From: a virus
Direction: 5' to 3' (one strand)
Length of the DNA stretch: 64,000 bases
IMG/VR virus record: IMGVR_UViG_3300013744_000001
Span: 12,475 to 76,474 of that record
Shown: piece by piece, positions 1-64,000 of the stretch
Layout: each line of letters opens with the position of its first letter
Numbering within the stretch: the first letter of the stretch is position 1
Translations under genes and position numbers: made by a program
Notes under the pieces: generated by a model
Database searches by the model: none
What the model was told of the DNA's origin: nothing
Seen by the model: only the letters and a program-made list of their open reading frames with translations

Positions 1-324
1 GAGGAAGCACAGGCACAGCCAGAAGAAGATGACGATGACGATGACGATCTGTTCAACTTCATCTCTGTCCCGGAGATCAGAACCATATACGCCAAGCAAC
101 AGCACGAAGAGAACGTAGCCGAGCAGATGCAACAAGAGCCAGAGCCGGAGAAGAAGCCGGAGGAAAAGAAGGCCGAGAAGAAATCGTTTCTGGAAACGTT
201 TATAAACGGCGGAGAAGAGAAGAAGGAGCCGGAGATTCAACACGACAAGTCGATAACCGATCCTTTCGAATCCGACCTTGACCGTTTCCCCGATGTCTTT
301 GACAGCGGCGAACACAAGTTTTGA
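1..324 (+). CDS. partial CDS (5' end outside window); acidic Glu/Lys/Asp-rich protein of unknown function
   Basis: Frame 1 is open from base 1 to the stop at 322-324; the translation includes 'EEDDDDDDLFNF...EPEPEKKPEEKKAEKK'. Continuous with ORF 127..324 in the track. Confidence 0.35.
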   Translation, partial: EEAQAQPEEDDDDDDDLFNFISVPEIRTIYAKQQHEENVAEQMQQEPEPEKKPEEKKAEKKSFLETFINGGEEKKEPEIQHDKSITDPFESDLDRFPDVFDSGEHKF

Positions 325-340
325 CAAACGGGGCACAGCC

Positions 341-721
341 ATGATAACCATGACCGTCAGGGAGTTGGCCGAATACTGCGGGGTCTCGAAGACGGCAGCC
401 AGAAACAGGCTTATGCGCTACGAGTTGGGTCAGCTGACTGAAGAGCAGGTGTTGACAAAAGGCAAGATGAAAACTCGCAGCAGAGAGTCACACGGGAGAA
501 AGCCGCAGAGAAAGACAGATGGTCAGGGCACAGCCGAATGGCGAAGATTGAAGAACGAGCCACGAGGCGCAGACAAAAGCGAGAAGGCATTTGATAAATC
601 GCTCAGCGATGAAAAGATACAGCAACTCTGGCGCGACGATAAGAAATGGGCAAAGTCGCATGGTGTAAGCTTTGAAGAATCAGCAAACAGGAGACAACAT
701 GAACAGGAAGGATTCGATTGA
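341..721 (+). CDS. small helix-turn-helix DNA-binding protein (putative transcriptional regulator)
   Basis: In frame with track ORF 278..721. ATG at 341 gives 'MITMTVRELAEYCGVSKTAARNRLMRYELGQLTEEQ', which looks like an HTH. Confidence 0.4.
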   Translation: MITMTVRELAEYCGVSKTAARNRLMRYELGQLTEEQVLTKGKMKTRSRESHGRKPQRKTDGQGTAEWRRLKNEPRGADKSEKAFDKSLSDEKIQQLWRDDKKWAKSHGVSFEESANRRQHEQEGFD

Positions 722-2636
722 CAGCAGTATCGTACATTTGCAGGCTATTGTCAGCATCATCGACTTCGATGACAGGAGTCAGACGACGGAGCTTTTACGA
801 CAGGCCGCTTTAAGCAAGCTGACCGAGGTACAGAAACTGATAGCAGGTGATGACCATGAAACAGGACAGCGGCGAGTTGCAACCAAGAAATCTGATGATA
901 CAGCCGATCAAAGTTTTTCGTTTGTTGCGCCGGATACTTCGGAAGCTGAAGAGCCGGCACCCAAGGCAGAGCCCGAAGTAAAAACAGTAGAGCCACCCAA
1001 GGCAGAGCCCGAGCCGGCACCTGCAATTATTGCTCAGGCCAAACAGGCCATCGAGAAAGCGACGAAGGCCGAGGCTGGGAGCGACGGCGGAAATCTTTGG
1101 GAGGAGTTGCAGGAGAGTAACAGACAGGCTGCGCCGGCACCAGAGCCGGAGCCTGCACTTGCACCCAAACGGCGCAGGAAACGGCGCACCAAAGCAGAGA
1201 TCGAAGCTGAAGACGTTGCCACAATACCAGTTGCTGACGAAGAGCTCAGAGAAAGACTGGAAGCTGAGACACAGGCTAAAGCAGAAGCAGAGGCGCAAGC
1301 TAAAGCGGAATCAGAGCCACAGACTGAGCCGCAGGCAGACACTGTATCTGTCAACAGTGACGATGCTGACTGGATTGCCATGTTGGAGGAGAACAAGGAG
1401 CCGGAGGCAACGACTGAAGATGGCAATGAAATCGTCGATGCCGATGTCGAGCAGAAAGAGTACACCGCGAAACTGGCCAGGGCAAACGAGAGCAGCGTCA
1501 AAGCGGCTGATGCACGGGATGCGCTCAGGCAGAAGACCACAGATCAGGCACTTCAGATGCTCAATCAACGGCTGGAGGATCCGGAGATTGCCGAGCGATT
1601 TCGTAACAAGGGTACGGACGTCAAGGGAAGTGCCGGCTGGGAGTATCGTGGCTCTGTGCAGGAGGATAGCGGCCTCAGTGAGGAGGCGGAAGCGGTACGT
1701 GATGAGATTTTTGTCCGCCCCACTCTGGACACGGTGAGTGTGTCGGAGATTGTGGTCGAGGGTACCAGGCAACCAGCTTTCACACCGACTGTGCTCTATG
1801 CCGACAAGACAGGCAGGGTGACTGACTTGGCTCCGCGCCCTGTGCTTGGGAAGAAGTATACGCTGACTACACCTCAAGGTGCACGGATCGCATCGCTTCT
1901 GGCCAAACGGACACCGCCCAGGTCAAAGCTAATGGCCAAGGCCGAGGCAATGTTCCTGCCCCTTATGACGAAGTTTATCATCGATCCCAAGGATGCGCTC
2001 TGGGAACCCTATGACCCCGAGCGTTACAAATACCCTGAGAGCGAAAGAGACAAAGACAAGAAGGTTATACGTGTAACGTCGGAGACGATGCGTAACAAGT
2101 CGTACCTGGAAAACATTGCAAACATTACTGACGACTTTATCAAGGCAAACGATGTAACAGCCATCGAGGTGGCCAGAAGCATTCCCAAACAGGGCAATCA
2201 TCCTCTGTACAAGAGACCGTATTCCTTCCTCTCTTGTCTGTCGGGCACAGAGGCTGGGCCCTATGTTGCAGTGCTCAGGTCTTATACCAACTACATGGCT
2301 GATCCACTCTTCCTCTTCGATACACAGCGGATCACAGAGGCAAGGCACATCGGTATCTGGATGCCCACGGTTACCTGTGAGGAACATAACTTCGATCTCA
2401 GGGCCACAACGCTTGACGACTTCAAGGCAGAGTGTGGCGGGTGGCCTGCGCCCCACAAGTCTTCCGTGCTCTGGCGCATGTACCGTGACGGAACCATGGA
2501 AGAGTTTATTCAGTACTGCGATCCGACGGGCGAATTGCTCTGCATGATGATGACGGTACACGTTTGCGAGCGCTTGTACGAAAATATGAAGGTTATGATC
2601 GAGCGCTCGAAACTTATGCGTGTACCATTCATCTGA
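672..2636 (+). CDS. hypothetical protein, 654 aa; N-terminal half has low-complexity PEPA/KAE-rich repeats, C-terminal ~300 aa globular domain unknown
   Basis: Long ORF. Repeated 'PKAEPE' and 'AEAQAKAE' segments, with the DNA repeat 'cccaaggcagagcccga' at ~961-976 and ~997-1012. No recognisable catalytic motif. Confidence 0.5.
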   Translation: MKNQQTGDNMNRKDSIDSSIVHLQAIVSIIDFDDRSQTTELLRQAALSKLTEVQKLIAGDDHETGQRRVATKKSDDTADQSFSFVAPDTSEAEEPAPKAEPEVKTVEPPKAEPEPAPAIIAQAKQAIEKATKAEAGSDGGNLWEELQESNRQAAPAPEPEPALAPKRRRKRRTKAEIEAEDVATIPVADEELRERLEAETQAKAEAEAQAKAESEPQTEPQADTVSVNSDDADWIAMLEENKEPEATTEDGNEIVDADVEQKEYTAKLARANESSVKAADARDALRQKTTDQALQMLNQRLEDPEIAERFRNKGTDVKGSAGWEYRGSVQEDSGLSEEAEAVRDEIFVRPTLDTVSVSEIVVEGTRQPAFTPTVLYADKTGRVTDLAPRPVLGKKYTLTTPQGARIASLLAKRTPPRSKLMAKAEAMFLPLMTKFIIDPKDALWEPYDPERYKYPESERDKDKKVIRVTSETMRNKSYLENIANITDDFIKANDVTAIEVARSIPKQGNHPLYKRPYSFLSCLSGTEAGPYVAVLRSYTNYMADPLFLFDTQRITEARHIGIWMPTVTCEEHNFDLRATTLDDFKAECGGWPAPHKSSVLWRMYRDGTMEEFIQYCDPTGELLCMMMTVHVCERLYENMKVMIERSKLMRVPFI

Positions 2637-2686
2637 GTTATTCATCTGAATAATTGGACAGGGATCAAACTTTGGAGGAGAAAGAC

Positions 2687-3922
2687 ATGTCACATTTGGA
2701 ACAACTCTCAGACTGGTTGCAGGCGCATCCGGTACCGAAACATGGTCACGCATATCTTTCTCCTTCCTCCTTCGCCAGATATTTGAAATGTCCGGTGAGT
2801 GCGAGGAGGGAGAGTGTAGTCGAACAACGACGACTGTACCTGTGCGATTTTCTGGCCAACTCGCCGGACTACGACGTGACGGCGAAGAATCTCATGCAGG
2901 TGGAGACCGAAGCTGCGGATGATGGGAGCTTTTGTCACAGAATATTCGAGGATCTGACCAGAGATACTTCGCTTCTGGCAGAGAACAAAGACCCGATGGC
3001 CGAGACTCAGCGGCTCATTACCTTCTTCCTCAAGCGCTATGGTGCTACGGAGGCTTTGCAGGATGATCTCCAATTCAGGAGTGACTTCGCAAAGCAGATT
3101 CTCTGGGTCAAAGAGATTCTGAAGAAGGCTCTGTGGTTCAGAAACGAGGTACGTATCCCTCTGGTCGGCATGGGTGTCTGGGGTACAGCAGACCTGGTCT
3201 TTGAAACGGAGGATCGTATTCATATCTATGACCTCAAGACCGGTAGGCTTGAAGTAAGCGCAGAGAACAACGAACAATTTATGACCTATGCTGTGGGCAT
3301 CATGGATGCCATTGACTGGGATGTAAAGGACATTGAATTCGGCGTAGTCGGTGTACGTTTTGAATCCAATACCTTCCTCATGAGCGCAGAGAAGCTGAAG
3401 GTATGGAAGGAGGATGTGCTCAGACCCGGTATTGCCGAGGCTCACAACCCCGGAGCTGCACCGCTGCCGGGCCTGCATTGTATGCACTGCACGGCCAAGC
3501 AGTTCTGCAAAGCCTGGTTCGACATGGCCAAAGAGACACTCGATAGAAACATGCAGGTTTTCGACAGTGACCATGGCTTTGCAGAGCGAGACAATACGGA
3601 GCTGATCGACGCCTACATCTGGGCAAAGCAGGTGGAGAAATTCACGAACGATATGAAGAACGAGATAGCCCTGCGCTTCGAAGGTCTCTCCGATATCGAG
3701 TCCGACGGTCGTGTCCGCTACGTCAGACCGAAGCCTATCGCCAAGTACAAGGATGAGAAGGCTGCGGCAAAGTATCTGGAGGAAAACTTCCCCATTCAGG
3801 CGGAGGAGTTTGTGGTCAAAAAAGCTGTCAACCCGGCGCTTTTGAAGGAAGTAGTTGTTGACAAGGTGTACGATGATCTGGTAGAAGTGGAGTCACGGAA
3901 GCCGTACATCAAACTTGCATGA
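2687..3922 (+). CDS. Cas4-like / RecB-family PD-(D/E)xK exonuclease with Fe-S cysteine cluster
   Basis: 'ADLVFETEDRIHIYDLKTGR' (D...E-x-K core with the 'IYDLKTG' signature), 'EQFMTYAVG' (QxxxY motif), C-terminal 'CMHCTAKQFC' (CxxCx5C) plus an N-terminal Cys. GGAGGAG RBS 6 nt upstream of the ATG at 2687, so the 2654 start is rejected. Confidence 0.7.
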   Translation: MSHLEQLSDWLQAHPVPKHGHAYLSPSSFARYLKCPVSARRESVVEQRRLYLCDFLANSPDYDVTAKNLMQVETEAADDGSFCHRIFEDLTRDTSLLAENKDPMAETQRLITFFLKRYGATEALQDDLQFRSDFAKQILWVKEILKKALWFRNEVRIPLVGMGVWGTADLVFETEDRIHIYDLKTGRLEVSAENNEQFMTYAVGIMDAIDWDVKDIEFGVVGVRFESNTFLMSAEKLKVWKEDVLRPGIAEAHNPGAAPLPGLHCMHCTAKQFCKAWFDMAKETLDRNMQVFDSDHGFAERDNTELIDAYIWAKQVEKFTNDMKNEIALRFEGLSDIESDGRVRYVRPKPIAKYKDEKAAAKYLEENFPIQAEEFVVKKAVNPALLKEVVVDKVYDDLVEVESRKPYIKLA

Positions 3923-4239
3923 GGACCAGCATGGATGCGAGGGAAATGCACCAGATGATCCGGGAAATTCGGGCCGATTTATACTCCGCAGCAGACGTGT
4001 TTAACATGCTTTCGCTTGACGGCTTTGATATCGAAAGCTCGGGCTTTGGTCAAAGTACTATCAGGACCAATACCAAGTTCTCTGCTATGGCCAGCCTGGC
4101 CAGAACTTTATTGCGAGACCTGGCCAAGGTGCGCAAAGAGTTCAACAAGGCTTCTCTGACAATAGCCAGAGAAGGCATCGAGCAACGGAGGAAGGAAAGA
4201 ATTCAACGACAAGGAGGTAAACTGACAACTGAGACCTGA
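3919..4239 (+). CDS. hypothetical protein (106 aa)
   Basis: ORF start-overlaps the previous stop (ATGA-type coupling); no recognisable motif. Confidence 0.4.
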   Translation: MRTSMDAREMHQMIREIRADLYSAADVFNMLSLDGFDIESSGFGQSTIRTNTKFSAMASLARTLLRDLAKVRKEFNKASLTIAREGIEQRRKERIQRQGGKLTTET

Positions 4240-4240
4240 G

Positions 4241-4282
4241 ATTGTACCGATTGAAATTGAAATTGTACCGATTGAAATTAAG
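4241..4282 (+). repeat. tandem direct repeat 2 x 21 bp 'ATTGTACCGATTGAAATTGAA' immediately upstream of the SSB-like gene start
   Basis: Copies at ~4241-4259 and ~4262-4280. A 21-bp period equals two helical turns, so this may be a protein-binding or translational operator site. Confidence 0.6.
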
Positions 4283-4307
4283 ACTGTATCAACTGATGAG
4301 GATCGCT

Positions 4308-5012
4308 ATGAAGAAAGGAACTGTTATTGTTTGTGACGCCGCTGCTGGTATTATTCAGCTCAACAACGTGCGCATGGTCTTTGCCCGTTTGTGGGTACCG
4401 AACGTGTATCAGGGCAAGACTACGGGTCGGCAGACGGCTGTGTTCTCTTTCACGCGCGAGGAGGCACAGGAGTTGAAGAAGGCGATGGACGTGGCACTAA
4501 ATATCATGCGGAAGGTTGATCCCAACGTACAGCGGGTCTCCGATGCCACGGACAATCGCTTTCCGGCATGGGAAGATAAGAAAACTCACGAAAAATCTAT
4601 GCAGCTCAAAACTAGTAATTCTGAGGCTTATCCTGCGAATTATATTGATAATAAAGGTTTTATCGTACGCAATCCTTCGGAAGCATATGAGAAATATTTC
4701 TACGCAGGTTGCCGAGTGAACGCCAAGTTGCAGTTCACTGCCAGTCCCTCCAACAGGAGTAAGGGTAAGGTCGATCTGTGGTCGAACCTTATCGCCATTC
4801 AGTTCGCCGCTCACGATACTCCCATCGGTGGGATGAGTGACGAGGCAATTACTGATGGCTTCGGAGCTGTGGACGTGGAGCTGCCGGGCGGAACGCCGGT
4901 GCAGAACGAAACGAGGATTCAGGATGCCCCCGCTTCGGCAGCTCCACAATCCACGCAGAGCAATTCCGCTCAGGTTTCGGGCGACGATTTCTTCGCCGAG
5001 TTCGAGAGCTGA
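4308..5012 (+). CDS. putative phage single-stranded DNA-binding protein (acidic C-terminal tail)
   Basis: ATG at 4308 has a 'TGAGGA' RBS. Protein 'MKKGTVIVCDAAAGIIQLNNVRMVFARLWVPNVYQGK...' ends '...GDDFFAEFES', an acidic/aromatic tail like SSBs. It sits next to the Cas4-like nuclease, which is typical of a recombination module. The functional call is inference. Confidence 0.45.
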   Translation: MKKGTVIVCDAAAGIIQLNNVRMVFARLWVPNVYQGKTTGRQTAVFSFTREEAQELKKAMDVALNIMRKVDPNVQRVSDATDNRFPAWEDKKTHEKSMQLKTSNSEAYPANYIDNKGFIVRNPSEAYEKYFYAGCRVNAKLQFTASPSNRSKGKVDLWSNLIAIQFAAHDTPIGGMSDEAITDGFGAVDVELPGGTPVQNETRIQDAPASAAPQSTQSNSAQVSGDDFFAEFES

Positions 5013-5049
5013 GTCGAGCTGATTAATCAACCATGACCATGACCATGGT

Positions 5050-5078
5050 TCATCGAGCCATGGTCATTACATCCCGAC
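5050..5078 (+). other. hairpin (10-bp stem 'ATGACCATGG'/'CCATGGTCAT', 9-nt loop) just downstream of the SSB-like gene stop
   Basis: Inverted repeat seen directly; no U-tract follows, so it is more likely an RNA-stability or attenuation element than an intrinsic terminator. Confidence 0.45.
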
Positions 5079-5087
5079 GAGCGCCGT

Positions 5088-5417
5088 ATGGACAGACACG
5101 AATACAATGCATTCGTCGAAGGTCTGACGGCGCTTTTTCAAAAGCACGGATTGGACGCCGACTGCTCCGACTTGATTCTTCAGGCGGGCGTCGGCGTCAC
5201 CGAGTCTTACATGCATGACCTTGGCATCGCAGTCGATCTGCACAACGACAGAGTTTATGTGAGTGTTCTGGACGATGGTGTAGGCGAGGACTACGCCAGA
5301 GAGAAGGTACAGCTCTTCGCCCGCATGCTTAAGCGTCGTATCGACTGGATGCAGAACAGGATGCGGAAAAACGAAGCTACGGATTCAGGGAGCTGTGATG
5401 AAGGAAATAATTTATGA
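5088..5417 (+). CDS. hypothetical protein (109 aa)
   Basis: ORF between the SSB and the polymerase; weak RBS; overlaps the polymerase start by ~20 nt. Confidence 0.35.
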   Translation: MDRHEYNAFVEGLTALFQKHGLDADCSDLILQAGVGVTESYMHDLGIAVDLHNDRVYVSVLDDGVGEDYAREKVQLFARMLKRRIDWMQNRMRKNEATDSGSCDEGNNL

Positions 5418-7446
5418 CCTCGAGGTCATGCCCAATATCTTTCTTGCCGGATTCTACGACCCTGCGAGAGACAAGTGTCTGTTCTTCGAAATGTCACCTT
5501 TCCACAACCATTATCACATGCTGATTCAGTACCTGGAGTATCTGAAGAAACAGGACGTGGTCATGGTGGGGTTTAACAATTACTCTTACGACTACCCTGT
5601 CCTTCATTCTCTCCTCCATCTGACCGAAGACAGACTGGCAGTGCCCAGAGCATGGAAGAAGAGTTGTGATATTATTGGCTCCATGAAAAAGGGTGACAGA
5701 TTTGGGCATGTGATCTGGGACAGAGACATGCACATTCCACAGCTCGATCTTTTCAAGCTGCACCATTTTGACAACAAGACCAAGACTGTATCACTGAAGC
5801 GTCTGGAGTTTAACATGCGGCGCAAAGACATTGTTGAATATACCGAAGGTTTTGACTACATGTTAACAAGTGAGGAAGAGATTCGACAACTCAAGGAGTA
5901 CAACCGCTCTGATCTTCTGGCCACGGCCCAGTTCAGGCAGATGAGCGAAGAAGCTGTGTCGTTCAGGGAAACATTGATCCCGGAGTTTGGCATCGAGGTC
6001 CTGAATTACAACGACACCAAGATCGGGGAGAAACTGATTCAGAAGCGACTGGAAGAGCAGTTTGGTTTGGGAGCACTCTATGACTTCGAGGAAGATGAGT
6101 CGGGCGTTTGCCGCAGGAAACCCAAGCAAAGTTTCAAAGAGTACGTCGATCTGAAGGACATTGTCTTTGACAGGGTGTTTCAGTTCGAGGTTCCCGTGTT
6201 TCGAAAGGTGTTTCAGTTTATGAAGACGCTTCGCATCTTCATTCTGGGTGCTCGTTATGAATGGTCGGACAAGCCTGACTACCTGAAGATGCAGAAACTC
6301 ATCGAGCGATGCAAGGTGGAGTTGGACAGGCTGGACAGAAAGTCGGAAGCATACAGGGAATTGAAAGAACAGATTGCAAAACTTAAGGAAATATATCAGG
6401 ATTACAACATCTCCGTTGTCCATGACGATGTAAGCTTCGAGTTTGGGAAGGGTGGTCTGCATGCCGCCAGACCGTGGAGCGCATTCAGAGCGACGGAGGA
6501 GTATAAAATCGTAGACGTTGACGTGGCATCCTTCTACCCTTCGATCGCTATCGAATACCGGATGCACCCCGAACATCTGCCGGTTGAGTTTACAGACATT
6601 TACGGAGCACTCAAGAAGGAACGCATTCTGTACAAGAAGACTGATCCTGCCAGAGCCAAGATGTTGAAGCTGGCTTTGAACGGAACCTACGGCAAGACCA
6701 ACAGCGTGTACTCTATGCTGTATGATCCCGAGTATAGTTTACGTACTGTAATAAACGGGCAACTGATGCTTCTCATGTTGTGGGACATGCTGACGACCTC
6801 CCTTTCGACTGTTAAGTTGATACAGGCCAATACAGATGGCATCACATACTGGATTGCAAACGAAGAGATTCAGGCCGCGCAGGAGATATGTGTTAAATGG
6901 GAACGCATGACGCGGATGGAGCTTGAGTTTGCAGAGTATCAGAGTATGTTTGTCAGGGACGTAAACAACTATGTAGCCCTTGGCCTTGATGGCAAGATCA
7001 AGGCCAAGGGCGCATACAACTGGAGCGAATTGTACAGGGACAATGCGTCTGGGATAGCCTGGCACAAGAACCACAGTGCGGTTATCATTCCCATGGCTGC
7101 GACGGAAGCGCTTGTGCACGGCGAGGATGTGGGAAACTTCATTCGGTCACATGACAATGTATATGACTTCTTCGCCTGCACGAACGTCAACCGGTCATCG
7201 CGTCTGCTCTGGGGCAACGACGAGGTTCAGAGGAACACAAGGTATCTGGTCAGCAAGGAAGGAAAAAACTTTACAAAAATAATGCCTCCGACCAAATCCA
7301 AACCTGACCTCGAACGTGCCATCAGAGTGAACGCGGGCCAGAACGTTACGCCGTGGAACACTGTGGAAAGCGGCAACGCCTCGGACTATGACATTGACTA
7401 TGATTGGTACATAGCCGAGGCGTTGAAGCTGATAGAGGGTTTTTAA
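5395..7446 (+). CDS. DNA polymerase, family B (compact, 683 aa) with 3'-5' exonuclease motifs
   Basis: Exo I 'IYDLEV', Exo II 'GFNNYSYDYPVL', Exo III 'YNRSD'. Pol motif A 'DVDVASFYPSIAI' (DxxSLYPS), motif B 'KLALNGTYGKTNSVYS' (Kx3NSxYG-like), motif C-like 'QANTDGITYW', and a KxY-like 'KAKGAY'. GGGAG RBS. Confidence 0.8.
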   Translation: MMKEIIYDLEVMPNIFLAGFYDPARDKCLFFEMSPFHNHYHMLIQYLEYLKKQDVVMVGFNNYSYDYPVLHSLLHLTEDRLAVPRAWKKSCDIIGSMKKGDRFGHVIWDRDMHIPQLDLFKLHHFDNKTKTVSLKRLEFNMRRKDIVEYTEGFDYMLTSEEEIRQLKEYNRSDLLATAQFRQMSEEAVSFRETLIPEFGIEVLNYNDTKIGEKLIQKRLEEQFGLGALYDFEEDESGVCRRKPKQSFKEYVDLKDIVFDRVFQFEVPVFRKVFQFMKTLRIFILGARYEWSDKPDYLKMQKLIERCKVELDRLDRKSEAYRELKEQIAKLKEIYQDYNISVVHDDVSFEFGKGGLHAARPWSAFRATEEYKIVDVDVASFYPSIAIEYRMHPEHLPVEFTDIYGALKKERILYKKTDPARAKMLKLALNGTYGKTNSVYSMLYDPEYSLRTVINGQLMLLMLWDMLTTSLSTVKLIQANTDGITYWIANEEIQAAQEICVKWERMTRMELEFAEYQSMFVRDVNNYVALGLDGKIKAKGAYNWSELYRDNASGIAWHKNHSAVIIPMAATEALVHGEDVGNFIRSHDNVYDFFACTNVNRSSRLLWGNDEVQRNTRYLVSKEGKNFTKIMPPTKSKPDLERAIRVNAGQNVTPWNTVESGNASDYDIDYDWYIAEALKLIEGF

Positions 7447-7632
7447 CAGCAGTCCTCATTAACTTTTTCTTATGGGAGATTTACCATGGAAACAATCCGG
7501 CGATGCGTTAAGTGCGCTAGATTCCGACGAAAAAATGACTATATCTAATACCGATAGTCATTCGGGCGAACGTGGCGGAGCACAAAGTTATTTCATCGTG
7601 AACGAGTCTGTGCTGAAAGAATTTGAGTTGCT

Positions 7633-8136
7633 GTGACACAAGGTAAAGAGGAGAACAACGTGACTGTGATGATTGGAAGAGAGTTGACCTGCCCCTTTGT
7701 GGGCAGGATCCCCGCACGGATGAATGAGGCGGCTTTTCGTAAAGGCTGTCTGGCGTGTCAGCAGAAGGCAAAGCTCAGAAAGCAGGCACTCTGGGGCTTT
7801 GTCGATGCGTCGGAGGTCAGGAAGTATGCAATGTGTCATAGCTGTAAAGTGGGCAAGGACATTGAATCAGGGAAAGAGTTTGTTCCTCTCCCGAATGTGA
7901 CCATTGTCAGAGACGATACGCTTCGTTTTCAGCATGCAGAGACGGTGTGCACAGAAATAAAGCGCAGGTTTGTGGAAGAAGGGATGGACAAAGCATTGGC
8001 CCATATGATAAGAACAATCAAGACACAAACAAATGAAGCGCTCAGTGTCAGAAAGATGTCGGTGTTGACCGGTGTGCCCAGGCGTTCGCTTCGGGCTATT
8101 CTTGCAAACGAGAGATGGAAGGAGGAAACGGCATGA
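7633..8136 (+). CDS. hypothetical Cys-rich protein (start uncertain: GTG at ~7660 or ATG at ~7669 have better RBS context)
   Basis: ORF with 'CPFVG...CLACQQ...CHSCKVGKD' cysteine pairs, suggesting a zinc ribbon; AGAGGAG lies upstream of the internal GTG. Confidence 0.4.
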   Translation: MTQGKEENNVTVMIGRELTCPFVGRIPARMNEAAFRKGCLACQQKAKLRKQALWGFVDASEVRKYAMCHSCKVGKDIESGKEFVPLPNVTIVRDDTLRFQHAETVCTEIKRRFVEEGMDKALAHMIRTIKTQTNEALSVRKMSVLTGVPRRSLRAILANERWKEETA

Positions 8137-8849
8137 GAATTGTTGACCAGAAGGCAACGATTGAGGACTGGACGAAGATGACTTTGTTCGAACGTGTCGA
8201 GCGAGCAGGGCGCATCTGTTACAATACGATGAACAAGATCGCTCTGGGCACAGCAGAGCCTTTCGTTCTGGGTCTGATCGAGCGCAGGCATTACTCACCT
8301 CTGGAGTTCGGCAGGTTCACGACAGCAGACGGCAAAGATCTGAGTATCAGAGAAGCTCTGCGACTTGACATGCATGACTGGAAAACCGCCACACCTTCCG
8401 ACCTCTGGATACCTGTGCACATTGTGACCAGCAGAGCGGTGTCCCACGAACTGGTTAGACATAAACACTGGGTTGCTTTCATGCAGGAGAGTCAGCGCTA
8501 TGTTAAATTTGGCAGACACATTCCCTTTATTCGTCCGTCTGCATTCTTCAAGCCTGGCTCACCTGCCGAGGACAACTGGGTCGAAGCCATGTTGGTTGCG
8601 GAGGAAGGGTACAACGAAGCCATTCGTGAGAAACAAAGTCCACAGGCTGCACGTCTTGTTCTTCCTAACAGCACGGCGACAAATATTCTGGTCTACGCAC
8701 ATCCCGAGGAGTGGGCCTATATCTTTCGACTGCGTTGCAGCGCAGCCGCAGATCCCGGCATGCGGGAGCTGATGATACCGCTCAAGGAAGAAATGCTGGC
8801 CAGAGGCTTTGTAACACCCACCATGATCGAGCAGGCGGGGAGCTACTGA
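8133..8849 (+). CDS. thyX: flavin-dependent thymidylate synthase ThyX
   Basis: 'RHYSPLEFG' and the ThyX signature 'RHKHWVAFMQESQRYV' (RHRx7-8S). GGAGG RBS; ATGA overlap with the upstream stop; 238 aa. Confidence 0.75.
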   Translation: MRIVDQKATIEDWTKMTLFERVERAGRICYNTMNKIALGTAEPFVLGLIERRHYSPLEFGRFTTADGKDLSIREALRLDMHDWKTATPSDLWIPVHIVTSRAVSHELVRHKHWVAFMQESQRYVKFGRHIPFIRPSAFFKPGSPAEDNWVEAMLVAEEGYNEAIREKQSPQAARLVLPNSTATNILVYAHPEEWAYIFRLRCSAAADPGMRELMIPLKEEMLARGFVTPTMIEQAGSY

Positions 8850-9009
8850 TGACAACTTTGCCTTTTGTCTTTGTTCGTTGCCCTTTGCAACGTACTATGA
8901 TTGCTATCGAGAAGTGCATGCAAACACACAGGAAGCGGGATTGCATGTCCAGTGAATGTGCACCCAGATGCGAGTTGGCCATGAAGCGACTGGCCAGAGG
9001 GAAGCAGTC

Positions 9010-9294
9010 ATGAAGGAAAGCGAACTGGAACAGGAATGTTGCAAGTTGGCGTGGACCTTTGGTTGGAGCAATCTCAAAGGGTTCGGTCGCAGTGGTGGGG
9101 CAGACAGAATCTTCTTTAGAAAAGGCAGATGTTTCTTCGTTGAATTCAAGGTGGGCCACAACAAACAGAGCGGCAGGCAGGTAAATGAAGAGTTGCTTTG
9201 TCAGGAAAATGGTACATCGTATACTGTGGTGCGAAGCCTGATGGAGATGCGAAACGTTCTTTTACAACAGGAAGCAAGGGAGGAAGTACAATGA
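9010..9294 (+). CDS. VRR-NUC domain nuclease (PD-(D/E)xK)
   Basis: 'GGADRIFFRKGRCFFVEFKVGHNKQS' matches the VRR-NUC D...E-x-K core; GAGGGAAG RBS before the ATG at 9010. Confidence 0.6.
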   Translation: MKESELEQECCKLAWTFGWSNLKGFGRSGGADRIFFRKGRCFFVEFKVGHNKQSGRQVNEELLCQENGTSYTVVRSLMEMRNVLLQQEAREEVQ

Positions 9295-9530
9295 TGACAC
9301 TACTCAAGGTATTATTTGGTATCTGGTATGCAGGGTTCTTTGCGGGCTTCGGTCTGTATCTTTTCAAATATTGTGATTATATTTTGCACAGGGATTATTA
9401 TCTTTCCGACAAACATCTGCGCGAGCTGTATATCCACGACCATCAGCCCATGATGATCCTGAGGAATTGGCTCTTCTACTGTTGTCTTTCGTGGTATGGT
9501 GTGTGGTCCTTCATTGCCAAAGATGACTGA
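9291..9530 (+). CDS. small membrane protein (2 predicted TM helices)
   Basis: 'MMTLLKVLFGIWYAGFFAGFGLYLF...NWLFYCCLSWYGVWSFIA'; strong GGGAGGAAG RBS; ATGA overlap with the VRR-NUC stop. Confidence 0.5.
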   Translation: MMTLLKVLFGIWYAGFFAGFGLYLFKYCDYILHRDYYLSDKHLRELYIHDHQPMMILRNWLFYCCLSWYGVWSFIAKDD

Positions 9531-9568
9531 GTGATTGAGTAATCGAGCAGGTAATAACCACCGGGATA

Positions 9569-11071
9569 ATGGATATGTTCACGGTAAAAGATTTACATCA
9601 GACTCAGAAGGACTGCATCACATGGATGCTTGGCAGGCAGTCCGGCTGTGTCGCGTCGGAGTGTGGCAGCGGCAAGACCGTTATGGGTTTGACTGCTTTC
9701 CTCATTTACAGAAGGAAGACGGGTATCAGGCTGCCCATGCTGGCGGTGTCTGTGCCCAAGGGTGTCAAGGAAACGTGGAGCGTCGAGCATAAGCGCTGGC
9801 AGCACTTGAAGAATCTGAGGGTTGCCACTCTTGCCGGCACACCTGCCAGACGGGAGAAGATTCTCGAAGATGGCAATTTCGATGTACTCTGTGTATCCTA
9901 CGGGCTTCTGAACTGGTTGGCAGAGCTCAAGAAGATAGGTTTCCCAAATACAAATTTCTCCTTCATCTTCGCAGACGAAGGCTCCTGCCTGAAGGGTCAC
10001 GCCAGCAAATGGCGCGTAGCCCTTTCGATTCTCAGCATCGGTGCAAATGCCAGGTTCATTGCCACGGCAACCCCTGCACCACATGACGCAATGGATTACT
10101 GGGGCCTGGTCAAGTATCTGGACGACGGCAGATGCCTGAATGCAAAGACAATAAGTCAGTTCAGAAGTATCTACTGTCAAGCTTTTCCCATACCCAATAC
10201 AAGTGGTGTTTTCTATCGTATCAAGAGCAGAGAGACAGCGCGTGAGATCGAAAAGAAAGTGGCCCCTTTTTTCTACAGCTTCGAAACGCCCGAGGTACCT
10301 ATCGAAACAGTCGATGTACTCTGTTCGCTGTCACCCGAGTCCATGGCCTTGTACAAGCGCATCGAGAAGGAACAGTGTCTGAACTCGATTGCCGACAAAG
10401 AGACAGGCAAACCGGTTATGGATAAGTCTCTGGGTGCCATGGATCTGGCCAACAAGCTGGCCCAGGTTGCCAACGGCTTTGTCTATGTGGACAAGGTCCT
10501 GAAGCTTTCACCCGAGACCATTGCCGAGTTGGAGCGGACAGAGGATGAGAAGGAAGTCAGACAGATCATGAAGAAGAACAGCGTCAGGGAAACAATCAAT
10601 CTCTTTCCCGATCGCATCGAGCTCTGCAAGAAGATGGTCAAAGCTGTACGGACCAAGCACCCCGATTCTTCGATAGCTGTTGCCTATCTTTTCACCCATG
10701 ATCTGAAAGTTTTGCAGGAAGCGTTCCCCGAAGGTGTGTCAGATACGGAGGAGGATATTGCTGCCAGATGGAACAGAGGAGAGATACCGCTTCTCTTCCT
10801 CCAGTACGCCAGATGCTCCAAAAGTCTGAACCTGCAACAGAGTGGCTATGTGCTGATTATGTACACCAGTACCTTTAACTGGGAGCATGACTATCAGATA
10901 GCCAGACGCTTTGCCAGACAGGGACAGAAGGCACCCAAGGTCTATGTTTATCGGCTGCATCTGAAAGGCACAGTCGACGATCTGAAGAGCAAGGTGCTGG
11001 ACAAACGGGGCAACAGTCATGTCCGTTTTCAGAAGGACATTCTGCGCTATGCCACAACTGCTGCGGCATAG
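9569..11071 (+). CDS. SNF2/DEAD-like superfamily 2 helicase (500 aa)
   Basis: Walker A 'ECGSGKTVMGL', DExx-box 'IFADEGSCL', C-terminal helicase-domain-like region 'LQQSGYVLIMYTSTFNWEHDYQIARRFARQGQ'. Confidence 0.65.
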   Translation: MDMFTVKDLHQTQKDCITWMLGRQSGCVASECGSGKTVMGLTAFLIYRRKTGIRLPMLAVSVPKGVKETWSVEHKRWQHLKNLRVATLAGTPARREKILEDGNFDVLCVSYGLLNWLAELKKIGFPNTNFSFIFADEGSCLKGHASKWRVALSILSIGANARFIATATPAPHDAMDYWGLVKYLDDGRCLNAKTISQFRSIYCQAFPIPNTSGVFYRIKSRETAREIEKKVAPFFYSFETPEVPIETVDVLCSLSPESMALYKRIEKEQCLNSIADKETGKPVMDKSLGAMDLANKLAQVANGFVYVDKVLKLSPETIAELERTEDEKEVRQIMKKNSVRETINLFPDRIELCKKMVKAVRTKHPDSSIAVAYLFTHDLKVLQEAFPEGVSDTEEDIAARWNRGEIPLLFLQYARCSKSLNLQQSGYVLIMYTSTFNWEHDYQIARRFARQGQKAPKVYVYRLHLKGTVDDLKSKVLDKRGNSHVRFQKDILRYATTAAA

Positions 11072-11081
11072 CGCAGAATGT
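11037..11081. other. 17-bp perfect inverted repeat 'ACATTCTGCGCTATGCC'...'GGCATAGCGCAGAATGT' with 11-nt loop spanning the helicase stop codon
   Basis: Read directly; no T-tract follows, so it is a candidate regulatory or processing hairpin rather than a classical terminator. Confidence 0.55.
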
Positions 11082-11157
11082 TACATAAAGCTTGTGCTTT
11101 ACACGACAGGACGTTATACTTCTTCAATACTTTTTATAACCTTACAAGGAGGTTACC

Positions 11158-11346
11158 ATGGCATGTGGATCGTGTGGCAAGGCCCGTCAGGGTACAGGTG
11201 CTGTCAAGAGTCGCAGGCGCGAGAGTGCAGGCGATGTGTCGCAGGCTCTGGCCAACGAGCAGAGCTCCCCTCTGGCCGGTGATACCACCGGTTACAGCGA
11301 CAGATTGCGCAACTATTTGCAGGAGCTCAGACGCCGGCGAGGCTGA
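11158..11346 (+). CDS. small protein (62 aa) with N-terminal CxxC pair
   Basis: Strong 'AAGGAGG' RBS 6 nt upstream; 'MACGSCGKARQG...'. Confidence 0.4.
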   Translation: MACGSCGKARQGTGAVKSRRRESAGDVSQALANEQSSPLAGDTTGYSDRLRNYLQELRRRRG

Positions 11347-11357
11347 GAGGACAGATT

Positions 11358-11894
11358 ATGGAACTGGTGCCGACGGACAAGGCGAAATTTACACTGGCGA
11401 AAGGGATTCTTCTTTCGGTGGAGAACATCAGAGACAAGGCCATCGTGATTCAGAATACGGTGGGCCTTGAATTTGTATTCACCCTCATAGCAAACGGTTT
11501 ATCCGAGCAGCAGATAGCCTCGGACCTGGGTCTGATGCCCAACGAGTTGAAAATTATCTGCTGCTCGAATCCGACGCTTCGTAAACGTTATATCGAAGCC
11601 CACGCATTTCGTTTCGCCGACACCAGTATTCGCACCCTCGACAAGAGCGGCCTCGCTGCGGCAGAGGCGCTGGACAAATACGAGAAGAACGCAACCGACT
11701 TCCATTCAAACAACATCGACCGCGTTATGAAGGCGAACGTTTCCGACGGTGCGCAGGCCGGTGTTGTTATCAACAATACCGTTGTGGTCAGGGATAAAAG
11801 CGAAGTTCCCGACGTACCTGCGGACATCAAAAACATTCTCGACATGGAGGTAAAACATGTTGATTCTGACATCGACGCCCGGCATAGCGGATGA
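11358..11894 (+). CDS. putative terminase small subunit
   Basis: Immediately upstream of the large terminase; HTH-like 'LSEQQIASDLGLMPNEL'; 178 aa. Assignment by position and size only, which is inference. Confidence 0.4.
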   Translation: MELVPTDKAKFTLAKGILLSVENIRDKAIVIQNTVGLEFVFTLIANGLSEQQIASDLGLMPNELKIICCSNPTLRKRYIEAHAFRFADTSIRTLDKSGLAAAEALDKYEKNATDFHSNNIDRVMKANVSDGAQAGVVINNTVVVRDKSEVPDVPADIKNILDMEVKHVDSDIDARHSG

Positions 11895-12087
11895 GGAATG
11901 CGACGACGAAATCATCATCGGTACAGATATTGTGGTCAGGATATTGAATATCGACCATGAACACAAGACTGTGAGCCTTGGTATCACCGCACCCAGTGGC
12001 ACAATCATCGATCGGAGAAAGGTGCGCAACATGCGCATCGAACGTATCAAACGACTCTTGGGTGATCTGTTGCCGAACAATCCCTGA
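11857..12087 (+). CDS. csrA: CsrA-like RNA-binding translational regulator (carbon storage regulator family) homologue
   Basis: 'MLILT...IIIGTDIVVRILNIDHEHKTVSLGITAPSGTIIDRRKV' aligns with bacterial CsrA '[47 protein letters not shown]' (MLILT, IGxD, V..L, V.(I/L)G(I/V).AP, trailing I.R), with a 13-aa acidic insertion. Strong 'GGAGGTAAAAC' RBS. Confidence 0.55.
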   Translation: MLILTSTPGIADEECDDEIIIGTDIVVRILNIDHEHKTVSLGITAPSGTIIDRRKVRNMRIERIKRLLGDLLPNNP

Positions 12088-12101
12088 CATCCGAGGTTGC
12101 A

Positions 12102-13784
12102 ATGCAGGACAGAATCGAACACAGACGATTTGTCGATCCGTTCTTCGAGCGGTGCTTCGAGCAGATATTCCTGCAACGTGACAAATCGCTCTTCGCCATG
12201 GACGGTGCGGTGGGCACAGGCAAGTCCTCTGAGTTTACCGTTCGTTCGGCATACAACCTGGCCTGTCTGGTAGAGCCCATGCGTATCGGGGCCAGACAGG
12301 TGCGGGAAAGCAAGTGGGCGTTTATCCGACAGTCGGAGCAGAGTGCCTACAACACCGTGCGGGGTATCTTCACCGAGGCTATCTTCTCTCCGGAGATTGT
12401 GGCCAACGATGCCAGGCTCATCACTACGCATTCGATGCATCCCAAGGAACTGCACATCGAACATAATCTGGGCGATGATACTGTGGTCAGGATGCTCATC
12501 GAATGCCACGGCTTTGACAACGAGCAGGCGTTCGAGCGTCTGAAGACGCACGAGTTTCTGGGTGCTATGATTCCCGAGGCACAAAGTATTCCGTGGAACA
12601 TTATCACAACAGCCATCGAACGCTGCGGTCGCTGGCGCGCAGCATCCCTAGTTATCAAAAAGACCATCGATGGCAGAGAGTATATGCTCTCGGGTCAGAG
12701 CAGTCTCTCCATTGTCCTTGCCGATATCAACATCCCGGCCAGACCGCATGCACTCTATGAGGAGTGGTACGATAAAAAGGACAGAAGCAATCTGCCTTTT
12801 GTCTTTTTCACTCCTCCCCAGCCCATCATCCCGATCAAGACAGAGAACATCAAGGACCTCGAACGACTGAAAGAAAAGTATCCGGTCTCTGTTTACGGTG
12901 GGGAAGAAGTCATCTGGGTGCCCAACCCCGAGGCTTATAATTTTACCCGCCACTACGAAGAATTGGACGCTAACATGCAGCGTATCCCGTGGACCGGGTA
13001 CAACTACTGGCTGAGACAGATATACAGAGACGACTCGCAGGTGAGACGCTACATCGTTGGTCTCCCGGACACCATGAGCGGAGAGGCTGCGATATACAGA
13101 AACTTTGTCAGAGACGAGAAGACTCTTGTGACGAAGGAGATTCTGCCCGGCAAACCTGTTTACGTGGGCTACGATCCCGGTGGGCACAGTGCGTTCATCT
13201 GTCTGCAAAAACAGGACGACGGGGTTTTGCACTTCTTCAAAGAATTCATTTTCACACTGGCTGATAACGTCAGCACCAGAGAACAGATCGGCGACTTCCT
13301 CATCCCCTGGTGTGAGCAGGAACTGAAGCATATGAACATTGTCGTTGTCCCCGACCCTGCGTCCGCGTGGCTTGGCAAAAGTCGCATGTCGGATACGACA
13401 GAATCTGCATTGAATGTTCTGCAACTGCTGATCAAGGATGCCAACAATCGTGGACGTTGTCATTTCGCCATCGAGCTGCCCAGAGTACGCAATCAGGAAG
13501 AAGATGTCAGACAGCAGAGCCTAAAGTATTTCATCGACCAGAAGAAGCTGACCATCGATCCTTCCTGCGAAACTTTTATAGATGGCCTGATGGGCGGTTA
13601 TCATTACAAGATGACCAGGAGCAAAATCCTCTCCAACCAGATTGACAAAGACGACCCGACCTGCGACGTGGTCGAAGCGGCGCAGTATCCTGTGGTCAAT
13701 ATCCTGAAAAACATCAACAGGAAACGACGCAATGAAAGCAGCTACAATTATAAAGCCAGACAGGGAAGCATCCGGCGAAGGTAA
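12102..13784 (+). CDS. terminase large subunit (ATPase + RNase-H-like nuclease)
   Basis: N-terminal Walker A 'DGAVGTGKSS'; C-terminal nuclease-type 'VYVGYDPGGHSAFICL' (hhhGhD); 560 aa; follows the putative small subunit. Confidence 0.6.
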   Translation: MQDRIEHRRFVDPFFERCFEQIFLQRDKSLFAMDGAVGTGKSSEFTVRSAYNLACLVEPMRIGARQVRESKWAFIRQSEQSAYNTVRGIFTEAIFSPEIVANDARLITTHSMHPKELHIEHNLGDDTVVRMLIECHGFDNEQAFERLKTHEFLGAMIPEAQSIPWNIITTAIERCGRWRAASLVIKKTIDGREYMLSGQSSLSIVLADINIPARPHALYEEWYDKKDRSNLPFVFFTPPQPIIPIKTENIKDLERLKEKYPVSVYGGEEVIWVPNPEAYNFTRHYEELDANMQRIPWTGYNYWLRQIYRDDSQVRRYIVGLPDTMSGEAAIYRNFVRDEKTLVTKEILPGKPVYVGYDPGGHSAFICLQKQDDGVLHFFKEFIFTLADNVSTREQIGDFLIPWCEQELKHMNIVVVPDPASAWLGKSRMSDTTESALNVLQLLIKDANNRGRCHFAIELPRVRNQEEDVRQQSLKYFIDQKKLTIDPSCETFIDGLMGGYHYKMTRSKILSNQIDKDDPTCDVVEAAQYPVVNILKNINRKRRNESSYNYKARQGSIRRR

Positions 13785-15789
13785 GGACCTGCTGGGTGAA
13801 CTCAATCTGCTCCTCCTTTCGGCCATTGGGTATCGCGGTCTCTGCGGTGCCACCCATGATATTCAGTGCGCATATCTGAGAGCCTGCGAGGAAGGAGCAC
13901 AGAACGGTATGCCCGACTTCGAAGTCAAGCCGGACAATCCGCAAGGAGGCAGTGACGGTTGCACCGAAGATGACGGGGAATGTTCGCTCTGTAACCCGGA
14001 GCTTCAGAATATCTGTTCCACAGATGAGCTGGCTTGTTCACTGGAGAAGAGTTCTCCGTTCCGTTCCGTTCCGGGTCTGATATCGACCATCAAGGTTTAC
14101 GACTACACGAGTCTGGTCGAGTATGCCTATGCCAAGGTGGGTAACAAACCCTTCAAACTCAAGAGTAACAAGGAAGTGACGGTGCGGGAGGAAGAGCTCG
14201 AAGAACTGGCTTCCATTTTTGCAGAGAACATTGAATCCTTCATCGAAATGAACGATGTTCGGATAGACGAGATTCCGGATGCTTTCAATTTCAAAGCTAT
14301 GAGCGATCTGGTCACAGCCTTTGACGACTACCTGATGAAGCGGGCTGTCAAGCACAATGACAAGGAGCTTCAGCATTATGAAGATGGCATCGAGCGGAGC
14401 TTCAATCGGACAAACTTCATGTCCCAGTATATCGAGGTGCTGAAGGATACTGCCAACTACCCCATCGGTGTGTTTTGGATAGATGACAACAGTGTCAAGA
14501 AGCAGAAACGCATTACAGCTTCCGGTCAGGTTGTTATCGATCGCAAGATTCAGGCTACGGCCGAAAGAGTGCATCCGGCCAATGTCTGGTTCACCTCCGA
14601 TTTTACTCTTTCTACCGTCGGTCGCGCAGTTTTCAGAGTCAAGCGCTATACCAGAGGCGACATCCTGAGGTGGAAAGAACTGGGCATCGCCGGCAGCAAA
14701 AAGCTGGAGAAGAACATCGACGATTATCTGGATGAATACGAAGATGGTTGTTATATCCCCAACATATTTCTTTTCCGTAATCTGAATCCCATAGTCAATT
14801 ACGATTATGATGTGATGATTGCCCGAGGCAATTTCAAAAAGGAACATGTGCAAGAACTGGGCATTGACATTCCGGAGAGCATGCAACACGAGATGTTCGT
14901 TCCCTGCGAGATTTATTTCTCCGGTTCCCATGTACTGCGGGCCAGGGTCATGGATGTTCTGGACGAGCATCTGGGTGTCTTTACCACAGTGTTCAGACGC
15001 AACTGCGACAGTATCTACGGGTATTCGGTCTATGATTTCTGCTATCCCTTTGCCAGGCTCTACGGCAACGTCATCGATTCTCTGGACAGAAGCGTTGGCA
15101 AATCTGTCGGCATGATTCTACAGGTGGACAGAAGTGTCATCGAAGATCCGGACAGATATTTCAGACGGGATAAAGATGGGCAGATTGTCCTCGATATCTC
15201 GCAGGACCAGCTCATTGAGTTCGATTCTACACAGGCCTTCGGTGCTCCGAATTTCAAGGGCTTTCCCATAACCGTTACTGCTTTGCCTTCGAACATCGAG
15301 AAACTGATGCCCGTGCTCCAGATGGCCGTCGATGAGATGGAACGTCTGACCAAGATACCCAACATGCTGACCGATGGTACCGACATCAGCTCCGCACTCA
15401 GGACCACCAGTAATATGAACATGGCCTACAACAGTAGCGCCAAGGTCGTACAGGCGCTGCTCAGAGAGGCGGAGAACCGGGTACTGAAGCCCGGTATAGT
15501 TTACATGTTCGACTGCGAAGTACTGGGTCAGAGAGTGCCCAAGGGTCTTCTGGACATGGATCCGGAGATTCTTCTTTCCGATACTCTCCTGCGCGAGAGC
15601 AACGATGCGCAGGAACTGCTTGCGAATCTGCAGATTCTTGCCCAGTATCGTGACATTATTCCTCCCGAGAAGTTCAAGACCCTGCTCAATACCGTTGCAC
15701 GTAAGAGTCTTGGCTTCAGGGAGGACATTGTACCAGATGCCGGTGTCTTCGACATCGAGCGCAAACCACAACAGCAGACAATTGTCTGA
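13732..15789 (+). CDS. putative portal protein (685 aa)
   Basis: Large ORF immediately after terminase large, overlapping it by 53 nt; assignment by synteny and size only. Confidence 0.35.
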   Translation: MKAATIIKPDREASGEGKDLLGELNLLLLSAIGYRGLCGATHDIQCAYLRACEEGAQNGMPDFEVKPDNPQGGSDGCTEDDGECSLCNPELQNICSTDELACSLEKSSPFRSVPGLISTIKVYDYTSLVEYAYAKVGNKPFKLKSNKEVTVREEELEELASIFAENIESFIEMNDVRIDEIPDAFNFKAMSDLVTAFDDYLMKRAVKHNDKELQHYEDGIERSFNRTNFMSQYIEVLKDTANYPIGVFWIDDNSVKKQKRITASGQVVIDRKIQATAERVHPANVWFTSDFTLSTVGRAVFRVKRYTRGDILRWKELGIAGSKKLEKNIDDYLDEYEDGCYIPNIFLFRNLNPIVNYDYDVMIARGNFKKEHVQELGIDIPESMQHEMFVPCEIYFSGSHVLRARVMDVLDEHLGVFTTVFRRNCDSIYGYSVYDFCYPFARLYGNVIDSLDRSVGKSVGMILQVDRSVIEDPDRYFRRDKDGQIVLDISQDQLIEFDSTQAFGAPNFKGFPITVTALPSNIEKLMPVLQMAVDEMERLTKIPNMLTDGTDISSALRTTSNMNMAYNSSAKVVQALLREAENRVLKPGIVYMFDCEVLGQRVPKGLLDMDPEILLSDTLLRESNDAQELLANLQILAQYRDIIPPEKFKTLLNTVARKSLGFREDIVPDAGVFDIERKPQQQTIV

Positions 15790-15801
15790 AGGAGGAAGGA
15801 A

Positions 15802-16635
15802 ATGAAACTCAAAACCAAAGTGCTTGTCATCTGTTCCTTGCTGGCTCTGACCATGCTCCTTGTGGCCTGCCCTAAGAACAAACACAAGCCGGACAACTCG
15901 GCAATTCCACCACCGCAAACCTTCGTGGGCTATGGCATTGTCAACAAGTGGCACACCATCGACCCCGAGAAGCTAGCCAACGAGCTTGCAGCCAGAGGCT
16001 TGAACATTACGCACATCGAATACGCGGCGATGAACGACGGACCGATGAATGCATCGTTCGATTTCCATCATGATGCGTACAGGAAGTTCATCACTGCCAT
16101 GCGGGCTAAAGGCATCTGGACCTTTGTCAATGTCATCAACTGGAATCGGGTCGACATGTGCAGTGAGGCGTTGAACGATGCCTGGTACATGAACGAGCTG
16201 AACTTTATCAAGAGCATGGGTACCAGCCGCATCATTCTGCAACCGGTCAGCGAATGGGTAGGAGGAAGAAATCACGCCTGTTGGCCGAAGGCCAAGCGCT
16301 GGCATGATCTGACCAAGGCCAATTGGGCGGGTCTGACCTCGTGGAACAGGACCTCCAGACCCAAAAGCCCCGAAGGCTGGGGACATTACTTCGAGTATCA
16401 TCCCTGCAACATCAACGACCTTGGTCCCAAATTCGCCATCATGACCACCGACTGCGGCGGGCCTATCCAGTATTACCAGGGTGGCAACGACGAAGGCATG
16501 GTGGTACGCAAGGCCGAATTGGAGCGGTATGTACGAAATGTCTTGCGCTCTGGTCACCATTTCATTTATTATGGGTTCAGGCAACGCACCATCGACACTG
16601 GTGCGATGGATGCGATTGCCAGAGGTAAGCAGTAA
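15802..16635 (+). CDS. lipoprotein (signal peptide + lipobox 'LVAC'); possible TIM-barrel glycosidase-like domain (very tentative)
   Basis: 'MKLKTKVLVICSLLALTMLLVACPKNKHK'; very strong 'GGAGGAAGGAAATG' RBS; followed by a terminator-like hairpin. Confidence 0.55.
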   Translation: MKLKTKVLVICSLLALTMLLVACPKNKHKPDNSAIPPPQTFVGYGIVNKWHTIDPEKLANELAARGLNITHIEYAAMNDGPMNASFDFHHDAYRKFITAMRAKGIWTFVNVINWNRVDMCSEALNDAWYMNELNFIKSMGTSRIILQPVSEWVGGRNHACWPKAKRWHDLTKANWAGLTSWNRTSRPKSPEGWGHYFEYHPCNINDLGPKFAIMTTDCGGPIQYYQGGNDEGMVVRKAELERYVRNVLRSGHHFIYYGFRQRTIDTGAMDAIARGKQ

Positions 16636-16647
16636 GCGGTATTCATC

Positions 16648-16687
16648 GGGCAGGGCTGCTCTGGCCCTGCCCACCTTCATTCTTTGG
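16648..16687 (+). terminator. putative intrinsic terminator after the lipoprotein gene
   Basis: Stem 'GGGCAGGGC'/'GCCCTGCCC', 7-nt loop, then the T-rich 'ACCTTCATTCTTTGG'. Confidence 0.45.
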
Positions 16688-16965
16688 AGACGAACATGAA
16701 CGAAGACAGACTGAAATTCTATCTGGAGAGAAGAAAGCAATTTAGCGACTGGTGCCTGCGCGTTGTCTTTGACGACGAGTGGCACAACTCTATGGTCGTA
16801 ACAGAATGGTCGAAGAAACCTGATGAAAAAACAATCGACGATATTGTTCAACTTGTGAACAGATCCTTTGAGATACTGTCTAGATATCTGGGAAGAGCTG
16901 TAGTAAGAGAAATGGATACCCTCCGTCAGGGTATGTTACAGAGCGGAATTATCGGAGACAAGTGA
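16684..16965 (+). CDS. hypothetical protein (93 aa)
   Basis: ORF with a GGAGA RBS. Confidence 0.4.
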   Translation: METNMNEDRLKFYLERRKQFSDWCLRVVFDDEWHNSMVVTEWSKKPDEKTIDDIVQLVNRSFEILSRYLGRAVVREMDTLRQGMLQSGIIGDK

Positions 16966-17390
16966 TGACTCTTACAAAAGACGATGTGATGAATTTTAAC
17001 TTCGGCGAACGTACGGATACGACTGTCGGCTTCGCCACTCCCGAGGACTGGATATTCGACGGCCTGAAGGCCTACGCTCAAATGGTGCTCATGGTTGTGC
17101 CCCAGTCGTTCAGAGACAAAAGCACCGAAGAGCTCGAAGCGATGACGCTTGCGGGCCTCAGGAACGCACACGACAAAATCCTGCGCATCGAGCGCGGAGC
17201 CCACACGCATCAGCCCATTGAATCAGTTACCACTATGCAGGCATGGGTGGAGGAAGCGATAATGGATTTTCTCTACAGTGATGTCTTTGTGCTCAAGGGC
17301 GAAGGCGCTGCCAGGTGGTCTCAGTTCTCGGTTGAGATTGCCAAGGCTCCTGCCTTGGCCAGACTGATTGATTTTCTGGAAACGAAATAA
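16962..17390 (+). CDS. hypothetical protein (142 aa)
   Basis: ATGA-coupled to the previous ORF. Confidence 0.4.
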   Translation: MMTLTKDDVMNFNFGERTDTTVGFATPEDWIFDGLKAYAQMVLMVVPQSFRDKSTEELEAMTLAGLRNAHDKILRIERGAHTHQPIESVTTMQAWVEEAIMDFLYSDVFVLKGEGAARWSQFSVEIAKAPALARLIDFLETK

Positions 17391-17399
17391 CCGAACTAC

Positions 17400-17445
17400 G
17401 ATGGGGGTAACGAAACGTTACCCCCATCGTTTGTATTCGTTTTCG
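17400..17445 (+). terminator. rho-independent terminator
   Basis: 13-bp stem 'GATGGGGGTAACG'/'CGTTACCCCCATC', loop 'AAA', followed by 'GTTTGTATTCGTTTTCG'. Confidence 0.75.
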
Positions 17446-17475
17446 CTGTAAACACATACACAACAGGAGCAAAGC

Positions 17476-18222
17476 ATGAATGAAGTAACTGTATTCAGAT
17501 TCGAAGGCACTCGCGAAATTCGTACCGTTCTCAAAGACGGAGAGCCTTGGTTCGTCGCCAAGGATATTTGTGATATTCTGGAGTTGACAAATCCAACGGT
17601 AGCGATCGAATCTTTGGACGACGATGAACGGTCTAAGTATTTCTTAGGTCGTCAGGGAGAAGTAAATATCATTAACGAGTCCGGACTTTACGCACTGGTG
17701 TTCAAATCCCGAAAGCCTGAGGCCAAGGCGTTTCGCAAGTGGGTTACGTCGGAAGTGCTCCCGGCAATTCGAAAGACTGGACAGTATACAGTAACTGCAA
17801 CGAATATGATTTCGGAGGAATTCACATCCAGAGCTTTCGCAGCTCTGAGGAGTATTGCTGTTACTGCCGGGCTGGAAGGTAACGCTGCTACTGTGTCTGC
17901 GGATAATGCGATGAAGCGTATCCATAACATTTCTCCACTGAACCTTTTACAGATCGAATTAAAGACTCCCGACCAACAGAGACTTCTGACTCCAACCCAG
18001 ATTGCCGAGCGACTGAAGCTTTCCGGTCCCAGAGAAGCGAATCTGATTCTTGCTGCTAAAGGGTTCCAGATCAGAGAAGGTAAACAGTGGTTGCCAACAG
18101 ACACAGGCAAACCATTTGCAGTACTTCTGGACACAGATAAACAACACAGCTCGGGCGTCATGATTCAGCAGCTCAAGTGGAAAGAAAGTATTCTGAGTGA
18201 GCTCGAAAATCTGGGCAACTGA
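17476..18222 (+). CDS. Bro-N domain antirepressor-family protein (Bro-N + KilAC-like C-terminal domain)
   Basis: 'MNEVTVFRFEGTREIRTVLKDGEPWFVAKDICDILEL...SGLYALVFKSRKPEAKAFRKWVTSEVLPAIRKTGQY'. Confidence 0.75.
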   Translation: MNEVTVFRFEGTREIRTVLKDGEPWFVAKDICDILELTNPTVAIESLDDDERSKYFLGRQGEVNIINESGLYALVFKSRKPEAKAFRKWVTSEVLPAIRKTGQYTVTATNMISEEFTSRAFAALRSIAVTAGLEGNAATVSADNAMKRIHNISPLNLLQIELKTPDQQRLLTPTQIAERLKLSGPREANLILAAKGFQIREGKQWLPTDTGKPFAVLLDTDKQHSSGVMIQQLKWKESILSELENLGN

Positions 18223-18227
18223 GCAAC

Positions 18228-19082
18228 ATGATTAGAACAGCACATTTATTTGCAGGAGCGGGAGGTGGAATCCTTGCAGACCTTATACTCGGACACGAGC
18301 CAAAGCTTGCAGTCGAAATCAGCAAACCCTGCTGTCGAATGCTCGAAGCCAGACAACGTGAAGGATGGTTGCCAAGAGACATGCATATCCACTGCGGAGA
18401 CATCAGGCAATTCGACTGGGAGCCATGGGCTGGAAAAGTGGATTGCATCGCAGCGGGGTTCCCTTGTCAGGATATTTCGTGTGCAGGCAAAGGCGTCGGA
18501 ATTGCCGGAGAGCGAAGCGGACTTGTCTGGGAAGTGTTTCGGGCAATCGATGCGATCAAGCCCTCCCTTGTCTTCCTCGAAAATTCGCCCTACGTCCGCA
18601 CCAGAGGGCGGAAAGAAGTTACAGCAGCTCTGGTGGAGAGGGGATACTGCTGGAGAGACGGAGTCCTTGCCGCGTCTGATGTCGGTGCTCCCCATAAACG
18701 GGACAGGTGGTGGCTCCTCGCTGCCAACACTGACGGTCTCAGGCAACTGGAACAGGAAAGGGGCCAGCAAGACGAGTGGGGATGGTCTGGCGACAGCGCT
18801 GAGACGTCTGCCGACACTCCTTGCATCGGACTTCAGAGGGCCGTGCGGTGCGGAGTATTATCGAATATCGATGCAGGAGCGATCGAGGGTGCTGCGCGAT
18901 ACACTACCGCATACTCTTGGTCACCGCCTGACGCCGGCTTTTGCGGAATGGTGGATGGGGTGGCCAATCAACTGGACTCTGTTTTCAGAGACAGCAAAAG
19001 AAACCGCATCGCAGCAGCGGGCAACGGCCAAGTCCCGCTTCAAGCCGCAGCAGCGTGGCTGATTCTGGCACATACTGTATAA
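18228..19082 (+). CDS. DNA (cytosine-5)-methyltransferase, reading frame apparently discontinuous (see findings)
   Basis: Frame A: motif I 'LFAGAGGGILADL', motif IV 'GFPCQDIS', motif VI 'LVFLENSPYV', motif VIII-like 'PHKRDRWWLLA', motif X-like 'AAAGNGQVPLQAAAAWL'. The TRD 'LPTLTVSGNWNRKG / PTLLASDFRGP' and motif IX 'RLTPAFAEWWMGWPINW' are in the +1 frame (track ORF 18250..19062). Confidence 0.6.
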   Translation: MIRTAHLFAGAGGGILADLILGHEPKLAVEISKPCCRMLEARQREGWLPRDMHIHCGDIRQFDWEPWAGKVDCIAAGFPCQDISCAGKGVGIAGERSGLVWEVFRAIDAIKPSLVFLENSPYVRTRGRKEVTAALVERGYCWRDGVLAASDVGAPHKRDRWWLLAANTDGLRQLEQERGQQDEWGWSGDSAETSADTPCIGLQRAVRCGVLSNIDAGAIEGAARYTTAYSWSPPDAGFCGMVDGVANQLDSVFRDSKRNRIAAAGNGQVPLQAAAAWLILAHTV

Positions 19083-19101
19083 TCATGGAGGAGGAAACAA
19101 A

Positions 19102-20133
19102 ATGGCCAAAATACTTTTTTCACATTCCGTTTTTCCCATGCAGTTCACTCGCATTGCAACCTTCATGGCAAATCTCGGTCACGAATGTCTCTTCGTAGCA
19201 CCGGAGGCTGGGAGCGACATACGTTTGCCGGGTGTACAGTTTCTTCAGCATCAGGCCTTTGATTACGACAGCATGAAGCTGTTCTGTGAACGGTTGCGAG
19301 ACAGAGGCTTTGTTCCCGATGTCATCTATGCTGCGTCATGGTGTGGGGATTTCCCTGCGTTCAAGGAAGTATTCCCTCTCGCCAGACTGGTCGGCTATTT
19401 CAGATGGCCCAGCGGTGAGTATAATTTGCTGGACCTCTCTGTCTGTGACAGAGCCGTTTCGCCCACAGAGTTTCAGAAAACAATGTTCCACAGTGACAAG
19501 ATTGAAGTCGTGCACGAAGGCATAGACACAGAGTACTTCGCAACTGTGGATGAACGATGGAAGGACGAAGACGTCATCACATACACCACCAGAGGAATGG
19601 AACCGCTCAGATGTTTCCCTGAGTTCATGGAATCGATGGAGTATGTGCTTGGTCGTATGCCTCAAGCCCATGTTGTCATCGCAGGCGAGGACAAGTGCTT
19701 TTACGGTGGTAGCCGGATAGACGGTAAAGGTTGGGGAGAACACATGCTGGAAATATTATCCTTACCCAGAGACCGGGTACACTTTGTCGGTACGCTTCCG
19801 TATGAGAGGTACAGGGATCTCTTGCGCAAATCCGCTGTCCATGTGTACCTGACTAAGCCATACGTGTTGTCATGGTCTCTCTTGGAAGCTATGTCCTGCG
19901 GTTGCCTTGTTGTCAGCAATGCTGTAGCTCCTGTGAAGGAAGTAATAGTGAACAGTAAGAACGGTATTCTGTCCAACACATGGTCCGACCTATCGTTTCA
20001 TATCCTCGATGCTCTGGTCAACAAAGCATCCAGCAAAATGCTTGCGATGCGACAACAAGCAAGGCAGACGATAGAGAAGAGGTTTGAGTTGAAGAAGTGT
20101 CTCTGTAAACTGGAAAGGATTCTGATGTCATAA
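19102..20133 (+). CDS. glycosyltransferase, GT-B fold (GT1/GT4-like)
   Basis: 'VHVYLTKPYVLSWSLLEAMSCGCLVVSNAVAPVKEVIVNSKNGIL' is a typical GT4 EX7E-region; strong 'GGAGGAGGAAACAAAATG' RBS. Confidence 0.65.
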   Translation: MAKILFSHSVFPMQFTRIATFMANLGHECLFVAPEAGSDIRLPGVQFLQHQAFDYDSMKLFCERLRDRGFVPDVIYAASWCGDFPAFKEVFPLARLVGYFRWPSGEYNLLDLSVCDRAVSPTEFQKTMFHSDKIEVVHEGIDTEYFATVDERWKDEDVITYTTRGMEPLRCFPEFMESMEYVLGRMPQAHVVIAGEDKCFYGGSRIDGKGWGEHMLEILSLPRDRVHFVGTLPYERYRDLLRKSAVHVYLTKPYVLSWSLLEAMSCGCLVVSNAVAPVKEVIVNSKNGILSNTWSDLSFHILDALVNKASSKMLAMRQQARQTIEKRFELKKCLCKLERILMS

Positions 20134-20140
20134 AACAAAC

Positions 20141-20171
20141 GACCCTCTGTAGCACCTGGCCACAGAGGGTC
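20141..20171. terminator. hairpin between convergent genes (10-bp stem 'GACCCTCTGT'/'ACAGAGGGTC', 11-nt loop); candidate bidirectional terminator
   Basis: Sits between the glycosyltransferase gene (+) and the tail-fibre operon (-); T/A-rich flank 'ATAAAACAAAC' on the upstream side. Confidence 0.45.
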
Positions 20172-20232
20172 TCGACTGTCACCCCAACCACTAGAGTAAC
20201 GGATGACTTTGTAACACAGACTATTTGCTCTG

Positions 20233-20436
20233 TCAAGGGAACAACATCCTCATTTCCCGCATACACCATCCATACAAAGCAATCTTCACCTCCTTCTCCT
20301 CTGCTACGAATGGCAGAGTAAACAGCATGCGTTCGCTGCTGTCCAGAATGTCTGTCGTACTCTTCGTCCTGCCCCAGAAGAAGACAGTATCGAAGAGCCT
20401 GATGATGCGAAAATCATAGTCGTGTGTCGTTTCCAT
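20233..20436 (-). CDS. small hypothetical protein (67 aa) directly downstream of the tail fibre gene
   Basis: ATG 1 nt after the tail-fibre stop; could be a fibre chaperone; weak evidence. Confidence 0.25.
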   Translation of the reverse strand: METTHDYDFRIIRLFDTVFFWGRTKSTTDILDSSERMLFTLPFVAEEKEVKIALYGWCMREMRMLFP

Positions 20437-20437
20437 A

Positions 20438-22711
20438 TCACTTCAGATCCGGTCTGGCGTCGAACGTCAGTTTGAGATTATCAACAGAATATGCATGCTG
20501 AGTAGCAGTACCAACATCGACCAAAACTGTATAGTCGCGATTGGTTACTTCGACTTTGTCGAATGTGCATTCGTCAAACGTTGCATCTGTCTGATCAACA
20601 ATGACCATTGGTACTTTGACCATCTGCCTGATGAGCGAGCCACTCTTGCCGATGAACCCTTTACCATTTATGTCGCCACCATTCGGGTGCTCTTTTCCCA
20701 GCCTGCGACCGCTGAGCTGCGTGTTAATAACCTGGAAGTATCGTTGGCAATCGTACAGAGCATTCTGGTACGCCTGCCTGTCGGAGCAAGGCTCTTCGCC
20801 TTCGCGGAGTACACGGTAGCGAAGCAACATGAACAGTCCTTCCTGATGCGCCAGTTCCCCAGCGGCTTCGCTGAGCGTCAGAGTCACTTTTAGATAGCCA
20901 AAGCTTTTCAGCATATCGTCGGAAACAGATGGCAGCGGCAAATTGGCAAATGCCTTGCTGGGGTCAAACTCGGCAATGAACCATCCGCCTTCAGGATAAT
21001 CAGCCTGCGATGTATTCAATGTGAGAATAACCGGCTCCGGTTGATTCATACCGGGGATTGAGGTGTTGCCAACATGAATGCTCAGGCCGACTTTTACTTT
21101 CTTCCAGCCCATCGCTCCATTCAATTGCGCCACACAGAACGCTACCTTGATCTTTTGGAACTTCTTGGGATAACTACTGAGATCAACAGGAGTACAATAC
21201 GCAAATGCATCCGGTACAAAGAACTTCAGTGCCGCAGTATTATTAGCATTGCCATCGTTAGGATTGGTCACTTCCGCACTAAGATAAGCAAGATGATTCG
21301 GCGAACCTTCTACACCGCTCTGCGCGTAACTCTGAGGATTGAAGTTTCTGCTCACCCGAATCGAAGCAGTGCCGTTTTTCTCGGCCCAGACACCGTCGAC
21401 GCCAGTGTATCCGCCAACAAAGCCTGTGCCGCCTCCGGCTGTGTATTCCGCAGGACCTTGGTTAACAAGGAAATCACCGTTGAATTCATGAGGCAGAGAT
21501 CCGCGTACGCAAACGCCCTTGCTCTTCTTCAGCGCCTCGATAGCAGCATCGATGCGGGCGATTTCGGAGAGCGTAGCAGCTCTGTCAGCCTTGCCGGCCA
21601 GAGCCGTCGTAGTCTCGGCGGCGTCTGCCTTGGTATCGGCATGCGCATTGGCAGCGGCAAGAGTAGTTGCGTCGTGCTCATCGCTATGCTTGTTGGCAGC
21701 ACTCAGCGTCTCGGTGGCCTTGGTGTCGGCATATGCCTTGGCTCCGTTCAACGCAGCGTCTGCAGCGTCGGTAGCGAAGTCTTTGGCACTCTGCAGAGTC
21801 TGTGCATTCTGATCGTCTACATAGGTCTTGGTCGTAAACTCGCTGACGTCGGGTACAGTGGCAGAGACCTTGTAATCAACTGTGCCACTAGGCAACGTAG
21901 CCTTCTCAACCGTGATATTGTCACCCTGGCTAACCTGTACATTGGCACCAGTGCCCGCAGCGGTGGAGGAAACAGTGAAGGTATGCGTATCACCGACCAC
22001 ATCCTCAGAGACTGTGACATTGGCACCGGCCTTGACCACTGTCTTGGTATCCGTATCAACAAACGTACCATCGGGAACGGATACCTTATAGTTGATTGTG
22101 TCAGCAAGTGTTTCCTTGTCGACCTGAATACCTTTGCCACCCTTGACCTCGACTGTGGGTTCTGTGGATGCCACGGTAAAGGTTGTTTTGCCTGCGACTT
22201 CGGTCTTCTGTACGTCAATCCCACGACCGGCTTCGACTTCGACCGTACTGACAGGAGTAGTAGTAGCAGTAGCGTTGACCGTGTAGGTATGTGTATCGTT
22301 GACCACTTCCTCGGAGACCGTCACATTTGTGCCGGCCTTGACCACCGTCTTGGTATCGGTACCAGGCAGAGCGTCGATCTTCTGCTCCAGCTCCTCGATC
22401 TTCATCTGCAGATCGTTGCAGCAATCGGGCCCGGCCGCAGAGGCGGCATTGACGGAGACCATAATGCGACCGCGGGTGTTCACACCTTTGATGCAGATCT
22501 TGTAACGCCCCGGAGCTTTGATAGTAAAGGTTTCGTTGCCTTTGCTCAGACGCACCAACTCATTCAGAGCCGTGTCCTGAATGGTGGCGTAGCACAGATC
22601 GTCGCAGGTCTCCAGCCTGAAGGTCGCGTAGACCAGAGGAGAGACCGTGTACCAGTCACAGGTACGAGGAGAGAATGCAGAATCTTTTGTCAGAAAAGTT
22701 TCCCAGCCCAT
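20438..22711 (-). CDS. tail fibre protein (757 aa from ATG at 22711; track ORF extends to 23098 but its N-terminus overlaps the endolysin gene)
   Basis: Internal ~35-aa duplication 'TDTKTVVKAGTNVTVSEEVVNDTHTYTVNATA' / 'TDTKTVVKAGANVTVSEDVVGDTHTFTVSSTA'; Ala-rich coiled segment 'AKDFATDAADAALNGAKAYADTKATETLSAANKHSDEHDATTLAAANAHADTKADAAETTTALAGKADRAATLSEIARIDAAIEALKK'; globular C-terminal domain. Confidence 0.6.
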   Translation of the reverse strand: MGWETFLTKDSAFSPRTCDWYTVSPLVYATFRLETCDDLCYATIQDTALNELVRLSKGNETFTIKAPGRYKICIKGVNTRGRIMVSVNAASAAGPDCCNDLQMKIEELEQKIDALPGTDTKTVVKAGTNVTVSEEVVNDTHTYTVNATATTTPVSTVEVEAGRGIDVQKTEVAGKTTFTVASTEPTVEVKGGKGIQVDKETLADTINYKVSVPDGTFVDTDTKTVVKAGANVTVSEDVVGDTHTFTVSSTAAGTGANVQVSQGDNITVEKATLPSGTVDYKVSATVPDVSEFTTKTYVDDQNAQTLQSAKDFATDAADAALNGAKAYADTKATETLSAANKHSDEHDATTLAAANAHADTKADAAETTTALAGKADRAATLSEIARIDAAIEALKKSKGVCVRGSLPHEFNGDFLVNQGPAEYTAGGGTGFVGGYTGVDGVWAEKNGTASIRVSRNFNPQSYAQSGVEGSPNHLAYLSAEVTNPNDGNANNTAALKFFVPDAFAYCTPVDLSSYPKKFQKIKVAFCVAQLNGAMGWKKVKVGLSIHVGNTSIPGMNQPEPVILTLNTSQADYPEGGWFIAEFDPSKAFANLPLPSVSDDMLKSFGYLKVTLTLSEAAGELAHQEGLFMLLRYRVLREGEEPCSDRQAYQNALYDCQRYFQVINTQLSGRRLGKEHPNGGDINGKGFIGKSGSLIRQMVKVPMVIVDQTDATFDECTFDKVEVTNRDYTVLVDVGTATQHAYSVDNLKLTFDARPDLK

Positions 22712-22733
22712 AGTAGAACCCCTTGTTTTAAGG

Positions 22734-23237
22734 TTAGACGGGTAAGCGGACAAAGCCTTCTTTGTCCAGAGGTAATTTCGCAAGTCTTGAAACACTGAGA
22801 CCAAAGGTCTTTTGCACATGACAGTACTCCCTGAATGTCTTCCAGTCTCCGGCCCACTCCCAACCGGCCTCCTTGAACTGGCCCACAATCTCCATCCAGT
22901 CTGCCTTGCCGTCATGGTCAAAGTCCTGCATCGTATCCCACGAAGCATACTTGCCACCGTCAATAATGAGGCAGAAGTCCATGGCCAGACCATAGTTGTG
23001 CACAGACTGACCACCCTGTGCATTGGTGACAATTTTGCCCGGTCGGGCTCGGCCCATGCTGTACAGTACGTTCTGTTCGGCAACGCTCCTGAACCCACAG
23101 GTCACCCGCATTTTGGCTCTGCCGGTCAGCATCTCGTTGTTGATTTTCTCGAATAACAGAATCGCTTCATCCCGAAGTTTGGGATGAAGCGATGCAATTC
23201 GTCGTTCGCTTAAAGGATCACTGTGCATCGTTCTCAC
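22734..23237 (-). CDS. endolysin, peptidase M15 (L-Ala-D-Glu / D-Ala-D-Ala metallopeptidase family)
   Basis: 'RVTCGFRSVAEQNVLYSMGRA...GQSVHNYGLAMDFCL' contains the M15 SxHxxGxAxD motif, with the conserved R...Q...Y upstream. Confidence 0.7.
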   Translation of the reverse strand: MRTMHSDPLSERRIASLHPKLRDEAILLFEKINNEMLTGRAKMRVTCGFRSVAEQNVLYSMGRARPGKIVTNAQGGQSVHNYGLAMDFCLIIDGGKYASWDTMQDFDHDGKADWMEIVGQFKEAGWEWAGDWKTFREYCHVQKTFGLSVSRLAKLPLDKEGFVRLPV

Positions 23238-23604
23238 TCTGCATGGTAATTTCGAGAGCTTTGGAAGCGTCGTTCATTTCCATCAGCACATCACGAAGCC
23301 GCTTGGCAGCAGCTTTGAGGATACCGCGGAAGGTGTCGTCGTGAACCGTGTCCGCATACTTATCAATCCATTCCACAAACTTCAGTTCCTGTTCCTTGAA
23401 CATGCCCTCGAAGAGAACAAGACCGGCAGTGTACTCCCAGATCTTGTCATCCAAAGTACCCGGAATCTTGTTCGTTACTTTGGTACCACCTTCGTAAATC
23501 TTCTGCTTGAGTGCATAGATATTCTTGGGTGTGATGTGAGAAAGCGCCCAATCGACGAGGGCAGGAAGAACCAGCTGGATAATTCGTTTCTGTAGGATGT
23601 TCAT
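23218..23604 (-). CDS. hypothetical protein with one N-terminal hydrophobic helix (possible holin-like; tentative)
   Basis: 'MNILQKRIIQLVLPALVDWALSHI...'; translationally coupled (TGA-c-ATG) to the upstream gene; immediately upstream of the endolysin. Confidence 0.35.
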   Translation of the reverse strand: MNILQKRIIQLVLPALVDWALSHITPKNIYALKQKIYEGGTKVTNKIPGTLDDKIWEYTAGLVLFEGMFKEQELKFVEWIDKYADTVHDDTFRGILKAAAKRLRDVLMEMNDASKALEITMQSENDAQ

Positions 23605-23605
23605 G

Positions 23606-23938
23606 TCATTCCCCCTTTTCACTGTACATGGTGTCTGTGTAAAAATACGCTCCTGCAATCTCGCAGTAGCTTTCGCTCTGCTCGATATCATTGATGTCGT
23701 CGGTTACATAGATGCGCGCAGGCTTCAAAACAGTTACTTTCAGGTCCAGAACCTTGAAAGCGTCTGCAATGTTGGCAGCAAACTGCCTGCCGATGTGGTC
23801 AAAGACTTTGCCGTTCTTGACACTGTAACCCTTGTTCCTCAGCAGATCGGCATCGTAGACTTCTCGGCTGAGCGTCTTCATGACTACGTCGCCGTAGGCC
23901 AGAACAAACTCGGTCACGTTTACGCGTTTTCTTGCCAT
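23606..23938 (-). CDS. hypothetical protein (110 aa)
   Basis: ORF in the lysis-region operon. Confidence 0.4.
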   Translation of the reverse strand: MARKRVNVTEFVLAYGDVVMKTLSREVYDADLLRNKGYSVKNGKVFDHIGRQFAANIADAFKVLDLKVTVLKPARIYVTDDINDIEQSESYCEIAGAYFYTDTMYSEKGE

Positions 23939-24222
23939 CGAAGATTCCCCCTCTTTTCGAGCTTGTTAAAATTTTCTGCTATGTTCTTGAGGTCTCGTGC
24001 CATCTCGTTCAATTTGTTTTCCAGAGTCTTGTACTGATACTGTGATACTGCATTGTCAGTTTTGAGGTTGCTCAGTGTATGCTCTGTCTCATCCACCCTT
24101 CGTTTAATTTCATCTATCTGCATCGTCACCGACCTCAGGGAAACTTTTATCGTTGCATACGCTGTGCCGCAGGAGAAGATGACACAGAGTATCGCCCACA
24201 TGCCGTTCAGCTCGTCAATCAT
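23920..24222 (-). CDS. small membrane-anchored coiled-coil protein (holin/spanin-like; tentative)
   Basis: 'MWAILCVIFSCGTAYATI' TM segment followed by the heptad-like 'IDEIKRRVDETEHTLSNLKTDN...LENKLNEMARDLKNIAENFNKLEK'. Confidence 0.4.
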   Translation of the reverse strand: MIDELNGMWAILCVIFSCGTAYATIKVSLRSVTMQIDEIKRRVDETEHTLSNLKTDNAVSQYQYKTLENKLNEMARDLKNIAENFNKLEKRGNLRWQENA

Positions 24223-24983
24223 AGGCTTTGCCTCTTTGGTTTGAGCTTGTCACAAATCTTCTCCTTCCACTTCATCTGCTGGATCATGACACCGTCCGAA
24301 TGTCGTTTGCCTGTGTCCAGAAGAACCACATAATCCCGACCCTTGTCCGTAGGTACCCATGTACCGTTTATATTACTCTGAAATCCTTCATGTGCAAGAA
24401 GTTTGTTTACTTCTCTTGGACCGAAGAAACCAAGACGCTGTGCAATCTGTGTAGGAGTGAGGAAGAATTGCTGGTCAGGGTTCTTCAGTTCAATCTGCAA
24501 AAGCTTCAGGGGAGACACTTTATAAATGCGCATCATCGCATTGTCAGCCGACACTGTGGCCGCATTACCTTCGAGTCCGGCAGTAATAGCTATGCTCCTC
24601 AGAGCTGCAAACGTTCTGGATGTAAACTCTTCCGAAGTCATATTCGCTGTTGCCACTTTATACTGCCCAGTCTTGCGAATGGTCGGAAGTACTTCCTCGA
24701 AGATCCAAGCCTCAAACGCTTGGGCGGCCGGCAACTGGGAGCTTACGATTAATCTGTACAGATCAGGCTCTGTCAGGAAACGTATGTCCTGCACACCACC
24801 TGCTGTTTGAAGGGGGTAGCATTTTGCTACCCCCTTGCAATGTTGCTTGATGGCATCAGACGCATTGACATAGCCCAGAATTTCACAGACATCCTTGCCG
24901 CAGAAGAGAGGGTTTCCGTCGATATCAACGATAGTGCGAACCTGACCCTGACCATTGAAACTGAATACTGTCATTTCATTCAT
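24219..24983 (-). CDS. Bro-N domain antirepressor-family protein
   Basis: 'MNEMTVFSFNGQGQVRTIVDIDGNPLFCGKDVCEILGY...'; its C-terminal domain is similar to the 17476 and 50882 genes. Confidence 0.75.
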   Translation of the reverse strand: MNEMTVFSFNGQGQVRTIVDIDGNPLFCGKDVCEILGYVNASDAIKQHCKGVAKCYPLQTAGGVQDIRFLTEPDLYRLIVSSQLPAAQAFEAWIFEEVLPTIRKTGQYKVATANMTSEEFTSRTFAALRSIAITAGLEGNAATVSADNAMMRIYKVSPLKLLQIELKNPDQQFFLTPTQIAQRLGFFGPREVNKLLAHEGFQSNINGTWVPTDKGRDYVVLLDTGKRHSDGVMIQQMKWKEKICDKLKPKRQSL

Positions 24984-25020
24984 GATAATTTCCTTTTAAG
25001 ATTCATCTAAAATAAAATTT

Positions 25021-25050
25021 CCCAACATCGGTATTACCGATGTTGGTGCT
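25021..25050. repeat. perfect ~26-bp palindrome 'CCCAACATCGGTATTACCGATGTTGG', copy 1 of 2; part of a ~45-bp direct repeat
   Basis: Read directly. Follows the truncated Bro-N ORF stop; on the minus strand a T-rich 'AAATTTTATTTTAG' follows, so it is terminator-like. Confidence 0.6.
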
Positions 25051-25056
25051 GACCAA

Positions 25057-25329
25057 TTACATGGGCCGTCCGCCCCGACGCATTTCAGGAAACGTCGTAT
25101 ATCTGTCAAAGTTAGACTCGTCTAAAATAGGATTCCCAACATCGGTAATACCGATGTTGGGATTAATACTTGATTTTTCGTCATTATCGAGAGTGCTTAA
25201 CGCATCACTCAAGTTAACAATTTCCAGAATATCGCAGATGTCCTTGGCTACGAACCAGGGTTCTCCGTCTCTGACCACAGTGCGAATCTCGTGCTGGTTC
25301 TGAAAACTGAATACTGTTACTTCATTCAT
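25057..25329 (-). pseudogene. truncated Bro-N domain gene (N-terminal 55 aa Bro-N, then reads through a palindromic repeat)
   Basis: 'MNEVTVFSFQNQHEIRTVVRDGEPWFVAKDICDILEIVNLSDALSTLDNDEKSS' then the non-homologous 'INPNIGITDVGNPIL...', which is encoded by the palindrome. Confidence 0.5.
25131..25160. repeat. perfect palindrome 'CCCAACATCGGTAATACCGATGTTGGG', copy 2 of 2; lies inside the 3' end of the truncated Bro-N ORF
   Basis: Read directly; the flanking 'TCTAAAATA(G/A)' is also repeated ~112 bp from copy 1. Confidence 0.6.
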
Positions 25330-25441
25330 GTTTTGCTCCTTTGGGCAAAGATTGAAAAAATGCGCCTCTCGGCACTTCAGATGGGGTGGTATTTTGCCAC
25401 CCCATCCTCACTGTACCACGTACACTGTTTATAGTCATCTG

Positions 25442-28400
25442 CTATTCGACGCTGATTCGCAACGACTGTCGCATAAGTTTGATTGCCCGATCCGTGTTGG
25501 CAATGGCGATGTCAATGGAATCCTTGTCCATGCGACTGGTGGGTACAGATTTGAGCAGATTGCGTTTCTTCTCCTCTAAAGAATTCAGCAACATAATGTC
25601 GAAGATGTTCTGCCCCTTGAGGAAAGCCATGGCGTTATCTTTGCTCACAAGCGTTGCCGCGTTCTTGCGACTGGTGGTCAGGTACTTATGAATCTCCTTC
25701 TCACTCAGACCGAAATCACGAATACCTTTGAGGAGGTAAACAGCCTTGTTCAGATCTTCGCGATTCTTCTCCCGAAGTTTTGCAATCCGCTCTGCAATAT
25801 CCCGTGCCGGCAAAGGTTGACCCTTGGACAGATCATCGACAAAAGCCCGCTTCTTGACGTTTTTGCTCAAGCTCCCCTGCTCTCTGATAAAGTAACCCAG
25901 ATGATTGGTCACATCTCTGACGTCATACTTGTTGACTGTAATGCCAGCGAGCTGGGGAACCTTTATCGCCCGACCCTTGCGAAAGTCAGTGTCTGTAGAC
26001 GGAAGCCCCACAGTCGCCTGAAGTATCTGGGTCATTACACCAGGCACCATCATACGTTTGCCAATAGCCGTGGCAGCCTCAGCAGGAGAAATCTCCCTGC
26101 CGAACTTGTCCTTGCCCATCAGATTATTGACCAACTCCTGTGTCATTGTACCCTGAGACAGATCCATGAAGTTCTTCATGGCCTCGATGATGCGCTGCTC
26201 AAATGTCGGATCCTCGGTCGCAGCCATAATGGGCGCATGGGTCAGCATGACGTTGTTACGGGCATAGTTGTAACCAAAGAACGAATACGGATCGTCGTGG
26301 TCACGCATGACAGGAAGGAACAGATTATTTCCTCCGTTCAACCAGTTCGTTATCCTCGTCGCACCGTGATACTCCGACGGATAGAAGAAGGAACGAGCAC
26401 GTCGTTTTTTCCGTTCATCATCGTCGTCATCCAGCTTAATAGCACCGAGCATGGTACCTAGTGCATAGGGCAGATAGGCGATGACACCCTTGGCTGCACC
26501 GAAGAGACCGTAGTACGTAGCCGTTGTCAAACCAACACCGATGCCTCTCTGTACAGCCTCCTTCGTCAAAGCGTCTTTGTACTCCTTCATTGCAGGTTCG
26601 TTTACATCGTCTCTGGCAGAGACCTTGCCCAGCTCCTCCATGACGTCGAAGAAGCGGGTATAGATCGCAGCGGTGATTCTGGCCATCTGGAAGTTATGCA
26701 TCAGGAAGTCCGGCGTAATCATGCGGATGGAATTCATCGACATGTGCCTGATGAGCTTGGGCGTATATTCCCATGACGTCGTTTCCTGTAGCGTCATCTC
26801 CGCAGCATCCTTGCCCGCCAGTCGTTCGTACTGCTCTTCTCTCAAACCAGGCGTGAGTGCCTTATGCTTGGCTAGCATGTTGTTGTAGTTGTTCATGAAG
26901 ACCCAAGGCTTCAGCCACTCGTCACCGAATGCGTAGAACTGACGCATCTTGTCCAGAGCATTCTTGACGATGTTCTCCAAACCATTCTGACTCATGTTGG
27001 AAACGACATTCAGGTCACGCAAGTAGGAAAAAATTGCGTGTATCGCCTTCTCGTGCCAGCCCTTGTTCCTGATCTGCATCATAGTGTCGGATGTCGTAGC
27101 GCCCCAGATATGGTACTTGTACATCATTTGCAGGAACTTGTTCTCAGCTTCGCTCAGGTTTTTGCTGTTTAGAAGCATTTTGTCTGCAAACTGTTTCCAC
27201 GATACATGACCGGCTTTCTTCATCATGCCGATGCGGAAGAGATGGCCTGACGACATGAGAATACCCAGACTGCCGATGTGGTTGCTGACTGCCAGGCGCA
27301 GACTGTAAATGGTACTGTTGGCCTTCATCGAGTCGATGGCACCGGACCAGGCAGCTTCGCGCACATTCCTGTTGACTTCGTACTCGTTGTCAAGCGCGTG
27401 CTGGAAAATGGGATCGACGGCCACATACTTCAAAATGGAACCGTCTTCGGCCCACGAAAGGCTGTCGCTGTAACTGCGGTCATGCTCGATAGATTGTCGC
27501 AGTACGCCCATGCCAGTGTCCAGAATATGTTCCGCCATCTCCTGGTTGAACGTTAGCTTTTGTAAAATCTTCTCCTGCTGATCAACAGAGTAGAGCAGTG
27601 ACTCGAAGAAGTTGGTGTTGGGATCGAGGAAGGTACGATAGAAGTTATCTTCCTCAGTATCTTCGAGTGTTCTGCCCCGAACAGCGGAGATGCGGTTCAG
27701 ATGATCCTCGCCGTAACCGTTGTTATTGTTACTCCTCGACGCTTCCATGATGAGCTGTTTGATTTCGGCACGCATGTTTCGAAGCAGCATCGTACGCCAG
27801 TCACTGCCGGCACGAATTTTGACTGCATTTGAGGTGCGCAGCTCGAAGTAATGCTTCAGAGCATCCAGCCGTTCTTTGTCTTTCAGCACCGTCCTTGCGT
27901 CCCTGGTACTGCTGAGGAACTGCTTGTAGGTAATCAGACCCGCCTGTTCCTGCTGTGTCGCCGCTTCGATGATACGTTCCGCATCTCTGGCCCGCTCGTT
28001 CACTGTCATCTCGCCAGCACCGGTGTCCGTCTCCAGATAGGAGAGCAAACGCTGCAAATCACGTACACCTGTCTCACCGTTGAAAACATTGTACATGCGA
28101 TGATCCCAGTCGGCGTGGAACCGGGACTCGAATTGCGCCATGCTCTTACGCATCCTGCCAATTGTTCGCTCATCGATCTTGGCAATGCGCATGCGCTTCT
28201 CCAGCTCCAGAGCCTGACCACGAATCGCACGCCTGATGTCCAGTGCATTGCGATACTTCATGGACGAAAGCTCAAGTGCTGTCGCATCGGCGAGTCTGGC
28301 CTTCTGCATCATAGCAGAATCGGGAGCAAAGCCTAGCCGGGTAAAAACCTGAGCAAAGGTCTCATTACCTCTGCCGCCAATGAGATTGGGATCGAAGTGT

Positions 28401-31400
28401 GCATCAAGCAGAGCAGACTTCAGATCCAGAAGATCGAGGAAACGTTTCCTCTGCTTGCTGGCCACAGTCTCCGAAACTTTGTTCCAGAAATTGCCGATCA
28501 GTCTGGAAGCATAGGCTGTGCCTACCGACTCGCCAAGCACCGCATGCTCAACGTTCAGGCTGGGGAAGAAACCCCAACCTTTCAGTCGATTGTGCATGGG
28601 GAAGTTGTTGAGAATGAATTCAGCTATAACATCGCCCTTCGAAAAAAACCTCCCCCACTTGCGAATAACCTCTCTGGTCTCGGCAACCTGCAAGGCTTCT
28701 CTAGTCTGCGGCACAGTCCTTCTGGTCTGACCGTAGTCGTTGGTTATGATCTGAATCTTCGAAAGCGGTGCTCTGGCACCCGTGGGTGACTGAAGTGTAT
28801 TCTGAATCAGCCTTGCGCCTCGGCCAACGACCGTACCCATTGTCAGAGCAATCAGATCTTTGGCAAACTTGTCTATCGCAGTGCGATCACCTATATTGAC
28901 AAGCAGGCTGTTACCGATCTTTCGCTCGATCTCTGCCATTACGCCCCAGAGTCTCTCGCGCATCGCTCTATACTCTTCGTCGCTGATGTGAAAAGCATTG
29001 GCGATCTGCGGACTGTCGTCCATAAGCGACGCATTGACATGAGCGAAGAATTCGTTGACCAGATACACCTTCCACTTGTCCGGTACAAGGTATGGGTCAG
29101 ATATACCCAGCATCTCAAAGTATTGCGGCAACTCGGCATAGATGGTTTCCGTATAGGCGTTGTAAATCCGCACAATTTCTGCATCCAGCGCCTTGCTGCC
29201 CCACATGGTCCAGCCGTAGTGAGAGCACTCGTGCATGACAGTTGCCAGCACCTGCGGAATGCTTCTGTCCCAGGCTCTGATGTGGATGGATTTGTCAGTT
29301 GCTCTGTAGGGGAAGAACAGACCGAAAGCGTTTCGCAGTATGGCTTTAGCCGTCCGGGTCTCTTCCCAATGAATCTCGATCTGCTCATACAGTTCGGGTG
29401 GGAGAATCCTTTGAAGGAATGCCTCCAGTTCCTCGGGCGTTGTAAGTCCCGGAATCTTTCGCACAGTACCGTCTTCATTTGTGCTGAAGAGCGTACCATC
29501 GTCGTAGTTCGTCGTCAGCTCGCTCAGACTGTCCAGAGCAGCTCTGAAATTCTCGTCCTTGCCATTGACATCTTCGAACACATACTCAGTATTGCCGCTT
29601 TCGGTACGCACAGATGCTGTACCATCTGCATTGTACTCAGGAACAACACTGTCATTCTCCTCGATGCCGGCCTGAATCGCTTCGTCCAAAATTTCATTCC
29701 GGGTAAGCTCGGATGCCGGAGGAGGAACAGGATGAGCAACATCGATCTCGCTGACATTGTTCTCCAGAGCACCGATGGCATTGGCAGCGCTCAACAGCTC
29801 AGCATCGGTGAGGGAGAGTGACGAAGGAGCTACGTGCAGAGCAAGCCCTGCGGCATCGTAAAGAGCATCGCGCACTTCGTTGAAGTGCGGATTCTCTTCA
29901 CCTTCGAAAATAACTTCCCGCATCATGGAGGCGAAGATACCTTTGCGATCAAAGGACTCTCCGTTCTGAGATTCTCTGACCAACATGCCGACAGTCGAGT
30001 CCAGAAGATCCTTGTCCGCTTCCAGGCTGGTCTGAAGTGCCCGCAGCAGATCGGTATCTCTGGCGTTGTCCGTCATCAGCACAGCACCATAGACCAGACT
30101 CTCCCGCTCATGGCCGGGCACAGTTTCGTCATACCGCATCGCAAAGCCACCGCCCTTGCGATTGTAGACACCAGGTGCACCCTGTATCTGCTGCCCTTCG
30201 ACAGTCTCGTCAGACGAACGTCCGGTATCCTGAATAGAAAAGAGTGGGAAGCCTTTGCTCTGAATACTGTTCCTTATCTCGTCGGTCAGCATCAGAGCCT
30301 GTCTAACGCCGATGTCCTGAATATCGACGTTCTCCAATTTCGCGTCAGGCGAATGATCGGAAAGAATATTCTGCATGGCTTTGGGTAGAGTCTTCTGATA
30401 CACCTCCAGTCTGCGCTTGCCCATGGTGTGCCAACGGTTGCTCTGATCTTCGGCACTGGTCCACGAAATACCGTCGATGTCACCCTGCTCCACAGCATGT
30501 GCGATAACCTGCTTTGCAACCATGGTAACCCATGCCTTCTGATATTTGACATAAGGCGCTTCGGGTCGCAGCTTACCAAAGAGCAAGTCGTTAGCCCAGT
30601 CACTCTGCACCTCTTCGACAAAGAGAATGCGTTTGCCGTCGGTCGTCTCTCTAGTATCGAATCGGGTATGTGCAACGAGATCTTTGCCCTCTCTGGGAAA
30701 ATGTCCCTGGTTAAACTCATCAGCTACGAGCTGCTCGTTCATGTCTTGCTCGACGACAAAATCAGAAGCACGTTTTAACGCCTCTTCGAGTGTGTCAGTA
30801 GTATATGTAACAGTTGTACCATCGGAAACGTTGGATATGTCATAAAAATCATCGTCACTAAAAACTTCTATGGTAAGCGCATACTTGTTGTCCTTCTCCA
30901 CATAATCTATATGCATATCTCGTCCCAGCATAGCATCTTCGGACAAAGTATAACGCAGCCCCCCATTAACAACCTCTTTGCGCCAATGACGAGGATCAAT
31001 CACAAACTCGTGCAAATACTCAAGTGTCGGCGTTTTCTTGTTCTGATAGAACAGAAGCTCCGCATAATCGGTTTTTCTTCCTTCCATTACGGAACCGGAG
31101 TAATGCGTAGGTAGATAAGAGCTCGTATCAGATGTAAGATATGCCAGTTCAGGATTGTTGTATATGTTTTGATTAAACCAATCGTTGAAATATGTTATAG
31201 CATCCTTGTAATTTTTGAACTGCTTTGCCCATTGCTTCCGAGCATTTCCGACAGCCTGCTGATTTGCCACAGGTTTGAACGTAGCATCAAGTATATTTTC
31301 GAGGCGAGTCTGCACATCATTGTTATTCAGCAACGTCGTAATATCATCGTTATTTATGGCAAGTATAACACGTCTGATCCCAGTGCCTGCAGAATGAACA

Positions 31401-34400
31401 CTCAATCTGCTCAACAAAGCATATGCAATCGGCTGATCAGCGAACAAATCACTGCTGACAGCAGCAAAAACATAATCTGACGACTCATGTTTTCTGATCC
31501 GAAGATCCCAGTCAGTGTTGTCAAGCGGCACACTTTGTCTGGCGTATCTGCCAAGCTTGCTGCGCGGACCGCCAAGCATTACATTTTTGAATTCAACATT
31601 GTTGCCGACCAGAAAATCATAGAGCTCTGCTGGCTCCACTATGTCGTTCGGGTCTTTGATTTCCAGCCACTCACGAACACCTGTCCAATACACCTCCTGA
31701 TTGAACGGTGAACTCTCGCCTCTGTTCTTGCTTTCATTGCCCCACTGTACCAGTCTGGACAACCATTTGGCAGCAGGAAGATTGCGAGATTGTTCTCCTA
31801 CCAACTCGGCCAGAGACGAATACCAAGGTACAGGTGATACCTGTTCACCGATATCATCTTCCGTAATTTCGCGTTCAACAAAATCTGCACGTGCCTTCAA
31901 CTGCTGAATGTACAAATCAATATCAGCCTGAGGCGTGTTGTTCTCGGCCAAAATATAAACGTGCTTGTGTTGTCTGGAAAGACCGGAACTGTACTGCTGC
32001 CCGATGTACGATACGTTGAAACCAAACAAACCTGGGTTGTTCATTTCGTTCAGATCAATCTCTTCGTCATATGCAAGCGCAGTTACAAACGGTACTCCGT
32101 TTTCCGTCATCTCGTGCATAAACACATACTCTGACATGTGTTCTCTGTCGACAGAGAGATAGTCGATAACAAACGTATCGTTGATAAATCGACCAAGCGC
32201 AAAATCAGCAGAAGTGGTGCCCGGCAACATCGCCTGTTGTCTGCGCATGATTATGTTCTGCAGCGCATCTATGCTTGACACTCTGTCGTTGAGCGAAGCA
32301 TATATAAACCCGTAGCGCCTAAGTCTGTCAAACCGAGTATTGAAGTTCGATATAGTTTCAGGGCTATAAAACACTACACCCTTGTCTCGCAGCTTCTTCG
32401 GTATTGCACTTTCCTTGGGTACAATGTGCTTAGCATTCGGTCCAAGATGAACAATACCGCTGTCCATCTCCTCGTACTGAACAGGCTTGTTCGATATGGC
32501 CATCGAGAACTTCGGCGTCGCCTCGTCAAAAACCTTGAACTCTCCCTTGCTGTTCTTCACCACAAGATTACCGTCCTCGGCCTGCTGTACCGCAGGAGGA
32601 GAAAGAGACGAATCCGTCTGCCAATCTCCATACCACGCCTTGAAGGAAGGTGTTTGAACGAAGTCCACCATGAGATCGCTTCGAGAACGAAGTTCCTGAT
32701 GAGCACTGAACAACTGAACAAAGCCCCGAAGCTCTTTTTCGAGGATGTGCTGGTCCTCCCGTGCAATATCTTCGGTCTGATACGCGGCAGATTCTCTACG
32801 CTCAGTTGCAGTCATATCGAGGCGGGTCTCTACATTGCGAGCCTCCGTCTCTCCGGCAATGGACTTGTACCATTTGATCGCAGCCAATTCCTGTTCATAC
32901 TCTTCCTTCCACGAACGAACGACACCCCATTGAGCGTCGAACTTCGTCTTGTCCATGCCTCTGAACGCGGGTACATTCCGCCTGACATAGTCGTAGAAAT
33001 GATCCCAGCCTACATTGTACAACTTTCTATAAATATCTCGCTCATATCGCTTTTCATTATAGTACGGAGTTTTTACAGCGAAGAGACGATTGATCAGTTT
33101 AACAAGTCGATTGATACTTGAGGCTTTGTACTTGTCAATCCGTACCTTTCGGGACAAATCTCCATTGGCTTTGACAGAAATCCCATGTGTTTTGAGATAG
33201 CCTGTCAGAAGAGATTTGTCCGTCATCAGTTTCAACCATGGGCCAGGAGCATTCTCTCTGGCTTTCTCCCTGTTTACATTTACAGGTGCTTCCTCAACAC
33301 TGCCCCCATTTGCAAAGCCTTCAATGTCCTGCACAGCATGCTGAATCTCATGCATCAATACCTGCTTTGCTTTCTCGGGCTTCTTCAGTAAATCATCGCG
33401 CAAATGAATACCGCGTTTTGGGCCAAAATATGTGCCTGCAACTCTGCTGTCGTCGTCAGCGCGATATGCAAAACGCATCTGCTGAAGCTCTGGGTACGCT
33501 GCGAACAATTCAGGTGCGTCGATTATTTTGCGCAAAGCCACAGGTACAACTTGCGCAAGTGCATGTATTGCTTCGTTTGTACGAACTGTAATACCAGAGT
33601 CGTCAAGCTCATAGCGCCACTTCCCGTCTTTGCCTCGCTCCCAACCTGTCGCCAGCTTGATGAGACTCACGCTCTTGTTGGCAGCTTCCATCTCTCTTGC
33701 TACAACCAGATTGTCAAGCCGCGTCGTTGCCGCTTCAGCGTTGTCCAAAGCAGCAGCACCACGTTCTCCGGCAAAGGAGAACTGTACATCTGATTCTTCA
33801 GAGGCTGTACGCTCATGAATTTTGTCCAACTCTTTACGCAACTCATCGATTGGCACACCCAGATTACGAGCCAAACCGTAAATCTGAGCATTCCTCGATA
33901 TTGTCTGACTGACATTGCGATCAAAGTCGCCGCGCCTGGCTGTACGCACAGCACCTCTGGCGAAGTTGACAATGTCCTGGTTAGTCAAACTGTCCGTATC
34001 GATGACACTCAGCTTGTACAAGTACGTCTTTATCCAGCTTACAATGCGACTAACGATACTCGTCGGGTTGCCGGCATTGGCCTCGACCAAATACGCTCCA
34101 ACCTCTTCCCAGAAATGACGATCGTTCGAATTAAGTCTGTTGCCTTCCTGCACCCGCCTGATGGCTTCCCGAATCTGACGACCTTCTTCACTGTCATCAT
34201 TCTGCCTATTCTTCAACTCATCCAGAATGCCTGTGAACTCCTCATCGCTGAAGCCAAAACGTCTGACATGCGCGCCAAGCTCGTGCATAAGCACAGCACC
34301 GGCGTCGCCTACCCTGATACCGTCACCCACAAGAACAACCTGCCCAGTTTCCGGAATAACAAAGCCCTGAATCAAACCTTCTCTGGAGTAGAACGGAGCT

Positions 34401-37400
34401 GTACCGTAGGCGGCAGCAATCAGTTCCTCGGCCTCTTCCTGTGTATCCACAAGTATCAGCGTCTCCGAACCCAGAAGATTGGCCAGACGACTGTCGCTCA
34501 TCAGCCGTGTACGTAGCAACTCTCTCAGAAGCGAGATACCTTTGGTACCTGCGCGACGAACTCTAGCAGCTCTGGTGTTTCGTGAAAACAGAGGCCCTGC
34601 CAGCACACTCACACGTGCGTTCATGGCAACAAGTGCGTCGACATCTTTTACGTCTGGAAGCGGCTTGGTCACTGGAAAACTGCGATTGAACAGATCCTCG
34701 ACCTTGCGCACCAGGTTCTGCATATCTTCCAGTGTCGAATTTCTGTCGTTCATGACCTCAGCAACTTCCTGACCCAGCTCACTGTTACTATCGAGGCGAG
34801 AACCAAGGACACCAGCGTAGATGCGCACGGCGTTGCGATAGAAATTGCGCTCCATCCTGTCGGCGATCTCTTCCAGCGCAGCAGCTTTCTCCTCGGGCGT
34901 TGACAGTTGATTCGCTGCTTCGACCTTTTTAGCCACACCAGAGAGTGCACTCATAGCACCCTTGCTGAGCCTCATCTGCTCCCGAATGGCTGCTTCCAAA
35001 TTTTGAATACGCTCGGTCTGCGTTTTTACAGCAAGTTCCGGTTGACCGGAAGTCACAGCATCTTCTGTACTGACAGACGTTGTCGCCTGGTCGTTGCTAT
35101 GACCCATCGGATGCAGAAGCGACTCATTAACAGAAGAGAAGAAGCCTTTTTTCGACGGCGTCCATGTCCAGCCCTGCGGCTCACCGAGCGGACTGAGGAG
35201 ATGAACATACTCTTTGACCTTGGCCAGAATATCGGCAAAGGGCGTATCCTCGCCGAACATCACAAGACTGTTGTCATTGTTGAACTGACTGAGAATGGCG
35301 TGAACGCTGACCAACTCGCCTGTCGCAGCTTCGGAGTTACGGCCTATATCCTCAAGCTTTGTATCATTGCTGAAAAGCTTTGCCTTGCTGATATCCTTTG
35401 TCCAGTAAATACCCGTATTACCAGACTTGGCAGAAACATACTCCGTTTCCCCGTCAGTGTTTACACGAGCAACAACGCGAGCGTCGATCCAGTTGGTACC
35501 AAAGACACTGCGCAAATCATCGAGACTGGTTGCGTTGAACAAACGTTCGAGTCTTGCAGGGAACGAATCTTCTTCCGCAGACCATTCAATGACGCGGTGC
35601 AGAGGTCGCTTGTCGCCGGTTGTCTTGCCACTCGTACGCCAGACAGCGTAAATCTTTCGTTTCGCACTATCCTTCTGATTGCGAGGATAGACGAAAATGA
35701 TTTCATCAGATACACCGGATTCAACAGGGAGAGAAATAGTCTCATATCCCTGGCGGCTCTTGCCCTGTAAAACACCGACGACATACTCGATACCTTGTCT
35801 GGCGTCGATCTCGTCGGTCATCTCATCCATGAATCTGGTGAGATTACCCTTGGTCAGAAGACGACCACGCTGGTTGCGAAGAATCACCTTGCCGCTATCG
35901 GTGACATAGAGACTTAGTAATGCGCCATTGTCTGTCACAAGAGAACGATAGTTGACATCGTTTCGACCCTCGTCATCAATGATTCTACTGAGACGAAGTC
36001 TGCGAATATCGTCATCGTTAAACTGCCACCAGGCTTTAGAGCCCTTCATCTGTCGCTGTACACGAATGCCTTCGGCAGGTGGACCAATGTAGATGCTCTT
36101 CGCAACCACCGTGCCCTGTCCTTCCTGATTGTTGGCATCGGGCTTGGCGTAAGCTGTGCGGATTTCCTGTCTCGCAACACGGTCATCCAGCTTTATCTGT
36201 GCACCTGTCTCCACATCATAGCCGTCAACCGTGGCATAGAGAGCACTGCTGTTGTTACTCTCGTGAAGCCTTGCATGATAAAGAATACCGTCTTTATAGG
36301 CATAGATGTCCCGACTTCCGATACCTCTGGACTTTCTTGTTTTGGCAGAAACCTGCTCAGGCGAGATGACAAAGTAACCCTGTTCTCTGAGCGTCTGCTC
36401 GATGTTTCTGGTGTCCTGAAGTTCTTCTCGCTTTGTGACGTTGCCGTCGTCATCCGTCTCTTCGACCTCCACCAACTCAAGGAAAGAAGCTCTGGTGCCT
36501 GATGCTCCCTGTCTGGGCACATCGGTCACGACGGGAATGGATACTGCCCCCGCAGGCGCAGTGTCTGTTACAAGCTCGGGAGGCGCAGTACCCTTGTATG
36601 TGTACAGCTCACGTTCCAGATAAGACAGCAGACCCTCATCACTCTGATCCTCGATCTTGCTGGCATCGATGGTCGTGCTCTTGTGAAACACAACCGCATT
36701 GTCGTTTGCATTATGCAGAGCAACGATTCTCTCGATCAGTCTGCCCGAACGATCACCGCGCACCGTAAGCGTCTGACCGGACGAGAATTTGACAGAAGCT
36801 TCGTCATTCTCGTTACGATGCTCTATCTGCTTTGCGTCGATTGTCTTCTTGGTTTGAGGATCGTTGATTGTAGCCAGAAGGCGTAAATATGCCTCGCGAT
36901 CCGAAGAACCTTCGGCAATGTACTTGCCGATAGACACAACACTGTCCTCCTGACCGGTAGCAGCATTTGTCAAACTGTCCCACTCGTACATGCCGTCCTT
37001 GCGTTTGGCATGAGGAAGTGTTGTCACCTCTTTGTCAGACACACCTGCGATAACATCCGTACCATCATCAGTGGGACTGAGATCGTCCCGATTGACACCT
37101 TTGATGTCTGTACGCTTGGGAAAACCGGCAGCAGGTCCAACGTCCAGCGGTCCTTCGTCGTCTCCTCTGATGATGCGATCGTTGAACTCTTTTTCTTCAG
37201 CACGCGATGTCAGTTTGTCCCCTGCCTCGGAAACTGTATGAATGCCTGCACCGGACGCTGCACCGACGAGGAAGGTATCGATACTCCTGTCAACAACGTC
37301 CATCGCACCATAGGTCGCACCCTTCAGGGCAGCAGAACCCATGGCAACATGTTCCTGCGCCGTTTCGGTTACACCTTCAAAGAGAGCGGCTCTGCCGGTG

Positions 37401-38590
37401 CGTTGCAGAATATTCCGATCTGCTTCCCGCATTGCGGCAATCTCTGCCCGCCTTGCCGATATCCTGCTCAGTTCGACTCTCGTGGCATTGCGAGCTGTAA
37501 CACCTCCGCGTGTGAACAAAGCCTTGGCTTCGTTAACAACACCGCCACCAACGACGTTGAGAGTACCGACAATATCCAACGACGCCGACGCAAGACCTGC
37601 GACAAGTGTGCTGGTCGGATGCTCGGGGTCGTAAACACCCTTTGCTCTTTCTTCCCCGCGTATTGCGCCCAGTTCCTGTGCAGAGGCAAAGATGCCCAGA
37701 CCGGTAAGAATACGACGGGCAATGCCCAAGCGCCCCGTCTTGGGAAGGAATCTGGCAACGCCTACAAGACCAAGAGATGGAGCAATCGATGCCCAGTTCT
37801 CGATCAGCATCTCGTTGACCTTGCCGACCAGAGCACCGAAACCCTCTTCCAGAAGCGTTTCTCTGGCACTCTTGCCATACGTCCGCTCATAGTTGCCGTT
37901 TTTGATATCTTCTTCAGTCTTGATCACAGCCTGATTGGCCCAGTCGCTGATCTGCTTCGATCCAAGCTGATCACCCACAAGACCAATAGCATCTGCCCAA
38001 TTCTGCGTAGCCTGCTTGACAGAATGCACAGCAGCACTGTCCCGCTTGACCGTTTCACCTTCCGCATCGGGCAGTGCCAGAGTTTTGGCATTGGACTTCA
38101 GAACCTCATCGACTGTCGTATACTCGTCGATACCCGATTTCTCAAAGAACAGCTTCTTGAAGTTGGCCTTGCTGACACCTTTCAGATACGGGAACTCATA
38201 CTTGGTCGTTCTGCCGATGACCCTGTTGGCCATCTTGTCCATGTAGTAGTCAAGGTTCTCGGTCTTTACCGGGTCCGCTTCGATGAACGCTCTCAAAGTT
38301 TGAAGATTCAGAACATCGTCCGGATTCTCCGATGGCTTCTGCAAACCAAAGGTACTGTGCGCATCGGGGAAGATATCAAAGGTCGTGTTCAATGCAAAGT
38401 CTTCGCGCTCTTCCTTGCTGGCCAGCGTAGGATCGCTCTTGGCAACCTTGAGCGCAGCGCCATATGCCTGCTTGATAGCATGGTCGTAGAGATAATTCTT
38501 CTGCTCGGCACTCAAATCATCGGCGCTGCCTTCAACACCCAGCGCTGCCAAATACGACTGATAATCGAACGTGTCCCTTGAATTTGCCAT
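25442..38590 (-). CDS. giant multidomain (polyvalent-type) protein, 4382 aa, with multiple zincin-like HExxH metallopeptidase motifs; probable virion-packaged / ejected protein
   Basis: Single uninterrupted ORF; terminal gene of an ATGA/1-nt-coupled minus-strand operon. HExxH motifs at 'VLMHELGAHV', 'VLMHEIQHAVQD', 'VFMHEMTENG', 'VMHECSHYGW'. No RNAP DxDGD or helicase motifs were seen. Confidence 0.8.
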   Translation of the reverse strand: MANSRDTFDYQSYLAALGVEGSADDLSAEQKNYLYDHAIKQAYGAALKVAKSDPTLASKEEREDFALNTTFDIFPDAHSTFGLQKPSENPDDVLNLQTLRAFIEADPVKTENLDYYMDKMANRVIGRTTKYEFPYLKGVSKANFKKLFFEKSGIDEYTTVDEVLKSNAKTLALPDAEGETVKRDSAAVHSVKQATQNWADAIGLVGDQLGSKQISDWANQAVIKTEEDIKNGNYERTYGKSARETLLEEGFGALVGKVNEMLIENWASIAPSLGLVGVARFLPKTGRLGIARRILTGLGIFASAQELGAIRGEERAKGVYDPEHPTSTLVAGLASASLDIVGTLNVVGGGVVNEAKALFTRGGVTARNATRVELSRISARRAEIAAMREADRNILQRTGRAALFEGVTETAQEHVAMGSAALKGATYGAMDVVDRSIDTFLVGAASGAGIHTVSEAGDKLTSRAEEKEFNDRIIRGDDEGPLDVGPAAGFPKRTDIKGVNRDDLSPTDDGTDVIAGVSDKEVTTLPHAKRKDGMYEWDSLTNAATGQEDSVVSIGKYIAEGSSDREAYLRLLATINDPQTKKTIDAKQIEHRNENDEASVKFSSGQTLTVRGDRSGRLIERIVALHNANDNAVVFHKSTTIDASKIEDQSDEGLLSYLERELYTYKGTAPPELVTDTAPAGAVSIPVVTDVPRQGASGTRASFLELVEVEETDDDGNVTKREELQDTRNIEQTLREQGYFVISPEQVSAKTRKSRGIGSRDIYAYKDGILYHARLHESNNSSALYATVDGYDVETGAQIKLDDRVARQEIRTAYAKPDANNQEGQGTVVAKSIYIGPPAEGIRVQRQMKGSKAWWQFNDDDIRRLRLSRIIDDEGRNDVNYRSLVTDNGALLSLYVTDSGKVILRNQRGRLLTKGNLTRFMDEMTDEIDARQGIEYVVGVLQGKSRQGYETISLPVESGVSDEIIFVYPRNQKDSAKRKIYAVWRTSGKTTGDKRPLHRVIEWSAEEDSFPARLERLFNATSLDDLRSVFGTNWIDARVVARVNTDGETEYVSAKSGNTGIYWTKDISKAKLFSNDTKLEDIGRNSEAATGELVSVHAILSQFNNDNSLVMFGEDTPFADILAKVKEYVHLLSPLGEPQGWTWTPSKKGFFSSVNESLLHPMGHSNDQATTSVSTEDAVTSGQPELAVKTQTERIQNLEAAIREQMRLSKGAMSALSGVAKKVEAANQLSTPEEKAAALEEIADRMERNFYRNAVRIYAGVLGSRLDSNSELGQEVAEVMNDRNSTLEDMQNLVRKVEDLFNRSFPVTKPLPDVKDVDALVAMNARVSVLAGPLFSRNTRAARVRRAGTKGISLLRELLRTRLMSDSRLANLLGSETLILVDTQEEAEELIAAAYGTAPFYSREGLIQGFVIPETGQVVLVGDGIRVGDAGAVLMHELGAHVRRFGFSDEEFTGILDELKNRQNDDSEEGRQIREAIRRVQEGNRLNSNDRHFWEEVGAYLVEANAGNPTSIVSRIVSWIKTYLYKLSVIDTDSLTNQDIVNFARGAVRTARRGDFDRNVSQTISRNAQIYGLARNLGVPIDELRKELDKIHERTASEESDVQFSFAGERGAAALDNAEAATTRLDNLVVAREMEAANKSVSLIKLATGWERGKDGKWRYELDDSGITVRTNEAIHALAQVVPVALRKIIDAPELFAAYPELQQMRFAYRADDDSRVAGTYFGPKRGIHLRDDLLKKPEKAKQVLMHEIQHAVQDIEGFANGGSVEEAPVNVNREKARENAPGPWLKLMTDKSLLTGYLKTHGISVKANGDLSRKVRIDKYKASSINRLVKLINRLFAVKTPYYNEKRYERDIYRKLYNVGWDHFYDYVRRNVPAFRGMDKTKFDAQWGVVRSWKEEYEQELAAIKWYKSIAGETEARNVETRLDMTATERRESAAYQTEDIAREDQHILEKELRGFVQLFSAHQELRSRSDLMVDFVQTPSFKAWYGDWQTDSSLSPPAVQQAEDGNLVVKNSKGEFKVFDEATPKFSMAISNKPVQYEEMDSGIVHLGPNAKHIVPKESAIPKKLRDKGVVFYSPETISNFNTRFDRLRRYGFIYASLNDRVSSIDALQNIIMRRQQAMLPGTTSADFALGRFINDTFVIDYLSVDREHMSEYVFMHEMTENGVPFVTALAYDEEIDLNEMNNPGLFGFNVSYIGQQYSSGLSRQHKHVYILAENNTPQADIDLYIQQLKARADFVEREITEDDIGEQVSPVPWYSSLAELVGEQSRNLPAAKWLSRLVQWGNESKNRGESSPFNQEVYWTGVREWLEIKDPNDIVEPAELYDFLVGNNVEFKNVMLGGPRSKLGRYARQSVPLDNTDWDLRIRKHESSDYVFAAVSSDLFADQPIAYALLSRLSVHSAGTGIRRVILAINNDDITTLLNNNDVQTRLENILDATFKPVANQQAVGNARKQWAKQFKNYKDAITYFNDWFNQNIYNNPELAYLTSDTSSYLPTHYSGSVMEGRKTDYAELLFYQNKKTPTLEYLHEFVIDPRHWRKEVVNGGLRYTLSEDAMLGRDMHIDYVEKDNKYALTIEVFSDDDFYDISNVSDGTTVTYTTDTLEEALKRASDFVVEQDMNEQLVADEFNQGHFPREGKDLVAHTRFDTRETTDGKRILFVEEVQSDWANDLLFGKLRPEAPYVKYQKAWVTMVAKQVIAHAVEQGDIDGISWTSAEDQSNRWHTMGKRRLEVYQKTLPKAMQNILSDHSPDAKLENVDIQDIGVRQALMLTDEIRNSIQSKGFPLFSIQDTGRSSDETVEGQQIQGAPGVYNRKGGGFAMRYDETVPGHERESLVYGAVLMTDNARDTDLLRALQTSLEADKDLLDSTVGMLVRESQNGESFDRKGIFASMMREVIFEGEENPHFNEVRDALYDAAGLALHVAPSSLSLTDAELLSAANAIGALENNVSEIDVAHPVPPPASELTRNEILDEAIQAGIEENDSVVPEYNADGTASVRTESGNTEYVFEDVNGKDENFRAALDSLSELTTNYDDGTLFSTNEDGTVRKIPGLTTPEELEAFLQRILPPELYEQIEIHWEETRTAKAILRNAFGLFFPYRATDKSIHIRAWDRSIPQVLATVMHECSHYGWTMWGSKALDAEIVRIYNAYTETIYAELPQYFEMLGISDPYLVPDKWKVYLVNEFFAHVNASLMDDSPQIANAFHISDEEYRAMRERLWGVMAEIERKIGNSLLVNIGDRTAIDKFAKDLIALTMGTVVGRGARLIQNTLQSPTGARAPLSKIQIITNDYGQTRRTVPQTREALQVAETREVIRKWGRFFSKGDVIAEFILNNFPMHNRLKGWGFFPSLNVEHAVLGESVGTAYASRLIGNFWNKVSETVASKQRKRFLDLLDLKSALLDAHFDPNLIGGRGNETFAQVFTRLGFAPDSAMMQKARLADATALELSSMKYRNALDIRRAIRGQALELEKRMRIAKIDERTIGRMRKSMAQFESRFHADWDHRMYNVFNGETGVRDLQRLLSYLETDTGAGEMTVNERARDAERIIEAATQQEQAGLITYKQFLSSTRDARTVLKDKERLDALKHYFELRTSNAVKIRAGSDWRTMLLRNMRAEIKQLIMEASRSNNNNGYGEDHLNRISAVRGRTLEDTEEDNFYRTFLDPNTNFFESLLYSVDQQEKILQKLTFNQEMAEHILDTGMGVLRQSIEHDRSYSDSLSWAEDGSILKYVAVDPIFQHALDNEYEVNRNVREAAWSGAIDSMKANSTIYSLRLAVSNHIGSLGILMSSGHLFRIGMMKKAGHVSWKQFADKMLLNSKNLSEAENKFLQMMYKYHIWGATTSDTMMQIRNKGWHEKAIHAIFSYLRDLNVVSNMSQNGLENIVKNALDKMRQFYAFGDEWLKPWVFMNNYNNMLAKHKALTPGLREEQYERLAGKDAAEMTLQETTSWEYTPKLIRHMSMNSIRMITPDFLMHNFQMARITAAIYTRFFDVMEELGKVSARDDVNEPAMKEYKDALTKEAVQRGIGVGLTTATYYGLFGAAKGVIAYLPYALGTMLGAIKLDDDDDERKKRRARSFFYPSEYHGATRITNWLNGGNNLFLPVMRDHDDPYSFFGYNYARNNVMLTHAPIMAATEDPTFEQRIIEAMKNFMDLSQGTMTQELVNNLMGKDKFGREISPAEAATAIGKRMMVPGVMTQILQATVGLPSTDTDFRKGRAIKVPQLAGITVNKYDVRDVTNHLGYFIREQGSLSKNVKKRAFVDDLSKGQPLPARDIAERIAKLREKNREDLNKAVYLLKGIRDFGLSEKEIHKYLTTSRKNAATLVSKDNAMAFLKGQNIFDIMLLNSLEEKKRNLLKSVPTSRMDKDSIDIAIANTDRAIKLMRQSLRISVE

Positions 38591-38591
38591 C

Positions 38592-39113
38592 TCAGTTCTG
38601 CTCCAGAATACCTTTGATTACATTGACCACATTGCGACCAGCCTTGTTTCTGCCGGCAAGCTGTTTGGACAGCATCCCGATGACATCGGCAAGTGTGGCT
38701 CTTGGAGGAATGACAATCGAACGAACTTCGGGCCTTGACTCGTTTATAACGTCAAGGAAACGCTTAATAGTACCCGAGTATATATCGTCACCGACAATCA
38801 CGGCATCTTCACCGAAGTGAAACGCCACTATCATATCGTCGATAGAACCGTACTGCTCGAAAAACATCCTGTCCATGATGGCTGTAGTACTGACATTGTC
38901 AGCCAGAGCGTAGACATTGACGTTGCCTGTCATCTGCGCAGCACGCTCAGGAAGCACAGGCATAAAGCCCTGCTTCCCGTCGATATCGTAGTACTCATCA
39001 TCTCCGCCGCTCACATACAAAGCCCTTGCGATATAGCCAAAAGGGTCGGGGTGCCCGAGCGGAAGAAGAATCCCGTTGTAAACTTCCTTGAGCTGCGCAG
39101 CACTCAGTTCCAT
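38592..39113 (-). CDS. hypothetical protein (173 aa), operon with the giant protein
   Basis: Its stop lies 1 nt before the giant ORF start; ATGA overlap with the upstream lipoprotein gene. Confidence 0.5.
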   Translation of the reverse strand: MELSAAQLKEVYNGILLPLGHPDPFGYIARALYVSGGDDEYYDIDGKQGFMPVLPERAAQMTGNVNVYALADNVSTTAIMDRMFFEQYGSIDDMIVAFHFGEDAVIVGDDIYSGTIKRFLDVINESRPEVRSIVIPPRATLADVIGMLSKQLAGRNKAGRNVVNVIKGILEQN

Positions 39114-39622
39114 TACGGTGCCTCTTTCGGTACTTCAGTTATTGTCGTAGTCGTCGTGCTCATATTGGCACCGGTGGTGGGCGAGTTGTCCTTGCCCGAA
39201 CCATACGTGTGACCTTTGCCCACCATTGTAACCTTGTCACCGGCACTTTTCAACGCCTGTTTCATCACGTTGGCACCGGCAACAATGCCGGTTACAGCAA
39301 TGCCTCCGGTGACGGCACTACCAACAACCTGCGCCAAAGCCTGATTCTGCGCATCGGCAACATAATTGATGGCATCATAGGCATTGGTCTTAACCAGATC
39401 AGCACACCGATCCGCCTTACCGGCCAACGCTTCGACAGCCACAAGCAAAGCCTGGTCCTTAACATCGGCATACTGCGGCGCCTGTGCCTGTTTGCTTTTA
39501 TAACAGCTCTCCACCATCCTTGCCTGCGCATTGGCTATCTCCACATCATACTGTGTAAGCTTGTGTCCTGCGCAGGAGGAAAGGAAGAGAACGGGTAAAA
39601 CGAACAATGTCGTACGTTTCAT
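39113..39622 (-). CDS. lipoprotein (signal peptide + lipobox 'LSSC')
   Basis: 'MKRTTLFVLPVLFLSSCAGHK'; Ala/Gly-rich; C-terminal 'TTTTIT'. Confidence 0.55.
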   Translation of the reverse strand: MKRTTLFVLPVLFLSSCAGHKLTQYDVEIANAQARMVESCYKSKQAQAPQYADVKDQALLVAVEALAGKADRCADLVKTNAYDAINYVADAQNQALAQVVGSAVTGGIAVTGIVAGANVMKQALKSAGDKVTMVGKGHTYGSGKDNSPTTGANMSTTTTTITEVPKEAP

Positions 39623-42033
39623 TTCGCACCTCGCAACTTGTTAAGATACGTAGCCCAGTAAATCTTTTCCTCGTTAGCAATGTCCAACCCCGACTGCTGT
39701 AAATTGTCGAGAATTGAAAATACCTCTTCGTCGTTTGCAGCAGAGAGAAGTGCTTTCTTGTCAGCGTCACTAAGCGAAGCAAACTGTGGCGGCTCAACCA
39801 TGGCATCGTCCTGTTGCTCAGGCGTCGGTGTCACAGGCTGAGCAGGCTGAGCAGGCTGAGCAGGCTGAGCAGGCTGAGCAGGCTGAGCAGGCTGAGCAGG
39901 CTGAGCAGGCTGAGCAGGCTGAGCAGACTCCGAATTATTGAAACCTGCAAAATTCAACCATTCATTTGCACCGGCATCCGATATTCTCCCTGCCTTGCGC
40001 AAATTTCCAAGCTGCACTTTGGCATCTTCCAGTGTCGTTGCATTAACCAGATCTCTGCGCTCCGCAAAAGACAGGTCCTTATAAAACGAAGGAAACCTGG
40101 GAGGCTTGTTCGGACCCATCCAGTATGTGTAAGAAGCACCCGGTGCGTTCAACATTGCCCGTTCGCCACGCATAAGATCGTCATTGGACTGGCCCAAGGC
40201 GCTGGACATCAAATCATTTACACCTTCCTTTGTAGCGTCGAGCAGAGGCTTGGCTACTGTGGCAACAGTCGCAGCGCCCCCGCCGAGTCGACCGGCAACT
40301 CCCAGCGCACGCCCGACACCGCCCTTTGCTGCACTGGAAGCGACTGCCTCAGCCGCTTCGGCGGCACCCTTGGCTGCACGGCCTCTGAAATACTTCCACG
40401 CAGCAAGACCGCCGACGCCAATACCAATGCCTGCACCAACACCGATGTTTCTGTCTTTCTTTGACTCTGCCTGAGCTGTTGCAGGTTCGGCAGGCTGCGG
40501 CGTCACTGTCTCTGTCGACGGTTGAGCACCACCAGCATTGCTTGCCTGCTGTCCAGTCTGTGCTTGAGCCTGTGCCTGAGCCTGTTCCTGTTGCTGCAAC
40601 CACAAAGACTTCTGCTGTCCGTGGTGATTCCACGCTTTGTCATAATTATCGATGGTCTTCTGGTCTGGTTGCGACGCAAAATGTTCTTTCAAATAAATGG
40701 TCTTCAAACCTTCGCCATAACCATCGATGTCACCATTCGACCCAGCGACAACTGTTGTTCTGAACTCCTTTGTAAACCTGGCAGGACTACGACCAACGGC
40801 CAACAGCACAGCCAGCGTCGCTTGATCCTCCTCACTCAGATCCATTGCACGCTTCGCAGCCAGCACCCGCTGTGCAAATTCACCCTTCATGTCAACGTAT
40901 CGAGGCATAATACGATTCTTCAGATCGCCGAAGGTTTCGTTTGTTATCTGATAGAACCCGTTGGCCGTAGAGTCGGGATCATTTGACACAGCCTGACCGT
41001 CACCGCGGGATTCTGCGTACTTGACAATGTTCAAATAATCGTTGAATACCTCCTTGACAATAGCAGGCGACACACCCTGTTGCTGAGCAACTTTCGAAAC
41101 AAAGCCATTCATAAGTTCGTTGTCGCCTATGAGATCAAACTCTCCCTGATCAGTGGCGGCTGAAGCAGCTTTGATATTATTGTCTGCGGGTTTCAACCCC
41201 GCAGGATTCTTGCCACCTGCCATAGCTGCAAGCTGCGAAAGTACGTCCTCTGCGCCCTGACTGTCCTGCTGCGCCCGACTTTGTCGATACATACGATCGG
41301 ATTCATTGAATTTCAAAAGTGTATTCTCCGTATCAATTTCAGCTTTGGTAGTAAAGTCAAGCGCCTTGGCCTCAGCTTCCAGAACGGCCTTGTTGTTTTC
41401 GTACTGCTGACGCTTGTGCTCGTTCCTCAGCTTCTGCAACTCAAGCAATGTGTTCGTATACTGCTCATCCAGTTTGCCCAGCTTATCGATGGTTGCCATA
41501 TCATGTTGCAACCTGCGTTCCTCACGCTCAGCGGCACTGGCTCTGGCCATCTCGTACCCGGCCATGATAGATGTGAGCGTAGGTGCCGGGATATTCGACT
41601 GCTGCTGAAGAAATGCAAGGGTTTTATCGTTCAGAACACCTGCGAACTTGGTGAAATGTTCGTTATATCTCTCCTGTAACGTCTGAATCTCCTGTGCACG
41701 TCTGGCGTAAAGTGCCTGCTGATTGCTGATACCGGCAAGCCCTGCCTCGATATCGAGGTCAGCTATGGCCATGTTCTGCTTCGCAGCACGTGTGGCAAGC
41801 CTGGTTGTCTCGCCCTGATACCGTTTGATGATCTGTCGCATACGACCGGCGAAAGTATTAGCAGCTTTATCTGCCCGCTGCTGAATATCCTTGTTCAATC
41901 GCTCCTGATCGCTCGTCGGTCTGATCAGTTGGAAACGAAGACGCTCCTTTCCAGCCTCGGCCAGTTGCTCCTTGTTCTGCGCCTGCACCTGTGCCTGTTG
42001 CTGCACCGGAAGCGGTGTTGGGATGTCAGCCAT
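39619..42033 (-). CDS. large coiled-coil / lytic-transglycosylase-like / transmembrane protein with C-terminal (AQP)n repeat; tape-measure- or ejection-protein-like
   Basis: N-terminal ~350 aa Gln/Glu-rich coiled coil; SLT-like 'VKYAESRGDGQAVSNDPDSTANGFYQITNETF' (E-S ... SxAxGxxQI); hydrophobic 'IGVGAGIGIGVGGLAAW'; C-terminal 'AQPAQPAQP...' repeat. Confidence 0.55.
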   Translation of the reverse strand: MADIPTPLPVQQQAQVQAQNKEQLAEAGKERLRFQLIRPTSDQERLNKDIQQRADKAANTFAGRMRQIIKRYQGETTRLATRAAKQNMAIADLDIEAGLAGISNQQALYARRAQEIQTLQERYNEHFTKFAGVLNDKTLAFLQQQSNIPAPTLTSIMAGYEMARASAAEREERRLQHDMATIDKLGKLDEQYTNTLLELQKLRNEHKRQQYENNKAVLEAEAKALDFTTKAEIDTENTLLKFNESDRMYRQSRAQQDSQGAEDVLSQLAAMAGGKNPAGLKPADNNIKAASAATDQGEFDLIGDNELMNGFVSKVAQQQGVSPAIVKEVFNDYLNIVKYAESRGDGQAVSNDPDSTANGFYQITNETFGDLKNRIMPRYVDMKGEFAQRVLAAKRAMDLSEEDQATLAVLLAVGRSPARFTKEFRTTVVAGSNGDIDGYGEGLKTIYLKEHFASQPDQKTIDNYDKAWNHHGQQKSLWLQQQEQAQAQAQAQTGQQASNAGGAQPSTETVTPQPAEPATAQAESKKDRNIGVGAGIGIGVGGLAAWKYFRGRAAKGAAEAAEAVASSAAKGGVGRALGVAGRLGGGAATVATVAKPLLDATKEGVNDLMSSALGQSNDDLMRGERAMLNAPGASYTYWMGPNKPPRFPSFYKDLSFAERRDLVNATTLEDAKVQLGNLRKAGRISDAGANEWLNFAGFNNSESAQPAQPAQPAQPAQPAQPAQPAQPAQPAQPVTPTPEQQDDAMVEPPQFASLSDADKKALLSAANDEEVFSILDNLQQSGLDIANEEKIYWATYLNKLRGAK
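39834..39926 (-). repeat. in-frame 9-bp tandem repeat (GCTCAGCCT)n, ~10-11 copies, encoding (AQP)n
   Basis: Plus strand '(caggctgag)n' read directly at 39841-39925. Confidence 0.9.
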
Positions 42034-42036
42034 GAT

Positions 42037-42648
42037 TTACCCCTTGAGAAAATTATGCAGAGCAACGCCGAATGCCGTGCCTGCCGAATTGAAACCGTAA
42101 CCAAAGGCATAAGTCGAACGCATATAAGAATCTGCAATACCCGGAAAATACTGGGCGTCACCCTCGCGCTCCACAGGAATGCCGACAACAACTTTCCAAC
42201 GACTGAGCAGATCGGTGTTAACCCTTGTGCTCTCACTGTTATGCGTTACGGCGCGGACATGTGCAACCGCGGGTACGACACTAGTGGCAGCTCTGCCTGC
42301 GTAACCCACCATCGCCAGAGGACGATACCCGTCATTGCCCCGTCTGATCTTGCGCATCGACTCGCCGAAACCCCGAAACACAGCGCCCTTGGCCCGCTTG
42401 ACACTGGAATCGCAGTACTTGTACGCGTTGGCAAAGAACTTGCGGTACCAGTTATAAAAGTCTGCGTCTGCGTCCCTGAACTCATAATAAATGTCTCTGG
42501 TCTCATCACCCAACTCTTCCAGCTTCTCAGCCAGTTGCTTGAGCTTCTTGATGTACTTGCGAAGCGCAATGAGATAAAAAGCCATCTGGGCAATGGAAAG
42601 CACCAGAGCCGATATCTCATAAAACTTGACAGCAGAACCACCAGCCAT
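42037..42648 (-). CDS. membrane protein, paralogue A (203 aa)
   Basis: N-terminal TM 'FYEISALVLSIAQMAFYLIAL'; C-terminal 'GYGFNSAGTAFGVAL' is shared with paralogue B. Confidence 0.5.
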   Translation of the reverse strand: MAGGSAVKFYEISALVLSIAQMAFYLIALRKYIKKLKQLAEKLEELGDETRDIYYEFRDADADFYNWYRKFFANAYKYCDSSVKRAKGAVFRGFGESMRKIRRGNDGYRPLAMVGYAGRAATSVVPAVAHVRAVTHNSESTRVNTDLLSRWKVVVGIPVEREGDAQYFPGIADSYMRSTYAFGYGFNSAGTAFGVALHNFLKG

Positions 42649-42649
42649 G

Positions 42650-43456
42650 TCATCCTCGTATCGCCTGAGACGCAGGCATGCCTATCTGAATCGGATTGGG
42701 CGAAGCGTTACTACCCAGACCCAGATTATTCGTACTTATCTGCTGACCACCCTGCGGCAAGGTTGCCATCCGACCCAGGCTCACGCCGAGTGCTGCACCA
42801 GCAGAGTTAAACCCGCTGATGAATATATCGGAGAGACCCTGAAAAATAGCACCGCTCTGCTGATAATACTTCATCACATTGTCCGCGTTGAATACAGCTT
42901 TCATGCTCGACTGCGCAACCTGAACAATGCGGGCCTTTTCCCACTTGAAGTTCAAAGCTTCCCGCTTTGCATGCGCTTCCATCAGCGATCCGGCAGAGCC
43001 TGTGCCCAAAGCCGCCGCAAGCTGCCCGTCGTGCAATCCCCACCCTGAAGGAATACCACAACAACTCGCTCGGGACAACTGAAATTGCATAGACGTCACA
43101 GCATTGCCATCAGAATCTGTCTCTTTGGCAAAGCGTGTGGCATTGCCACAAGGGTTCGAGCTGGGCTCTGGAATACCCAAAGCCTGCTTCTTCCAACGCA
43201 GAATCGGCAAGTCCTGATTCATCCGATACTCGTGAAGCTTGTCGATGAACTCCATCTGTTTGTCGATCAACCTATCTCTGTCCTCAATGGCGTCGTCAAA
43301 CATCTTCCAATAAATGATGAGCTGTGCCAACGCAAAGACGAGCTGAATCATCGTTTCAATCTGGAGCTCCTTCTCATACTGAAGCCGCTCCCGAAAGTAC
43401 ATGTTCGTTTCCATATTGAACATGTTTGCGTTTACAACCGTTACTGGAATACCCAT
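42650..43456 (-). CDS. membrane protein, paralogue B (268 aa)
   Basis: N-terminal TM 'MIQLVFALAQLIIYW'; C-terminal 'SGAIFQGLSDIFISGFNSAGAALGVSLG'. Confidence 0.5.
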   Translation of the reverse strand: MGIPVTVVNANMFNMETNMYFRERLQYEKELQIETMIQLVFALAQLIIYWKMFDDAIEDRDRLIDKQMEFIDKLHEYRMNQDLPILRWKKQALGIPEPSSNPCGNATRFAKETDSDGNAVTSMQFQLSRASCCGIPSGWGLHDGQLAAALGTGSAGSLMEAHAKREALNFKWEKARIVQVAQSSMKAVFNADNVMKYYQQSGAIFQGLSDIFISGFNSAGAALGVSLGRMATLPQGGQQISTNNLGLGSNASPNPIQIGMPASQAIRG

Positions 43457-43505
43457 CGTCTCTGCCTCAACCGTTAACTAAATTTTATTACGCAAATCCA
43501 AGTAC

Positions 43506-43534
43506 TTCCACAAAGTGAGTGTGGCTCACTTTGT
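43506..43534. other. 12-bp perfect inverted repeat hairpin 'CCACAAAGTGAG'..'CTCACTTTGTGG' (5-nt loop) between the KilA-type gene and the membrane-protein operon
   Basis: Read directly. Confidence 0.5.
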
Positions 43535-43548
43535 GGATATGTCTGTTT

Positions 43549-43848
43549 TCATTGAACAATTTGTTTCGTCTCAGAAGCAAACAATTGTTTCGCCTCCAAA
43601 TGCGTTGCCATATAATTTATAAGCTCGGTCTTTCGTTCCACATACTCAACACCTTGACCAATGAGAACACCGTTAAGCGTTTCCAACTCTCCCAAAATAT
43701 CGAGCTGCTTAACTGTCAACTTTTCTCTATCGAGTCCTGTGTACTTACCTGTCAGCGTCCAATTTATAAGCTTGGCCTCGTTCATATAATGCCTGGCATC
43801 TGTCGACTTTCCTCGCTTATCGCGAGTCAATTTTAACAACTTGCACAT
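43549..43848 (-). CDS. KilA/antirepressor C-terminal-domain fragment (99 aa)
   Basis: 'HYMNEAKLINWTLTGKYTGLDREKLTVKQLDILGELETLNGVLIGQGVEYVERKTELINYM' is homologous to the C-terminus of the 48917..49642 gene. Confidence 0.45.
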   Translation of the reverse strand: MCKLLKLTRDKRGKSTDARHYMNEAKLINWTLTGKYTGLDREKLTVKQLDILGELETLNGVLIGQGVEYVERKTELINYMATHLEAKQLFASETKQIVQ

Positions 43849-43891
43849 TGTCTTAAACGAACAGGTCGCAACACTTCGTAAACGTTTCCAT

Positions 43892-44170
43892 TCAAATTGA
43901 GGATGATCGCCGCGAAGAACTTTGTAAAATCGTCAATGATTTCGCATACTTCCAAATGGGGGGATTTTCCCCCATTTGGAAGTTATTGTTTTCATTATAC
44001 ATTTTACAAAGCTCATTTATATATGTTTTCGTCGACGGAAGTTTGAACCACTCTTTCAAATCCCTGCCAAAATTTTTCGCAGCTTCTGTAGCATTGAACC
44101 AACCATCCTCCATAAAGAAAACATCCATATCCTCATACTGACTAACCACCAGCTCATTCTTCTTTCCCAT
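43892..44170 (-). CDS. KilA-N domain fragment (92 aa)
   Basis: 'MGKKNELVVSQYEDMDVFFMEDGWFNATEAAKNFGRDLKEWFKLPSTKTYINELCKMY' is homologous to the N-terminus of 48917..49642; the C-terminal tail 'GENPPIWKYAKSLTILQSSSRRSSSI' is non-homologous. Confidence 0.45.
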   Translation of the reverse strand: MGKKNELVVSQYEDMDVFFMEDGWFNATEAAKNFGRDLKEWFKLPSTKTYINELCKMYNENNNFQMGENPPIWKYAKSLTILQSSSRRSSSI

Positions 44171-44187
44171 AACGCACCTCCGAAAAA

Positions 44188-44676
44188 TTATAATTTCTGT
44201 TCAAAATACATCTCAGCCTCAGGCGACAATCTGAACACCAACCGCAACTTGGCCATAAACTCGGCTGCGAATTCATAGCCTTTCCAGAGGAAAGCAAGCA
44301 TAACCAGAGCATCCATCTTGCAGAACATCAGATGTTGAATCGCCTTGAACGCATCTTTGTCATTCTCCTTATCGGCAACGATGAACATCTTCCTGAGTGC
44401 AGCGATGCGAATCTTGTCGAAGATAACAAAGGCCCGCAGTACCGAGTAATGTTTGAGGAAGAACTCATTCGTTGTCAGAGCACTATCATATTCATAGGCC
44501 AATTGTAACGCATGGGGCGAAAGACCCGATATCTCCGACTGTCTGCCCATAATGGCCTGTTCCGTTACCTCAGTGACAGCCTGAGCCGAGACAATGTACA
44601 TGGCAATATCCAGAACATCCTTCTCGTTAAACGTATCCTGAATGAGGGTCATTACTTCCTTGCCGAATCCATCCAT
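44188..44676 (-). CDS. hypothetical protein (163 aa from ATG 44676, CAGGAGAA RBS)
   Basis: The track ORF extends further 5', but that extension overlaps the upstream gene. Confidence 0.45.
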   Translation of the reverse strand: MDGFGKEVMTLIQDTFNEKDVLDIAMYIVSAQAVTEVTEQAIMGRQSEISGLSPHALQLAYEYDSALTTNEFFLKHYSVLRAFVIFDKIRIAALRKMFIVADKENDKDAFKAIQHLMFCKMDALVMLAFLWKGYEFAAEFMAKLRLVFRLSPEAEMYFEQKL

Positions 44677-44692
44677 TGCATTCTCCTGTTGT

Positions 44693-46459
44693 TTATTCAA
44701 CTTCCTCACCCTCGCCCCGAACAGCCGAGGACGAGGAATAACTAAGCTCCTGCGCACTGGTGGCAACCTTTATCTCGTGCACAATACCCGAGCCCCTCAG
44801 ATATGCATAACAGCTCTGGTACGATACATTGGTAAAAGACAGACCGAAGCCTCGTGAGCTGACGACTTCCATATTGTCGGAGTGTTCTATCTCCCGACCA
44901 AACTCATGTATGTGGAAGGAAAGGATGAGCGAAGGTGCAGACCTCTCATCCCATTCTATCCGCATATGTGTAAAATGATTCTTCCCCTCGCTGTCCAGAT
45001 AGAACTTCACCGACCACGGACAAGTCCTGCACTGCTCGCAGACCACTGGACGCACATGATCGAAGGGGTCGAAGGGGCTGCACACCAGACGCCTGTAATC
45101 CCAGCGATAAACCCTGTTGTCCTGTGCGTAGACAATGTGCCCGTCCTGATCCAGCGCAAAGGCTGTGGGTCGAATGTAGGTGATGGGCATGATATGCGTT
45201 TCCTGAATAGTGTCCGTTCCATCATCACCGAACTCCAACATGAGCGAGCAGGCCAGCTCATCGGAAGTGAAGATGTAACCGAACTCGTAACAGGTACCGC
45301 GCACAGTCTTTGAATTGATATTCATCCATTGCTCCGAGCTGAGCAATGGCTTGAGCGCAAAGTCGATGCTCCTGCTGACACCTGCCGACGTTCTGGTGAC
45401 CCTCCATGTGTAGAGACCGTAGGTCGAAGCAAAGACAATGGTATCACCCCAAACAGAGAGCGAAGCTCTGGATGCCAACGGGAGTCGTCTCTCGACTACT
45501 ATTCGCTCGGCAACCAATTCATTCTCCCTGATCGTGTAGGATATGACCACCGGCCTGTTATCGGTGAACACAAAAATCTGGTCGTGCACAGCAACGATGG
45601 CCAGAATATTGTCCTCGATGCTTACGACATTCTCCCACGTAAACTGCGGTTTGCCGTTCTCGCTGATATACACCTCATGGTCTGTGGCTACCGCAAGTCC
45701 ATGTTCCGTTCTGGCCACATCGACAAGACCCCACGGTGCGGGGAAAGCCATGGGACTGTATGTAAGTAGCGGCCCACCTGTGCCGCTGCTAGGCGCATTA
45801 TCCCTGTAAATTCTGGCCTTGCCGCCCGAGAACTCGGCTACAAAGACAAACTCGGTGTCATTCGCAGACGCTGCCTCGGGATCCGCATAGTTGGTCTCTG
45901 TCCGATAAAGTCTGGTGGCGACAATGGCATAACCGGGAGGTGCAGCGGCCCAGCTCACCGTAGCGTTGGGTACAGCACCGGTCGCAGCCACGGGGGAAGA
46001 AGGTGGTGAAGGCGCGCTCTCCACCTCGATACCTGCATGCCTTGTCACGTAGGTTATGACGTAGCTCACCGCCTGAGCGTCGCAGCCCGAGCACCCAGCC
46101 TTTGCCTTGGGTGCCTCAGGACAGAAAGGTGCACCTGCCAGCCACGACTCCCCGCGACAAAGCTCCGACGATGTGGCCTGATGCAACCTGCCACCGGCGA
46201 TGAAGAAGTACTGATCGGAGCAAAAACCCTTGACCACTGTGGTATGTGTCGTGAAACCAAGGCAAGGACAGTTGGGTAAAGGAAACAGCGAACGATAAGC
46301 CGGCACACCCTCGCAGAGACTTTCCGGACAGGCGAAAGGACGAATGTCACCGTGGTGCAGATTGGCGTCCTGAATACTGAATATGCCCCGACCCCGCATG
46401 TAGCGGTTGCGCCATGGTGTGATGTTGGCAATGTTTCTGAAAATAACGTTCGTTGCCAT
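44693..46459 (-). CDS. Cys-rich structural protein (~589 aa; possible baseplate/tail component)
   Basis: N-terminal cysteine clusters 'CPESLCEG...CPCLG...CSGCDAQ', C-terminal 'CEQCRTCPW'; beta-rich composition. Confidence 0.45.
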   Translation of the reverse strand: MATNVIFRNIANITPWRNRYMRGRGIFSIQDANLHHGDIRPFACPESLCEGVPAYRSLFPLPNCPCLGFTTHTTVVKGFCSDQYFFIAGGRLHQATSSELCRGESWLAGAPFCPEAPKAKAGCSGCDAQAVSYVITYVTRHAGIEVESAPSPPSSPVAATGAVPNATVSWAAAPPGYAIVATRLYRTETNYADPEAASANDTEFVFVAEFSGGKARIYRDNAPSSGTGGPLLTYSPMAFPAPWGLVDVARTEHGLAVATDHEVYISENGKPQFTWENVVSIEDNILAIVAVHDQIFVFTDNRPVVISYTIRENELVAERIVVERRLPLASRASLSVWGDTIVFASTYGLYTWRVTRTSAGVSRSIDFALKPLLSSEQWMNINSKTVRGTCYEFGYIFTSDELACSLMLEFGDDGTDTIQETHIMPITYIRPTAFALDQDGHIVYAQDNRVYRWDYRRLVCSPFDPFDHVRPVVCEQCRTCPWSVKFYLDSEGKNHFTHMRIEWDERSAPSLILSFHIHEFGREIEHSDNMEVVSSRGFGLSFTNVSYQSCYAYLRGSGIVHEIKVATSAQELSYSSSSAVRGEGEEVE

Positions 46460-46461
46460 GT

Positions 46462-46965
46462 TCAACACACAATGTCCGAAGGCGGAATGGACTTCAGCTC
46501 GCAGTTATCATCGACAGTCAGTATCCTGTCACCTGCGACCAGATGTCCCTTGGGAATACCGTTCTTGTAACCGTACAGCTCACAGAGATTGACTGCCTTC
46601 TTGATCAGATCGCCCAGCTTGACCCAGCCTTTGAGACAACCCTTATCGTCCAGCACGGCCAGTCTGGTGTCCGCTGTAAGTGTCAGCTCTTCGTCCTTGC
46701 AGCCCGTGTCCGCCGGAGCATCGTCACAGTCGAACACTATGCAGATGCCGGGTGGAAAGACGACCAGCGCATCGAAGCTGACGATAATTTCGTCACCCAG
46801 CGCAATGGACTTGCCAAACGAGTCCTGCCCGTTGTATGTCACACGGACTTTGCAGATCTGTCCGTCGTAAAACTGGGCACGAACAGCAGCAAAGTTATTG
46901 GTATTCTTCGGACTGAATACAAAACTCTGACCGACAAGCGGTGTAAGGACTTCCAGATCTATCAT
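46462..46965 (-). CDS. hypothetical protein (168 aa from ATG 46965, ATGA-coupled)
   Basis: The track ORF N-terminal extension overlaps the upstream gene. Confidence 0.45.
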   Translation of the reverse strand: MIDLEVLTPLVGQSFVFSPKNTNNFAAVRAQFYDGQICKVRVTYNGQDSFGKSIALGDEIIVSFDALVVFPPGICIVFDCDDAPADTGCKDEELTLTADTRLAVLDDKGCLKGWVKLGDLIKKAVNLCELYGYKNGIPKGHLVAGDRILTVDDNCELKSIPPSDIVC

Positions 46966-47504
46966 GGTAAAGGTCCCTCCGGGATGTTGAGATCGGGAGC
47001 GTACTCTTTCCTGACGCTGGCCTTCTTCAGTATAAGCTTTGTTCTGCAAACACCTGTCTGACAGGATACAACCTTGTCCGGATCGCACTCGTCCGTAACA
47101 CAAGGCGGCTCGACGAAGGTACTGGTGTCGATGCACTGCTCGGACACCGCCTCTCCGCTGGCAATCCATGTGCCCGGCGCTTTGATGATTTCAATCTTGT
47201 CGACCAGGCAATCTTTCCAGTAGAGTGCTCCGATATAAAAACCTCTGGGAAACTTCTTGGGATCCGTCATGAACTCCCCGTCGAGGAGGAAGAAGTAAGT
47301 ATCTCCCTCATTGCCGTAAGGTTTGAAAACGACGGGCTTTTCCCTGCAGGGTCCACAGTAAAGACGCTCGACCTTGAGCTCCAGCGGTATGGTTTTGGGC
47401 AGACCGGCATATCTGTTTCGTCCAATTTCCAGCGCTATTTCGACACTTTTGGGTCCAATGTAGAAGCGTTCCCGGTAGTGTCTTGGTTCTCTGTTACATT
47501 GCAT
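46962..47504 (-). CDS. hypothetical protein (180 aa)
   Basis: ORF. Confidence 0.45.
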   Translation of the reverse strand: MQCNREPRHYRERFYIGPKSVEIALEIGRNRYAGLPKTIPLELKVERLYCGPCREKPVVFKPYGNEGDTYFFLLDGEFMTDPKKFPRGFYIGALYWKDCLVDKIEIIKAPGTWIASGEAVSEQCIDTSTFVEPPCVTDECDPDKVVSCQTGVCRTKLILKKASVRKEYAPDLNIPEGPLP

Positions 47505-48120
47505 CGGTGAGCCTCTTGTACTTTATACCGATCGGTCTCGAAGCGTCAGTGCCGCCTCTCGCCGCCCGATTGCGCAACTTCCTGTACTCATGCTCCTTCA
47601 ATCTGAACATCTGCACGTCATACCATGTCCTGCGCACCATGCCAAAGAGCCGCATCTCCATGCCTGCGAGAATGGCATCGTAGTAACGAGACAGGAAAGA
47701 CGCCTCAAAGAGACAGTTCATATTCGTCACATCCGGCACCAATGCCACTTCGACATACAGCGCTTTATCAATATCGGTTTTCGGACAGCAACCGAGGACC
47801 AGCTCATGCTCGTCAAGAACGTAGGAAGAAGGAATGTGAGCCTTGCCAGTCTTCAGCCCCATGCTGGCATCGATGAAAAAGCCCTCAGGTGCAAAGAGTT
47901 CATACCTATCGACTTCGGCGTAGAGATCTATGGGAATATCGATACGATAGAGATGAGTCTCTTTGGTAAAAGCGATCAGTGTATCCCTGAAGATGACAGC
48001 TATCAGGGCCTTGAACTCGGCATCTGAAAGCTGGTCATCCCGCTTTTCCTTCTCTCTTACGATGGCCGTCAGTGCGGGGAGGAAAAGTTCATAGCCCGCA
48101 AGCTTTGTCCGCCTATTCAT
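47494..48120 (-). CDS. hypothetical protein (208 aa)
   Basis: ORF. Confidence 0.45.
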   Translation of the reverse strand: MNRRTKLAGYELFLPALTAIVREKEKRDDQLSDAEFKALIAVIFRDTLIAFTKETHLYRIDIPIDLYAEVDRYELFAPEGFFIDASMGLKTGKAHIPSSYVLDEHELVLGCCPKTDIDKALYVEVALVPDVTNMNCLFEASFLSRYYDAILAGMEMRLFGMVRRTWYDVQMFRLKEHEYRKLRNRAARGGTDASRPIGIKYKRLTDAM

Positions 48121-48803
48121 TTGTCCTCCACCTTCCTGTGCCCAAAGAGATAGTCATCCTCCCTGAGCGAGAACTCGATCATCAGCTTGGTCTGCACCAG
48201 ATACTGCACGGCAGTCCAGTGATGCGCCGCCCGTTCGAGATTACTCTTACTCTCGGAGTCTGTGCGGAAAAGCCAGAACGCCGCATACTCGGCAATGATG
48301 GAAAGATACTCGGCCAGCAGATCCGTTTCGAGATCCTCGATACCGGGAGCTTTGGCACAGAGATATCTGACAATAGTACCTTTCGGCAAAGGATGATCGA
48401 AACGAATGACGCAAGCGGAATTGTCAACGTACGACCAGGTATAATCCCTGTCTCCGGGTCCCGAGACTGTGCAGCCTATGTCGAGAGAAGCAAAGAGACT
48501 GTTGGTATTGGCCTTGTTCTCAGAGATATTCAGACAACTCCTGCCGTCGATTTCGATATCGACGATGCCAAGAAACTTCCCACACTCCTCGCAGAAGCTG
48601 ATGATGCAGTCCTCTTTCTGAATGGTAAAGGTCTTCAGCTTGCCAAACTTCTCGGGTACAATTGAATAGAGAAAAGTCAGCGCAAGCGTTACAGCTTCGG
48701 TGACGTGTGCTTTGGACCAGGTAAAGAAGGTAGGTTGACGAACACCACGAGCAGATTCTTCATGGTCGTTCAGATGTCTGGCTAGAAAATCACGGATGTC
48801 CAT
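48117..48803 (-). CDS. hypothetical protein (228 aa)
   Basis: ORF; first gene of this structural block. Confidence 0.45.
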   Translation of the reverse strand: MDIRDFLARHLNDHEESARGVRQPTFFTWSKAHVTEAVTLALTFLYSIVPEKFGKLKTFTIQKEDCIISFCEECGKFLGIVDIEIDGRSCLNISENKANTNSLFASLDIGCTVSGPGDRDYTWSYVDNSACVIRFDHPLPKGTIVRYLCAKAPGIEDLETDLLAEYLSIIAEYAAFWLFRTDSESKSNLERAAHHWTAVQYLVQTKLMIEFSLREDDYLFGHRKVEDK

Positions 48804-48916
48804 AACGCATCCTCACACTTTTGAAGGTTTGGAGGAAGGATACAGACAAATGTGCGATATGTCAATGACAAAGGTGAAACAAGGGCGACAGCATATTGCT
48901 CTTGTTTCACGATCAT

Positions 48917-49642
48917 TCATTTTTGTTCTACCTGCCGTGCACCGGCACGAACAAGGGCTTCATACATGCTGGTAATCAATTCCTTTCGCTGTTGATAAGG
49001 TACTCGCGCACCAACGAGTACCAAATCATGCTCTTCAATTTTAGCCAAAATATCCAACGTTTCTTTGTCCAAACCATGTCTGTCCTGCTTGTCACAACCA
49101 AACATGATTTGGTTTATCATACGCGCCTCATTTGAATAATCATAAAACTTGGGCTCTTTGCCGTCTGCTTCCTTTGCAAACTTAATTGTATCACACAGCA
49201 CTTTGTACGAACTCGCCGCCTGATGCCGAAGTCGCCACCACTCCTGTCGAGGATGTTTGTTACGCAAAATTTTCTCAATCTGAATGTCGCACCATATGCC
49301 AAATCTTGGCGAACACCATCGCGCAAACAGAACAGCAAGCCGAGGATGAAGCCACGTTCCACCATGCTTTCCGCGTTTTGTTTTTATAAAAAATTTCGAC
49401 GTAATTTCGGGCACTTGTAAATACCCGGAATTCCGGGTATTTACAAGTTGTTGATTTTCCGATGTTATTTTACATAGTTCTGCAATATACTCCCGTGTAT
49501 CTTCGTTAGCCAACCAATGATCTACACGCTTGCCAAAATGAACACCCACCTCAGTAGCATTGAACCAGCCTTCGTCCCCGAAAGAGATCTCAATGCCCTC
49601 GTACTCAGAAATCATAAGTTCTTCCATACCGTCCTCCATCAC
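48917..49642 (-). CDS. KilA-N domain protein with antirepressor-type C-terminal domain (241 aa)
   Basis: 'ISEYEGIEISFGDEGWFNATEVGVHFGKRVDHWLANEDTREYIAELCK...GGTWLHPRLAVLFARWCSPRF'. Confidence 0.7.
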   Translation of the reverse strand: MMEDGMEELMISEYEGIEISFGDEGWFNATEVGVHFGKRVDHWLANEDTREYIAELCKITSENQQLVNTRNSGYLQVPEITSKFFIKTKRGKHGGTWLHPRLAVLFARWCSPRFGIWCDIQIEKILRNKHPRQEWWRLRHQAASSYKVLCDTIKFAKEADGKEPKFYDYSNEARMINQIMFGCDKQDRHGLDKETLDILAKIEEHDLVLVGARVPYQQRKELITSMYEALVRAGARQVEQK

Positions 49643-49660
49643 AAAAAATCAAAGCAACAA

Positions 49661-50419
49661 TTACTTCAACATAGATATAATACTTTCCTTCCAGCGCAAC
49701 TGTTGAACCATCGAACCGTCGTGATGTGCCTTGCCTGTATCCAGAATAACAGCGTAGGCTCTGCCCTTCTCGGTCGGTCGCCATTCGTTACGCTCATTCT
49801 TGAACTGAAAACCCTCTTCGGCTAATAGAAGATTGGCGTGCCTGGCGGCCTTTCGTCCAATACCCATGTGTAACCGTTCGCCGATCTCTGTCGCCAGTAG
49901 ATAGTTGCTGTTGTCCTCGGCAATCAGCTTTACATCCAGCTCCGCCTGAAAGTCGATGCCGGTTCGTTTCCTTGTGGTAACATTGGCAGAAATCAAAGCC
50001 CTATTTCCGCTCAATCCAAACGCCTCAGCAACTCGCTTCAGCGCTAAAAACTCCCGTTCCGCAAACTCAATGGGAATAGGCTGAGATATCGAAGGCGACT
50101 CATATTTCCCAGTTTTGCGAATAGCTGGGAGCACCTCAGACGTTACCCATTCAATAAACGGTTCTGCCTGCGGCTTGTCCGACCTGAGCACAAGTCGATA
50201 TAACCCAGACTCAGAAATAACGGAAATTCGCTGCTTTCCACCAAGGGTGTCAGTCAGGCTGACACCCTTGTGGTGATCGGGTATTCTTGCAAGGGCTTGG
50301 CCAACATTGTCCAAGCCCAAAATGTCACAGATGTCCTTGGCGACGAACCAAGGCTCTCCGTCTTTGATCACAGTACGAACCTGACTTTGGTTAAAATTGA
50401 ATACTGTTACTTCGTTCAT
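49661..50419 (-). CDS. Bro-N domain antirepressor-family protein (252 aa)
   Basis: 'MNEVTVFNFNQSQVRTVIKDGEPWFVAKDICDILGL...'; RBS 'TACAAGGAGGAATC-ATG' is identical to the two neighbouring Bro genes. Confidence 0.75.
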   Translation of the reverse strand: MNEVTVFNFNQSQVRTVIKDGEPWFVAKDICDILGLDNVGQALARIPDHHKGVSLTDTLGGKQRISVISESGLYRLVLRSDKPQAEPFIEWVTSEVLPAIRKTGKYESPSISQPIPIEFAEREFLALKRVAEAFGLSGNRALISANVTTRKRTGIDFQAELDVKLIAEDNSNYLLATEIGERLHMGIGRKAARHANLLLAEEGFQFKNERNEWRPTEKGRAYAVILDTGKAHHDGSMVQQLRWKESIISMLK

Positions 50420-50446
50420 GATTCCTCCTTGTAGAGTGATAAAAAA

Positions 50447-50740
50447 TCAAGTGACAATTACTTCAACACATTCCTGGGCCGCAGGCAATTGTGAACCCAC
50501 AATCAATCGATACAAATCAGGTTCTGTCAGAAAACGAGCCTCTTGCGTACGCCCAAGGCTATCGACGATGGGGTAGCGTTTTGCTACCCCACGGCAACGT
50601 TTGGACATAGCATCGGACGCGTTGACATAGCCCAGAATCTCACAGACATCCTTACCGCAGAATAGTGGATTTCCGTCAGCGTCAATGATGGTGCGAACTT
50701 CGTGCCGGTCCTGAAAATTAAATACTGTTACTTCGTTCAT
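50447..50740 (-). CDS. Bro-N domain-only protein (98 aa)
   Basis: 'MNEVTVFNFQDRHEVRTIIDADGNPLFCGKDVCEILGYVNASDA...'; same RBS; ends just before the next Bro gene. Confidence 0.6.
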   Translation of the reverse strand: MNEVTVFNFQDRHEVRTIIDADGNPLFCGKDVCEILGYVNASDAMSKRCRGVAKRYPIVDSLGRTQEARFLTEPDLYRLIVGSQLPAAQECVEVIVT

Positions 50741-50881
50741 GATTCCTCCTTGTAGAGTAGATTTGATGGGATGACTGTCGGAATTTAGCACACTCGATGT
50801 CCGACGTCAAGGTTCCGTCGGTAATAGCGACGGAACCACCGTACCCATGATTCCTCTCTGACCATAAAAATCAAGCGACAA

Positions 50882-51625
50882 TTACTTCAATACATCAAGA
50901 ACAGTTTCCTTCCACTTCAACTGCTGAATCATGACACCGGAGCTGTGACGTTTGCCTGTATCCAAAAGCACCGCATGAACCTTGCCCTTCTCTGTCGGCA
51001 ACCATTGCCCGCCGGACTTGACCTGATAACCTCCGATCTCAAGCAGCTTGTTTACCTCCCTCGGTCCGGAGAGATGCAGCATCTCAGCAATCTGAGTGGG
51101 TGAAAAGAAATATTTCTGGTCGGGGTTCTTCAACTCGATCTGCAAGGTCTGAAGCAACGAGATACCATGCTCCCTGCGAATGGCATTGTCGGCAGAGACG
51201 ATGGCCGCATTCCCTTCCAACCCGCAGAGCTCGGCCACAGCCTTCAACGCCGCAAACTCGCGGGCCGCCACCTCTTTGTTCAAAAGCTCAGACCGTGGCA
51301 GGACATACGCACCGGTTTTACGAATAGTTGGGAGTACTTCCGATGTTACCCACTTGCGAAATGCCTGAGCCTCGGGCTTCCGGGATTTGAAAACAAGTGC
51401 ATAAAGCCCAGACTCAGAAATGACGGACATTCGCTGACTTCCGCCAAGGGTACGTATACTGTACGTACCCTTTTCATCGTCACCTAACGACTGAACTGTC
51501 TGACTCACATCTGTCAGCTCCAGAATATCGCAGATATCCTTGGCCACAAACCAAGGCTCTCCGTCTCTGACCACTGTGCGCACCTCATGTTGGTCCTGAA
51601 AATTGAATACTGTTACTGCGTCCAT
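50882..51625 (-). CDS. Bro-N domain antirepressor-family protein (247 aa)
   Basis: 'MDAVTVFNFQDQHEVRTVVRDGEPWFVAKDICDILELTDVSQ...'; same RBS. Confidence 0.75.
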   Translation of the reverse strand: MDAVTVFNFQDQHEVRTVVRDGEPWFVAKDICDILELTDVSQTVQSLGDDEKGTYSIRTLGGSQRMSVISESGLYALVFKSRKPEAQAFRKWVTSEVLPTIRKTGAYVLPRSELLNKEVAAREFAALKAVAELCGLEGNAAIVSADNAIRREHGISLLQTLQIELKNPDQKYFFSPTQIAEMLHLSGPREVNKLLEIGGYQVKSGGQWLPTEKGKVHAVLLDTGKRHSSGVMIQQLKWKETVLDVLK

Positions 51626-51671
51626 GATTCCTCCTTGTAACGTGATAAAAGATCGAACTGCCCATCCTGTC

Positions 51672-51699
51672 ATTATACCATGGTCTATCTTTTAGGCAA
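51672..51699 (-). promoter_or_regulatory. sigma-70-like promoter for the Bro gene (-35 TTGCCT, 16-nt spacer, -10 TATAAT)
   Basis: Read on the minus strand: 'TTGCCTaaaagatagaccatggTATAAT'. Confidence 0.5.
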
Positions 51700-51738
51700 A
51701 GAAAAACCCGGCACAGTGAGCTTGTCACCATGCCGGGT
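51697..51738 (-). terminator. intrinsic terminator (stem 'ACCCGGCA'/'TGCCGGGT' then TTTTTCTTT on minus strand)
   Basis: Read directly; downstream of the 51761 gene stop. Confidence 0.55.
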
Positions 51739-51760
51739 ACGAACGAGCTGATACCGGAGC

Positions 51761-52162
51761 TCAGCTTTTAGGATGATGAGGCTTTTTGATTCCCCTCAGC
51801 TTACGCAGATGATCTTCATAATCATCCGCTTCCCGGTCGGTCATAGGCACGAACAGGGCGGCACGAACATCTTCGTCCGCGTCCTCCGTTGTCTTGTTGT
51901 CAACGAAGCGAATATAGTACTGCGATTCGAGGAACCTGATGTCCCTGACGTTGAGATACGCACTGACGCTCGGATCGGCTTTGGGTCCGGGGATTACACG
52001 ATGCCCCTTGTAGAAGCCGTCGATCGTATCCGAGAAATCGTTGCTGGCCACCTTTTGTGCCACAAAGTATCTGGTCGAATCAAGGATCTTCTGCTTGTCT
52101 GCCAGCACGTTCATGCTGTGTCGCAGACGCTCTGTCAACTGTCCGCTGGTAATGTCCGGCAT
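51761..52162 (-). CDS. hypothetical protein (133 aa)
   Basis: ORF. Confidence 0.45.
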   Translation of the reverse strand: MPDITSGQLTERLRHSMNVLADKQKILDSTRYFVAQKVASNDFSDTIDGFYKGHRVIPGPKADPSVSAYLNVRDIRFLESQYYIRFVDNKTTEDADEDVRAALFVPMTDREADDYEDHLRKLRGIKKPHHPKS

Positions 52163-52219
52163 ATTGCTCTCCGTTTGGTTATGCGCCCCGGTGTTGGCGG
52201 GGCGCAGTCTGATTTTCTA

Positions 52220-53224
52220 TCACGGTCCCGGAGGCGTGGGCTTCGGAATCTGATAGGTAAAGACGATCTGACTCACCGCTTCATCCTTGTCGTCAGTCAG
52301 TTTGCCGTTTGCAAACTTCACCTTGACCGCAGGCGGCTCTTCCAAATTCGCCAGTTTGGGCGGAGTGACGGTTACCGTCTCGCCGTCCTTGATGCGAATC
52401 ACCGTAGACGCGTACACCGACTTGCCGTTGTTGTCCACATAGGACACGTGCAAAGCCTTGTAGGTCACGCCTTCGATGGGGGTGGTGTCGTCGCAGCCGC
52501 CGGCACAAGGCCCACGGTCGCAGTCGCAATAGCGCTGATGCCGGGTCTTCTCGGCGCAGAGACGGTCATACAGACAACCCACCTGAAAGACGGGGAACTT
52601 CGGCTTGCCGCAGGAGCAGCAGTTACCCTCGTCCGTTTTACCGGCTTCGCCCACTTTAACGACGATCATGCGGATATACATGGCTTCGCCGAGGGCTGCG
52701 AAAAAGCCGGGATTGATGGCGGCAAACTTCAACGCTGCGTTGTTGCGATACGTATCGTACTTGCCACCGTAGGGCAATTTGCTCTTGGTCAGAGCATCTT
52801 CGGGGGCGTCGCCCAATCCGTCCGAGAAGTCATAGTTGAGGGCTGCCGTGTTGGGTACGGCGGGCAGCGCCTTCAGAGGATTACCCTGCACCAGCGCGTT
52901 GTGCACGTCACGCATGCGGACCAGGTCAAACTTCACCTGAAAGTCCTTGACCGCGTTGAACGACATGGCCCAAACACCCCGATACACACAGGCGTCGGGC
53001 AACACACCGATGTAGATTTCATCATCCTTCTTCAGGTCACAGAACAGATCCGCAAACTCCCCCATGTCCAGCTCGGTGGAGATGGAGTTGTCCGTGTCCA
53101 GCGGGACATGCGGATCGTAGACCAGAGAGTCGATCTCTACAGGAGTCAGCGGTACCCGGATACGATGGTCATCGATGTTCCTTTTATAGTTACCGCCGTA
53201 GAAGAGAAATAACGGTTCATTCAT
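52220..53224 (-). CDS. Cys-rich putative structural protein (334 aa)
   Basis: 'GNCCSCGKPKF...CDCDRGPCAGGCDD', a putative metal-binding cluster. Confidence 0.45.
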   Translation of the reverse strand: MNEPLFLFYGGNYKRNIDDHRIRVPLTPVEIDSLVYDPHVPLDTDNSISTELDMGEFADLFCDLKKDDEIYIGVLPDACVYRGVWAMSFNAVKDFQVKFDLVRMRDVHNALVQGNPLKALPAVPNTAALNYDFSDGLGDAPEDALTKSKLPYGGKYDTYRNNAALKFAAINPGFFAALGEAMYIRMIVVKVGEAGKTDEGNCCSCGKPKFPVFQVGCLYDRLCAEKTRHQRYCDCDRGPCAGGCDDTTPIEGVTYKALHVSYVDNNGKSVYASTVIRIKDGETVTVTPPKLANLEEPPAVKVKFANGKLTDDKDEAVSQIVFTYQIPKPTPPGP

Positions 53225-53236
53225 ATCTCACCTCGC

Positions 53237-54310
53237 TTAGGGTTGAGCAGGAGTTGTGCAGGACGCAATGACCTCCGGCTGATCCTGGTCGATGACGATG
53301 TAGCCCAGACCGAGGAAGCGATTGTCATAGACGTGCATGTGATGATAGAACAGCGTCTGATAGAAGACACTCTGCTCATCCTGCGACATCCAGTTGTGTG
53401 TTTTGATGCGCAAGCTGGCCTTGGCACCGAGGAACCTGCGCCCGAAGAGCACCGGATAAACGGTGTGCGAGCTGCCACCGTCAACACAGGTGTAGGACTC
53501 GATGCAGTCACCCGTAATGGGCAGGATGCCCCGCGGATGGCAGGAGAACACATCCTTGAACAGCGCACAGTTGGTGCACGCGCAGTTGGCAGCGTTGCGG
53601 CTCTGCAGATAGGTCTCGCTCTGCATCAGAACGTTTTCCATGATGGACGGCCCGAAGATGAAGGCGTCGGCATCGATACCCCGGTTCCACTCGCCCATCG
53701 GACTCACAGTCTTCGGCATCTGCTTGATGACGGACAGCACCGCCATGAAGAACTTGTCGGCATTGCGCGGATTGAAGAGAACCGGCGCACCGAAAGAACC
53801 AACAACGTTACGGCCATACAGCATGCCGGCGTCGTTACCTGTATTCTTCGGATGCACGTTGGCAATCAGCTCGCGATACCACCTGGCCATGATAGCCTGA
53901 CGCCCGGCTTCGATGCTCTTGGCCAACTGGGAGTTGAACCAGTCACGAAGAATGTTGTTCTGAGTGATGCACTCGAGCTGTTCCACAGCCAGTTTGTAGC
54001 GAAAACCGCCCTTGCGAAAACCGTGGAAGGTCTTGATGCGCGGCACGGAGAGCGTGTGCTCTTTCAGACCGCCGTCAAGCGCCGTATCCATCATGTCGGC
54101 TACGCTGTTGGAATCCTCGCACAGATAGGTGATGCTCTGGCACAGGTCCAGATTGGAATCCACGCGAAGAATGAGTTCCAGATTCAGCGTCTGGCGATAG
54201 ATTTCCAATACATACTCGGAAATCCTCGTACCAAACAATATCTGGAGTTCCTTGGAATCCTGCGCTGGGTAATTTGCAGCGTAGGGTACGCCATAACTTA
54301 CCATGCTCAT
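53237..54310 (-). CDS. putative major capsid protein (357 aa)
   Basis: Size and position immediately downstream of the scaffold-like gene; no motif-level support. Confidence 0.35.
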   Translation of the reverse strand: MSMVSYGVPYAANYPAQDSKELQILFGTRISEYVLEIYRQTLNLELILRVDSNLDLCQSITYLCEDSNSVADMMDTALDGGLKEHTLSVPRIKTFHGFRKGGFRYKLAVEQLECITQNNILRDWFNSQLAKSIEAGRQAIMARWYRELIANVHPKNTGNDAGMLYGRNVVGSFGAPVLFNPRNADKFFMAVLSVIKQMPKTVSPMGEWNRGIDADAFIFGPSIMENVLMQSETYLQSRNAANCACTNCALFKDVFSCHPRGILPITGDCIESYTCVDGGSSHTVYPVLFGRRFLGAKASLRIKTHNWMSQDEQSVFYQTLFYHHMHVYDNRFLGLGYIVIDQDQPEVIASCTTPAQP

Positions 54311-54356
54311 ATTTTACCTCGTCTTGTTGATGGCATCTCCATACGCCGGTTGTTAA

Positions 54357-54965
54357 TTACCTTGTTCCTGTACGCAGTTTGTCCAGTTGTTTCCCAGTTG
54401 TACTGAACCACTTTTCGGTAAATTCGTCAAGAGACATTTCACCTTTGCGAAATGAACCCCTGATATTGTCAAGCTCCGCTTCATCATCTGCAACCTGCTT
54501 CTTCACCGCCTTGGAAAGACGAATGTTGTCTGCTGTTGAATCATTCTGAGCGGAAGCGAAGTTCTTGAACACCGTATCGATGGCCTTGATCTTGTCCTCA
54601 TAGGAAGGACGGGACTTGATACGGGCCAGTGCAGTTTCTCCAAAGTCATCTGCTGTGTTCAAATAGTCGCCAAAAGCCGGATATGTCCGGGTAAGCTGCT
54701 GCAGCTTCTCCTCGAACATGGTGTCGAAGACCTTGTTCTCGGCATCTTTGGTCTGCTTGTTCAGCGCCTGTACGATCCTGGAGACCAGATCGTCACCTCC
54801 TGCCGTGCCCTCCGTGGCAGACGTGAACGAAGAAGCGTCTTTGGCAGAAGGTGACGCTGGCTGTTGTGTTTGCGGCTGTACTTGCGGCTGTGCTTGTTGC
54901 CCTATCAGGTTCACCACTTCCTCTTTGAACTCTGAGAGAATACTCTGTAGCTCTTCCTTTTCCAT
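54357..54965 (-). CDS. putative scaffolding protein (202 aa, acidic, helical, Q/P-rich linker)
   Basis: 'MEKEELQSILSEFKEEVVNLIGQQAQPQVQPQTQQPASP...' has scaffold-typical composition and sits upstream of the putative major capsid protein. Confidence 0.4.
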   Translation of the reverse strand: MEKEELQSILSEFKEEVVNLIGQQAQPQVQPQTQQPASPSAKDASSFTSATEGTAGGDDLVSRIVQALNKQTKDAENKVFDTMFEEKLQQLTRTYPAFGDYLNTADDFGETALARIKSRPSYEDKIKAIDTVFKNFASAQNDSTADNIRLSKAVKKQVADDEAELDNIRGSFRKGEMSLDEFTEKWFSTTGKQLDKLRTGTR

Positions 54966-54980
54966 GATTTGCTCCGTTGA

Positions 54981-55409
54981 TTATTGTTGGTGTTGTTCCT
55001 GATCCAAAGGCCTGATCTGATTCAGGAAATACAAACGAGCGCTGTTCAGCATCGCCTGTGCCATGTCATCTGTGGGCTGCTTTACGATAAGCCCCTGTGC
55101 CCTGGTCACAGCCTGAAAGAAAAGGGATTTGGAAAGAGGCTTCGCAAGAGGAGTGTAACAGAGGATGTTCCTGTGTTCCTTCTTGCCCAGAATATAGTAA
55201 GCCATGAAGTCTGTCACCTCGATCTCGGCAAGGAGTCGCAGATATTGCGCCTTGAACGTATCGGACGGCAGAGTCGTGTCGATGCGTCTCATCCTGTAAA
55301 GAGCGCTGGACAGGACACCTTCCAGTTCTGTCTTCGCCTTTTCTAGTATATTGATGTTACCTGTGAACCATTCGCTCTTTACAGGTACGAGATCGACAAA
55401 GGTCTTCAT
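54981..55409 (-). CDS. hypothetical protein (142 aa)
   Basis: ORF. Confidence 0.45.
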   Translation of the reverse strand: MKTFVDLVPVKSEWFTGNINILEKAKTELEGVLSSALYRMRRIDTTLPSDTFKAQYLRLLAEIEVTDFMAYYILGKKEHRNILCYTPLAKPLSKSLFFQAVTRAQGLIVKQPTDDMAQAMLNSARLYFLNQIRPLDQEQHQQ

Positions 55410-55422
55410 GTCTTCGGTTTAG

Positions 55423-56019
55423 TTACGGTTTGATTATCTTGTTCGTCCAATACTGACCCAGCCTCTCTGCGCAGGGGAGGAAGAGATCGGCTACAACTTC
55501 AGTGTAGATAAGAGACGCTTCGATTATGGTATAGTTCACACAGTCCTCCAGTACCTCGTTTACACATCTGTCCGCCTGAAGGAAGTAAGTACCCGGCCGT
55601 ACGATATACTCGAACTCCGCAACAGTCTGGGTAAAAGGGTTCAGACCCCAGTACACGACGCTGGAGTTGTACTCAGTGAACACTGTATTGTCACCATTTT
55701 CCCTCTTCATCGCACCCAGATCCCTCTGACACTGCCACCTGCGATAGCGTTTACCCACGTTGCAGTCCATGTAGCAGGAAGAATCCTCACCCACATCCGG
55801 AGTAGGAATACGGATGGCTGTAAAAGTCATCTTGTCATAGTACTCCTCGGGCGCGATGATGCTGACCAGCGCGACAAAGTTGGGCGGTACCACGATATCC
55901 GAGGAGCGGTAATCTTTGTAATGCTTGTACCGCTCTCTCGCTTTGCGGGAATCGAATATGCGAAACGGTCCCTGACCCTTTATGGTTCTGGCTTCGGCCA
56001 GTTGGTTTGGTGTATTCAT
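55423..56019 (-). CDS. hypothetical protein (198 aa)
   Basis: ORF. Confidence 0.45.
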   Translation of the reverse strand: MNTPNQLAEARTIKGQGPFRIFDSRKARERYKHYKDYRSSDIVVPPNFVALVSIIAPEEYYDKMTFTAIRIPTPDVGEDSSCYMDCNVGKRYRRWQCQRDLGAMKRENGDNTVFTEYNSSVVYWGLNPFTQTVAEFEYIVRPGTYFLQADRCVNEVLEDCVNYTIIEASLIYTEVVADLFLPCAERLGQYWTNKIIKP

Positions 56020-56025
56020 TTCGCG

Positions 56026-56493
56026 TCACTTGTTTATTTTGATGCCGAGAGCTTTCACCAAATCAGCCTTGAGACTTTCTTTCGCCGTAGACGAATGGAA
56101 GGTGATGGCCGCTGTCTCGGCCTCGAACACTGTGCTGAAATTCGCCTTGGCCTGTGCGTCCTCCGTAAAGAGCCTGGTCAGCTTGTCCTTCAAATAAGTT
56201 ACAAGGGCCGCATCCTCGGAGGTGGTTTTCTCGTTGTAAAGTGCGATGGCCTTCTCTGCAGCCGCCTTGCCCTTCTCGTTGACCAGACCGTAGAAACCTC
56301 TGGGCTCATTGGGATCTGCCAGACGAGCGGCGTAGGCGTCGTACTCTTCTTTGGTAATCTCCTTCTGCTTGTACCAGGGCTTATCCTTGGGAGTGCCGAT
56401 GAAGATACCGGAGGCCTCTTCCTCGTAGTTGGCTCCGATAGTCAGACCTTCTTTCTCCGACTCGGAACCGAAGCTGTAGTATTTTATACCCAT
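56026..56493 (-). CDS. hypothetical protein (155 aa)
   Basis: ORF. Confidence 0.45.
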   Translation of the reverse strand: MGIKYYSFGSESEKEGLTIGANYEEEASGIFIGTPKDKPWYKQKEITKEEYDAYAARLADPNEPRGFYGLVNEKGKAAAEKAIALYNEKTTSEDAALVTYLKDKLTRLFTEDAQAKANFSTVFEAETAAITFHSSTAKESLKADLVKALGIKINK

Positions 56494-56532
56494 GGTCGTA
56501 CCTCGTGTCTGTACCTTGTATCTGTTTTGGCT

Positions 56533-58623
56533 TTACGGAATCGGCTGCGTTATGGGACCTGCGCCCGGAGAAGTCGTCACGTTGTTGAAGAGCCTGATGT
56601 CGGGGAACATCATAATATGACAGTTCAGATCTCCGCCCTTCCACTTCACCCAAAACTCACAGTAGAGTGTAACACTCTGACCGGGTTGCAGAATCTCGTT
56701 CCAGTGACACACTTCGGCTCCCACGCTGCCACTCTCGTTCGAACCCCGGCCACCGATGCCGGACATGGCCAGACCACCGATGTTGCCCTTGCTGATTCTG
56801 TTGGCCACAGGATAGTCATTGATGGTGTGGAGGCTTTTGCTCATCATGAACACAACCTCTCCGTCGGTGGCGGTGGAGTCGTGGTTGGTGTGCATACCAC
56901 CGTGCAAGGTAGCCGTCAGGAGTGCGGGTGTCTTGAAGTTGTTCTTTACCGTTATCTGCAAGTACCGATTGACGTCATGCGTGCCACCCGTGCCCGGAGG
57001 GTCGATCGTCGCATTCCTGACCGCCCAGGTCGTACCGTGGAAGGTGCCGGTCCCTGAAGGGTTGTTAAGACCCAGGCAGGCCCCTGCTCCGACGAGGTCC
57101 TCGGTAAACCAAATGTGATTCACAGGGATGTCGATCCAGGGTACGCGTACATTCTTGTTGTTCACGCACGCGGCGATGGTTTTGTTCTCTTTGGCAATCT
57201 TGTCCAGTTCTTCCTGCGTCATCAGCGGGAAGGCACAAACACCCCAGGGCACTTTATAAGTCTGCCCCGTGGTCTGATTGTAGATGATGATATAGTAGTT
57301 GTGGGTCGAGTTGTCGATGTCGGGAACACTTTTGATCTCCACGCAGGAGAGGAGGAAATCGATCAGTTCCTGAGCCGTCATCTGAAAATCGATATAGCAG
57401 TCATCGAGTTTGGCCCAACCATGGAAACGAACGTTTTTGCAGAGATCGGTAATGAGTTTCTTCTGCTCTTCCCACGATTTATAATCGTGCCTGTTGGCCT
57501 GAAACTTCTCCCACCTGTCCTCGTTACAAACCCAGAACCAAATCTCTCCCTCGCAGCCCAGACGAATGGGTCCTGTGCCGAACGCAGGAGGACCGGAAGG
57601 GGGATTTTTGACCACAGGTACACAGATATACTCCGGAGTTGGGTGGAAGGTACTCTTCGGCAAAGGGAACCTAACCTCGTCACCATCCTTGCAGGCAATG
57701 ACAGTGAGCGAATTGGCCTTCTCCGCTTCTTCCTGCGTAATCAGAGGATACTCGCAGGGCCTCGGTGTGGGATCGTAGAAGGACTTGGGGAAAGGAACCT
57801 TTACATTCTGATCATCCACACAGGCAATCAGGTTTTTGATTTTGGCCGTGTTTACTTGATCGCTTGGGAGGAGAGGATAGGCACAGGGTTCGGGTGGGAA
57901 AGAAACCTTCACGTTCTGATCATCCACACAGGCGATCAGATTCTTCGTCGTAGCAGCCTGGAGTTTCGCATCCGAAATGACCGGATACTCGCAAGGGGGA
58001 GGAGGATAGGGGATCCTCACCTCGTGACCGTCTGCACAAGCCGCAAGAGTCAGGTCTGTAACATTCTTCACATCCTGTTGGGGAATTTTAGGCAGAGTAC
58101 AGATCGGAGGATGGGTCTTAATGACCAGAGGATCGTCCTCCGTACCCTTGCCGCAGATGAACTCGACATTCTCGCCTTTGATGTAGAGAGGAGGAAGAGA
58201 ATCGAGCCCTTCAATGGTTACTTTGAGAGTTGTGGTATTGACACAGAGAATGGAGCGGGAGAGCTTGATACACTTCAGCACCTGCTCTGCGAACTCGGCA
58301 AGCGTAATGGTCCCCTGAATACAACCCGTACCGGGGTCGTAGGCAACGGGAATCTGCAACAGCTTGCAGAGGTTCTGGATATTGTCCAGAGACACAGACT
58401 TGAGCTGGCAGAGAGAAAAGCGCTTGAACGGCAACCACTCTCTGATCTTACAGGCGAAGACCCAGAGTGTCTCGTTCTTCTCATCGTAGGCAAAGGGGAG
58501 TTGATCCGGTTCCGGTGCACAATCCGGAATACCGTCGGTCAGAGGTACACAGCCTATATCGACTGTCTTACATATCTCTGGTAACGGAATTCTCAGTCTG
58601 GAGTTGTCTTCGCAAGTCGGCAT
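56533..58623 (-). CDS. fibre/receptor-binding-like structural protein with Cys/Pro-containing ~35-aa tandem repeats (696 aa)
   Basis: Repeats 'CADGHEVRIPYPPPPCEYPVISDAKLQAATTKNLIAC', 'VDDQNVKVSFPPEPCAYPLLPSDQVNTAKIKNLIAC', 'VDDQNVKVPFP...PCEYPLITQEEAEKANSLTVIAC', 'KDGDEVRFPLP'. Globular C-terminal domain. Confidence 0.5.
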   Translation of the reverse strand: MPTCEDNSRLRIPLPEICKTVDIGCVPLTDGIPDCAPEPDQLPFAYDEKNETLWVFACKIREWLPFKRFSLCQLKSVSLDNIQNLCKLLQIPVAYDPGTGCIQGTITLAEFAEQVLKCIKLSRSILCVNTTTLKVTIEGLDSLPPLYIKGENVEFICGKGTEDDPLVIKTHPPICTLPKIPQQDVKNVTDLTLAACADGHEVRIPYPPPPCEYPVISDAKLQAATTKNLIACVDDQNVKVSFPPEPCAYPLLPSDQVNTAKIKNLIACVDDQNVKVPFPKSFYDPTPRPCEYPLITQEEAEKANSLTVIACKDGDEVRFPLPKSTFHPTPEYICVPVVKNPPSGPPAFGTGPIRLGCEGEIWFWVCNEDRWEKFQANRHDYKSWEEQKKLITDLCKNVRFHGWAKLDDCYIDFQMTAQELIDFLLSCVEIKSVPDIDNSTHNYYIIIYNQTTGQTYKVPWGVCAFPLMTQEELDKIAKENKTIAACVNNKNVRVPWIDIPVNHIWFTEDLVGAGACLGLNNPSGTGTFHGTTWAVRNATIDPPGTGGTHDVNRYLQITVKNNFKTPALLTATLHGGMHTNHDSTATDGEVVFMMSKSLHTINDYPVANRISKGNIGGLAMSGIGGRGSNESGSVGAEVCHWNEILQPGQSVTLYCEFWVKWKGGDLNCHIMMFPDIRLFNNVTTSPGAGPITQPIP

Positions 58624-58654
58624 TGTCTTTCACCTTTTGAATTTCTGGTCGTTT

Positions 58655-58942
58655 TCAGAGCAGCTTTTTGAGCTCTGCAAGTGTGATAGTCCCTTCAACA
58701 ACTCCGTTGCCTGTATCATATGTAACAGGAATATGAATGACCTGATCCAGATTCTTGATATTGCGCAAATCGACCTCCGAGAGCTGCGTCATGCTGAACG
58801 GTCGAACAGGTACCCAACGATCTTCCACAAAACACCAGAGGATGTTGTTATCCCTGTCAAACATCAGCGGCAGCTGGTCCGGAGAAGGAGGAAAAGCGGG
58901 GGTCTTGCTCGTGCCCTTCATGGGGCTGATCTGTGTGAACAT
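58655..58942 (-). CDS. small paralogue (95 aa) of the N-terminal domain of the 56533..58623 protein
   Basis: 'PSPDQLPLMFDRDNNILWCFVEDRWVPVRPFSMTQLSEVDLRNIKNLDQVIHIPVTYDTGNGVVEGTITLAEL' vs 'PEPDQLPFAYDEKNETLWVFACKIREWLPFKRFSLCQLKSVSLDNIQNLCKLLQIPVAYDPGTGCIQGTITLAEF'. Start chosen at the internal ATG with a GGGAGGTGGAG RBS. Confidence 0.5.
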   Translation of the reverse strand: MFTQISPMKGTSKTPAFPPSPDQLPLMFDRDNNILWCFVEDRWVPVRPFSMTQLSEVDLRNIKNLDQVIHIPVTYDTGNGVVEGTITLAELKKLL

Positions 58943-59040
58943 CTCCACCTCCCGAATATTCGCCCTCTGTCTTGTGTGAATGTCTCTTGAGTCTTTCATA
59001 TTTTTTATATATCTGAGTTTATATGGTTATGCTTATACCC

Positions 59041-59069
59041 AGTGTAACATAACTTATCCACGTGTCAAG
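59041..59069 (-). promoter_or_regulatory. sigma-70-like promoter for the minus-strand structural operon (-35 TTGACA, 17-nt spacer, -10 TACACT)
   Basis: Plus 'agtgta' at 59041-46 and 'tgtcaa' at 59064-69, read as a reverse complement. Confidence 0.5.
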
Positions 59070-59364
59070 GAAAAACGCACAGTTTTGTAACTGATGTCAT
59101 ACCTTGGCACGTGGCGACTATGCGCCAATTACGCTGACATTTGTCTACAATGTGAAGATATAATATCAGAGGCACTTTGTTTTTGCCATTTTTTAACATT
59201 TACAATGCGTGGGGTTCAATATCAAGACCAAGCCCCCGGCTGCAAAACCACAAAGCCCCCAATGGCCCATGTCGCCCGCCAGAGGGCCAGAGGGCCACAA
59301 CAAAAATCAATACAAAGCCGCGAAATACCATGTAACTATGCGATATCATTATTGAAAAAAATTG

Positions 59365-59393
59365 TTGACAAAAAATTGTGAACGCCGTATAGT
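59365..59393 (+). promoter_or_regulatory. near-consensus sigma-70 promoter (-35 TTGACA, 17-nt spacer, -10 TATAGT) driving the GC-rich moron
   Basis: 'attgTTGACAaaaaattgtgaacgccgTATAGTgtgg' read directly. Confidence 0.6.
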
Positions 59394-59435
59394 GTGGCCA
59401 TCACTAGGCATAGTGCCTGGTGACACGGCCTGGTG

Positions 59436-59452
59436 CTTGTGACGGTCACAAG
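59436..59452. promoter_or_regulatory. palindromic motif copy 1 'CTTGTGACGGTCACAAG' in the 5' leader of the 59504 gene
   Basis: 8-bp inverted repeat with a 1-nt centre; the same motif occurs 7 times in 59.4-63.4 kb. Confidence 0.7.
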
Positions 59453-59503
59453 CGCGCATGGCCACATAATACACAGGGAGCGAGGCTCCCAAGGAGCACT
59501 ACC

Positions 59504-60274
59504 ATGGCACGTAACAACAAGACCACCTCCGCCACCTCCACCACCACCACCGTCAAAATGTTACTGTTGGCGGTGGTAGACGCTTGCCGTGAGTCCACGG
59601 CGGCGTCACAACTGGCCGGCCAAGCCCTAGCCGGCGCCACCAGGGCCACTCAGGAGGCGCTTGATGCGATCCTGAGTGGCGTAGTGCCGGATCCGCGCAA
59701 GCCGGATCCGGCTAAAGTGCAGGCCTGTTGGCAGGCCTTGGACAAGGCCTTGCAGGCCGCAGGCTTGCCGAACTCCACAACTTGCCGGCGCGCGGAAATT
59801 GCAGAGTCCGCGCCGGACGAAGCGCGCGCTGCAGCGCGCATAGCTGCGGCTCTGTCGCAGCGCCTATCGCGCGCAACCAAGGCCGCCGTCAAGGCGGCTT
59901 GCGAGGACGGCCGCAAAACCGTCCGCTCTGGCAATATGTCGCCAGAGCGCGCAGAGACCGTCTTGACCAAGCGCCTCGCCGGTGTCCAATTGACGGACGC
60001 CGACAAAAAGGCTCTGCACGACGCATGCAGAGCAGGCGCAGGACTCACGGTGTCACCTGTAGCAATCCAGCCACAAGTAACGCCTGCAATTGCCAGCAAT
60101 CTGCTGGCGTCATGCCAGCGGATTGCAGACACTCTGCCACCACGTGAGGCGCTGGCAGAGGTAATGCGCATGTTGGAGAATGCGCTTGGAGAGACTACCA
60201 ATCTGCCGGTGACGCCCACGCCGGCAGAGACCAAGGCAAGAGCGCGAACTAGGCGCAAGCTCAAAGCCGCGTAA
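59504..60274 (+). CDS. Ala-rich hypothetical protein encoded by a GC-rich moron (256 aa; basic C-terminus 'KARARTRRKLKAA')
   Basis: AAGGAG RBS 8 nt upstream of the ATG at 59504. Local GC is visibly much higher than the window average. Own promoter upstream and intrinsic terminator downstream. Confidence 0.5.
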   Translation: MARNNKTTSATSTTTTVKMLLLAVVDACRESTAASQLAGQALAGATRATQEALDAILSGVVPDPRKPDPAKVQACWQALDKALQAAGLPNSTTCRRAEIAESAPDEARAAARIAAALSQRLSRATKAAVKAACEDGRKTVRSGNMSPERAETVLTKRLAGVQLTDADKKALHDACRAGAGLTVSPVAIQPQVTPAIASNLLASCQRIADTLPPREALAEVMRMLENALGETTNLPVTPTPAETKARARTRRKLKAA

Positions 60275-60293
60275 AGCGCGGCGTTGAGACCAA

Positions 60294-60326
60294 GCCCCCT
60301 AGCAGCAATGCCAGGGGGCTTTTTTG
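60294..60326 (+). terminator. rho-independent terminator
   Basis: Stem 'GCCCCCT'...'AGGGGGC' followed by TTTTTTG. Confidence 0.75.
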
Positions 60327-60331
60327 TATCC

Positions 60332-60424
60332 TGATGCCATGATGCCATGATGCCATGATGCCATGATGCCATGATGCCATGATGCCATGATGCCATGATG
60401 CCATGATGCCATGATGCCATGATG
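60332..60424. repeat. tandem array of ~11.5 copies of the 8-bp unit 'GATGCCAT' (CATG every 8 bp)
   Basis: Read directly: '(gatgccat)n'. Confidence 0.9.
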
Positions 60425-60440
60425 CTTGTGACCGTCACAA
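60425..60440. promoter_or_regulatory. palindromic motif copy 2 'CTTGTGACCGTCACAA' between the two 8-bp arrays, followed by 'TATAATAATA'
   Basis: Read directly. Confidence 0.65.
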
Positions 60441-60450
60441 TATAATAATA

Positions 60451-60547
60451 GTGGCATAGTGGCATGGTGGCATGGTGGCATGGTGGCATGGTGGCATAGT
60501 GGCATAGTGGCATGGTGGCATGGTGGCATGGTGGCATGGTGGCATGG
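60451..60547. repeat. second tandem array of ~12 copies of the related 8-bp unit 'GTGGCATG' (variant GTGGCATA)
   Basis: Read directly; the unit differs from array 1 at 2 of 8 positions. Confidence 0.9.
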
Positions 60548-60563
60548 CTTGTGACCGTCACAA
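60548..60563. promoter_or_regulatory. palindromic motif copy 3 'CTTGTGACCGTCACAA' closing the second array
   Basis: Read directly. Confidence 0.65.
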
Positions 60564-61107
60564 CTGCGCGCTTAGTAGGAAGTGGGTGATGGCGACATGC
60601 TCTGAAGTGAGTGCTTTGAGGCCTTGACACTGGACACTTTGACGCTCGAACTCTTAAATTTAAGGCCTTTTGATAAATTATACATACACCAAAAGGGTTT
60701 TCGTGTATGTATATATGAATGACGAAAAGTTTTTAATTTTTGCCGTAAATGTTGGAATAAACATTTCATCATTTTTCCCCAACTCTTAAATAATTAAGTG
60801 TTAACACAAAATTGTATATGGTACTCTGCACCATATAAACTTTAATCATAAGTAAAATTGATACTTCTGACTCTTTCCAGAGCCAACTCTTTAAAACTTT
60901 TGATGAAATGTTTATTCTAAAATTCCATAGAAAAAATAAAAACTTTATATCAAAATCAAACTAAAATCATAGTTCAATTCCGCTAAACATCAAAAAAACT
61001 GGAGTTCCCCCTACGTCTACCATTCAAAAAACTGATGGATTACCTTGAGGTTCAAAAATTTGTATCAAAAAAATTGATGGATTTTAAGTTAATTTTAAGG
61101 CCCGATC

Positions 61108-61144
61108 TGTTAAATTTAAAACCGACCATTTAAATTTAACAGAG
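61108..61144. other. 14-bp perfect inverted repeat 'CTGTTAAATTTAAA'...'TTTAAATTTAACAG' (7-nt spacer) in the AT-rich non-coding region
   Basis: Read directly; 'TTAAATTTAA' also recurs at ~60655 and (degenerate) ~60787. Confidence 0.6.
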
Positions 61145-61164
61145 CAACCACTTGAAAATAAATG

Positions 61165-61193
61165 TTGACAAATTATTGTAAATAGGATATAAT
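61165..61193 (+). promoter_or_regulatory. perfect consensus sigma-70 promoter (-35 TTGACA, 17-nt spacer, -10 TATAAT)
   Basis: 'aaatgTTGACAaattattgtaaataggaTATAATatagg' read directly; drives the plus-strand gene set starting at 61342. Confidence 0.65.
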
Positions 61194-61277
61194 ATAGGCA
61201 CAAAATAAAAAAAGGACCAGGGCAAAACCGACCTGGTCCGAACATCAAAAGCTCTGGTACAACCACACGGAACAGAG

Positions 61278-61294
61278 CTTGTGACGGTCACAAG
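61278..61294. promoter_or_regulatory. palindromic motif copy 4 'CTTGTGACGGTCACAAG', ~50 nt upstream of the 61342 start, preceded by hairpin 'GGACCAGG..CCTGGTCC'
   Basis: Read directly. Confidence 0.7.
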
Positions 61295-61341
61295 CGAAAA
61301 AGCCAGGGCGACAAAGGGACAAAGTCCCAGGGAGAAAAACC

Positions 61342-62121
61342 ATGTCAACGTCCACCCTCACTTCCTCCAACGCTATTTCTGCCACTCACCCGTTCCTGTC
61401 CGCTTCTGTCTTGCTCGATAGGACAGAGCAGACAATCAATCGTACTCTGTCTCAGATCGTAGCCGTAGACGATCTGGAATCGGAGTCGTCCTTGGCAGGC
61501 TCTGTTTTCTGGCGGATCAAGGATCTGCTCGATGAAGGCAGAGACACCATGACAGAGCAGGAGCGGCTCTGTCATATACAGTCTACGCTCCAAGCTTGGG
61601 CCACTAGTGCCATGCCTGACAGCATTGCTCATCAAGTTTGCCAAGCCTGCCTCAATAGCCTTGTGACTGTCACAAGGCGCAAGGCCTTAGTCATTCTCAA
61701 TCATCCGCTTTCACAGGAGCAGGTCGAGGATCTGGACAAGGCTTGGGGCGTCAGCTTTGACGCCATCATCACTCTTCCTTCAGAGCTCAAAAGTTTGTGG
61801 GCGAACATTCCGCCCGAAGCTGACGACATACAGGTATGCATGCATGTCCAGCCCGTCATCAATTGGGCCAGGAGCAGGGACATTGGCCTGCTGTCTGGCG
61901 ACATGATTATTATAGGCGGTGAGCTGGTAGCTACGCTTGCCGTCATAGCAGGCATGGACAAGGACATCCTGCCCGTGTGCGCAACCACTAGGCGCGAATC
62001 TGTCGAGAAGACCATGCCGGATGGTAGCGTTCAGAAAACGAACGTGTTCCGTCACGTTCGATTCAGACAGATACCAATACCAATACCAATACCAATACCA
62101 ATACCAGTATCGACAAGGTAA
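61342..62121 (+). CDS. hypothetical protein (259 aa) with C-terminal (IP)6 repeat
   Basis: 'CAGGGAGAAAAACC-ATG' RBS. Possible Rossmann-like core 'ALVILNHPLSQEQ...MIIIGGELVATLAVIAG', not assignable. Contains palindromic motif copy 5 at ~61659-61677. Confidence 0.55.
   Translation: MSTSTLTSSNAISATHPFLSASVLLDRTEQTINRTLSQIVAVDDLESESSLAGSVFWRIKDLLDEGRDTMTEQERLCHIQSTLQAWATSAMPDSIAHQVCQACLNSLVTVTRRKALVILNHPLSQEQVEDLDKAWGVSFDAIITLPSELKSLWANIPPEADDIQVCMHVQPVINWARSRDIGLLSGDMIIIGGELVATLAVIAGMDKDILPVCATTRRESVEKTMPDGSVQKTNVFRHVRFRQIPIPIPIPIPIPVSTR
62071..62106 (+). repeat. hexanucleotide tandem repeat (ATACCA)6 encoding (IP)6
   Basis: Read directly. Confidence 0.9.
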
Positions 62122-62130
62122 CATAACCAG

Positions 62131-62171
62131 CTTCACGGTGGCACATTGTCTATCGATGTGCCACCGTGAAG
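62131..62171 (+). other. 16-bp perfect inverted repeat hairpin 'CTTCACGGTGGCACAT'..'ATGTGCCACCGTGAAG' (9-nt loop) just after the 61342 gene stop
   Basis: Read directly; no U-tract, so it is a terminator-like or processing hairpin. Confidence 0.55.
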
Positions 62172-62212
62172 CGAACCATACACCACATACCAAAGACAAA
62201 GGACACAACGTC

Positions 62213-62629
62213 ATGGATACGAAAGGCAAGAACGCAAAAACTCGCTGGCAGGAATTCTGCACCACGGCCCATCACTGGCTGTGGGTACAGATCCTGGCCT
62301 GGCGTTACGCCCGTACGCTCTTTCCTGCCCATGACGTCATCAAGGGTATCAACATCCTTGTCTTTGGCGATAAGCAGGCTACGACATGGCATCGTAAGTA
62401 CTCAAGGCACCATACCGTAGTCATCAATCCTTCCTTCAAGGCTATCATATCAGGCGCAGGCCCAATCGATATTCGAAACAAGATCGAAGCCGCTATCGAT
62501 TGGGAATCTGCCAGATATACCAAGCCGGATAAGCCACTGACGGCTTACGAAACATGGCTTAGGTACTATCGTCATATCGACATGGTAGATACGCTCAAGA
62601 CCTTGGGCTTGTGGGGCAAGGTACATTAA
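62213..62629 (+). CDS. hypothetical protein (138 aa from ATG 62213)
   Basis: AAAGGA RBS; the track ORF 62021..62629 5' extension overlaps the upstream gene and hairpin. Confidence 0.45.
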   Translation: MDTKGKNAKTRWQEFCTTAHHWLWVQILAWRYARTLFPAHDVIKGINILVFGDKQATTWHRKYSRHHTVVINPSFKAIISGAGPIDIRNKIEAAIDWESARYTKPDKPLTAYETWLRYYRHIDMVDTLKTLGLWGKVH

Positions 62630-62632
62630 TAT

Positions 62633-62651
62633 CCTTATGACAGTCACAAGG
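62633..62651. promoter_or_regulatory. palindromic motif copy 6 'CCTTATGACAGTCACAAGG', ~30 nt upstream of the 62684 start
   Basis: Read directly. Confidence 0.65.
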
Positions 62652-62683
62652 ATGCAAACACAACCAGAATAAAGGAGAATACC

Positions 62684-63325
62684 ATGAACGAGACTCTGAT
62701 TGATCTGACTAATATTGCGGCTTACTATGCAGAGCCCAAAGACTTTTTCATATCCAGAGGTATGAGCCCCGATCCTTTCGACGCATACGATGGGATCGCA
62801 TGGGACAAGGTAAACAACACGATTGTCCGCACGTGCATGGGTGAGCCTAGGAAAAACTGCAAGCTCTACAGTCTTACCGACAAGGACATTGCTGCGCTTA
62901 ACGGCATGCTTGAGGACAGACTGATGGCGGAGACTGAGCAGCAAGAGTACGAGGACTATCTGCAAAAGGTAGCCAAGCCGCGGTTCGATCGAGCCCTTTC
63001 CTTCCTCCAAAGCCTGGCACCATACGTCAGGCACGAACGCTATGACGGCTATGTCAAAGGCAATGCAGAGTGGCAGTTTGTCATGCGCAATAACCGCAGA
63101 ATTGTCGTCATGCCTACAGATAGCCATGCTAAAGGCTTCATGGCTTATCCCATGGAAGAACCGATCTTGACTGTAGAATCGTTTGTCGATCAGGAGCTGT
63201 CCGACGACGAAATTCTGTCGGAAGCGATTAGTGCCATTGACAGACTTTGGCACGAACATGTTCAGGAGAAGACCAGGCGTTCCGATCCTGTTCTCGGAAC
63301 ATCCTTTTGGACAAAGCATATATAA
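62684..63325 (+). CDS. hypothetical protein (213 aa)
   Basis: AAAGGAGAATACC-ATG RBS. Confidence 0.55.
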   Translation: MNETLIDLTNIAAYYAEPKDFFISRGMSPDPFDAYDGIAWDKVNNTIVRTCMGEPRKNCKLYSLTDKDIAALNGMLEDRLMAETEQQEYEDYLQKVAKPRFDRALSFLQSLAPYVRHERYDGYVKGNAEWQFVMRNNRRIVVMPTDSHAKGFMAYPMEEPILTVESFVDQELSDDEILSEAISAIDRLWHEHVQEKTRRSDPVLGTSFWTKHI

Positions 63326-63348
63326 GTAACATAACCAGCTTCACGGTG

Positions 63349-63367
63349 CCTTGTGACGGTCACAAGG
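63349..63367. promoter_or_regulatory. palindromic motif copy 7 'CCTTGTGACGGTCACAAGG', ~35 nt upstream of the 63401 start
   Basis: Read directly; immediately preceded by the 23-bp direct repeat 'GTAACATAACCAGCTTCACGGTG' (also at 62118-62140). Confidence 0.7.
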
Positions 63368-63400
63368 ACACAAGTATAACTAAAACAAAGGGAGAACACC

Positions 63401-63832
63401 ATGATCGATAGCAAATTCGATTGGGAAAAGGCAAGGAAACAGATCGTCAACTTAGAGGATACGCTGAAGTATTCTTTGCATTCTTCATTAGGCAAGTATG
63501 CTATCTTTAAATTTTCAGCTTACGATTGTATGTGGGAAGGCGAAAGCTACTATGTGAACGATGTATATTCAACATCGTATAGCATTGTCCTTCCTGTCGA
63601 GGCTCTGTTCTTTCCGGATAACAAGTTTCAAGCAGTAGTACGAAAGGCAATGAGTACACAGATTCAACGCACTGGCCATGTGCTTGCTGATAAGCAAGAG
63701 GTAAGGCGAGTTTATGTCGACGAACAGTATTCGATGGTTGATTCCATCGAGCTATACGTCTTCAAAGATCGTCAAGTCTGTCCTTACGGACGCTTTGATC
63801 TGATTGTCGAAGACAGTGATAATGTGGAGTAA
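63401..63832 (+). CDS. hypothetical protein (143 aa)
   Basis: AAAGGGAGAACACC-ATG RBS. Confidence 0.5.
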   Translation: MIDSKFDWEKARKQIVNLEDTLKYSLHSSLGKYAIFKFSAYDCMWEGESYYVNDVYSTSYSIVLPVEALFFPDNKFQAVVRKAMSTQIQRTGHVLADKQEVRRVYVDEQYSMVDSIELYVFKDRQVCPYGRFDLIVEDSDNVE

Positions 63833-63862
63833 TCAGATCAAAGAAATACAAGGAGCAAAGTC

Positions 63863-64000
63863 ATGGAACGAGCTGGAAAGATGCCTGTCATTTACGATTC
63901 TGGTTGGGTCAGAGAACCGGACGATGACAACGAGTATGACAACGAGTATGACAACGAGTATGACAACGAGTATGACAACGAGTATGACAACGAGTATGAC
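63863..64000 (+). CDS. partial CDS (3' end outside window) containing a (DNEY)n repeat
   Basis: AAGGAG RBS; 'MERAGKMPVIYDSGWVREPDDDNEYDNEYDNEY...' encoded by a 12-bp tandem repeat 'GACAACGAGTAT' x >=6 from ~63923 to the window end. Confidence 0.45.
   Translation, partial: MERAGKMPVIYDSGWVREPDDDNEYDNEYDNEYDNEYDNEYDNEYD

Follow-up and report, generated by a model that had tools for sequence, protein, structure and literature searches.

Gene content of the locus

The window, that is, the whole stretch of 64,000 nucleotides of viral DNA that was analysed, contains on its minus strand one unbroken open reading frame from 25442 to 38590 (stop codon included), which starts with ATG and encodes a protein of 4382 amino acids, hereafter the giant. 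An earlier note on this DNA had described it as a single ORF, and this is confirmed. The same 4382-aa protein is encoded on 10 contigs from several assemblies, including ENA ERZ1757551 and JGI 3300013740, and uninterrupted homologues of 3793-4747 aa occur in other lineages. In comparison to the near-identical L002 allele, the pN/pS of the giant gene is 0.02-0.17 over its full length, with a predominance of synonymous changes, and purifying selection on the gene is strong. An artefact of assembly or annotation that joins several genes has the unusual ORF length as its sole point in favour; given the recurrence of the identical product, the intact homologues and the synonymous changes along the full length, assembly fusion is ruled out and the chance of any such artefact is negligible. 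A repeat or tape-measure-like protein was rejected as well, as self-comparison revealed no internal repeats. Megablast with the giant gene gave no match among GenBank phages. Scanning of IMG/VR and of metagenome and genome collections recovered only one near-identical contig with the single giant protein and one distant metagenome contig with the family alignment, and no prophage was found with this alignment in 185,579 species genomes.

The giant gene is the last of a tightly coupled gene string, in agreement with its earlier description as the terminal gene of a coupled minus-strand operon. The junction between the genes for an 804-aa and a 169-aa protein is ATGA, that between the latter and the gene for a 173-aa protein is TAATG, and that between the 173-aa gene and the giant is TGAgATG; further upstream, the junctions TAAatcATG and TGAcATG are found. 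The 804-aa protein (39619..42033, minus strand) contains, from aa 340 onwards, the lytic transglycosylase (LT)-like motifs AESRG...GFYQIT, as well as a Gly-rich hydrophobic segment (aa ~531) and a (QPA)9 repeat. The LT-like character ascribed to it is upheld by the ES...GFYQIT motifs, while its match to Pfam SLT (16.2 bits) lies below the cut-off of 21.3. The 169-aa protein (39113..39622, minus strand) is indeed the lipoprotein that had been recognized: it has a lipoprotein signal peptide, MKRTTLFVLPVLFLSSC, with an LSSC lipobox, and 36% identity to the syntenic gene of the related locus L004. The 173-aa operon partner (38592..39113, minus strand), a candidate small ejection protein, is 49% identical to its syntenic L004 counterpart, and the position is also filled in L005 and L006.

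Eight ORFs upstream of the giant lies a homologue of tubular tail B, a nozzle-like protein of 591 aa that belongs to the F116 homology group (44693..46468, minus strand; PHROG 511, E 2.7e-25). It has a tblastn match to orf17 of Sinorhizobium phage PBC5, which is the tubular tail B of the F116 subgroup (Table 2 of PMC4819975). Downstream of the giant, a lysis-type cassette (22734..24222, minus strand) consists of two small ORFs of 100 and 110 aa, a 157-aa ORF and an M15 peptidase endolysin (22734..23237, minus strand; Pfam Peptidase_M15_4 and VanY), and is syntenic with L004 and L005. By its similarities, the endolysin hints at Bacteroidota as a possible host group. The gene order around the giant is kept in relatives that are only ~35% identical. 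Within a phage late operon that also encodes an LT-like protein and an endolysin, the giant is thus preceded by tubular tail B and other internal virion proteins (IVPs) and is the last large gene ahead of the lysis genes. Judged by homology and gene order, its place is that of IVP-D in the tail/ejection operon of an F116-group-like podovirus.

Cysteine suppression and packaging

The giant has a single cysteine in 4382 residues (C3122, in the HECSH region discussed below), as compared to an average of 1.79% in the 38 other window ORFs on both strands (Poisson P ~8e-33). The 804-aa and 173-aa operon partners have none. All members of the giant family contain 0-4 cysteines, and giants of the H66 type are likewise suppressed. 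A suppressed cysteine content has been described as a hallmark of ejection operons (PMC11445570), and the near-absence of cysteine that typifies the ejection-operon set of Lokareddy et al. (2024) is found in the giant too. It is on this near-absence, together with the IVP-D position, the LT-like, lipoprotein and 173-aa genes upstream and the lysis cassette downstream, that a reading as an ejected protein is based. The core of the earlier proposal, a DNA-ejection or internal-virion-protein module, therefore holds, by virtue of F116-group synteny and cysteine suppression. The giant is probably the largest internal virion (ejection) protein of an uncultured F116-group-like podovirus, with a polyvalent build, and by analogy it most likely stands functionally in the place of T7 gp16 (IVP-D), H66 gp60 and N4 gp50.

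It could also be imagined that the giant is never packaged and is a late cytoplasmic or secreted multi-enzyme, such as a toxin, a superinfection-exclusion factor or a host-takeover factor, merely housed in a structural operon. No packaging domain (MuF, DarA-N) is detected in it, and Iyer et al. note a polyvalent-like class without clear delivery context. However, this possibility is rendered quite improbable by the translational coupling to tail/ejection genes in a synteny that persists at ~35% identity, by the positional equivalent in phage H66, which has been verified in virions by mass spectrometry (MS), and by a cysteine suppression that is common to two operon partners and not to the other tallied window ORFs (1.79%).

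The terminal modules

The N-terminal ~1400 and the C-terminal ~1585 residues of the giant are common only to five other metagenomic lineages. Both end modules are conserved throughout the six lineages, in contrast to a variable middle. A family-specific scaffold, and not an effector string, thus makes up two thirds of the protein, which limits the fused effector domains of the earlier note to the remainder.

The N-terminal conserved region (aa 1-1400; 34391..38590, minus strand) shows 24-30% identity to the homologues P0122-P0125 and the L004 giant, and has no Pfam, PHROG, PDB or GenBank-phage match. Hydropathy windows reveal a Gly-rich hydrophobic segment at aa 261-352 (37535..37810, minus strand), a candidate membrane-interacting region by analogy with the N-terminal domain of N4 gp50. 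The stretch of aa 390-453, with an EGxTE..QE motif, may resemble the N-terminus of the H66 gp60 family (hhalign probability 46%, E 2e-4), a likeness that is suggestive only.

The C-terminal module (aa 2798-4382; 25445..30199, minus strand) is 32-36% identical over ~1600 aa to the same set of relatives. It has no match in PDB, PHROGs or GenBank phages; a PHROG scan of all five C-terminal modules and a tblastn search of phages with aa 2201-4382 were equally negative. The module is predicted to be mostly alpha-helical: an AF2 model that covers the final 1200 aa is helical at a pLDDT of 53, and Foldseek with this low-confidence model returned only noise and no fold match. A conserved hydrophobic stretch followed by acidic and basic clusters lies at aa ~4015-4065 (26396..26548, minus strand; ...GIGVGLTTATYYGLFGAAKGVIAYLPYALGTMLGAIKLDDDDDERKKRR). 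In the hydropathy profile of the giant, no hydrophobic segment qualifies as a clear-cut transmembrane helix. Word-index homologue searches with aa 1-1500 and aa 2901-4382 gave no match; the full-sensitivity HMMER scan of representatives was confined to aa 2000-3199, where distant relatives were found. Nothing significant emerged from sequence searches of PDB with the single protein, the C-terminal family profile or the whole-family profile.

The central region as a cargo bay

Polyvalent-protein modules occupy the middle of the giant (aa ~1400-2800). One of them is an LPD23 and HExxH zincin module (aa 1598-1950; 32741..33799, minus strand), in which Pfam LPD23 scores 47.6 bits against a gathering (GA) threshold of 27. 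This module has 464 homologues, which are polyvalent proteins with ART-PolyVal, LPD3, MuF_C, PBECR and LPD38 domains. The only PHROG recovered with the giant, PHROG 13543, falls on the LPD23 region. The L002 allele contains an extra 359-aa ART-PolyVal cassette (57.9 bits) exactly at the LPD23 boundary; the junction is at aa ~1599-1604 of the giant (SDVQFS; 33779..33796, minus strand). The resulting order of ART-PolyVal, LPD23 and zincin is the same as in many database members. The polyvalent character that had been proposed is well founded, by an LPD23 above threshold, the 464 homologues and the ART-PolyVal domain of the sister allele. Among the domains that were earlier suggested for inspection, LPD (as LPD23) and zincin/MPTase are present, while Pfam-type domain searches detected no MuF, MuF_C, SNF2, methyltransferase or ADP-ribosyltransferase (ART) domain in this allele.

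Further modules follow. A TPxFKxWxGDW linker motif (aa ~1975-2000; 32591..32668, minus strand) has blastp matches in P0013, P0048, P0016 and P0033, where it lies just upstream of ART-PolyVal domains; such a linker is typical of polyvalent-protein junctions. An unnamed domain X (aa ~2240-2390; 31421..31873, minus strand; 64 blastp matches among the collected proteins) is located in other giant proteins 200-270 aa upstream of a second unnamed domain, QSDW, which in the giant covers aa ~2578-2800 (30191..30859, minus strand). The latter was recognized with a profile of 10 homologues (24.6 bits, 1.7e-9), and its conserved residues are H2630, H2641, R2643, R2647, E2660, Q2662-S-D-W2665, K2693 and R2719. 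Most of the 1751 representative matches obtained by HMMER with aa 2000-3199 fall on the QSDW region, and the X-QSDW module is common to hundreds of giant multidomain proteins. Four short QSDW carriers (P0139, P0151, P0173 and P0157) contain no Pfam family, and two giants scanned alongside them contain only LPD23, plus DUF6782 in one. With more than 1000 representative matches, X-QSDW is a widespread module without family assignment. Taken together, LPD23, an HExxxH MPTase, an HExxH zincin, X-QSDW and, in L002, ART-PolyVal give the protein the multi-domain build of polyvalent proteins.

The middle varies among the family, a whole ART cassette differs between near-identical alleles, and the recombination history of the centre is unlike that of its flanks: pS in comparison to L002 is ~0.25 over aa 1-1800, ~0 over aa 1801-3000 and 0.3 at the C-terminal end. 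The central region is therefore an exchangeable cargo bay.

Zincin-like peptidase domains

At least four HExxH motifs had been claimed for the giant. By regular expression there are two strict ones, HEIQH at aa 1747 and HECSH at aa 3120 (0.11 expected by chance); VLMHELGAH is an HExxxH motif (HELGAH, aa 1436-1441), and VFMHEMTENG is neither. The latter ('HEMTE') was rejected as a zincin motif, as it has no second histidine and the stretch is not conserved in the family. From sequence, the central region contains two zincin domains with complete catalytic motifs, in both of which the motif helix is followed by a conserved downstream glutamate. In the LPD23 module, HEIQH (aa 1747-1751) is accompanied by an invariant GE1914xEARN, the conserved residues being H1747, E1748, H1751, E1757 and G1913-E1914-x-E-A-R1918-N1919; this SprT-like domain is a candidate zincin fold. 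The other domain, an HExxxH zincin-like metallopeptidase or MPTase variant (aa 1403-1540; 33971..34384, minus strand), combines HELGAH with W-E1495-E1496. It was identified by a profile of 64 polyvalent-protein segments from which the giant was excluded (19 bits, i-E 5e-8). Conserved are H1436, E1437, G1439, H1441 and a WEE helix (1494-1496) of which W-E1495-E1496 is invariant. HEXXXH is a described metallopeptidase variant of polyvalent proteins (PMC5512222).

The third site, HECSH, is in a region of the C-terminal module (aa ~3040-3195; 29006..29473, minus strand) that has only a faint resemblance to the zincin profile (0.3 bits, i-E 0.03). Across the family the site reads HExSH in three lineages, REASR in one and WELSR in one, and with the histidines lost in two of the five lineages it does not qualify as a zincin; it is possibly a degenerate zincin relic. 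The notion of several fused metallopeptidase domains accordingly survives for two well-supported zincins, the third being a possible degenerate relic and the fourth nonexistent.

No family member departs from the HExxxH motif, and nowhere is the N-terminal half of the protein better conserved than in the domain that contains it. This peptidase domain is a conserved family core and not a swappable effector, and for this reason a role in self-processing, as envisaged by Iyer et al., fits better than that of an anti-host effector.

Comparison with known systems

The closest parallel is with gp60 of Pseudomonas phage H66 (3787 aa, F116 group), a PLxRFG domain-containing protein. Like the giant, it is a single giant ORF at the end of a tail/internal-protein operon, directly before the lysis genes, and it contains one cysteine in its 3787 residues. 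Its central block of LPD23, HExxH zincin and a second zincin aligns to the giant at aa 1598-1765 and 1886-1942, with a weak alignment of the second zincin to aa 1405-1554. H66 gp60 has been interpreted as IVP-D with an intracellularly acting domain (PMC4819975), and its presence in the virion is established by MS. The similarity to the giant is limited to ~350 aa at ~29% identity, and the methyltransferase-like domain, LPD3 and PLxRFG C-terminal domain (~760 aa) of H66 gp60 are not found in the giant. Tile profiles of H66 gp60 showed no relation to the giant family outside the effector block, and bar the 60-residue hint the end modules have no detectable relation. A PLxRFG profile of 18 sequences scores at most 0.2 bits against the giant family, hhalign of the H66 PLxRFG domain with the giant C-terminal module gives a probability of 0.6%, and an NCBIfam scan of the giant returned no PLxRFG or other match at E<=1.

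With the polyvalent proteins of phages and conjugative elements described by Iyer, Burroughs, Anand, de Souza and Aravind (2017), the giant has in common that a single polypeptide unites numerous catalytic and LPD domains and that it contains an MPTase of the HExxxH type, zincin MPTases (the HEXXXH variant included) being the hub domain of these proteins. Typical phage-type members are 800-2400 aa long, often with MuF/MuF_C, and many LPD23-zincin homologues have MuF_C; the giant, in contrast, is much longer and has neither, and only about one third of its length is polyvalent block, flanked on either side by a large family-specific module.

T7 gp16 (IVP-D) is the largest of a three-protein ejection set with gp14 and gp15, encoded after the tail tube genes. 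The T7 set has an associated lytic transglycosylase activity, while in the present locus the LT-like domain is on the separate 804-aa protein. The giant is more than three times longer than gp16, with which it has no detectable homology, and carries enzymatic cargo. The virion RNA polymerase (vRNAP) of Schitoviridae (N4 gp50, DEV gp71) has an MPTase-like HExxH region, is devoid of cysteine and is co-ejected with two smaller cysteine-free proteins. Nevertheless, N4 gp50 has no sequence similarity to the giant, and the tail groups differ, tubular tail B being present with the giant and absent from N4. The end modules have no detectable homology to T7 gp16, the H66 gp60 PLxRFG domain or N4 gp50/vRNAP.

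The resemblance to N4 gp50 in size and position raises the question of whether a highly divergent polymerase of the N4 gp50 or crAss-like gp66 type is hidden in the giant, the more so as N4-type vRNAPs invariably come fused to MPTase domains (PMC5512222) and ~3000 residues of the giant match no named domain. Yet no RNA polymerase domain is detectable: there is no match in Pfam, PHROGs, NCBIfam or PDB with either the single sequence or the family profile, no DxDGD-type motif, and no polymerase-like relative for aa 2000-3199 at full sensitivity or for aa 1-1500 and 2901-4382 by word index. A hidden polymerase is highly improbable and, on current evidence, rejected.

Proposed mode of action

Packaging, ejection and catalysis are inferred, the first two from synteny, analogy and composition. 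A few copies of the giant would be packed in the capsid with the cysteine-free LT-like and 173-aa proteins. At infection, the ejected set would pass, for the most part unfolded, through the tail and then through the oxidising periplasm, and such a transit would account for the almost complete avoidance of cysteine. The mostly helical end modules, each with a hydrophobic segment, may serve in encapsidation and in the formation or anchoring of a trans-envelope conduit. The beads-on-a-string centre (aa ~1400-2800) would refold on the cytoplasmic side, where, in line with Iyer et al., the HExxxH peptidase, invariant across the family, might cut the giant into working pieces, and the LPD23-HExxH zincin, X-QSDW and, in the sister allele, the ADP-ribosyltransferase would hit host targets early.

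Part of this evidence also suits a structural or envelope-penetrating virion protein that stays outside the cytoplasm, as a central needle, extended tube or periplasmic conduit, with peptidase domains acting on envelope or periplasmic targets and not as cytoplasmic effectors. The late-operon position beside an LT-like protein and a lipoprotein fits such a role, as do the long, predicted helical end modules, and cysteine suppression suits periplasmic residence equally well as transit. ADP-ribosyltransferases, however, require NAD+, a compound found in the cytoplasm, and this would hold for the ART allele. The network partners of LPD23-zincin, HExxxH MPTase and ART-PolyVal (DNA methylases, SNF2, RNases and ARTs) also work intracellularly, and a purely extracytoplasmic role seems rather unlikely.

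The ejected polyvalent protein that we favour touches on two poorly explored subjects. No part of podovirus infection is less well understood than the giant ejected proteins, of which N4 gp50 and H66 gp60 are examples, and polyvalent proteins are a prediction on early anti-host warfare that has hardly been put to the test; the locus unites both ideas in one 4382-aa protein, with end modules that have no detectable kinship to known ones. More tentatively, and with less than even chances, the six-lineage family may represent a previously unrecognised ejection scaffold that replaces IVP-D/PLxRFG and combines a cargo-releasing HExxxH protease with a swappable bay. If so, N-terminal (~1400 aa) and C-terminal (~1585 aa) modules would define it in a branch of F116-group-like podoviruses, and ART, LPD23-zincin and X-QSDW cassettes would be swapped by in-frame recombination, caught between alleles that are 95-99% identical.

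Two near-identical alleles that are one ADP-ribosyltransferase cassette apart, with a centre that has its own recombination history, constitute a natural experiment, which makes the hypotheses of a cargo bay and of a self-processing protease directly testable. Furthermore, the counting of cysteines can flag ejection proteins in phages without recognisable homologues.

A real gene at the end of a coupled operon

Positions 25442..38590 on the minus strand of the window form a single unbroken ORF with an ATG start and a product of 4382 amino acids, in agreement with an earlier note on this DNA. That note had named an assembly fusion of several genes as one finding that would refute its reading. 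Such an artefact is excluded, since ten contigs (including ENA ERZ1757551 and JGI 3300013740) encode the identical product, intact relatives exist elsewhere, and synonymous changes predominate along the whole length when the gene is compared with an intact 4741-aa allele on L002, the IMG/VR contig IMGVR_UViG_3300013750_000001 (pN/pS ~0.02-0.17). When 1.84 billion representatives were scanned in full with HMMER, one protein with 93% identity turned up (P0121), as did four distant relatives of full length (P0122, 4036 aa; P0123, 4747 aa; P0124, 3793 aa; P0125, 3981 aa), and a further family member of 4053 aa is encoded on the metagenome contig L004. The giant is a real protein of 4382 aa under selection. 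IMG/VR holds only one near-identical contig, and a search of 185,579 species genomes gave no prophage copy.

The tight gene junctions also confirm that the giant is the terminal gene of a coupled operon. The 268-aa and 203-aa genes are joined by TGAcATG, the 203-aa and 804-aa genes by TAAatcATG, the 804-aa and 169-aa genes by an ATGA overlap, the 169-aa and 173-aa genes by a TAATG overlap, and the 173-aa gene and the giant by TGAgATG. A weak terminator-like hairpin is located 67 nt 3' of the giant's stop. The two partners that had been predicted for this operon are both recognizable: the 804-aa protein (39619-42033) has a sub-threshold SLT match and the lytic-transglycosylase motifs AESRG...GFYQIT, and the 169-aa protein carries a lipoprotein signal peptide with the lipobox LSSC. 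The 804-aa protein further contains a hydrophobic, Gly-rich segment at aa ~531, and exact tandem copies of the peptide QPA, (QPA)9, lie near its C-terminus (window 39841-39921).

Genomic position and cysteine suppression

The 591-aa ORF at 44693..46468 matches PHROG 511 and orf17 of Sinorhizobium phage PBC5, which is the tubular tail B protein of the F116 homology group, with IVP-D (an internal virion protein) six positions downstream (Hardies et al., Table 2, PMC4819975). The IVP-D of phage H66 is gp60, a protein of 3787 aa verified by MS in virions, and its gene is followed by those for holin, endolysin and spanin. In the window, tail tube B is followed by several small ORFs and the 804-aa lytic-transglycosylase-like protein; next come the 169-aa lipoprotein and the 173-aa protein, then the giant, and after it small ORFs and an M15 endolysin. 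The giant occupies the IVP-D position. At ~35% identity, L004 repeats the stretch from lipoprotein to endolysin, and in L005/L006 the complete order is kept, starting at an ORF of 590 aa that takes the place of tail tube B.

Composition provides independent support for ejection of the giant and two of its operon partners. The giant has a single cysteine (C3122) in 4382 residues, while 78 would be predicted from the mean of 1.79% in the 38 other window ORFs (Poisson P ~8e-33), and the 804-aa protein and the 173-aa protein (38592-39113) have none. Family members contain 0-4 cysteines and H66 gp60 contains one; 14 of 16 other H66-type giants checked, with sizes up to 6796 aa, are devoid of it. 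In the Schitoviridae, suppression of cysteine characterizes the three-gene ejection operon and has been related to passage through the periplasm (Lokareddy et al., PMC11445570). That the giant is an enzyme which is not packaged is disfavoured by the translational coupling, the synteny and the cysteine statistics alike. The opposite extreme in the window is a 696-aa ORF (56533-58623) with 31 cysteines (4.45%).

End modules are conserved, the middle varies

All six lineages of the family share an N-terminal region (24-30% identity) and a C-terminal module of ~1585 aa (aa 2798-4382; 32-36% identity, climbing to >40% in aa 3600-4300), but not the middle, at aa ~1950-2800. The layout is one of conserved end modules flanking a variable middle. 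Neither end module has a match in Pfam, PHROGs, NCBIfam, GenBank phages or the PDB, and both are known from six metagenomic lineages only. Both contain a conserved hydrophobic stretch: aa 261-352 in the N-terminal and aa ~4015-4054 in the C-terminal module, the latter stretch followed by DDDDDERKKRR. An AF2 model of the last 1200 aa, based on six sequences, consists mainly of helices (pLDDT 53) and gave no fold match.

In H66 gp60 and 17 other collected giants, the terminal part is a PLxRFG C-terminal domain of ~760 aa. No relation of the C-terminal module to this domain was detected (hhalign probability 0.6%), nor of the family to tiles of the H66 N-terminus, except for one 60-residue EGxTE..QE stretch (hhalign probability 46%). 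By the membership test, the giant falls outside the IVP-D / PLxRFG family. The idea that it hides a vRNAP has no support, and the giant also fails the vRNAP membership test.

Hjc is an archaeal Holliday-junction resolvase with a PD-(D/E)xK fold. Positions 722-776 of the family profile (giant aa ~712-775, window ~36266-36454) show a weak, non-significant match to its N-terminal half (E 0.6-0.9), in which the catalytic E-x-K is not conserved.

Polyvalent domains in the centre

The earlier note regarded the giant as a polyvalent-type protein on the basis of at least four HExxH motifs. The idea is essentially right, but the motifs were over-counted: only two are strict, HEIQH at aa 1747 and HECSH at aa 3120 (chance expectation 0.11). 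HEMTE lacks the second histidine and was rejected as a zincin motif, and HELGAH (aa 1436) was rejected as HExxH because its spacing is HExxxH.

Pfam LPD23 is found at aa 1619-1669 (47.6 bits; GA 27), with a weak SprT-like signal at HEIQH, and PHROG 13543 spans aa 1589-1764. A homologue search with aa 1500-2900 yielded 464 proteins, all through a ~350-aa LPD23-zincin module, in which LPD23 is followed by HExxH and which ends at a GE(V/T)EARN helix. The giant keeps all invariant residues of this module (H1747, E1748, H1751, E1757, G1913, E1914, R1918 and N1919), and a TPxFKxWxGDW junction motif is present at aa ~1975-2000. Precomputed and verified domains in the homologues include ART-PolyVal, LPD3, MuF_C, PBECR1-3, LPD38, DUF6782, M78 and SprT; MuF was not found in the giant itself. 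The central block is a member of the polyvalent-protein network, and by domain content the giant belongs with the polyvalent proteins.

The HELGAH region (aa 1403-1540) matches a profile built solely from 64 database segments of a domain that usually follows MuF_C; for this single sequence the score is 19 bits and the i-E 5e-8. HEXXXH MPTases of exactly this type have been described by Iyer et al. (PMC5512222). Every lineage in the family alignment keeps HExGxH together with a WEE helix ~55 residues downstream, and residues 1401-1500 are the best-conserved part of the N-terminal half. The giant carries two complete zincin motif sets, for which peptidase activity is predicted. The HECSH region, inside the C-terminal module, is at best a relic: its match to the zincin profile is faint and the histidines are replaced in two of five lineages (REASR, WELSR).

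Further on lie two unnamed domains, X (aa 2240-2390) and QSDW (aa 2578-2800; H, R, E, QSDW, K and R are highly conserved), together forming a two-part module at window 30191-31873 (aa 2240-2800). Most of 1751 representative hits fall in this region. The module is common to >1000 representative proteins, both ~500-700-aa proteins and giants of 2000-7000 aa, many of which have the two domains in the same order. Pfam gave no match for this region of the giant and no family for four short QSDW carriers.

Cassette exchange and internal recombination

The L002 allele is 95% identical to the giant over aa 1-1607 and 99% over aa 1597-4382, and has 359 additional residues, in frame, precisely at the start of LPD23 (L002:6349-7431 versus window ~33779-33796). 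Pfam identifies this insert as ART-PolyVal (57.9 bits), and the order ART, LPD23, zincin is frequent among database polyvalent proteins. The junction in the window allele, SDVQFS, appears to be a hybrid of the insert ends SNVQYS and SNILFS; therefore, the difference is a clean in-frame gain or loss, and cassettes are exchanged between alleles. When window 25442-38590 is compared with L002:1552-15777, pS is ~0.25 in aa 1-1800, ~0 in aa 1801-3000, 0.005-0.09 in aa 3001-4200 and 0.30 in aa 4201-4382. This mosaic of synonymous divergence indicates that the gene recombines internally.

A proposed mode of action

The giant most likely works like H66 gp60 or N4 gp50, as an ejection protein with intracellular cargo. 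It would be packaged jointly with the 804-aa protein and the 173-aa protein, and its ejection would take place in the unfolded state. The end modules could serve in encapsidation and in conduit formation or anchoring, as proposed for the N- and C-terminal domains of N4 gp50 and for T7 gp16, while the central domains would refold inside the cell. There, the invariant HExxxH peptidase may process the polyprotein, a role for the peptidase domain hypothesized by Iyer et al. (PMC5512222), and the remaining modules may act on host targets. A structural protein that resides in the envelope is possible, but would fit poorly with the ART and polyvalent content.

Other features of the window

Between the giant and the lysis genes sits an Ant/Bro-N moron. 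Two near-identical 25-nt palindromes (25022-25046 and 25136-25160) read CCAACATCGGTA[T/A]TACCGATGTTGG, followed by T-rich tails; one is situated in the gap between the Ant-like gene (24219..24983) and a 90-aa Bro-N fragment (25057..25329), the other within the 3' portion of that fragment's reading frame. A role as terminators or operators of the moron is possible. The window has a total of five Bro-N / Ant-type anti-repressor-like genes or fragments at scattered positions (17476-18222, 24219-24983, 25057-25329, 49661-50419 and 50882-51673), three of which are full paralogues (PHROG 130, E 1e-53 to 1e-59).

The plus-strand arm (672-20133) encodes a DUF2800/PD-(D/E)xK nuclease, an SNF2 helicase, a C5 cytosine methylase and a GT4 glycosyltransferase. 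Neither Pfam nor PHROG gives any match for several ORFs of this arm (560-685 aa) or for most minus-strand structural ORFs; taken as a whole, this is a very divergent phage. The M15 endolysin (22734-23237) has its best phage matches in Riemerella phages (52% identity), and the 152 matching records further include phages of Cellulophaga, Flavobacterium and Parabacteroides. Many homologues of the LPD23 module are from Bacteroides or Prevotella. Possibly, the host belongs to the Bacteroidota.

What the first reader, a model, noticed from the sequence alone, without database searches (positions are those of the whole stretch)
59436..63367. Seven copies of a 17-19 bp palindrome CCTTGTGAC-N-GTCACAAGG marking the leaders of a block of small plus-strand genes
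Copies lie at ~59436, 60425, 60548, 61278, 61659 (inside the 61342 gene), 62633 and 63349. Four sit 30-60 nt upstream of start codons (59504, 61342, 62684, 63401), downstream of the sigma-70-like promoters and therefore within the 5' leaders; two bracket the 8-bp repeat arrays. The motif is either a DNA operator for a dimeric regulator (the TGTGAC...GTCACA half-sites resemble CRP/FNR-type sites but with a 1-nt spacer) or an RNA hairpin shared by these transcripts (processing, antitermination or translation-control site). It defines a coregulated gene set that does not match a regulon I recognise.
Basis: seen in the sequence. Interest (0 to 1): 0.7.

Follow-up and report, generated by a model that had tools for sequence, protein, structure and literature searches.

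The report
Conserved hairpin punctuating phage early genes
An uncultivated phage marks the leaders and gene boundaries of its first ~7 kb of early (partly anti-defence) genes with an almost invariant 17-19 nt palindrome. It most likely acts as a stem-loop in the early messenger RNAs, much like the RNase III processing hairpins of phage T7, and it also serves as a joint where early gene cassettes are swapped.

Summary
Seven copies of (G/C)CTTGTGAC-N-GTCACAAG(C/G) lie at 59435-63367 and nowhere else in the 64 kb (0.02 expected). Relatives carry up to 10 copies, all within the first ~7.1 kb after the probable genome end and none in the next 22 kb.

The window is a novel phage. Its only two consensus sigma-70 promoters (59365, 61165) sit just upstream of palindrome-bearing leaders.

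Evidence that the element works as a transcribed stem-loop:
- Non-conserved flanks extend the stem or form a lower stem.
- The outer pairs covary.
- A distant relative has a homologous family, TTTGGA-NNN-TCCAAA, with compensatory swaps.
- Synonymous sites are frozen in the coding copies.
- The hairpin centre lies 41-44 nt before start codons in 24 of 40 intergenic instances.

This layout mirrors T7 early RNase III sites, whose hairpin centres lie 42-48 nt before ATG. Homology breakpoints between relatives fall at the palindrome edges, as with T4-type PeSL cassettes.

The invariant cap suggests a sequence-specific partner that I could not identify. An Aca-like DNA/RNA-binding regulator is the main rival. 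A CRP-like operator and an N4-type hairpin promoter are poorly supported.

Verdict: a new variant of a known kind, of moderate interest.

The parts
59365..59393 (+). Promoter P1, sigma-70 type (TTGACA-17-TATAGT) with A-rich upstream tract
   Evidence: It is one of only two sites matching at least 11/12 in the whole window on either strand. It is conserved in relatives L225, L221 and L233.
59401..59423 (+). 5'-terminal stem-loop of the P1 transcript (UCACUAGGCA-UAG-UGCCUGGUGA)
   Evidence: Fold. The sequence GGCATAGTGCC resembles the unit of the 8-bp arrays.
59427..59463 (+). Extended helix of the P1 leader: palindrome copy 1 (59435-59453) capped on about 16 pairs with two bulges
   Evidence: leader z = -4.55. 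The centre is 60 nt before ATG 59504.
59504..60274 (+). Early gene 1 (256 aa, Ala-rich, basic C-terminus), monocistronic. Dispensable, because it is truncated in relative L219.
60294..60326 (+). Intrinsic terminator after gene 1 (GCCCCCT...AGGGGGC followed by TTTTTT)
   Evidence: Read from the sequence. It is conserved in L007 and L221.
60331..60546 (.). Two 8-bp tandem arrays, (ATGATGCC)n and (ATRGTGGC)n. They are partly complementary and form a long imperfect hairpin with copy 2 at the apex.
   Evidence: miRNA-precursor-like hits; 30 enclosing pairs, z = -6.6. The arrays are hypervariable among relatives.
60424..60442 (.). Palindrome copy 2 (core only, 7-bp arms)
60547..60565 (.). Palindrome copy 3 (core only, 7-bp arms)
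61165..61193 (+). Promoter P2, perfect sigma-70 consensus (TTGACA-17-TATAAT)
61251..61309 (+). Bipartite helix of the P2 leader: lower stem 61251-61258 paired with 61302-61309, an internal loop, and an upper stem that is palindrome copy 4 (61277-61295)
   Evidence: leader z = -6.06. The lower stem is 98% paired in 7 relatives, with C-G, U-G and U-A at one pair. The centre is 56 nt before ATG 61342.
61342..62121 (+). Early gene 2 (259 aa). Residues 116-243 form a Csx20-like domain.
   Evidence: NF040559, E = 1.2e-24, 87 bits, cut-off 70. Precomputed PF27247.
61658..61678 (+). Palindrome copy 5 (21 nt, GCCTTGTGACTGTCACAAGGC) inside gene 2, at codons 107-112, just before the Csx20 domain. It encodes LVTVTR.
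   Evidence: Synonymous sites are frozen. The copy is degenerate in L221 and extends to a perfect 35-nt palindrome in L230.
62118..62172 (+). 23-nt repeat GTAACATAACCAGCTTCACGGTG followed by a 17-bp-stem hairpin that shares the lower stem of copy 7 but has a different cap. It is the only intercistronic hairpin without the motif.
   Evidence: D13, I12. Sequence.
62633..62651 (+). Palindrome copy 6 (one A.C mismatch), 13 nt after a stop codon. The centre is 42 nt before ATG 62684.
63326..63367 (+). Second copy of the 23-nt repeat plus palindrome copy 7 (63349-63367). The centre is 43 nt before ATG 63401.

Best explanation
The palindrome is the conserved cap of a stem-loop that forms in the early messenger RNAs. 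Host RNA polymerase starts at the strong sigma-70 promoters P1 and P2 (P3 lies just beyond the window) and transcribes through the palindromes. In the RNA each palindrome folds as a 7-bp stem (UUGUGA.../...UCACAA) with a 3-nt loop (C/U-N-G). Locus-specific pairs lengthen this stem, or a lower stem encloses it. The hairpins punctuate the early transcripts. I infer that the RNA is cut or trimmed at or next to them, by host RNase III or by a sequence-specific factor. This would leave each upstream cistron with a protective 3' hairpin and each downstream cistron with a short, unstructured, A/C-rich leader of about 30 nt before its Shine-Dalgarno sequence, as at the early RNase III sites of phage T7. 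As a by-product, the repeated element is a substrate for recombination that gains, loses and swaps early gene cassettes. Shown here: the restricted distribution, transcription context, pairing potential, covariation, fixed spacing and recombination joints. Inferred: the cleavage or stabilisation itself and the identity of the enzyme.
For: (1) Context. The only two consensus sigma-70 sites in 64 kb lie 50-90 nt upstream of palindrome copies. A third promoter-leader-palindrome unit follows in relatives. No phage RNA polymerase was detected.
(2) Single-strand structure. In all three leaders the palindrome caps a longer helix: about 16 pairs in P1, and lower stems of 8 and 7 bp around internal loops in P2 and P3. 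Leader z-scores are -4.6, -6.1 and -5.0. Intercistronic copies extend to 10-13 bp through unrelated flanks.
(3) Pairing is kept through change. Relative L221 has TGTGTGAC-N-GTCACACA in three copies and CTTGTGAC-N-GTCACAAG in the others. Distant relative L239 has 14 copies of TTTGGA-N2-3-TCCAAA in the same genomic place, which is the same element with GT/TG and AC/CA swapped in step. One pair of the P2 lower stem shows C-G, U-G and U-A. Among 65 unique instances, non-Watson-Crick cells in the first 10 pairs are G.U-type 21 times and A.C-type 5 times.
(4) Fixed spacing. The centre-to-ATG distance is 41-44 nt in 24 of 40 intergenic instances, across non-homologous spacers and genes, and 50-60 nt in most of the rest, including the P1 and P2 leaders, which carry an extra small hairpin. 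T7 R0.3, R0.5, R1 and R1.3 hairpin centres are 42-48 nt from their ATGs and show the same upper stem, internal loop and lower stem design (site identities are from my knowledge of Dunn and Studier 1983).
(5) Selection. Synonymous positions inside the two coding copies are invariant (4/4 and 3/4), against 26% and 17% in flanking codons.
(6) Recombination joints. Homology between relatives repeatedly ends 9-10 nt from a palindrome centre, and hybrid left and right flanks occur.
Against: The 13-nt cap is almost invariant among about 10 paralogues in each of 11 genomes. RNase III needs no such sequence, and T7 sites vary most at the apex. This points to a sequence-specific partner that I did not find. 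Several copies are too short for a classical RNase III substrate: 6-7 bp in the array copies and in the copies at a gene's 3' end. Copies 2 and 3 lie after a strong terminator, in a non-coding array region where an RNA role is unclear. Covariation within orthologous leader alignments is not statistically significant (243/500 and 97/500 shuffles reach it), because the relatives are too close. The instances behind the G.U versus A.C count are not independent. Copy 6 carries an A.C mismatch on the plus strand. Processing at the leader copy would remove the 5'-terminal hairpin of the P1 transcript. In L239 the spacing to start codons is not fixed, and one copy overlaps a Shine-Dalgarno sequence and ATG, which looks more like translational control.
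Confidence: 0.4

Rival explanations
1. The palindrome is the binding site of a sequence-specific, probably phage-encoded, dimeric regulator of the Aca type (HTH or RHH). The regulator would recognise the palindrome as duplex DNA and/or as the stem of the RNA hairpin in the 5' UTRs. It would damp expression of the early anti-defence genes by roadblock and/or translational repression.
For: The two-fold symmetric 13-nt core is nearly invariant, the central base varies, and the sequence is lineage-specific, which is the signature of co-evolution with a specific binder. The first P2 gene has a Csx20-like ring-nuclease domain, so the early region is at least partly an anti-defence island. Aca1 and Aca2 bind inverted repeats in promoters and RNA hairpins in acr 5' UTRs, their motifs extend to neighbouring counter-defence operons, and an RHH Aca regulates csx20 homologues (PMC13551039). 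In L239 one copy overlaps a Shine-Dalgarno sequence and start codon. Fixed spacing to the start codon fits control of translation.
Against: No HTH or RHH protein was found among the early ORFs. The only HTH-like candidate (341-721) scores below threshold and is not conserved in L239. No copy overlaps a promoter. The hairpin ends about 20 nt before the Shine-Dalgarno sequence, so it does not occlude it. The P3 leader copy heads a >30 kb operon containing replication and packaging genes, which an early-gene repressor would also shut down. A duplex-DNA site does not need the lower stems or stem extensions.
Confidence: 0.25
2. The palindrome is a selfish or neutral palindromic repeat, or a PeSL-like recombination module. 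It spreads and is homogenised by recombination or gene conversion, its main effect is shuffling of early gene cassettes, and it has no dedicated regulatory role.
For: Breakpoints of homology fall at the palindrome edges, and hybrid flanks and cassette deletions occur. The 23-nt repeat at 62118 and 63326 bounds a deletion in L219 and L229. Individual copies are dispensable: they are absent from the L233 P2 leader and the L238 P3 leader and degenerate in L221. The phage encodes an exonuclease and an Enc34-like ssDNA-binding protein. The precedent is PeSLs (PMC2839356, PMC4122927).
Against: Fixed 41-44 nt spacing to start codons, locus-specific stem extensions, frozen synonymous sites in coding copies and persistence of a homologous family in a relative with about 28% protein identity all indicate purifying selection on a function, not mere spread.
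Confidence: 0.1
3. The palindrome is a processive antitermination element of the nut/boxB or put type. The leader hairpins would load a factor onto host RNA polymerase, or modify it directly, so that it reads through terminators in the long early and middle operons.
For: All three promoters are followed within about 45-85 nt by two adjacent stem-loops, the second capped by the conserved motif. P3 heads a very long operon. Gene 1 ends with an arginine-rich C-terminus (KARARTRRKLKAA).
Against: Most copies are intercistronic or internal, not promoter-proximal. The fixed spacing to ATG is unexplained. No boxA-like companion is conserved. Gene 1 is missing in L219, which keeps its palindromes. No strong terminators are seen inside the P2 operon.
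Confidence: 0.07
4. The palindrome is an N4-type single-stranded DNA hairpin promoter. It would be read by a virion-delivered RNA polymerase hidden in the 4382-aa virion protein (25442-38590, minus strand), with each palindrome starting a short-leader early transcript.
For: The geometry is the same as N4 early promoters: a 7-bp stem and a 3-nt loop, with sequence-specific stem bases and lineage-specific sequence (PMC4496689). The copies cluster at the probable leading end of the genome. A start about 11 nt after the loop centre would give uniform leaders of about 30 nt. The giant protein is of unknown function.
Against: No RNA polymerase signature was found in the giant protein by Pfam, PHROGs, NCBIfam or PDB sequence search. 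Perfect host promoters lie upstream. The loop centre on the template strand is mostly C, not the purine N4 requires. Lower stems and the bias towards G.U argue that the palindrome itself is transcribed. One L239 copy overlaps the start codon it would have to serve.
Confidence: 0.06

Closest known systems
Early RNase III processing sites of coliphage T7 (R0.3, R0.5, R1, R1.1, R1.3)
   Same: Both are families of related hairpins in the leader and intercistronic regions of an early operon driven by strong host promoters. Both show an upper stem of 8-13 bp, an internal loop and a lower stem. Hairpin centres are 42-48 nt before start codons in T7 and 41-44 nt (50-60 nt in the P1 and P2 leaders) here. 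In both, the first site lies between the promoters and the first gene.
   Different: Here the apical 13 nt are almost invariant and the base of the stem varies, whereas in T7 the apex varies and the region near the internal loop is conserved. Many copies here are shorter than a classical RNase III substrate. Copies also occur in a non-coding array region and inside genes. Cleavage is untested.
PeSL (promoter-early stem-loop) cassettes of T4-type phages (PMC2839356, PMC4122927)
   Same: Both are short conserved regulatory repeats containing a stem-loop that flank variable early ORFs. Both coincide with indel and swap boundaries between close relatives.
   Different: PeSLs are composite terminator-promoter units at every copy. 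Here only 3 of about 10 copies are associated with a promoter, and the stem-loop is not terminator-like because it has no U tract.
Aca1/Aca2 binding motifs: inverted repeats in acr promoters and RNA hairpins in acr 5' UTRs (PMC13551039)
   Same: Both are palindromes or hairpins in the 5' UTR of phage anti-defence genes expressed from strong early promoters. In the Aca system a csx20 homologue is among the regulated genes. In both, the motif extends to neighbouring operons.
   Different: No Aca-like HTH or RHH gene was found in the operon. No copy lies in a promoter. About 10 copies are spread over 7 kb, including coding and array positions.
Bacteriophage N4 virion-RNA-polymerase hairpin promoters (PMC4496689)
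   Same: Both have a 5-7 bp stem and a 3-nt loop with conserved stem bases. Both occur in several copies at the genome end that enters first. In both, the phage carries a giant virion protein.
   Different: Host promoters lie upstream here. The loop-centre base is wrong on the template strand. No polymerase homology was detected. The extended stems and lower stems are not part of N4 promoters.
Mycobacteriophage stoperators and start-associated sequences (from my own knowledge: Brown et al. 1997; Pope et al. 2011)
   Same: Both are many copies of one short motif in short intergenic gaps just upstream of genes, confined to part of a phage genome.
   Different: Stoperators are asymmetric 13-bp duplex sites for a prophage repressor. 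SAS lie 3-8 bp from start codons. Here the motif is a symmetric hairpin about 33 nt from the ATG in an apparently lytic phage.

Membership tests
T7-type RNase III processing site | Lies in the transcribed leader or intercistronic RNA of a host-polymerase early operon | tested here: met
   Copies lie downstream of P1 and P2 and between cistrons, 10-40 nt after stop codons.
T7-type RNase III processing site | Irregular helix of about two turns: upper stem, internal loop, lower stem | tested here: inconclusive
   Leader copies have 15-16 pairs with an internal loop or bulges. Intercistronic copies have 8-13 bp. Array and gene-end copies have 6-7 bp.
T7-type RNase III processing site | Hairpin a fixed short distance (about 40-50 nt) upstream of the start codon | tested here: met
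   41-44 nt in 24 of 40 instances, compared with 42-48 nt in T7.
T7-type RNase III processing site | Cleaved by RNase III in vivo and in vitro | not testable with these tools
   Needs end mapping in rnc+ and rnc- hosts, or an enzyme assay.
CRP/FNR-type operator | TGTGA-N6-TCACA (CRP) or TTGAT-N4-ATCAA (FNR) half-site spacing | tested here: not met
   The spacing is 3 nt (TGTGA-CNG-TCACA) in all copies.
CRP/FNR-type operator | Part of a host regulon, with several sites in a host genome | tested here: not met
   The scan gave 83 single matches in 185,579 species genomes (80 listed). Most listed matches are in Atopobium/Lancefieldella genomes. The one inspected lies in a coding ORF that I read as rbfA, encoding LVTVT. 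No listed contig has more than one site.
Aca-type regulatory motif | Inverted repeat in the promoter or 5' UTR of an anti-defence operon | tested here: met
   Copy 4 lies in the 5' UTR of the Csx20-like gene.
Aca-type regulatory motif | Co-encoded HTH or RHH regulator in the same operon | tested here: not met
   There are no HTH or RHH hits in the early ORFs with Pfam, PHROGs or NCBIfam. Remote folds are not excluded.
Aca-type regulatory motif | Protein binding to the motif | not testable with these tools
   Needs EMSA or a reporter assay.
N4-type hairpin promoter | 5-7 bp stem with a 3-nt loop | tested here: met
   The stem is TTGTGA(C)/(G)TCACAA with a C-N-G loop.
N4-type hairpin promoter | Purine at the loop centre on the template strand | tested here: not met
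   The plus-strand centre is G in most transcribed copies, which makes the template base C. The requirement is from PMC4496689.
N4-type hairpin promoter | Virion-packaged RNA polymerase encoded by the phage | tested here: inconclusive
   The 4382-aa protein gave no polymerase hit. Very remote homology cannot be excluded.
PeSL-type mobile regulatory cassette | Marks indel and swap boundaries between related genomes | tested here: met
   HSP ends lie 9-10 nt from palindrome centres in L219, L221, L228, L230 and L232 compared with L225.
PeSL-type mobile regulatory cassette | Each unit combines an early promoter with a terminator-like stem-loop | tested here: not met
   Only the P1, P2 and P3 units have promoters, and no U tract follows the stems.

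The most novel reading that the evidence does not exclude
The palindrome is the recognition hairpin of a dedicated phage-encoded machine rather than a substrate of a generic host enzyme. The most radical version is an N4-independent case of single-stranded hairpin promoters read by a virion-delivered RNA polymerase hidden in the 4382-aa protein. A milder version is a hairpin-specific endoribonuclease or RNA/DNA-binding regulator that co-evolves with its site across this phage lineage: TGTGAC/GTCACA in one clade and TTGGAC/GTCCAA in another.
Probability: 0.07. Interest if true: 0.85.

Novelty: new variant of a known kind. Interest (0 to 1): 0.5.

Why it matters
If the reading is right, this uncultivated and very divergent phage lineage has a T7-like solution for expressing its first genes: host promoters plus a family of hairpins that cut and stabilise the early RNA. 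It differs from T7 in having an unusually invariant, lineage-specific cap, which implies a specific partner still to be found. The hairpins delimit exchangeable cassettes in an island that includes a Csx20-like ring-nuclease domain, so the motif is a practical flag for locating new anti-defence genes in metagenomic relatives. The two co-varying motif families give a clean handle for finding the partner by co-evolution or pull-down.

Tried and rejected
- DNA similarity of 59000-64000 to 50,697 phage records: no match. TerL and DNA polymerase have only remote relatives, so no annotated model phage exists.
- Rfam on the region: only spurious miRNA-precursor hits on the arrays.
- Motif scans of viral, metagenome and genome collections: outside close relatives there are only single chance hits. 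The many Atopobium/Lancefieldella hits appear to be one orthologous site, and the one I inspected lies in an ORF I read as rbfA. A host regulon is rejected.
- Search for a phage RNA polymerase: the giant protein hits only LPD23 and phrog_13543, and the 842-aa ORF is a primase.
- Intrinsic terminator: rejected, because no U tract follows the stem on either strand.
- A flank-shuffle test of 'enclosing pairs' was uninformative, because random flanks also pair in MFE folds.
- Orthologous-alignment covariation was too weak to be significant.
- The idea that array copies are inverted (centre C) did not hold up in relatives, where the centre is T, A or C.
- A more distant phage with a homologue of the 653-aa protein (L324) has no hairpin family.

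Full report
**Observation.** With up to three mismatches the 19-mer matches 7 times in 64 kb against 0.02 expected. The 15-nt core TTGTGAC-N-GTCACAA finds the same seven sites and nothing else. In an unbiased scan for perfect hairpins with a 6-bp stem and 3-nt loop, TTGTGA-NNN-TCACAA is the only family with more than two members: six copies, against a largest family of one in 50 shuffles. The motif is confined to 59.4-63.4 kb.

**Genomic setting.** The window is a phage with no close cultured relative.
- Identified genes: DNA polymerase A (5395-7446), helicase, exonuclease, an Enc34-like ssDNA-binding protein, TerL (12102-13784) and portal.
- There is a 4382-aa virion-type protein on the minus strand (25442-38590). 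Its only hits are LPD23 and a PHROG of unknown function.
- No RNA polymerase was detected.
- Plus-strand genes run from 59.4 kb over the window end. Minus-strand late genes run leftwards from 59.0 kb.
- Only two sites in the whole window, on either strand, match the sigma-70 consensus at 11-12 of 12 positions: P1 (59365) and P2 (61165). Both lie directly upstream of palindrome-bearing leaders, and they share an extended consensus.

**Relatives.** Motif scans and a protein search with the 61342-62121 product recovered about ten distinct related genomes at 75-90% DNA identity.
- In the best-covered relative (L225/L007) there are ten copies in the first 7.1 kb and none in the following 22 kb.
- A third promoter (P3), again followed by a palindrome, heads the long replication operon.
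- Several independent contigs start just left of P1 at a short tandem array, so this is probably the genome end or a systematic assembly break.

**Where the copies sit.** Across 11 genomes there are 65 unique instances. They fall into six classes:
- Leaders of P1, P2 and P3.
- Intercistronic gaps 10-40 nt after a stop codon.
- One in-frame copy inside the first P2 gene.
- One at the 3' end of a 266-aa gene.
- One to three copies flanking hypervariable tandem arrays downstream of the gene-1 terminator.

The distance from palindrome centre to the next start codon is 41-44 nt in 24 of 40 intergenic instances, although the intervening A/C-rich spacers and the genes are not homologous. It is 50-60 nt in most of the rest, including the P1 and P2 leaders, which contain an additional small GC hairpin abutting the Shine-Dalgarno sequence.

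**Evidence for a single-stranded (RNA) structure.**
- *Folding.* Each leader has the palindrome as the cap of a longer helix. P1 has about 16 pairs with two bulges. P2 has an 8-bp lower stem (61251-61258 with 61302-61309), an internal loop and an 8-bp cap. P3 has a 7-bp lower stem, a 6x6 loop and the cap. Leader z-scores are -4.6, -6.1 and -5.0.
- *Stem extension.* Intercistronic copies are lengthened to 10-13 bp by flanks unrelated between loci.
- *Variation in lower stems.* They are 98% paired in 7-9 relatives. Most changes are to G.U. One pair shows C-G, U-G and U-A. These relatives are too similar for the shuffle control to be significant, and I do not claim significance.
- *Paralogous comparison.* L221 carries TGTGTGAC-N-GTCACACA in its P1 leader, array and P2 leader copies, but CTTGTGAC-N-GTCACAAG elsewhere, so two outer pairs change in step.
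- *Distant comparison.* L239 (a 76-kb genome, about 28% identity in a shared 653-aa protein, same architecture) has 14 copies of TTTGGA-N2-3-TCCAAA within 2.7 kb of the equivalent region and only one weak match in the other 19 kb. The cag/ctg-loop copies read TTGGAC-N-GTCCAA, which is the window's TGTGAC-N-GTCACA with two pairs exchanged compensatorily. The loop triplet is free: cag, ctg, gtg, gac, cac.
- *Strand bias.* Non-Watson-Crick cells in the first ten pairs are G.U-type 21 times and A.C-type 5 times. The instances are not independent.
- *Coding copies.* Non-central synonymous positions are invariant (4/4 and 3/4), against 26% and 17% in flanking codons.
- *The cap as a module.* The hairpin at 62130-62172 uses the same lower-stem sequence as copy 7 with another cap. 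L238 keeps the P3 lower stem without the cap. L233 lacks the P2 leader copy. Single copies are therefore dispensable.

**Comparison with T7.** I folded the T7 early region at the positions I recall for R0.3, R0.5, R1, R1.1 and R1.3. The RefSeq record does not annotate these sites, so their identity rests on my knowledge of Dunn and Studier 1983. The folds show 9-13 bp upper stems, an internal loop, a lower stem and related sequences. Hairpin centres are about 48, 43, 46 and 42 nt before the starts of genes 0.3, 0.5, 1 and 1.3. The layout here is the same: strong host promoters, a first hairpin in the leader, further hairpins before each cistron, and nearly the same spacing. That is the basis for my preferred mechanism. 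The hairpins would be processing and stability punctuation of the early RNA, leaving about 30-nt unstructured leaders. Cleavage itself is inferred, not shown.

**What does not fit a generic RNase III site.** The apical 13 nt are almost invariant among paralogues and orthologues, while each lineage has its own version. In T7 the apex is the most variable part. Several copies have only 6-7 bp. This is the signature of a sequence-specific partner. The best-documented analogue is the Aca family: HTH or RHH regulators that bind inverted repeats in acr promoters and, for Aca1 and Aca2, RNA hairpins in the 5' UTR, with reach into neighbouring counter-defence operons and with csx20 homologues among the regulated genes (PMC13551039). 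This matters here because residues 116-243 of the first P2 gene product match NCBIfam Csx20 (E = 1.2e-24, above cut-off). However, I found no HTH or RHH gene in the early operons. The 341-721 product has only sub-threshold HTH hits and is not conserved in L239. No copy overlaps a promoter. A copy also heads the essential P3 operon. I therefore rank this second.

**Other rivals.**
- *CRP/FNR-like operator.* Excluded by spacing and by the absence of any multi-copy bacterial genome. Most of the 80 listed single hits (83 found) are in Atopobium/Lancefieldella genomes. The one I inspected lies in an ORF I read as rbfA, encoding LVTVT.
- *Intrinsic terminator.* Excluded, because no U tract follows the stem.
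- *N4-type hairpin promoter.* It shares the stem and loop geometry, the clustering at the leading end and the giant virion protein (PMC4496689). Against it: the host promoters upstream, the wrong loop-centre base on the template strand, no polymerase signal, the transcribed lower stems, and an L239 copy that overlaps the start codon it would serve.
- *put/nut-like antitermination.* It would explain the promoter-proximal copies but not the intercistronic ones or the spacing to ATG.

**Recombination.** Alignments of early regions end repeatedly 9-10 nt from a palindrome centre.
- L228 joins the left flank of the 62633-type copy to the right flank of the 63349-type copy and lacks the gene between them.
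- L219 fuses two downstream copies in the same way.
- L219 and L229 lack the DNA between the two 23-nt repeats GTAACATAACCAGCTTCACGGTG.

This parallels PeSL-mediated modular shuffling in T4-type phages (PMC2839356, PMC4122927). I regard it as an observed consequence rather than the selected function, because spacing, stem extension and synonymous-site conservation indicate selection on each copy.

**Verdict.** I put about 0.65 on 'a transcribed cis-acting stem-loop of the early RNAs' and about 0.4 on the specific processing and stability mechanism. It is a new variant of a known kind, in a lineage with no cultured representative. The unidentified specific partner is the open and interesting point.

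Noticed in passing
window 61342-62121 (+): The first gene after promoter P2 encodes a 259-aa protein. Its C-terminal half (residues 116-243) matches NCBIfam NF040559 'CRISPR-associated protein Csx20' (E = 1.2e-24, 87 bits, cut-off 70; precomputed PF27247). This makes it a candidate phage ring nuclease or anti-type-III-CRISPR factor. The in-frame palindrome sits just before the domain (codons 107-112), as if a cassette had fused to an upstream ORF.
   Followed up: partly
window 60331-60546; L007 1150-1610; L221 1247-1300; L239 5000-5660: Tandem arrays of 5-19 bp units lie downstream of the gene-1 terminator. They are hypervariable in sequence between relatives. In the window clade the left and right arrays stay complementary to each other, giving a hairpin or cruciform of about 100 nt with a palindrome at the apex. 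The unit GGCATRGTG recurs in the 5' hairpins of the P1 and P3 leaders. This could be an origin, a packaging site or a genome-end structure.
   Followed up: partly
window ~59240-59300; starts of L222, L223, L225, L226, L227, L233: Six contigs from separate samples begin just left of P1, at or near a (CAGAGGGC)n array. In the window and in L219 the sequence runs on into the late genes. This suggests a physical genome end with terminal redundancy, or a systematic assembly break.
   Followed up: no
window 62118-62140 and 63326-63348: An exact 23-nt direct repeat, GTAACATAACCAGCTTCACGGTG, starts at or just after two stop codons. The DNA between the two copies (two genes) is missing in relatives L219 and L229.
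   Followed up: partly
window 59476-59490 and 61315-61327; L007 264-276, 2396-2408: A small GC hairpin (GGGAGC-GAG-GCUCCC, or GGGGC-GAA-GCCCC in relatives) directly abuts the Shine-Dalgarno sequence in the P1 and P2 leaders only. It accounts for their longer spacing of 55-60 nt.
   Followed up: no
window 25442-38590 (-): A single 4382-aa ORF. Its only recognisable piece is an LPD23 'polyvalent protein' domain at residues 1619-1669 (phrog_13543). It has no PDB sequence match. It is probably an ejected virion protein, and its function is unknown.
   Followed up: partly
L239 5296-8003 (ERZ28594390 scaffold_287, 76.4 kb): This distant relative has its own family of 14 hairpins, TTTGGA-N2-3-TCCAAA. 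Tandem copies lie in inverted orientation on both sides of a (CTTGC)n array, and one copy overlaps a Shine-Dalgarno sequence and ATG. A ~600-nt non-coding stretch (5900-6500) between the arrays and the first gene looks structured.
   Followed up: partly
window 62071-62112 and 63924-64000: There are in-frame coding tandem repeats: (ATACCA)n at the 3' end of the Csx20-like gene and (ATGACAACGAGT)n in the ORF starting at 63865. Relatives lack or vary them.
   Followed up: no
window 17476-18222 (+) and 50882-51673 (-): Two Bro-N/Ant-type 'anti-repressor' paralogues lie on opposite strands (phrog_130, E about 1e-57). A DNA methyltransferase is at 18228-19082.
   Followed up: no
[not shown]
   Followed up: partly
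L296 5090-5106 (Lancefieldella parvula CP097092.1) and many other Atopobium/Lancefieldella genomes: In this genome the exact 17-nt palindrome lies in a coding ORF that I read as rbfA, encoding LVTVT. The many other Atopobium/Lancefieldella hits are presumably the same site. This is a coding coincidence, not a regulatory site.
   Followed up: yes

Follow-up and report, generated by a model that had tools for sequence, protein, structure and literature searches.

Genomic context of the repeat locus

The 64,000-nucleotide stretch of DNA analyzed here (the window) belongs to an uncultivated phage with a genome of ~76 kb and a GC content of ~50%. No close isolate phage was found: there was no DNA match, the polymerase was at most 37% identical to any match and TerL had a single match at 23%. 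The phage genes code for a family-A DNA polymerase, an exonuclease, a helicase, ThyX, an Enc34-type SSB, TerL, a portal-like protein, an internal virion protein, several Bro-N/KilA-type proteins, a C5-cytosine methyltransferase and a virion protein of 4382 amino acids, which matches LPD23 ('polyvalent') only. Genes occupy the plus strand from 1 to 20 kb and the minus strand from 20 to 59 kb, and plus-strand early genes follow from 59.5 kb. The two tandem arrays that are the subject of this analysis (60332-60425 and 60451-60547) therefore sit in a divergent control region between the late and the early transcription units. TerL (12102-13784) lies ~48 kb from the arrays within the window, as does a putative TerS.

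The first early gene, gpA (59504-60274, plus strand), has a GC content of 62-67%, 34 homologues and an all-helical product of 256 amino acids. Upstream of it lies a sigma70 promoter (TTGACA-17-TATAGT; 59365-59393, plus strand) that agrees with the consensus at 11 of 12 positions and is kept in relatives. Downstream, an intrinsic terminator (60294-60325, plus strand) is formed by a GC hairpin (60294-60319) and a T6 run; the hairpin has a folding energy of -23.1 kcal/mol and shows compensatory changes in relatives. With its own promoter and terminator, gpA is a moron-like cassette. The protein belongs to no Pfam family, and its AlphaFold2 model (pLDDT 74.5) has no fold match in the PDB. A function as initiator or repressor was rejected for gpA on the basis of this all-helical model and the missing PDB match, and a search of the early proteins against Pfam and PHROG gave no DNA-binding domain. 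The promoter of the main early operon (TTGACA-17-TATAAT; 61165-61193, plus strand) matches the consensus at all 12 positions and is conserved. Both near-consensus promoters point rightward.

Two arrays of 8-bp tandem repeats

The arrays start directly behind the gpA terminator, as the preliminary description had stated. Tandem Repeats Finder reports array 1 (60332-60425) as (TGATGCCA)x11.8 with a period of 8 and 100% matches, and array 2 (60451-60547) as (GTGGCATG/A)x12.1 with a period of 8 and 96% matches (here and below, features given without a strand have none assigned). Each thus consists of ~12 perfect or near-perfect copies arranged head to tail, as tandem repeats do, and the back-to-back arrangement of two 8-bp arrays with a palindrome is real. 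The strong terminator precedes both arrays, and one copy of the palindrome TTGTGACCGTCACAA abuts each of them. Each array passes straight into GCTTGTGACCGTCACAA, with the cores at 60426-60440 and 60549-60563, and the segment between the arrays is formed by palindrome 1 and TATAATAAT-A. The TATAATAAT spacer itself (60441-60449) is conserved and resembles a -10 element. A sigma70 promoter at this position was rejected, as the plus strand offers no -35 element and the 9/12 match on the minus strand is not conserved in the related locus L005.

The regularity is less strict than had been described. A CATG every 8 bp was claimed, which does not hold for array 2, where 9 CATG are distributed over ~12 units and four units carry CATA. 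The arrays were rightly distinguished from CRISPR, as they are composed of contiguous 8-bp units without spacers, whereas CRISPR repeats of 24-48 bp alternate with unique spacers. They are also not sensibly coding, as the lengths of the units cannot be divided by three and differ between relatives. Outside the arrays CATG is unremarkable in the genome (observed/expected 0.97). Methylation or restriction at CATG was rejected on the basis of this ratio and of the C5-cytosine specificity of the phage methyltransferase, and no matching methylase was found.

Array 2 is identical unit for unit in the independent assemblies ERZ1757549 and ERZ1757551 of the same strain, and is therefore not an assembly artifact. 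Such independent identity is seen for array 2 only, while the interior of array 1 is a break point of other assemblies. The agreement of three assemblies of one strain, the window and these two, shows that array 2 is not wildly unstable, which speaks against an origin of the repeats by slippage.

A recurrent palindrome in the early region

The palindrome TTGTGAC-N-GTCACAA occurs seven times in the window, and all copies fall between 59437 and 63365, i.e. in the early region. On both strands together, 15 sites matched the search pattern, compared to 2.3 expected by chance. Of the seven copies, five lie either inside the first early ORF or in leaders and gaps between genes, 35-48 nt ahead of start codons. 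The palindromes are mostly found upstream of early-gene starts and downstream of the two near-consensus sigma70 promoters. One copy (GCTTGTGAC-G-GTCACAAGC; 59435-59453, pattern search) lies in the 5' leader of gpA and another (61277-61295) in the leader of the early operon, with more copies at 61661, 62635 and 63351. The two copies at the arrays, pal1 (60424-60440) and pal2 (60547-60563), both read GCTTGTGAC-C-GTCACAA. Pal1 is kept in all near relatives with C, A or T as the central base, and pal2 was identified by pattern search and in relatives. Relatives retain the palindrome sites, including the copy inside the ORF, and a distant relative harbors the symmetric variant TGTGTGAC-N-GTCACACA.

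The palindrome is a regulatory-type, operator-like site. The preliminary description had called it operator-like, and its recurrence in seven copies and its excess over chance agree with that view. Pal1 and pal2 are additional, gene-less copies of the early-region site. Mycobacteriophage 'stoperators' are multiple repressor sites inside transcribed early regions. The palindrome, as distinct from the arrays, resembles them in that at least 7-9 copies of one site are restricted to the early region and placed in leaders and gaps, one of them within an ORF. Stoperators, however, are asymmetric 13-mers, whereas the site found here is a 7-1-7 to 10-1-10 palindrome. A hairpin promoter of the N4 type was rejected for the palindrome, as the 4382-aa virion protein matches LPD23 only and shows no RNA polymerase structure, and as the early operons possess consensus sigma70 promoters instead.

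Conserved scaffold and variable arrays in related loci

Relatives were collected by exact-pattern and protein searches, which yielded two IMG/VR contigs and 34 gpA homologues with 67-100% identity; a search for further relatives in metagenome and genome collections found none. Twelve related loci were readable across or into the region, and variation of the arrays was assessed in relatives with 67-91% protein identity in the flanking gene. Across these twelve loci the order of elements is terminator, array, palindrome, TATAATAAT, array, palindrome, conserved block and AT-rich DNA. The conserved block is non-coding (60564-60660; …AGGAAGTG…GGCGACATGCTYTGAAGT…GACAYTGG…) and was defined by alignment of 8 relatives. 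All near relatives have kept the terminator, the palindromes, TATAATAAT, the conserved block, the AT-rich region and the second promoter.

The arrays exist in this conserved setting, yet they vary widely between relatives. Of the 12 related loci, 11 have an array at position 1, with L034 represented by a single unit, and all eight near relatives that span the array-2 site have one there. In array 1 the number of units varies between 1 and 15-17; array 2 is missing at one extreme and reaches ~32-35 units at the other. At the short end, L034 has one unit (TTGCCATG-GTGC) at array 1, and its contig ends at array 2; L025 has two units at array 1 and ~4 at array 2, and L033 has ~3 units at array 1 and a 16-bp unit x4.7 at array 2. 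The closest distinct relative, L031, shares its array-1 unit with the window and has ~5 units there and ~6 in array 2, compared to 12 units in each array of the window. At the long end, L005 and L004 both arrange 15 CATG units of array 1 as a 28-bp super-unit, followed at array 2 by (GTGCATG)x13 in L005 and by ~260 bp with 32 CATG in L004. L023 harbors a third array-palindrome-TATAATAAT module. In the distant relative L018 the array-1 position is occupied by (GTCTYT)x8.5 without any CATG, and array 2 is absent. Had the arrays proved highly variable among close relatives, the preliminary description would have regarded them as a neutral microsatellite; such variability is what was found, and the arrays behave like microsatellites.

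Unit structure is equally variable. Periods of 6, 7, 8, 9, 11, 16-17 and 28 bp occur at the array loci, sometimes mixed in one array, and CATG spacings of 7, 8, 9 and 11 bp are intermixed within single arrays of relatives. CATG is kept in ~90% of the units over ~17 unit types, and the other 3-7 nt vary; in some units it has decayed to CATA, CGTG, CTTG or TATG. The arrays end in partial units that blend into the flank of the palindrome. In the minimal forms, L034 and L025, a short CATG-containing flank stands before each palindrome (…CCATGGTGC-TTGTGAC), and the same GGTGC flank is also found before the gpA-leader palindrome in the window.

Some features of these loci do not fit easily with slippage. 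The retention of CATG in ~90% of units could reflect a constraint on the CATG core and not slippage driven by microhomology. In the window and in L031 the two arrays have matching periods and copy numbers and can pair over their length. Nearly all relatives possess an array, although CATG-type units and GTCTYT have separate origins; the site may thus be a strong local hot spot of mutation, or the presence of an array may be selected for.

Two further hits were set aside. The same 8-mer array in L007 and L008 belongs to an unrelated contig resembling a giant eukaryotic virus and was taken as chance recurrence, and L002 is a chance match of the palindrome within coding DNA.

The adjacent AT-rich region

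Downstream of the ~100-bp conserved block lies a low-GC stretch of ~500-570 bp (60640-61160; 27-32% GC), which is non-coding, contains conserved islands such as GAGCCAACTCTTTAAAACTTTTGATGAAATGTTTATTC and is present in all relatives. It harbors an inverted repeat of 46 nt and short iteron-like repeats. These short repeats are lineage-specific, with TTAAATTTAA in the window and TTAATGAGTC or GTGTTACGA in relatives. The AT-rich, hairpin-rich, origin-like stretch noted earlier beside the arrays is thus present, with low GC content, repeats and an inverted repeat. No DnaA boxes were found between 59.1 and 64 kb, the AT-rich region included. GC skew, which had been proposed as a check, is flat from ~52 to 64 kb, a plateau on which the switch in coding strand is superimposed as a confounding factor.

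Iteron-type origins, such as lambda ori and those of plasmid Rep systems, consist of direct repeats of 17-22 bp with an inverted-repeat operator. The locus resembles them in the combination of direct repeats, a related palindrome, AT-rich DNA and an adjacent gene. Iterons, however, are 17-22 bp long, occur in small numbers at a fixed spacing and are conserved along with their initiator, whereas the units found here measure 6-11 bp and are not conserved. An AT-rich neighbor is present, but sequence, number and spacing of the repeats differ between relatives. No Rep-like protein was recognizable in family and fold searches. The earlier proposal that the arrays are iterated binding units of an origin, a pac site or a nucleation site is contradicted by the variation of copy number, unit length and sequence among relatives. 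As an origin or control element, the AT-rich region at 60640-61160 is a stronger candidate than the arrays, and it is the best candidate for the origin or for early/late control.

Other tandem repeats and assembly breaks

The arrays are not the only ones of their kind in the window, as had been assumed. Tandem Repeats Finder detected three further perfect arrays, all in coding sequence, with units of 9 bp (x10.3; 39834-39926), 6 bp (x6; 62071-62106) and 12 bp (x at least 6.4; 63924-64000). Upstream of gpA a variable-number repeat, GCCAGAGG x2.5, was found at 59278-59297. The corresponding locus is longer in L004 (at least 14 copies) and in L005 (at least 6.9), and it consists of variant units in L026 and L033. 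In-frame repeats that differ between relatives are also present in the N-terminus of gpA and in several early ORFs; the lineage contains other perfect tandem repeats that vary between relatives. Eight of the 29 rows in the output of Tandem Repeats Finder lie in 59.2-64 kb. Genic units in the lineage are divisible by three throughout (6, 9, 12 or 24 bp), whereas intergenic units (6, 7, 8, 11, 16-17, 20, 21 or 28 bp) mostly are not.

Assemblies from many samples are broken at these repeats, which gives rise to gpA-only contigs of ~1.1 kb and to contigs of 3.6 kb that are bounded by the arrays and by the 12-mer repeat at 63924. Pieces of 72.8 kb and 3.6 kb together agree with the 76.5-kb contig. 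IMG/VR contigs begin within the GCCAGAGG repeat locus, which was assembled through in the strain with only 2.5 copies. The contig breaks at the arrays can be explained by the repeats themselves.

Interpretation of the arrays

As the flanks are conserved while unit and copy number vary, the arrays are read as slippage repeats. We consider it probable (roughly 0.6) that they are hypervariable slipped-strand tandem repeats (VNTR) in a non-coding early control region. The findings do not support the repeats as a fixed binding array of the iteron, pac or ribbon-helix-helix (RHH) type. Slippage as the generating process is what we infer from the comparison of relatives, and the arrays appear to be dispensable as a defined set of binding sites, acting at most as a tolerated spacer or distance tuner. 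In the mechanism proposed here, array-palindrome modules would arise by duplication of an operator copy, and the CATG-containing left flank of each palindrome, ancestrally perhaps like TTGCCATGGTGC or CATGGTGC, would be amplified by replication slippage. Repeated expansion, contraction and replacement of this flank could yield perfect, recently homogenized arrays with strain-specific unit and copy number. The hairpin-forming palindromes and the pairing of oppositely oriented CATG tracts may favor slippage. At most, array length might tune how far apart the terminator, the two palindromes and the AT-rich, origin-like region lie.

Among described phenomena, the perfect, fast-evolving tandem repeats of Borg extrachromosomal elements (PMC9879509) come closest. 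The phage arrays resemble Borg repeats, as well as bacterial VNTRs and microsatellites, in having perfect head-to-tail units flanked by partial units. They also share with them the quick change in unit and copy number from one close relative to the next, the independent origin of units, the occurrence both in genes (units divisible by three) and between genes (units mostly not so) and the breakage of short-read assemblies. Unlike Borgs, the element is a phage of ~76 kb, its units are not A-rich, and its two largest arrays flank operator-like palindromes and have a CATG core in common.

Among the alternatives is a multi-site protein-binding tract. A dimeric protein of the phage or host would occupy the CATG core, in the manner of tandem binding by RHH proteins, TrpR or MetJ and of plasmid centromeres. 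It would nucleate from the palindromes and contribute to controlling early transcription or the neighboring origin-like region, with copy number acting as an evolvable rheostat. The met-boxes of MetJ and the tetramer boxes of ParG are contiguous short-repeat binding arrays of RHH proteins. Like such arrays, the phage repeats are contiguous, 7-8 bp long, direct or inverted, present in ~10 copies and placed beside promoters or operators. The retention of CATG in most units over many unit types, the presence of arrays in nearly all relatives and their proximity to operator-like palindromes and the AT-rich region are consistent with such a function. A documented precedent is provided by the contiguous 7-bp heptads of plasmid pSM19035 (5'-WATCACW-3', 7-10 per parS), which are bound by the RHH protein omega/ParB and of which at least 4 contiguous copies are needed (PMC9499535). 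RHH arrays, however, have a fixed period and a conserved unit, whereas periods of 7, 8, 9 and 11 bp are mixed within the phage arrays, the unit is not conserved, and L034 and L025 with their 1-2 units fall below the four contiguous repeats required by pSM19035 parS. Considered by itself, the window does show a constant period and at least 4 contiguous units. The unit of the distant relative L018 lacks CATG altogether, CATG is not unusual elsewhere in the genome, and Pfam and PHROG searches detected no RHH, ParA or Rep protein in the window or among the early-region proteins, with ~12 kb of the genome lying outside the window. A binding tract is thus conceivable but unlikely. The same rather low probability is given to a further reading, in which the CATG-core arrays and the two gene-less palindromes might form a copy-number-tunable nucleoprotein or cruciform element that sets the activity of the AT-rich region or titrates an early-region repressor, and that is kept expanded by a Borg-like repeat propensity peculiar to this phage lineage.

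A role at the genome termini or in packaging is improbable. It would liken the arrays to the short repeats by the terminal repeats of T7 or to the TGATCA/G hexamer clusters that flank the pac cleavage site of P1. T7 is reported (Dunn and Studier 1983) to carry short-repeat arrays beside its terminal repeats. The site lies at the junction of leftward late and rightward early operons with inward-facing strong sigma70 promoters, which is the usual place of the ends of phages with direct terminal repeats. A central segment has a cluster of short repeats on either side, each with a palindromic tetranucleotide, as at P1 pac, where seven TGATCA/G hexamers with Dam sites occur in 161 bp (PMC10028697). 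The P1 hexamers, however, are few, spaced, conserved and located inside pacA, whereas the phage repeats are contiguous, hypervariable in sequence and number and ~48 kb from TerL and the putative TerS in the window. Moreover, the phage methyltransferase modifies cytosine at C5 and is not a CATG adenine methylase, and the contig breaks are accounted for by the repeats. Still less credence is given to a structural function, in which the arrays would represent an imperfect inverted repeat of ~200 nt centered on pal1-TATAATAAT that forms a cruciform or a long single-stranded DNA or RNA hairpin, with roles in initiation or priming of replication or as a structured transcript. The arrays are indeed mutually complementary: 11 stacked helices of 6-7 bp are predicted, with folding energies of -79.6 kcal/mol for DNA (z = -8.1) and -115.5 kcal/mol for minus-strand RNA (z = -6.6), and cross-pairing occurs in 6 of 8 relatives. 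Sub-threshold Rfam matches to models of long-hairpin miRNA precursors mirror the hairpin shape, but all of them are far below the gathering thresholds, and no Rfam match reached them. Pairing also follows automatically from the palindromic CATG core, the arms are unequal in L004, L005, L025 and L033, cross-pairing is absent in L025 and L033, array 2 is missing in L018, and neither strand offers a convincing promoter.

The remaining readings, a Chi-like anti-RecBCD tract, a His-rich repeat peptide on the minus strand and an assembly artifact, are unlikely and even jointly have only a very slight probability. Array 2 (CATGGTGG) has TGGTGG in common with E. coli Chi (GCTGGTGG), but it matches at only 6 of 8 Chi positions, array 1 and the units of relatives do not resemble Chi, and the window contains only 3 canonical Chi sites. 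The minus strand has an open frame, whose product would consist of MASWHHGI and MPPCHHAT repeats, yet it has no ribosome-binding site, and the unit lengths are neither multiples of three nor constant between relatives. Perfect repeats are prone to mis-assembly, but the identity of array 2 in independent assemblies argues against an artifact.

If the arrays are slippage repeats, they represent an ordinary feature class, hypervariable tandem repeats, in an undescribed phage lineage. The more informative biology would then lie in the conserved scaffold with its multi-copy early palindrome, two consensus host promoters and AT-rich region. Should the arrays prove to be selected, they would constitute an evolvable control by repeat number in a phage regulatory region. 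The repeats could also be used as strain markers, and they split metagenomic assemblies of the phage into pieces of ~1.1, 3.6 and 70 kb.

Organization of the early region

Two sigma70 promoters point into the early genes, which lie on the plus strand from 59.5 kb onwards: a near-perfect one (TTGACA-17-TATAGT) at 59365-59393 and a perfect one (TTGACA-17-TATAAT) at 61165-61193. Both are kept in all relatives, and early transcription is evidently started by host RNA polymerase. The early region is also the only location of a 15-21 bp palindrome, (G/C)CTTGTGAC-N-GTCACAAG(G/C). Seven copies occur in the window, at 59437, 61279, 61661, 62635 and 63351 and, beside the 8-bp tandem repeats of array 1 (60332-60425) and array 2 (60451-60547), at 60426 and 60549. 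The related locus L004 harbors nine copies within 7.4 kb (positions 234-7097), and the distant relative L018 contains a symmetric variant, TGTGTGAC-N-GTCACACA. Most copies precede the start codon of an early gene by 35-48 nt; one is located inside an MJ1673-like ORF and is conserved there. Taken together, the copies look like a multi-copy operator, or a system akin to 'stoperators'.

About 520 bp of non-coding DNA with 27-32% GC (60640-61160) may serve as an origin or as a control region. Conserved islands are present in it, along with a 46-nt inverted repeat whose pairing arms are 60726-60771 and 60901-60946. It further holds the hairpin TATACATACAC…GTGTATGTATA as well as short iteron-like repeats, the latter varying between relatives. 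No DnaA boxes were found in this region.

The early gene gpA (59504-60274, plus strand, 256 amino acids) is a compositional outlier, with a GC content of 62-67% versus 50%. It possesses its own promoter and its own terminator and is flanked by tandem repeats on either side, and the in-frame repeats at the N-terminus of its product differ from relative to relative. The predicted structure of the protein is all-helical, and no fold match was found for it. A contig of about 1.1 kb carrying gpA alone is a frequent assembly outcome.

Repeats elsewhere in the window and in an unrelated contig

Three further perfect tandem repeats are in-frame. CAGGCTGAG is repeated 10.3 times inside an 804-aa ORF (39834-39926), the first early gene ends with six ATACCA units, which encode IPIPIP (62071-62106), and at least 6.4 units of ATGACAACGAGT lie inside a gene at the window edge (63924-64000), where a second assembly breakpoint occurs in other samples. 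In addition, two early genes are each followed by a copy of GTAACATAACCAGCTTCACGGTG, a perfect direct repeat of 23 nt. Its first copy (62118-62140) leads into a perfect hairpin with a 17-bp stem (62130-62172), its second (63326-63348) into an operator palindrome.

The 8-mer of array 1 also occurs, on the opposite strand, as (CATCATGG)x11.8 directly after TGATATAAT in an unrelated viral contig (L007 255-348; L008 3621-3700). This contig, which looks like that of a giant eukaryotic virus, codes for a Ser/Thr-kinase-like protein and a polyQ zinc-finger protein. The presence of the unit there was judged a chance recurrence.

Other phage genes

A single minus-strand ORF of 4382 amino acids (25442-38590) gave LPD23 ('large polyvalent protein') as its sole confident domain match, and a sequence comparison with solved structures yielded no match; the product is presumably a giant protein that is either part of the virion or ejected. 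Hits to anti-repressor (Ant) PHROG families were obtained for four paralogous genes, and a KilA-N domain is present in a fifth (17476-18222, 24219-24983, 49661-50419, 50882-51673 and 48917-49642); they are dispersed over replication and structural modules alike. The phage also encodes a C5-cytosine DNA methyltransferase (18228-19082), and CTAG and CGCG are rarer than expected in the window (observed/expected about 0.6).
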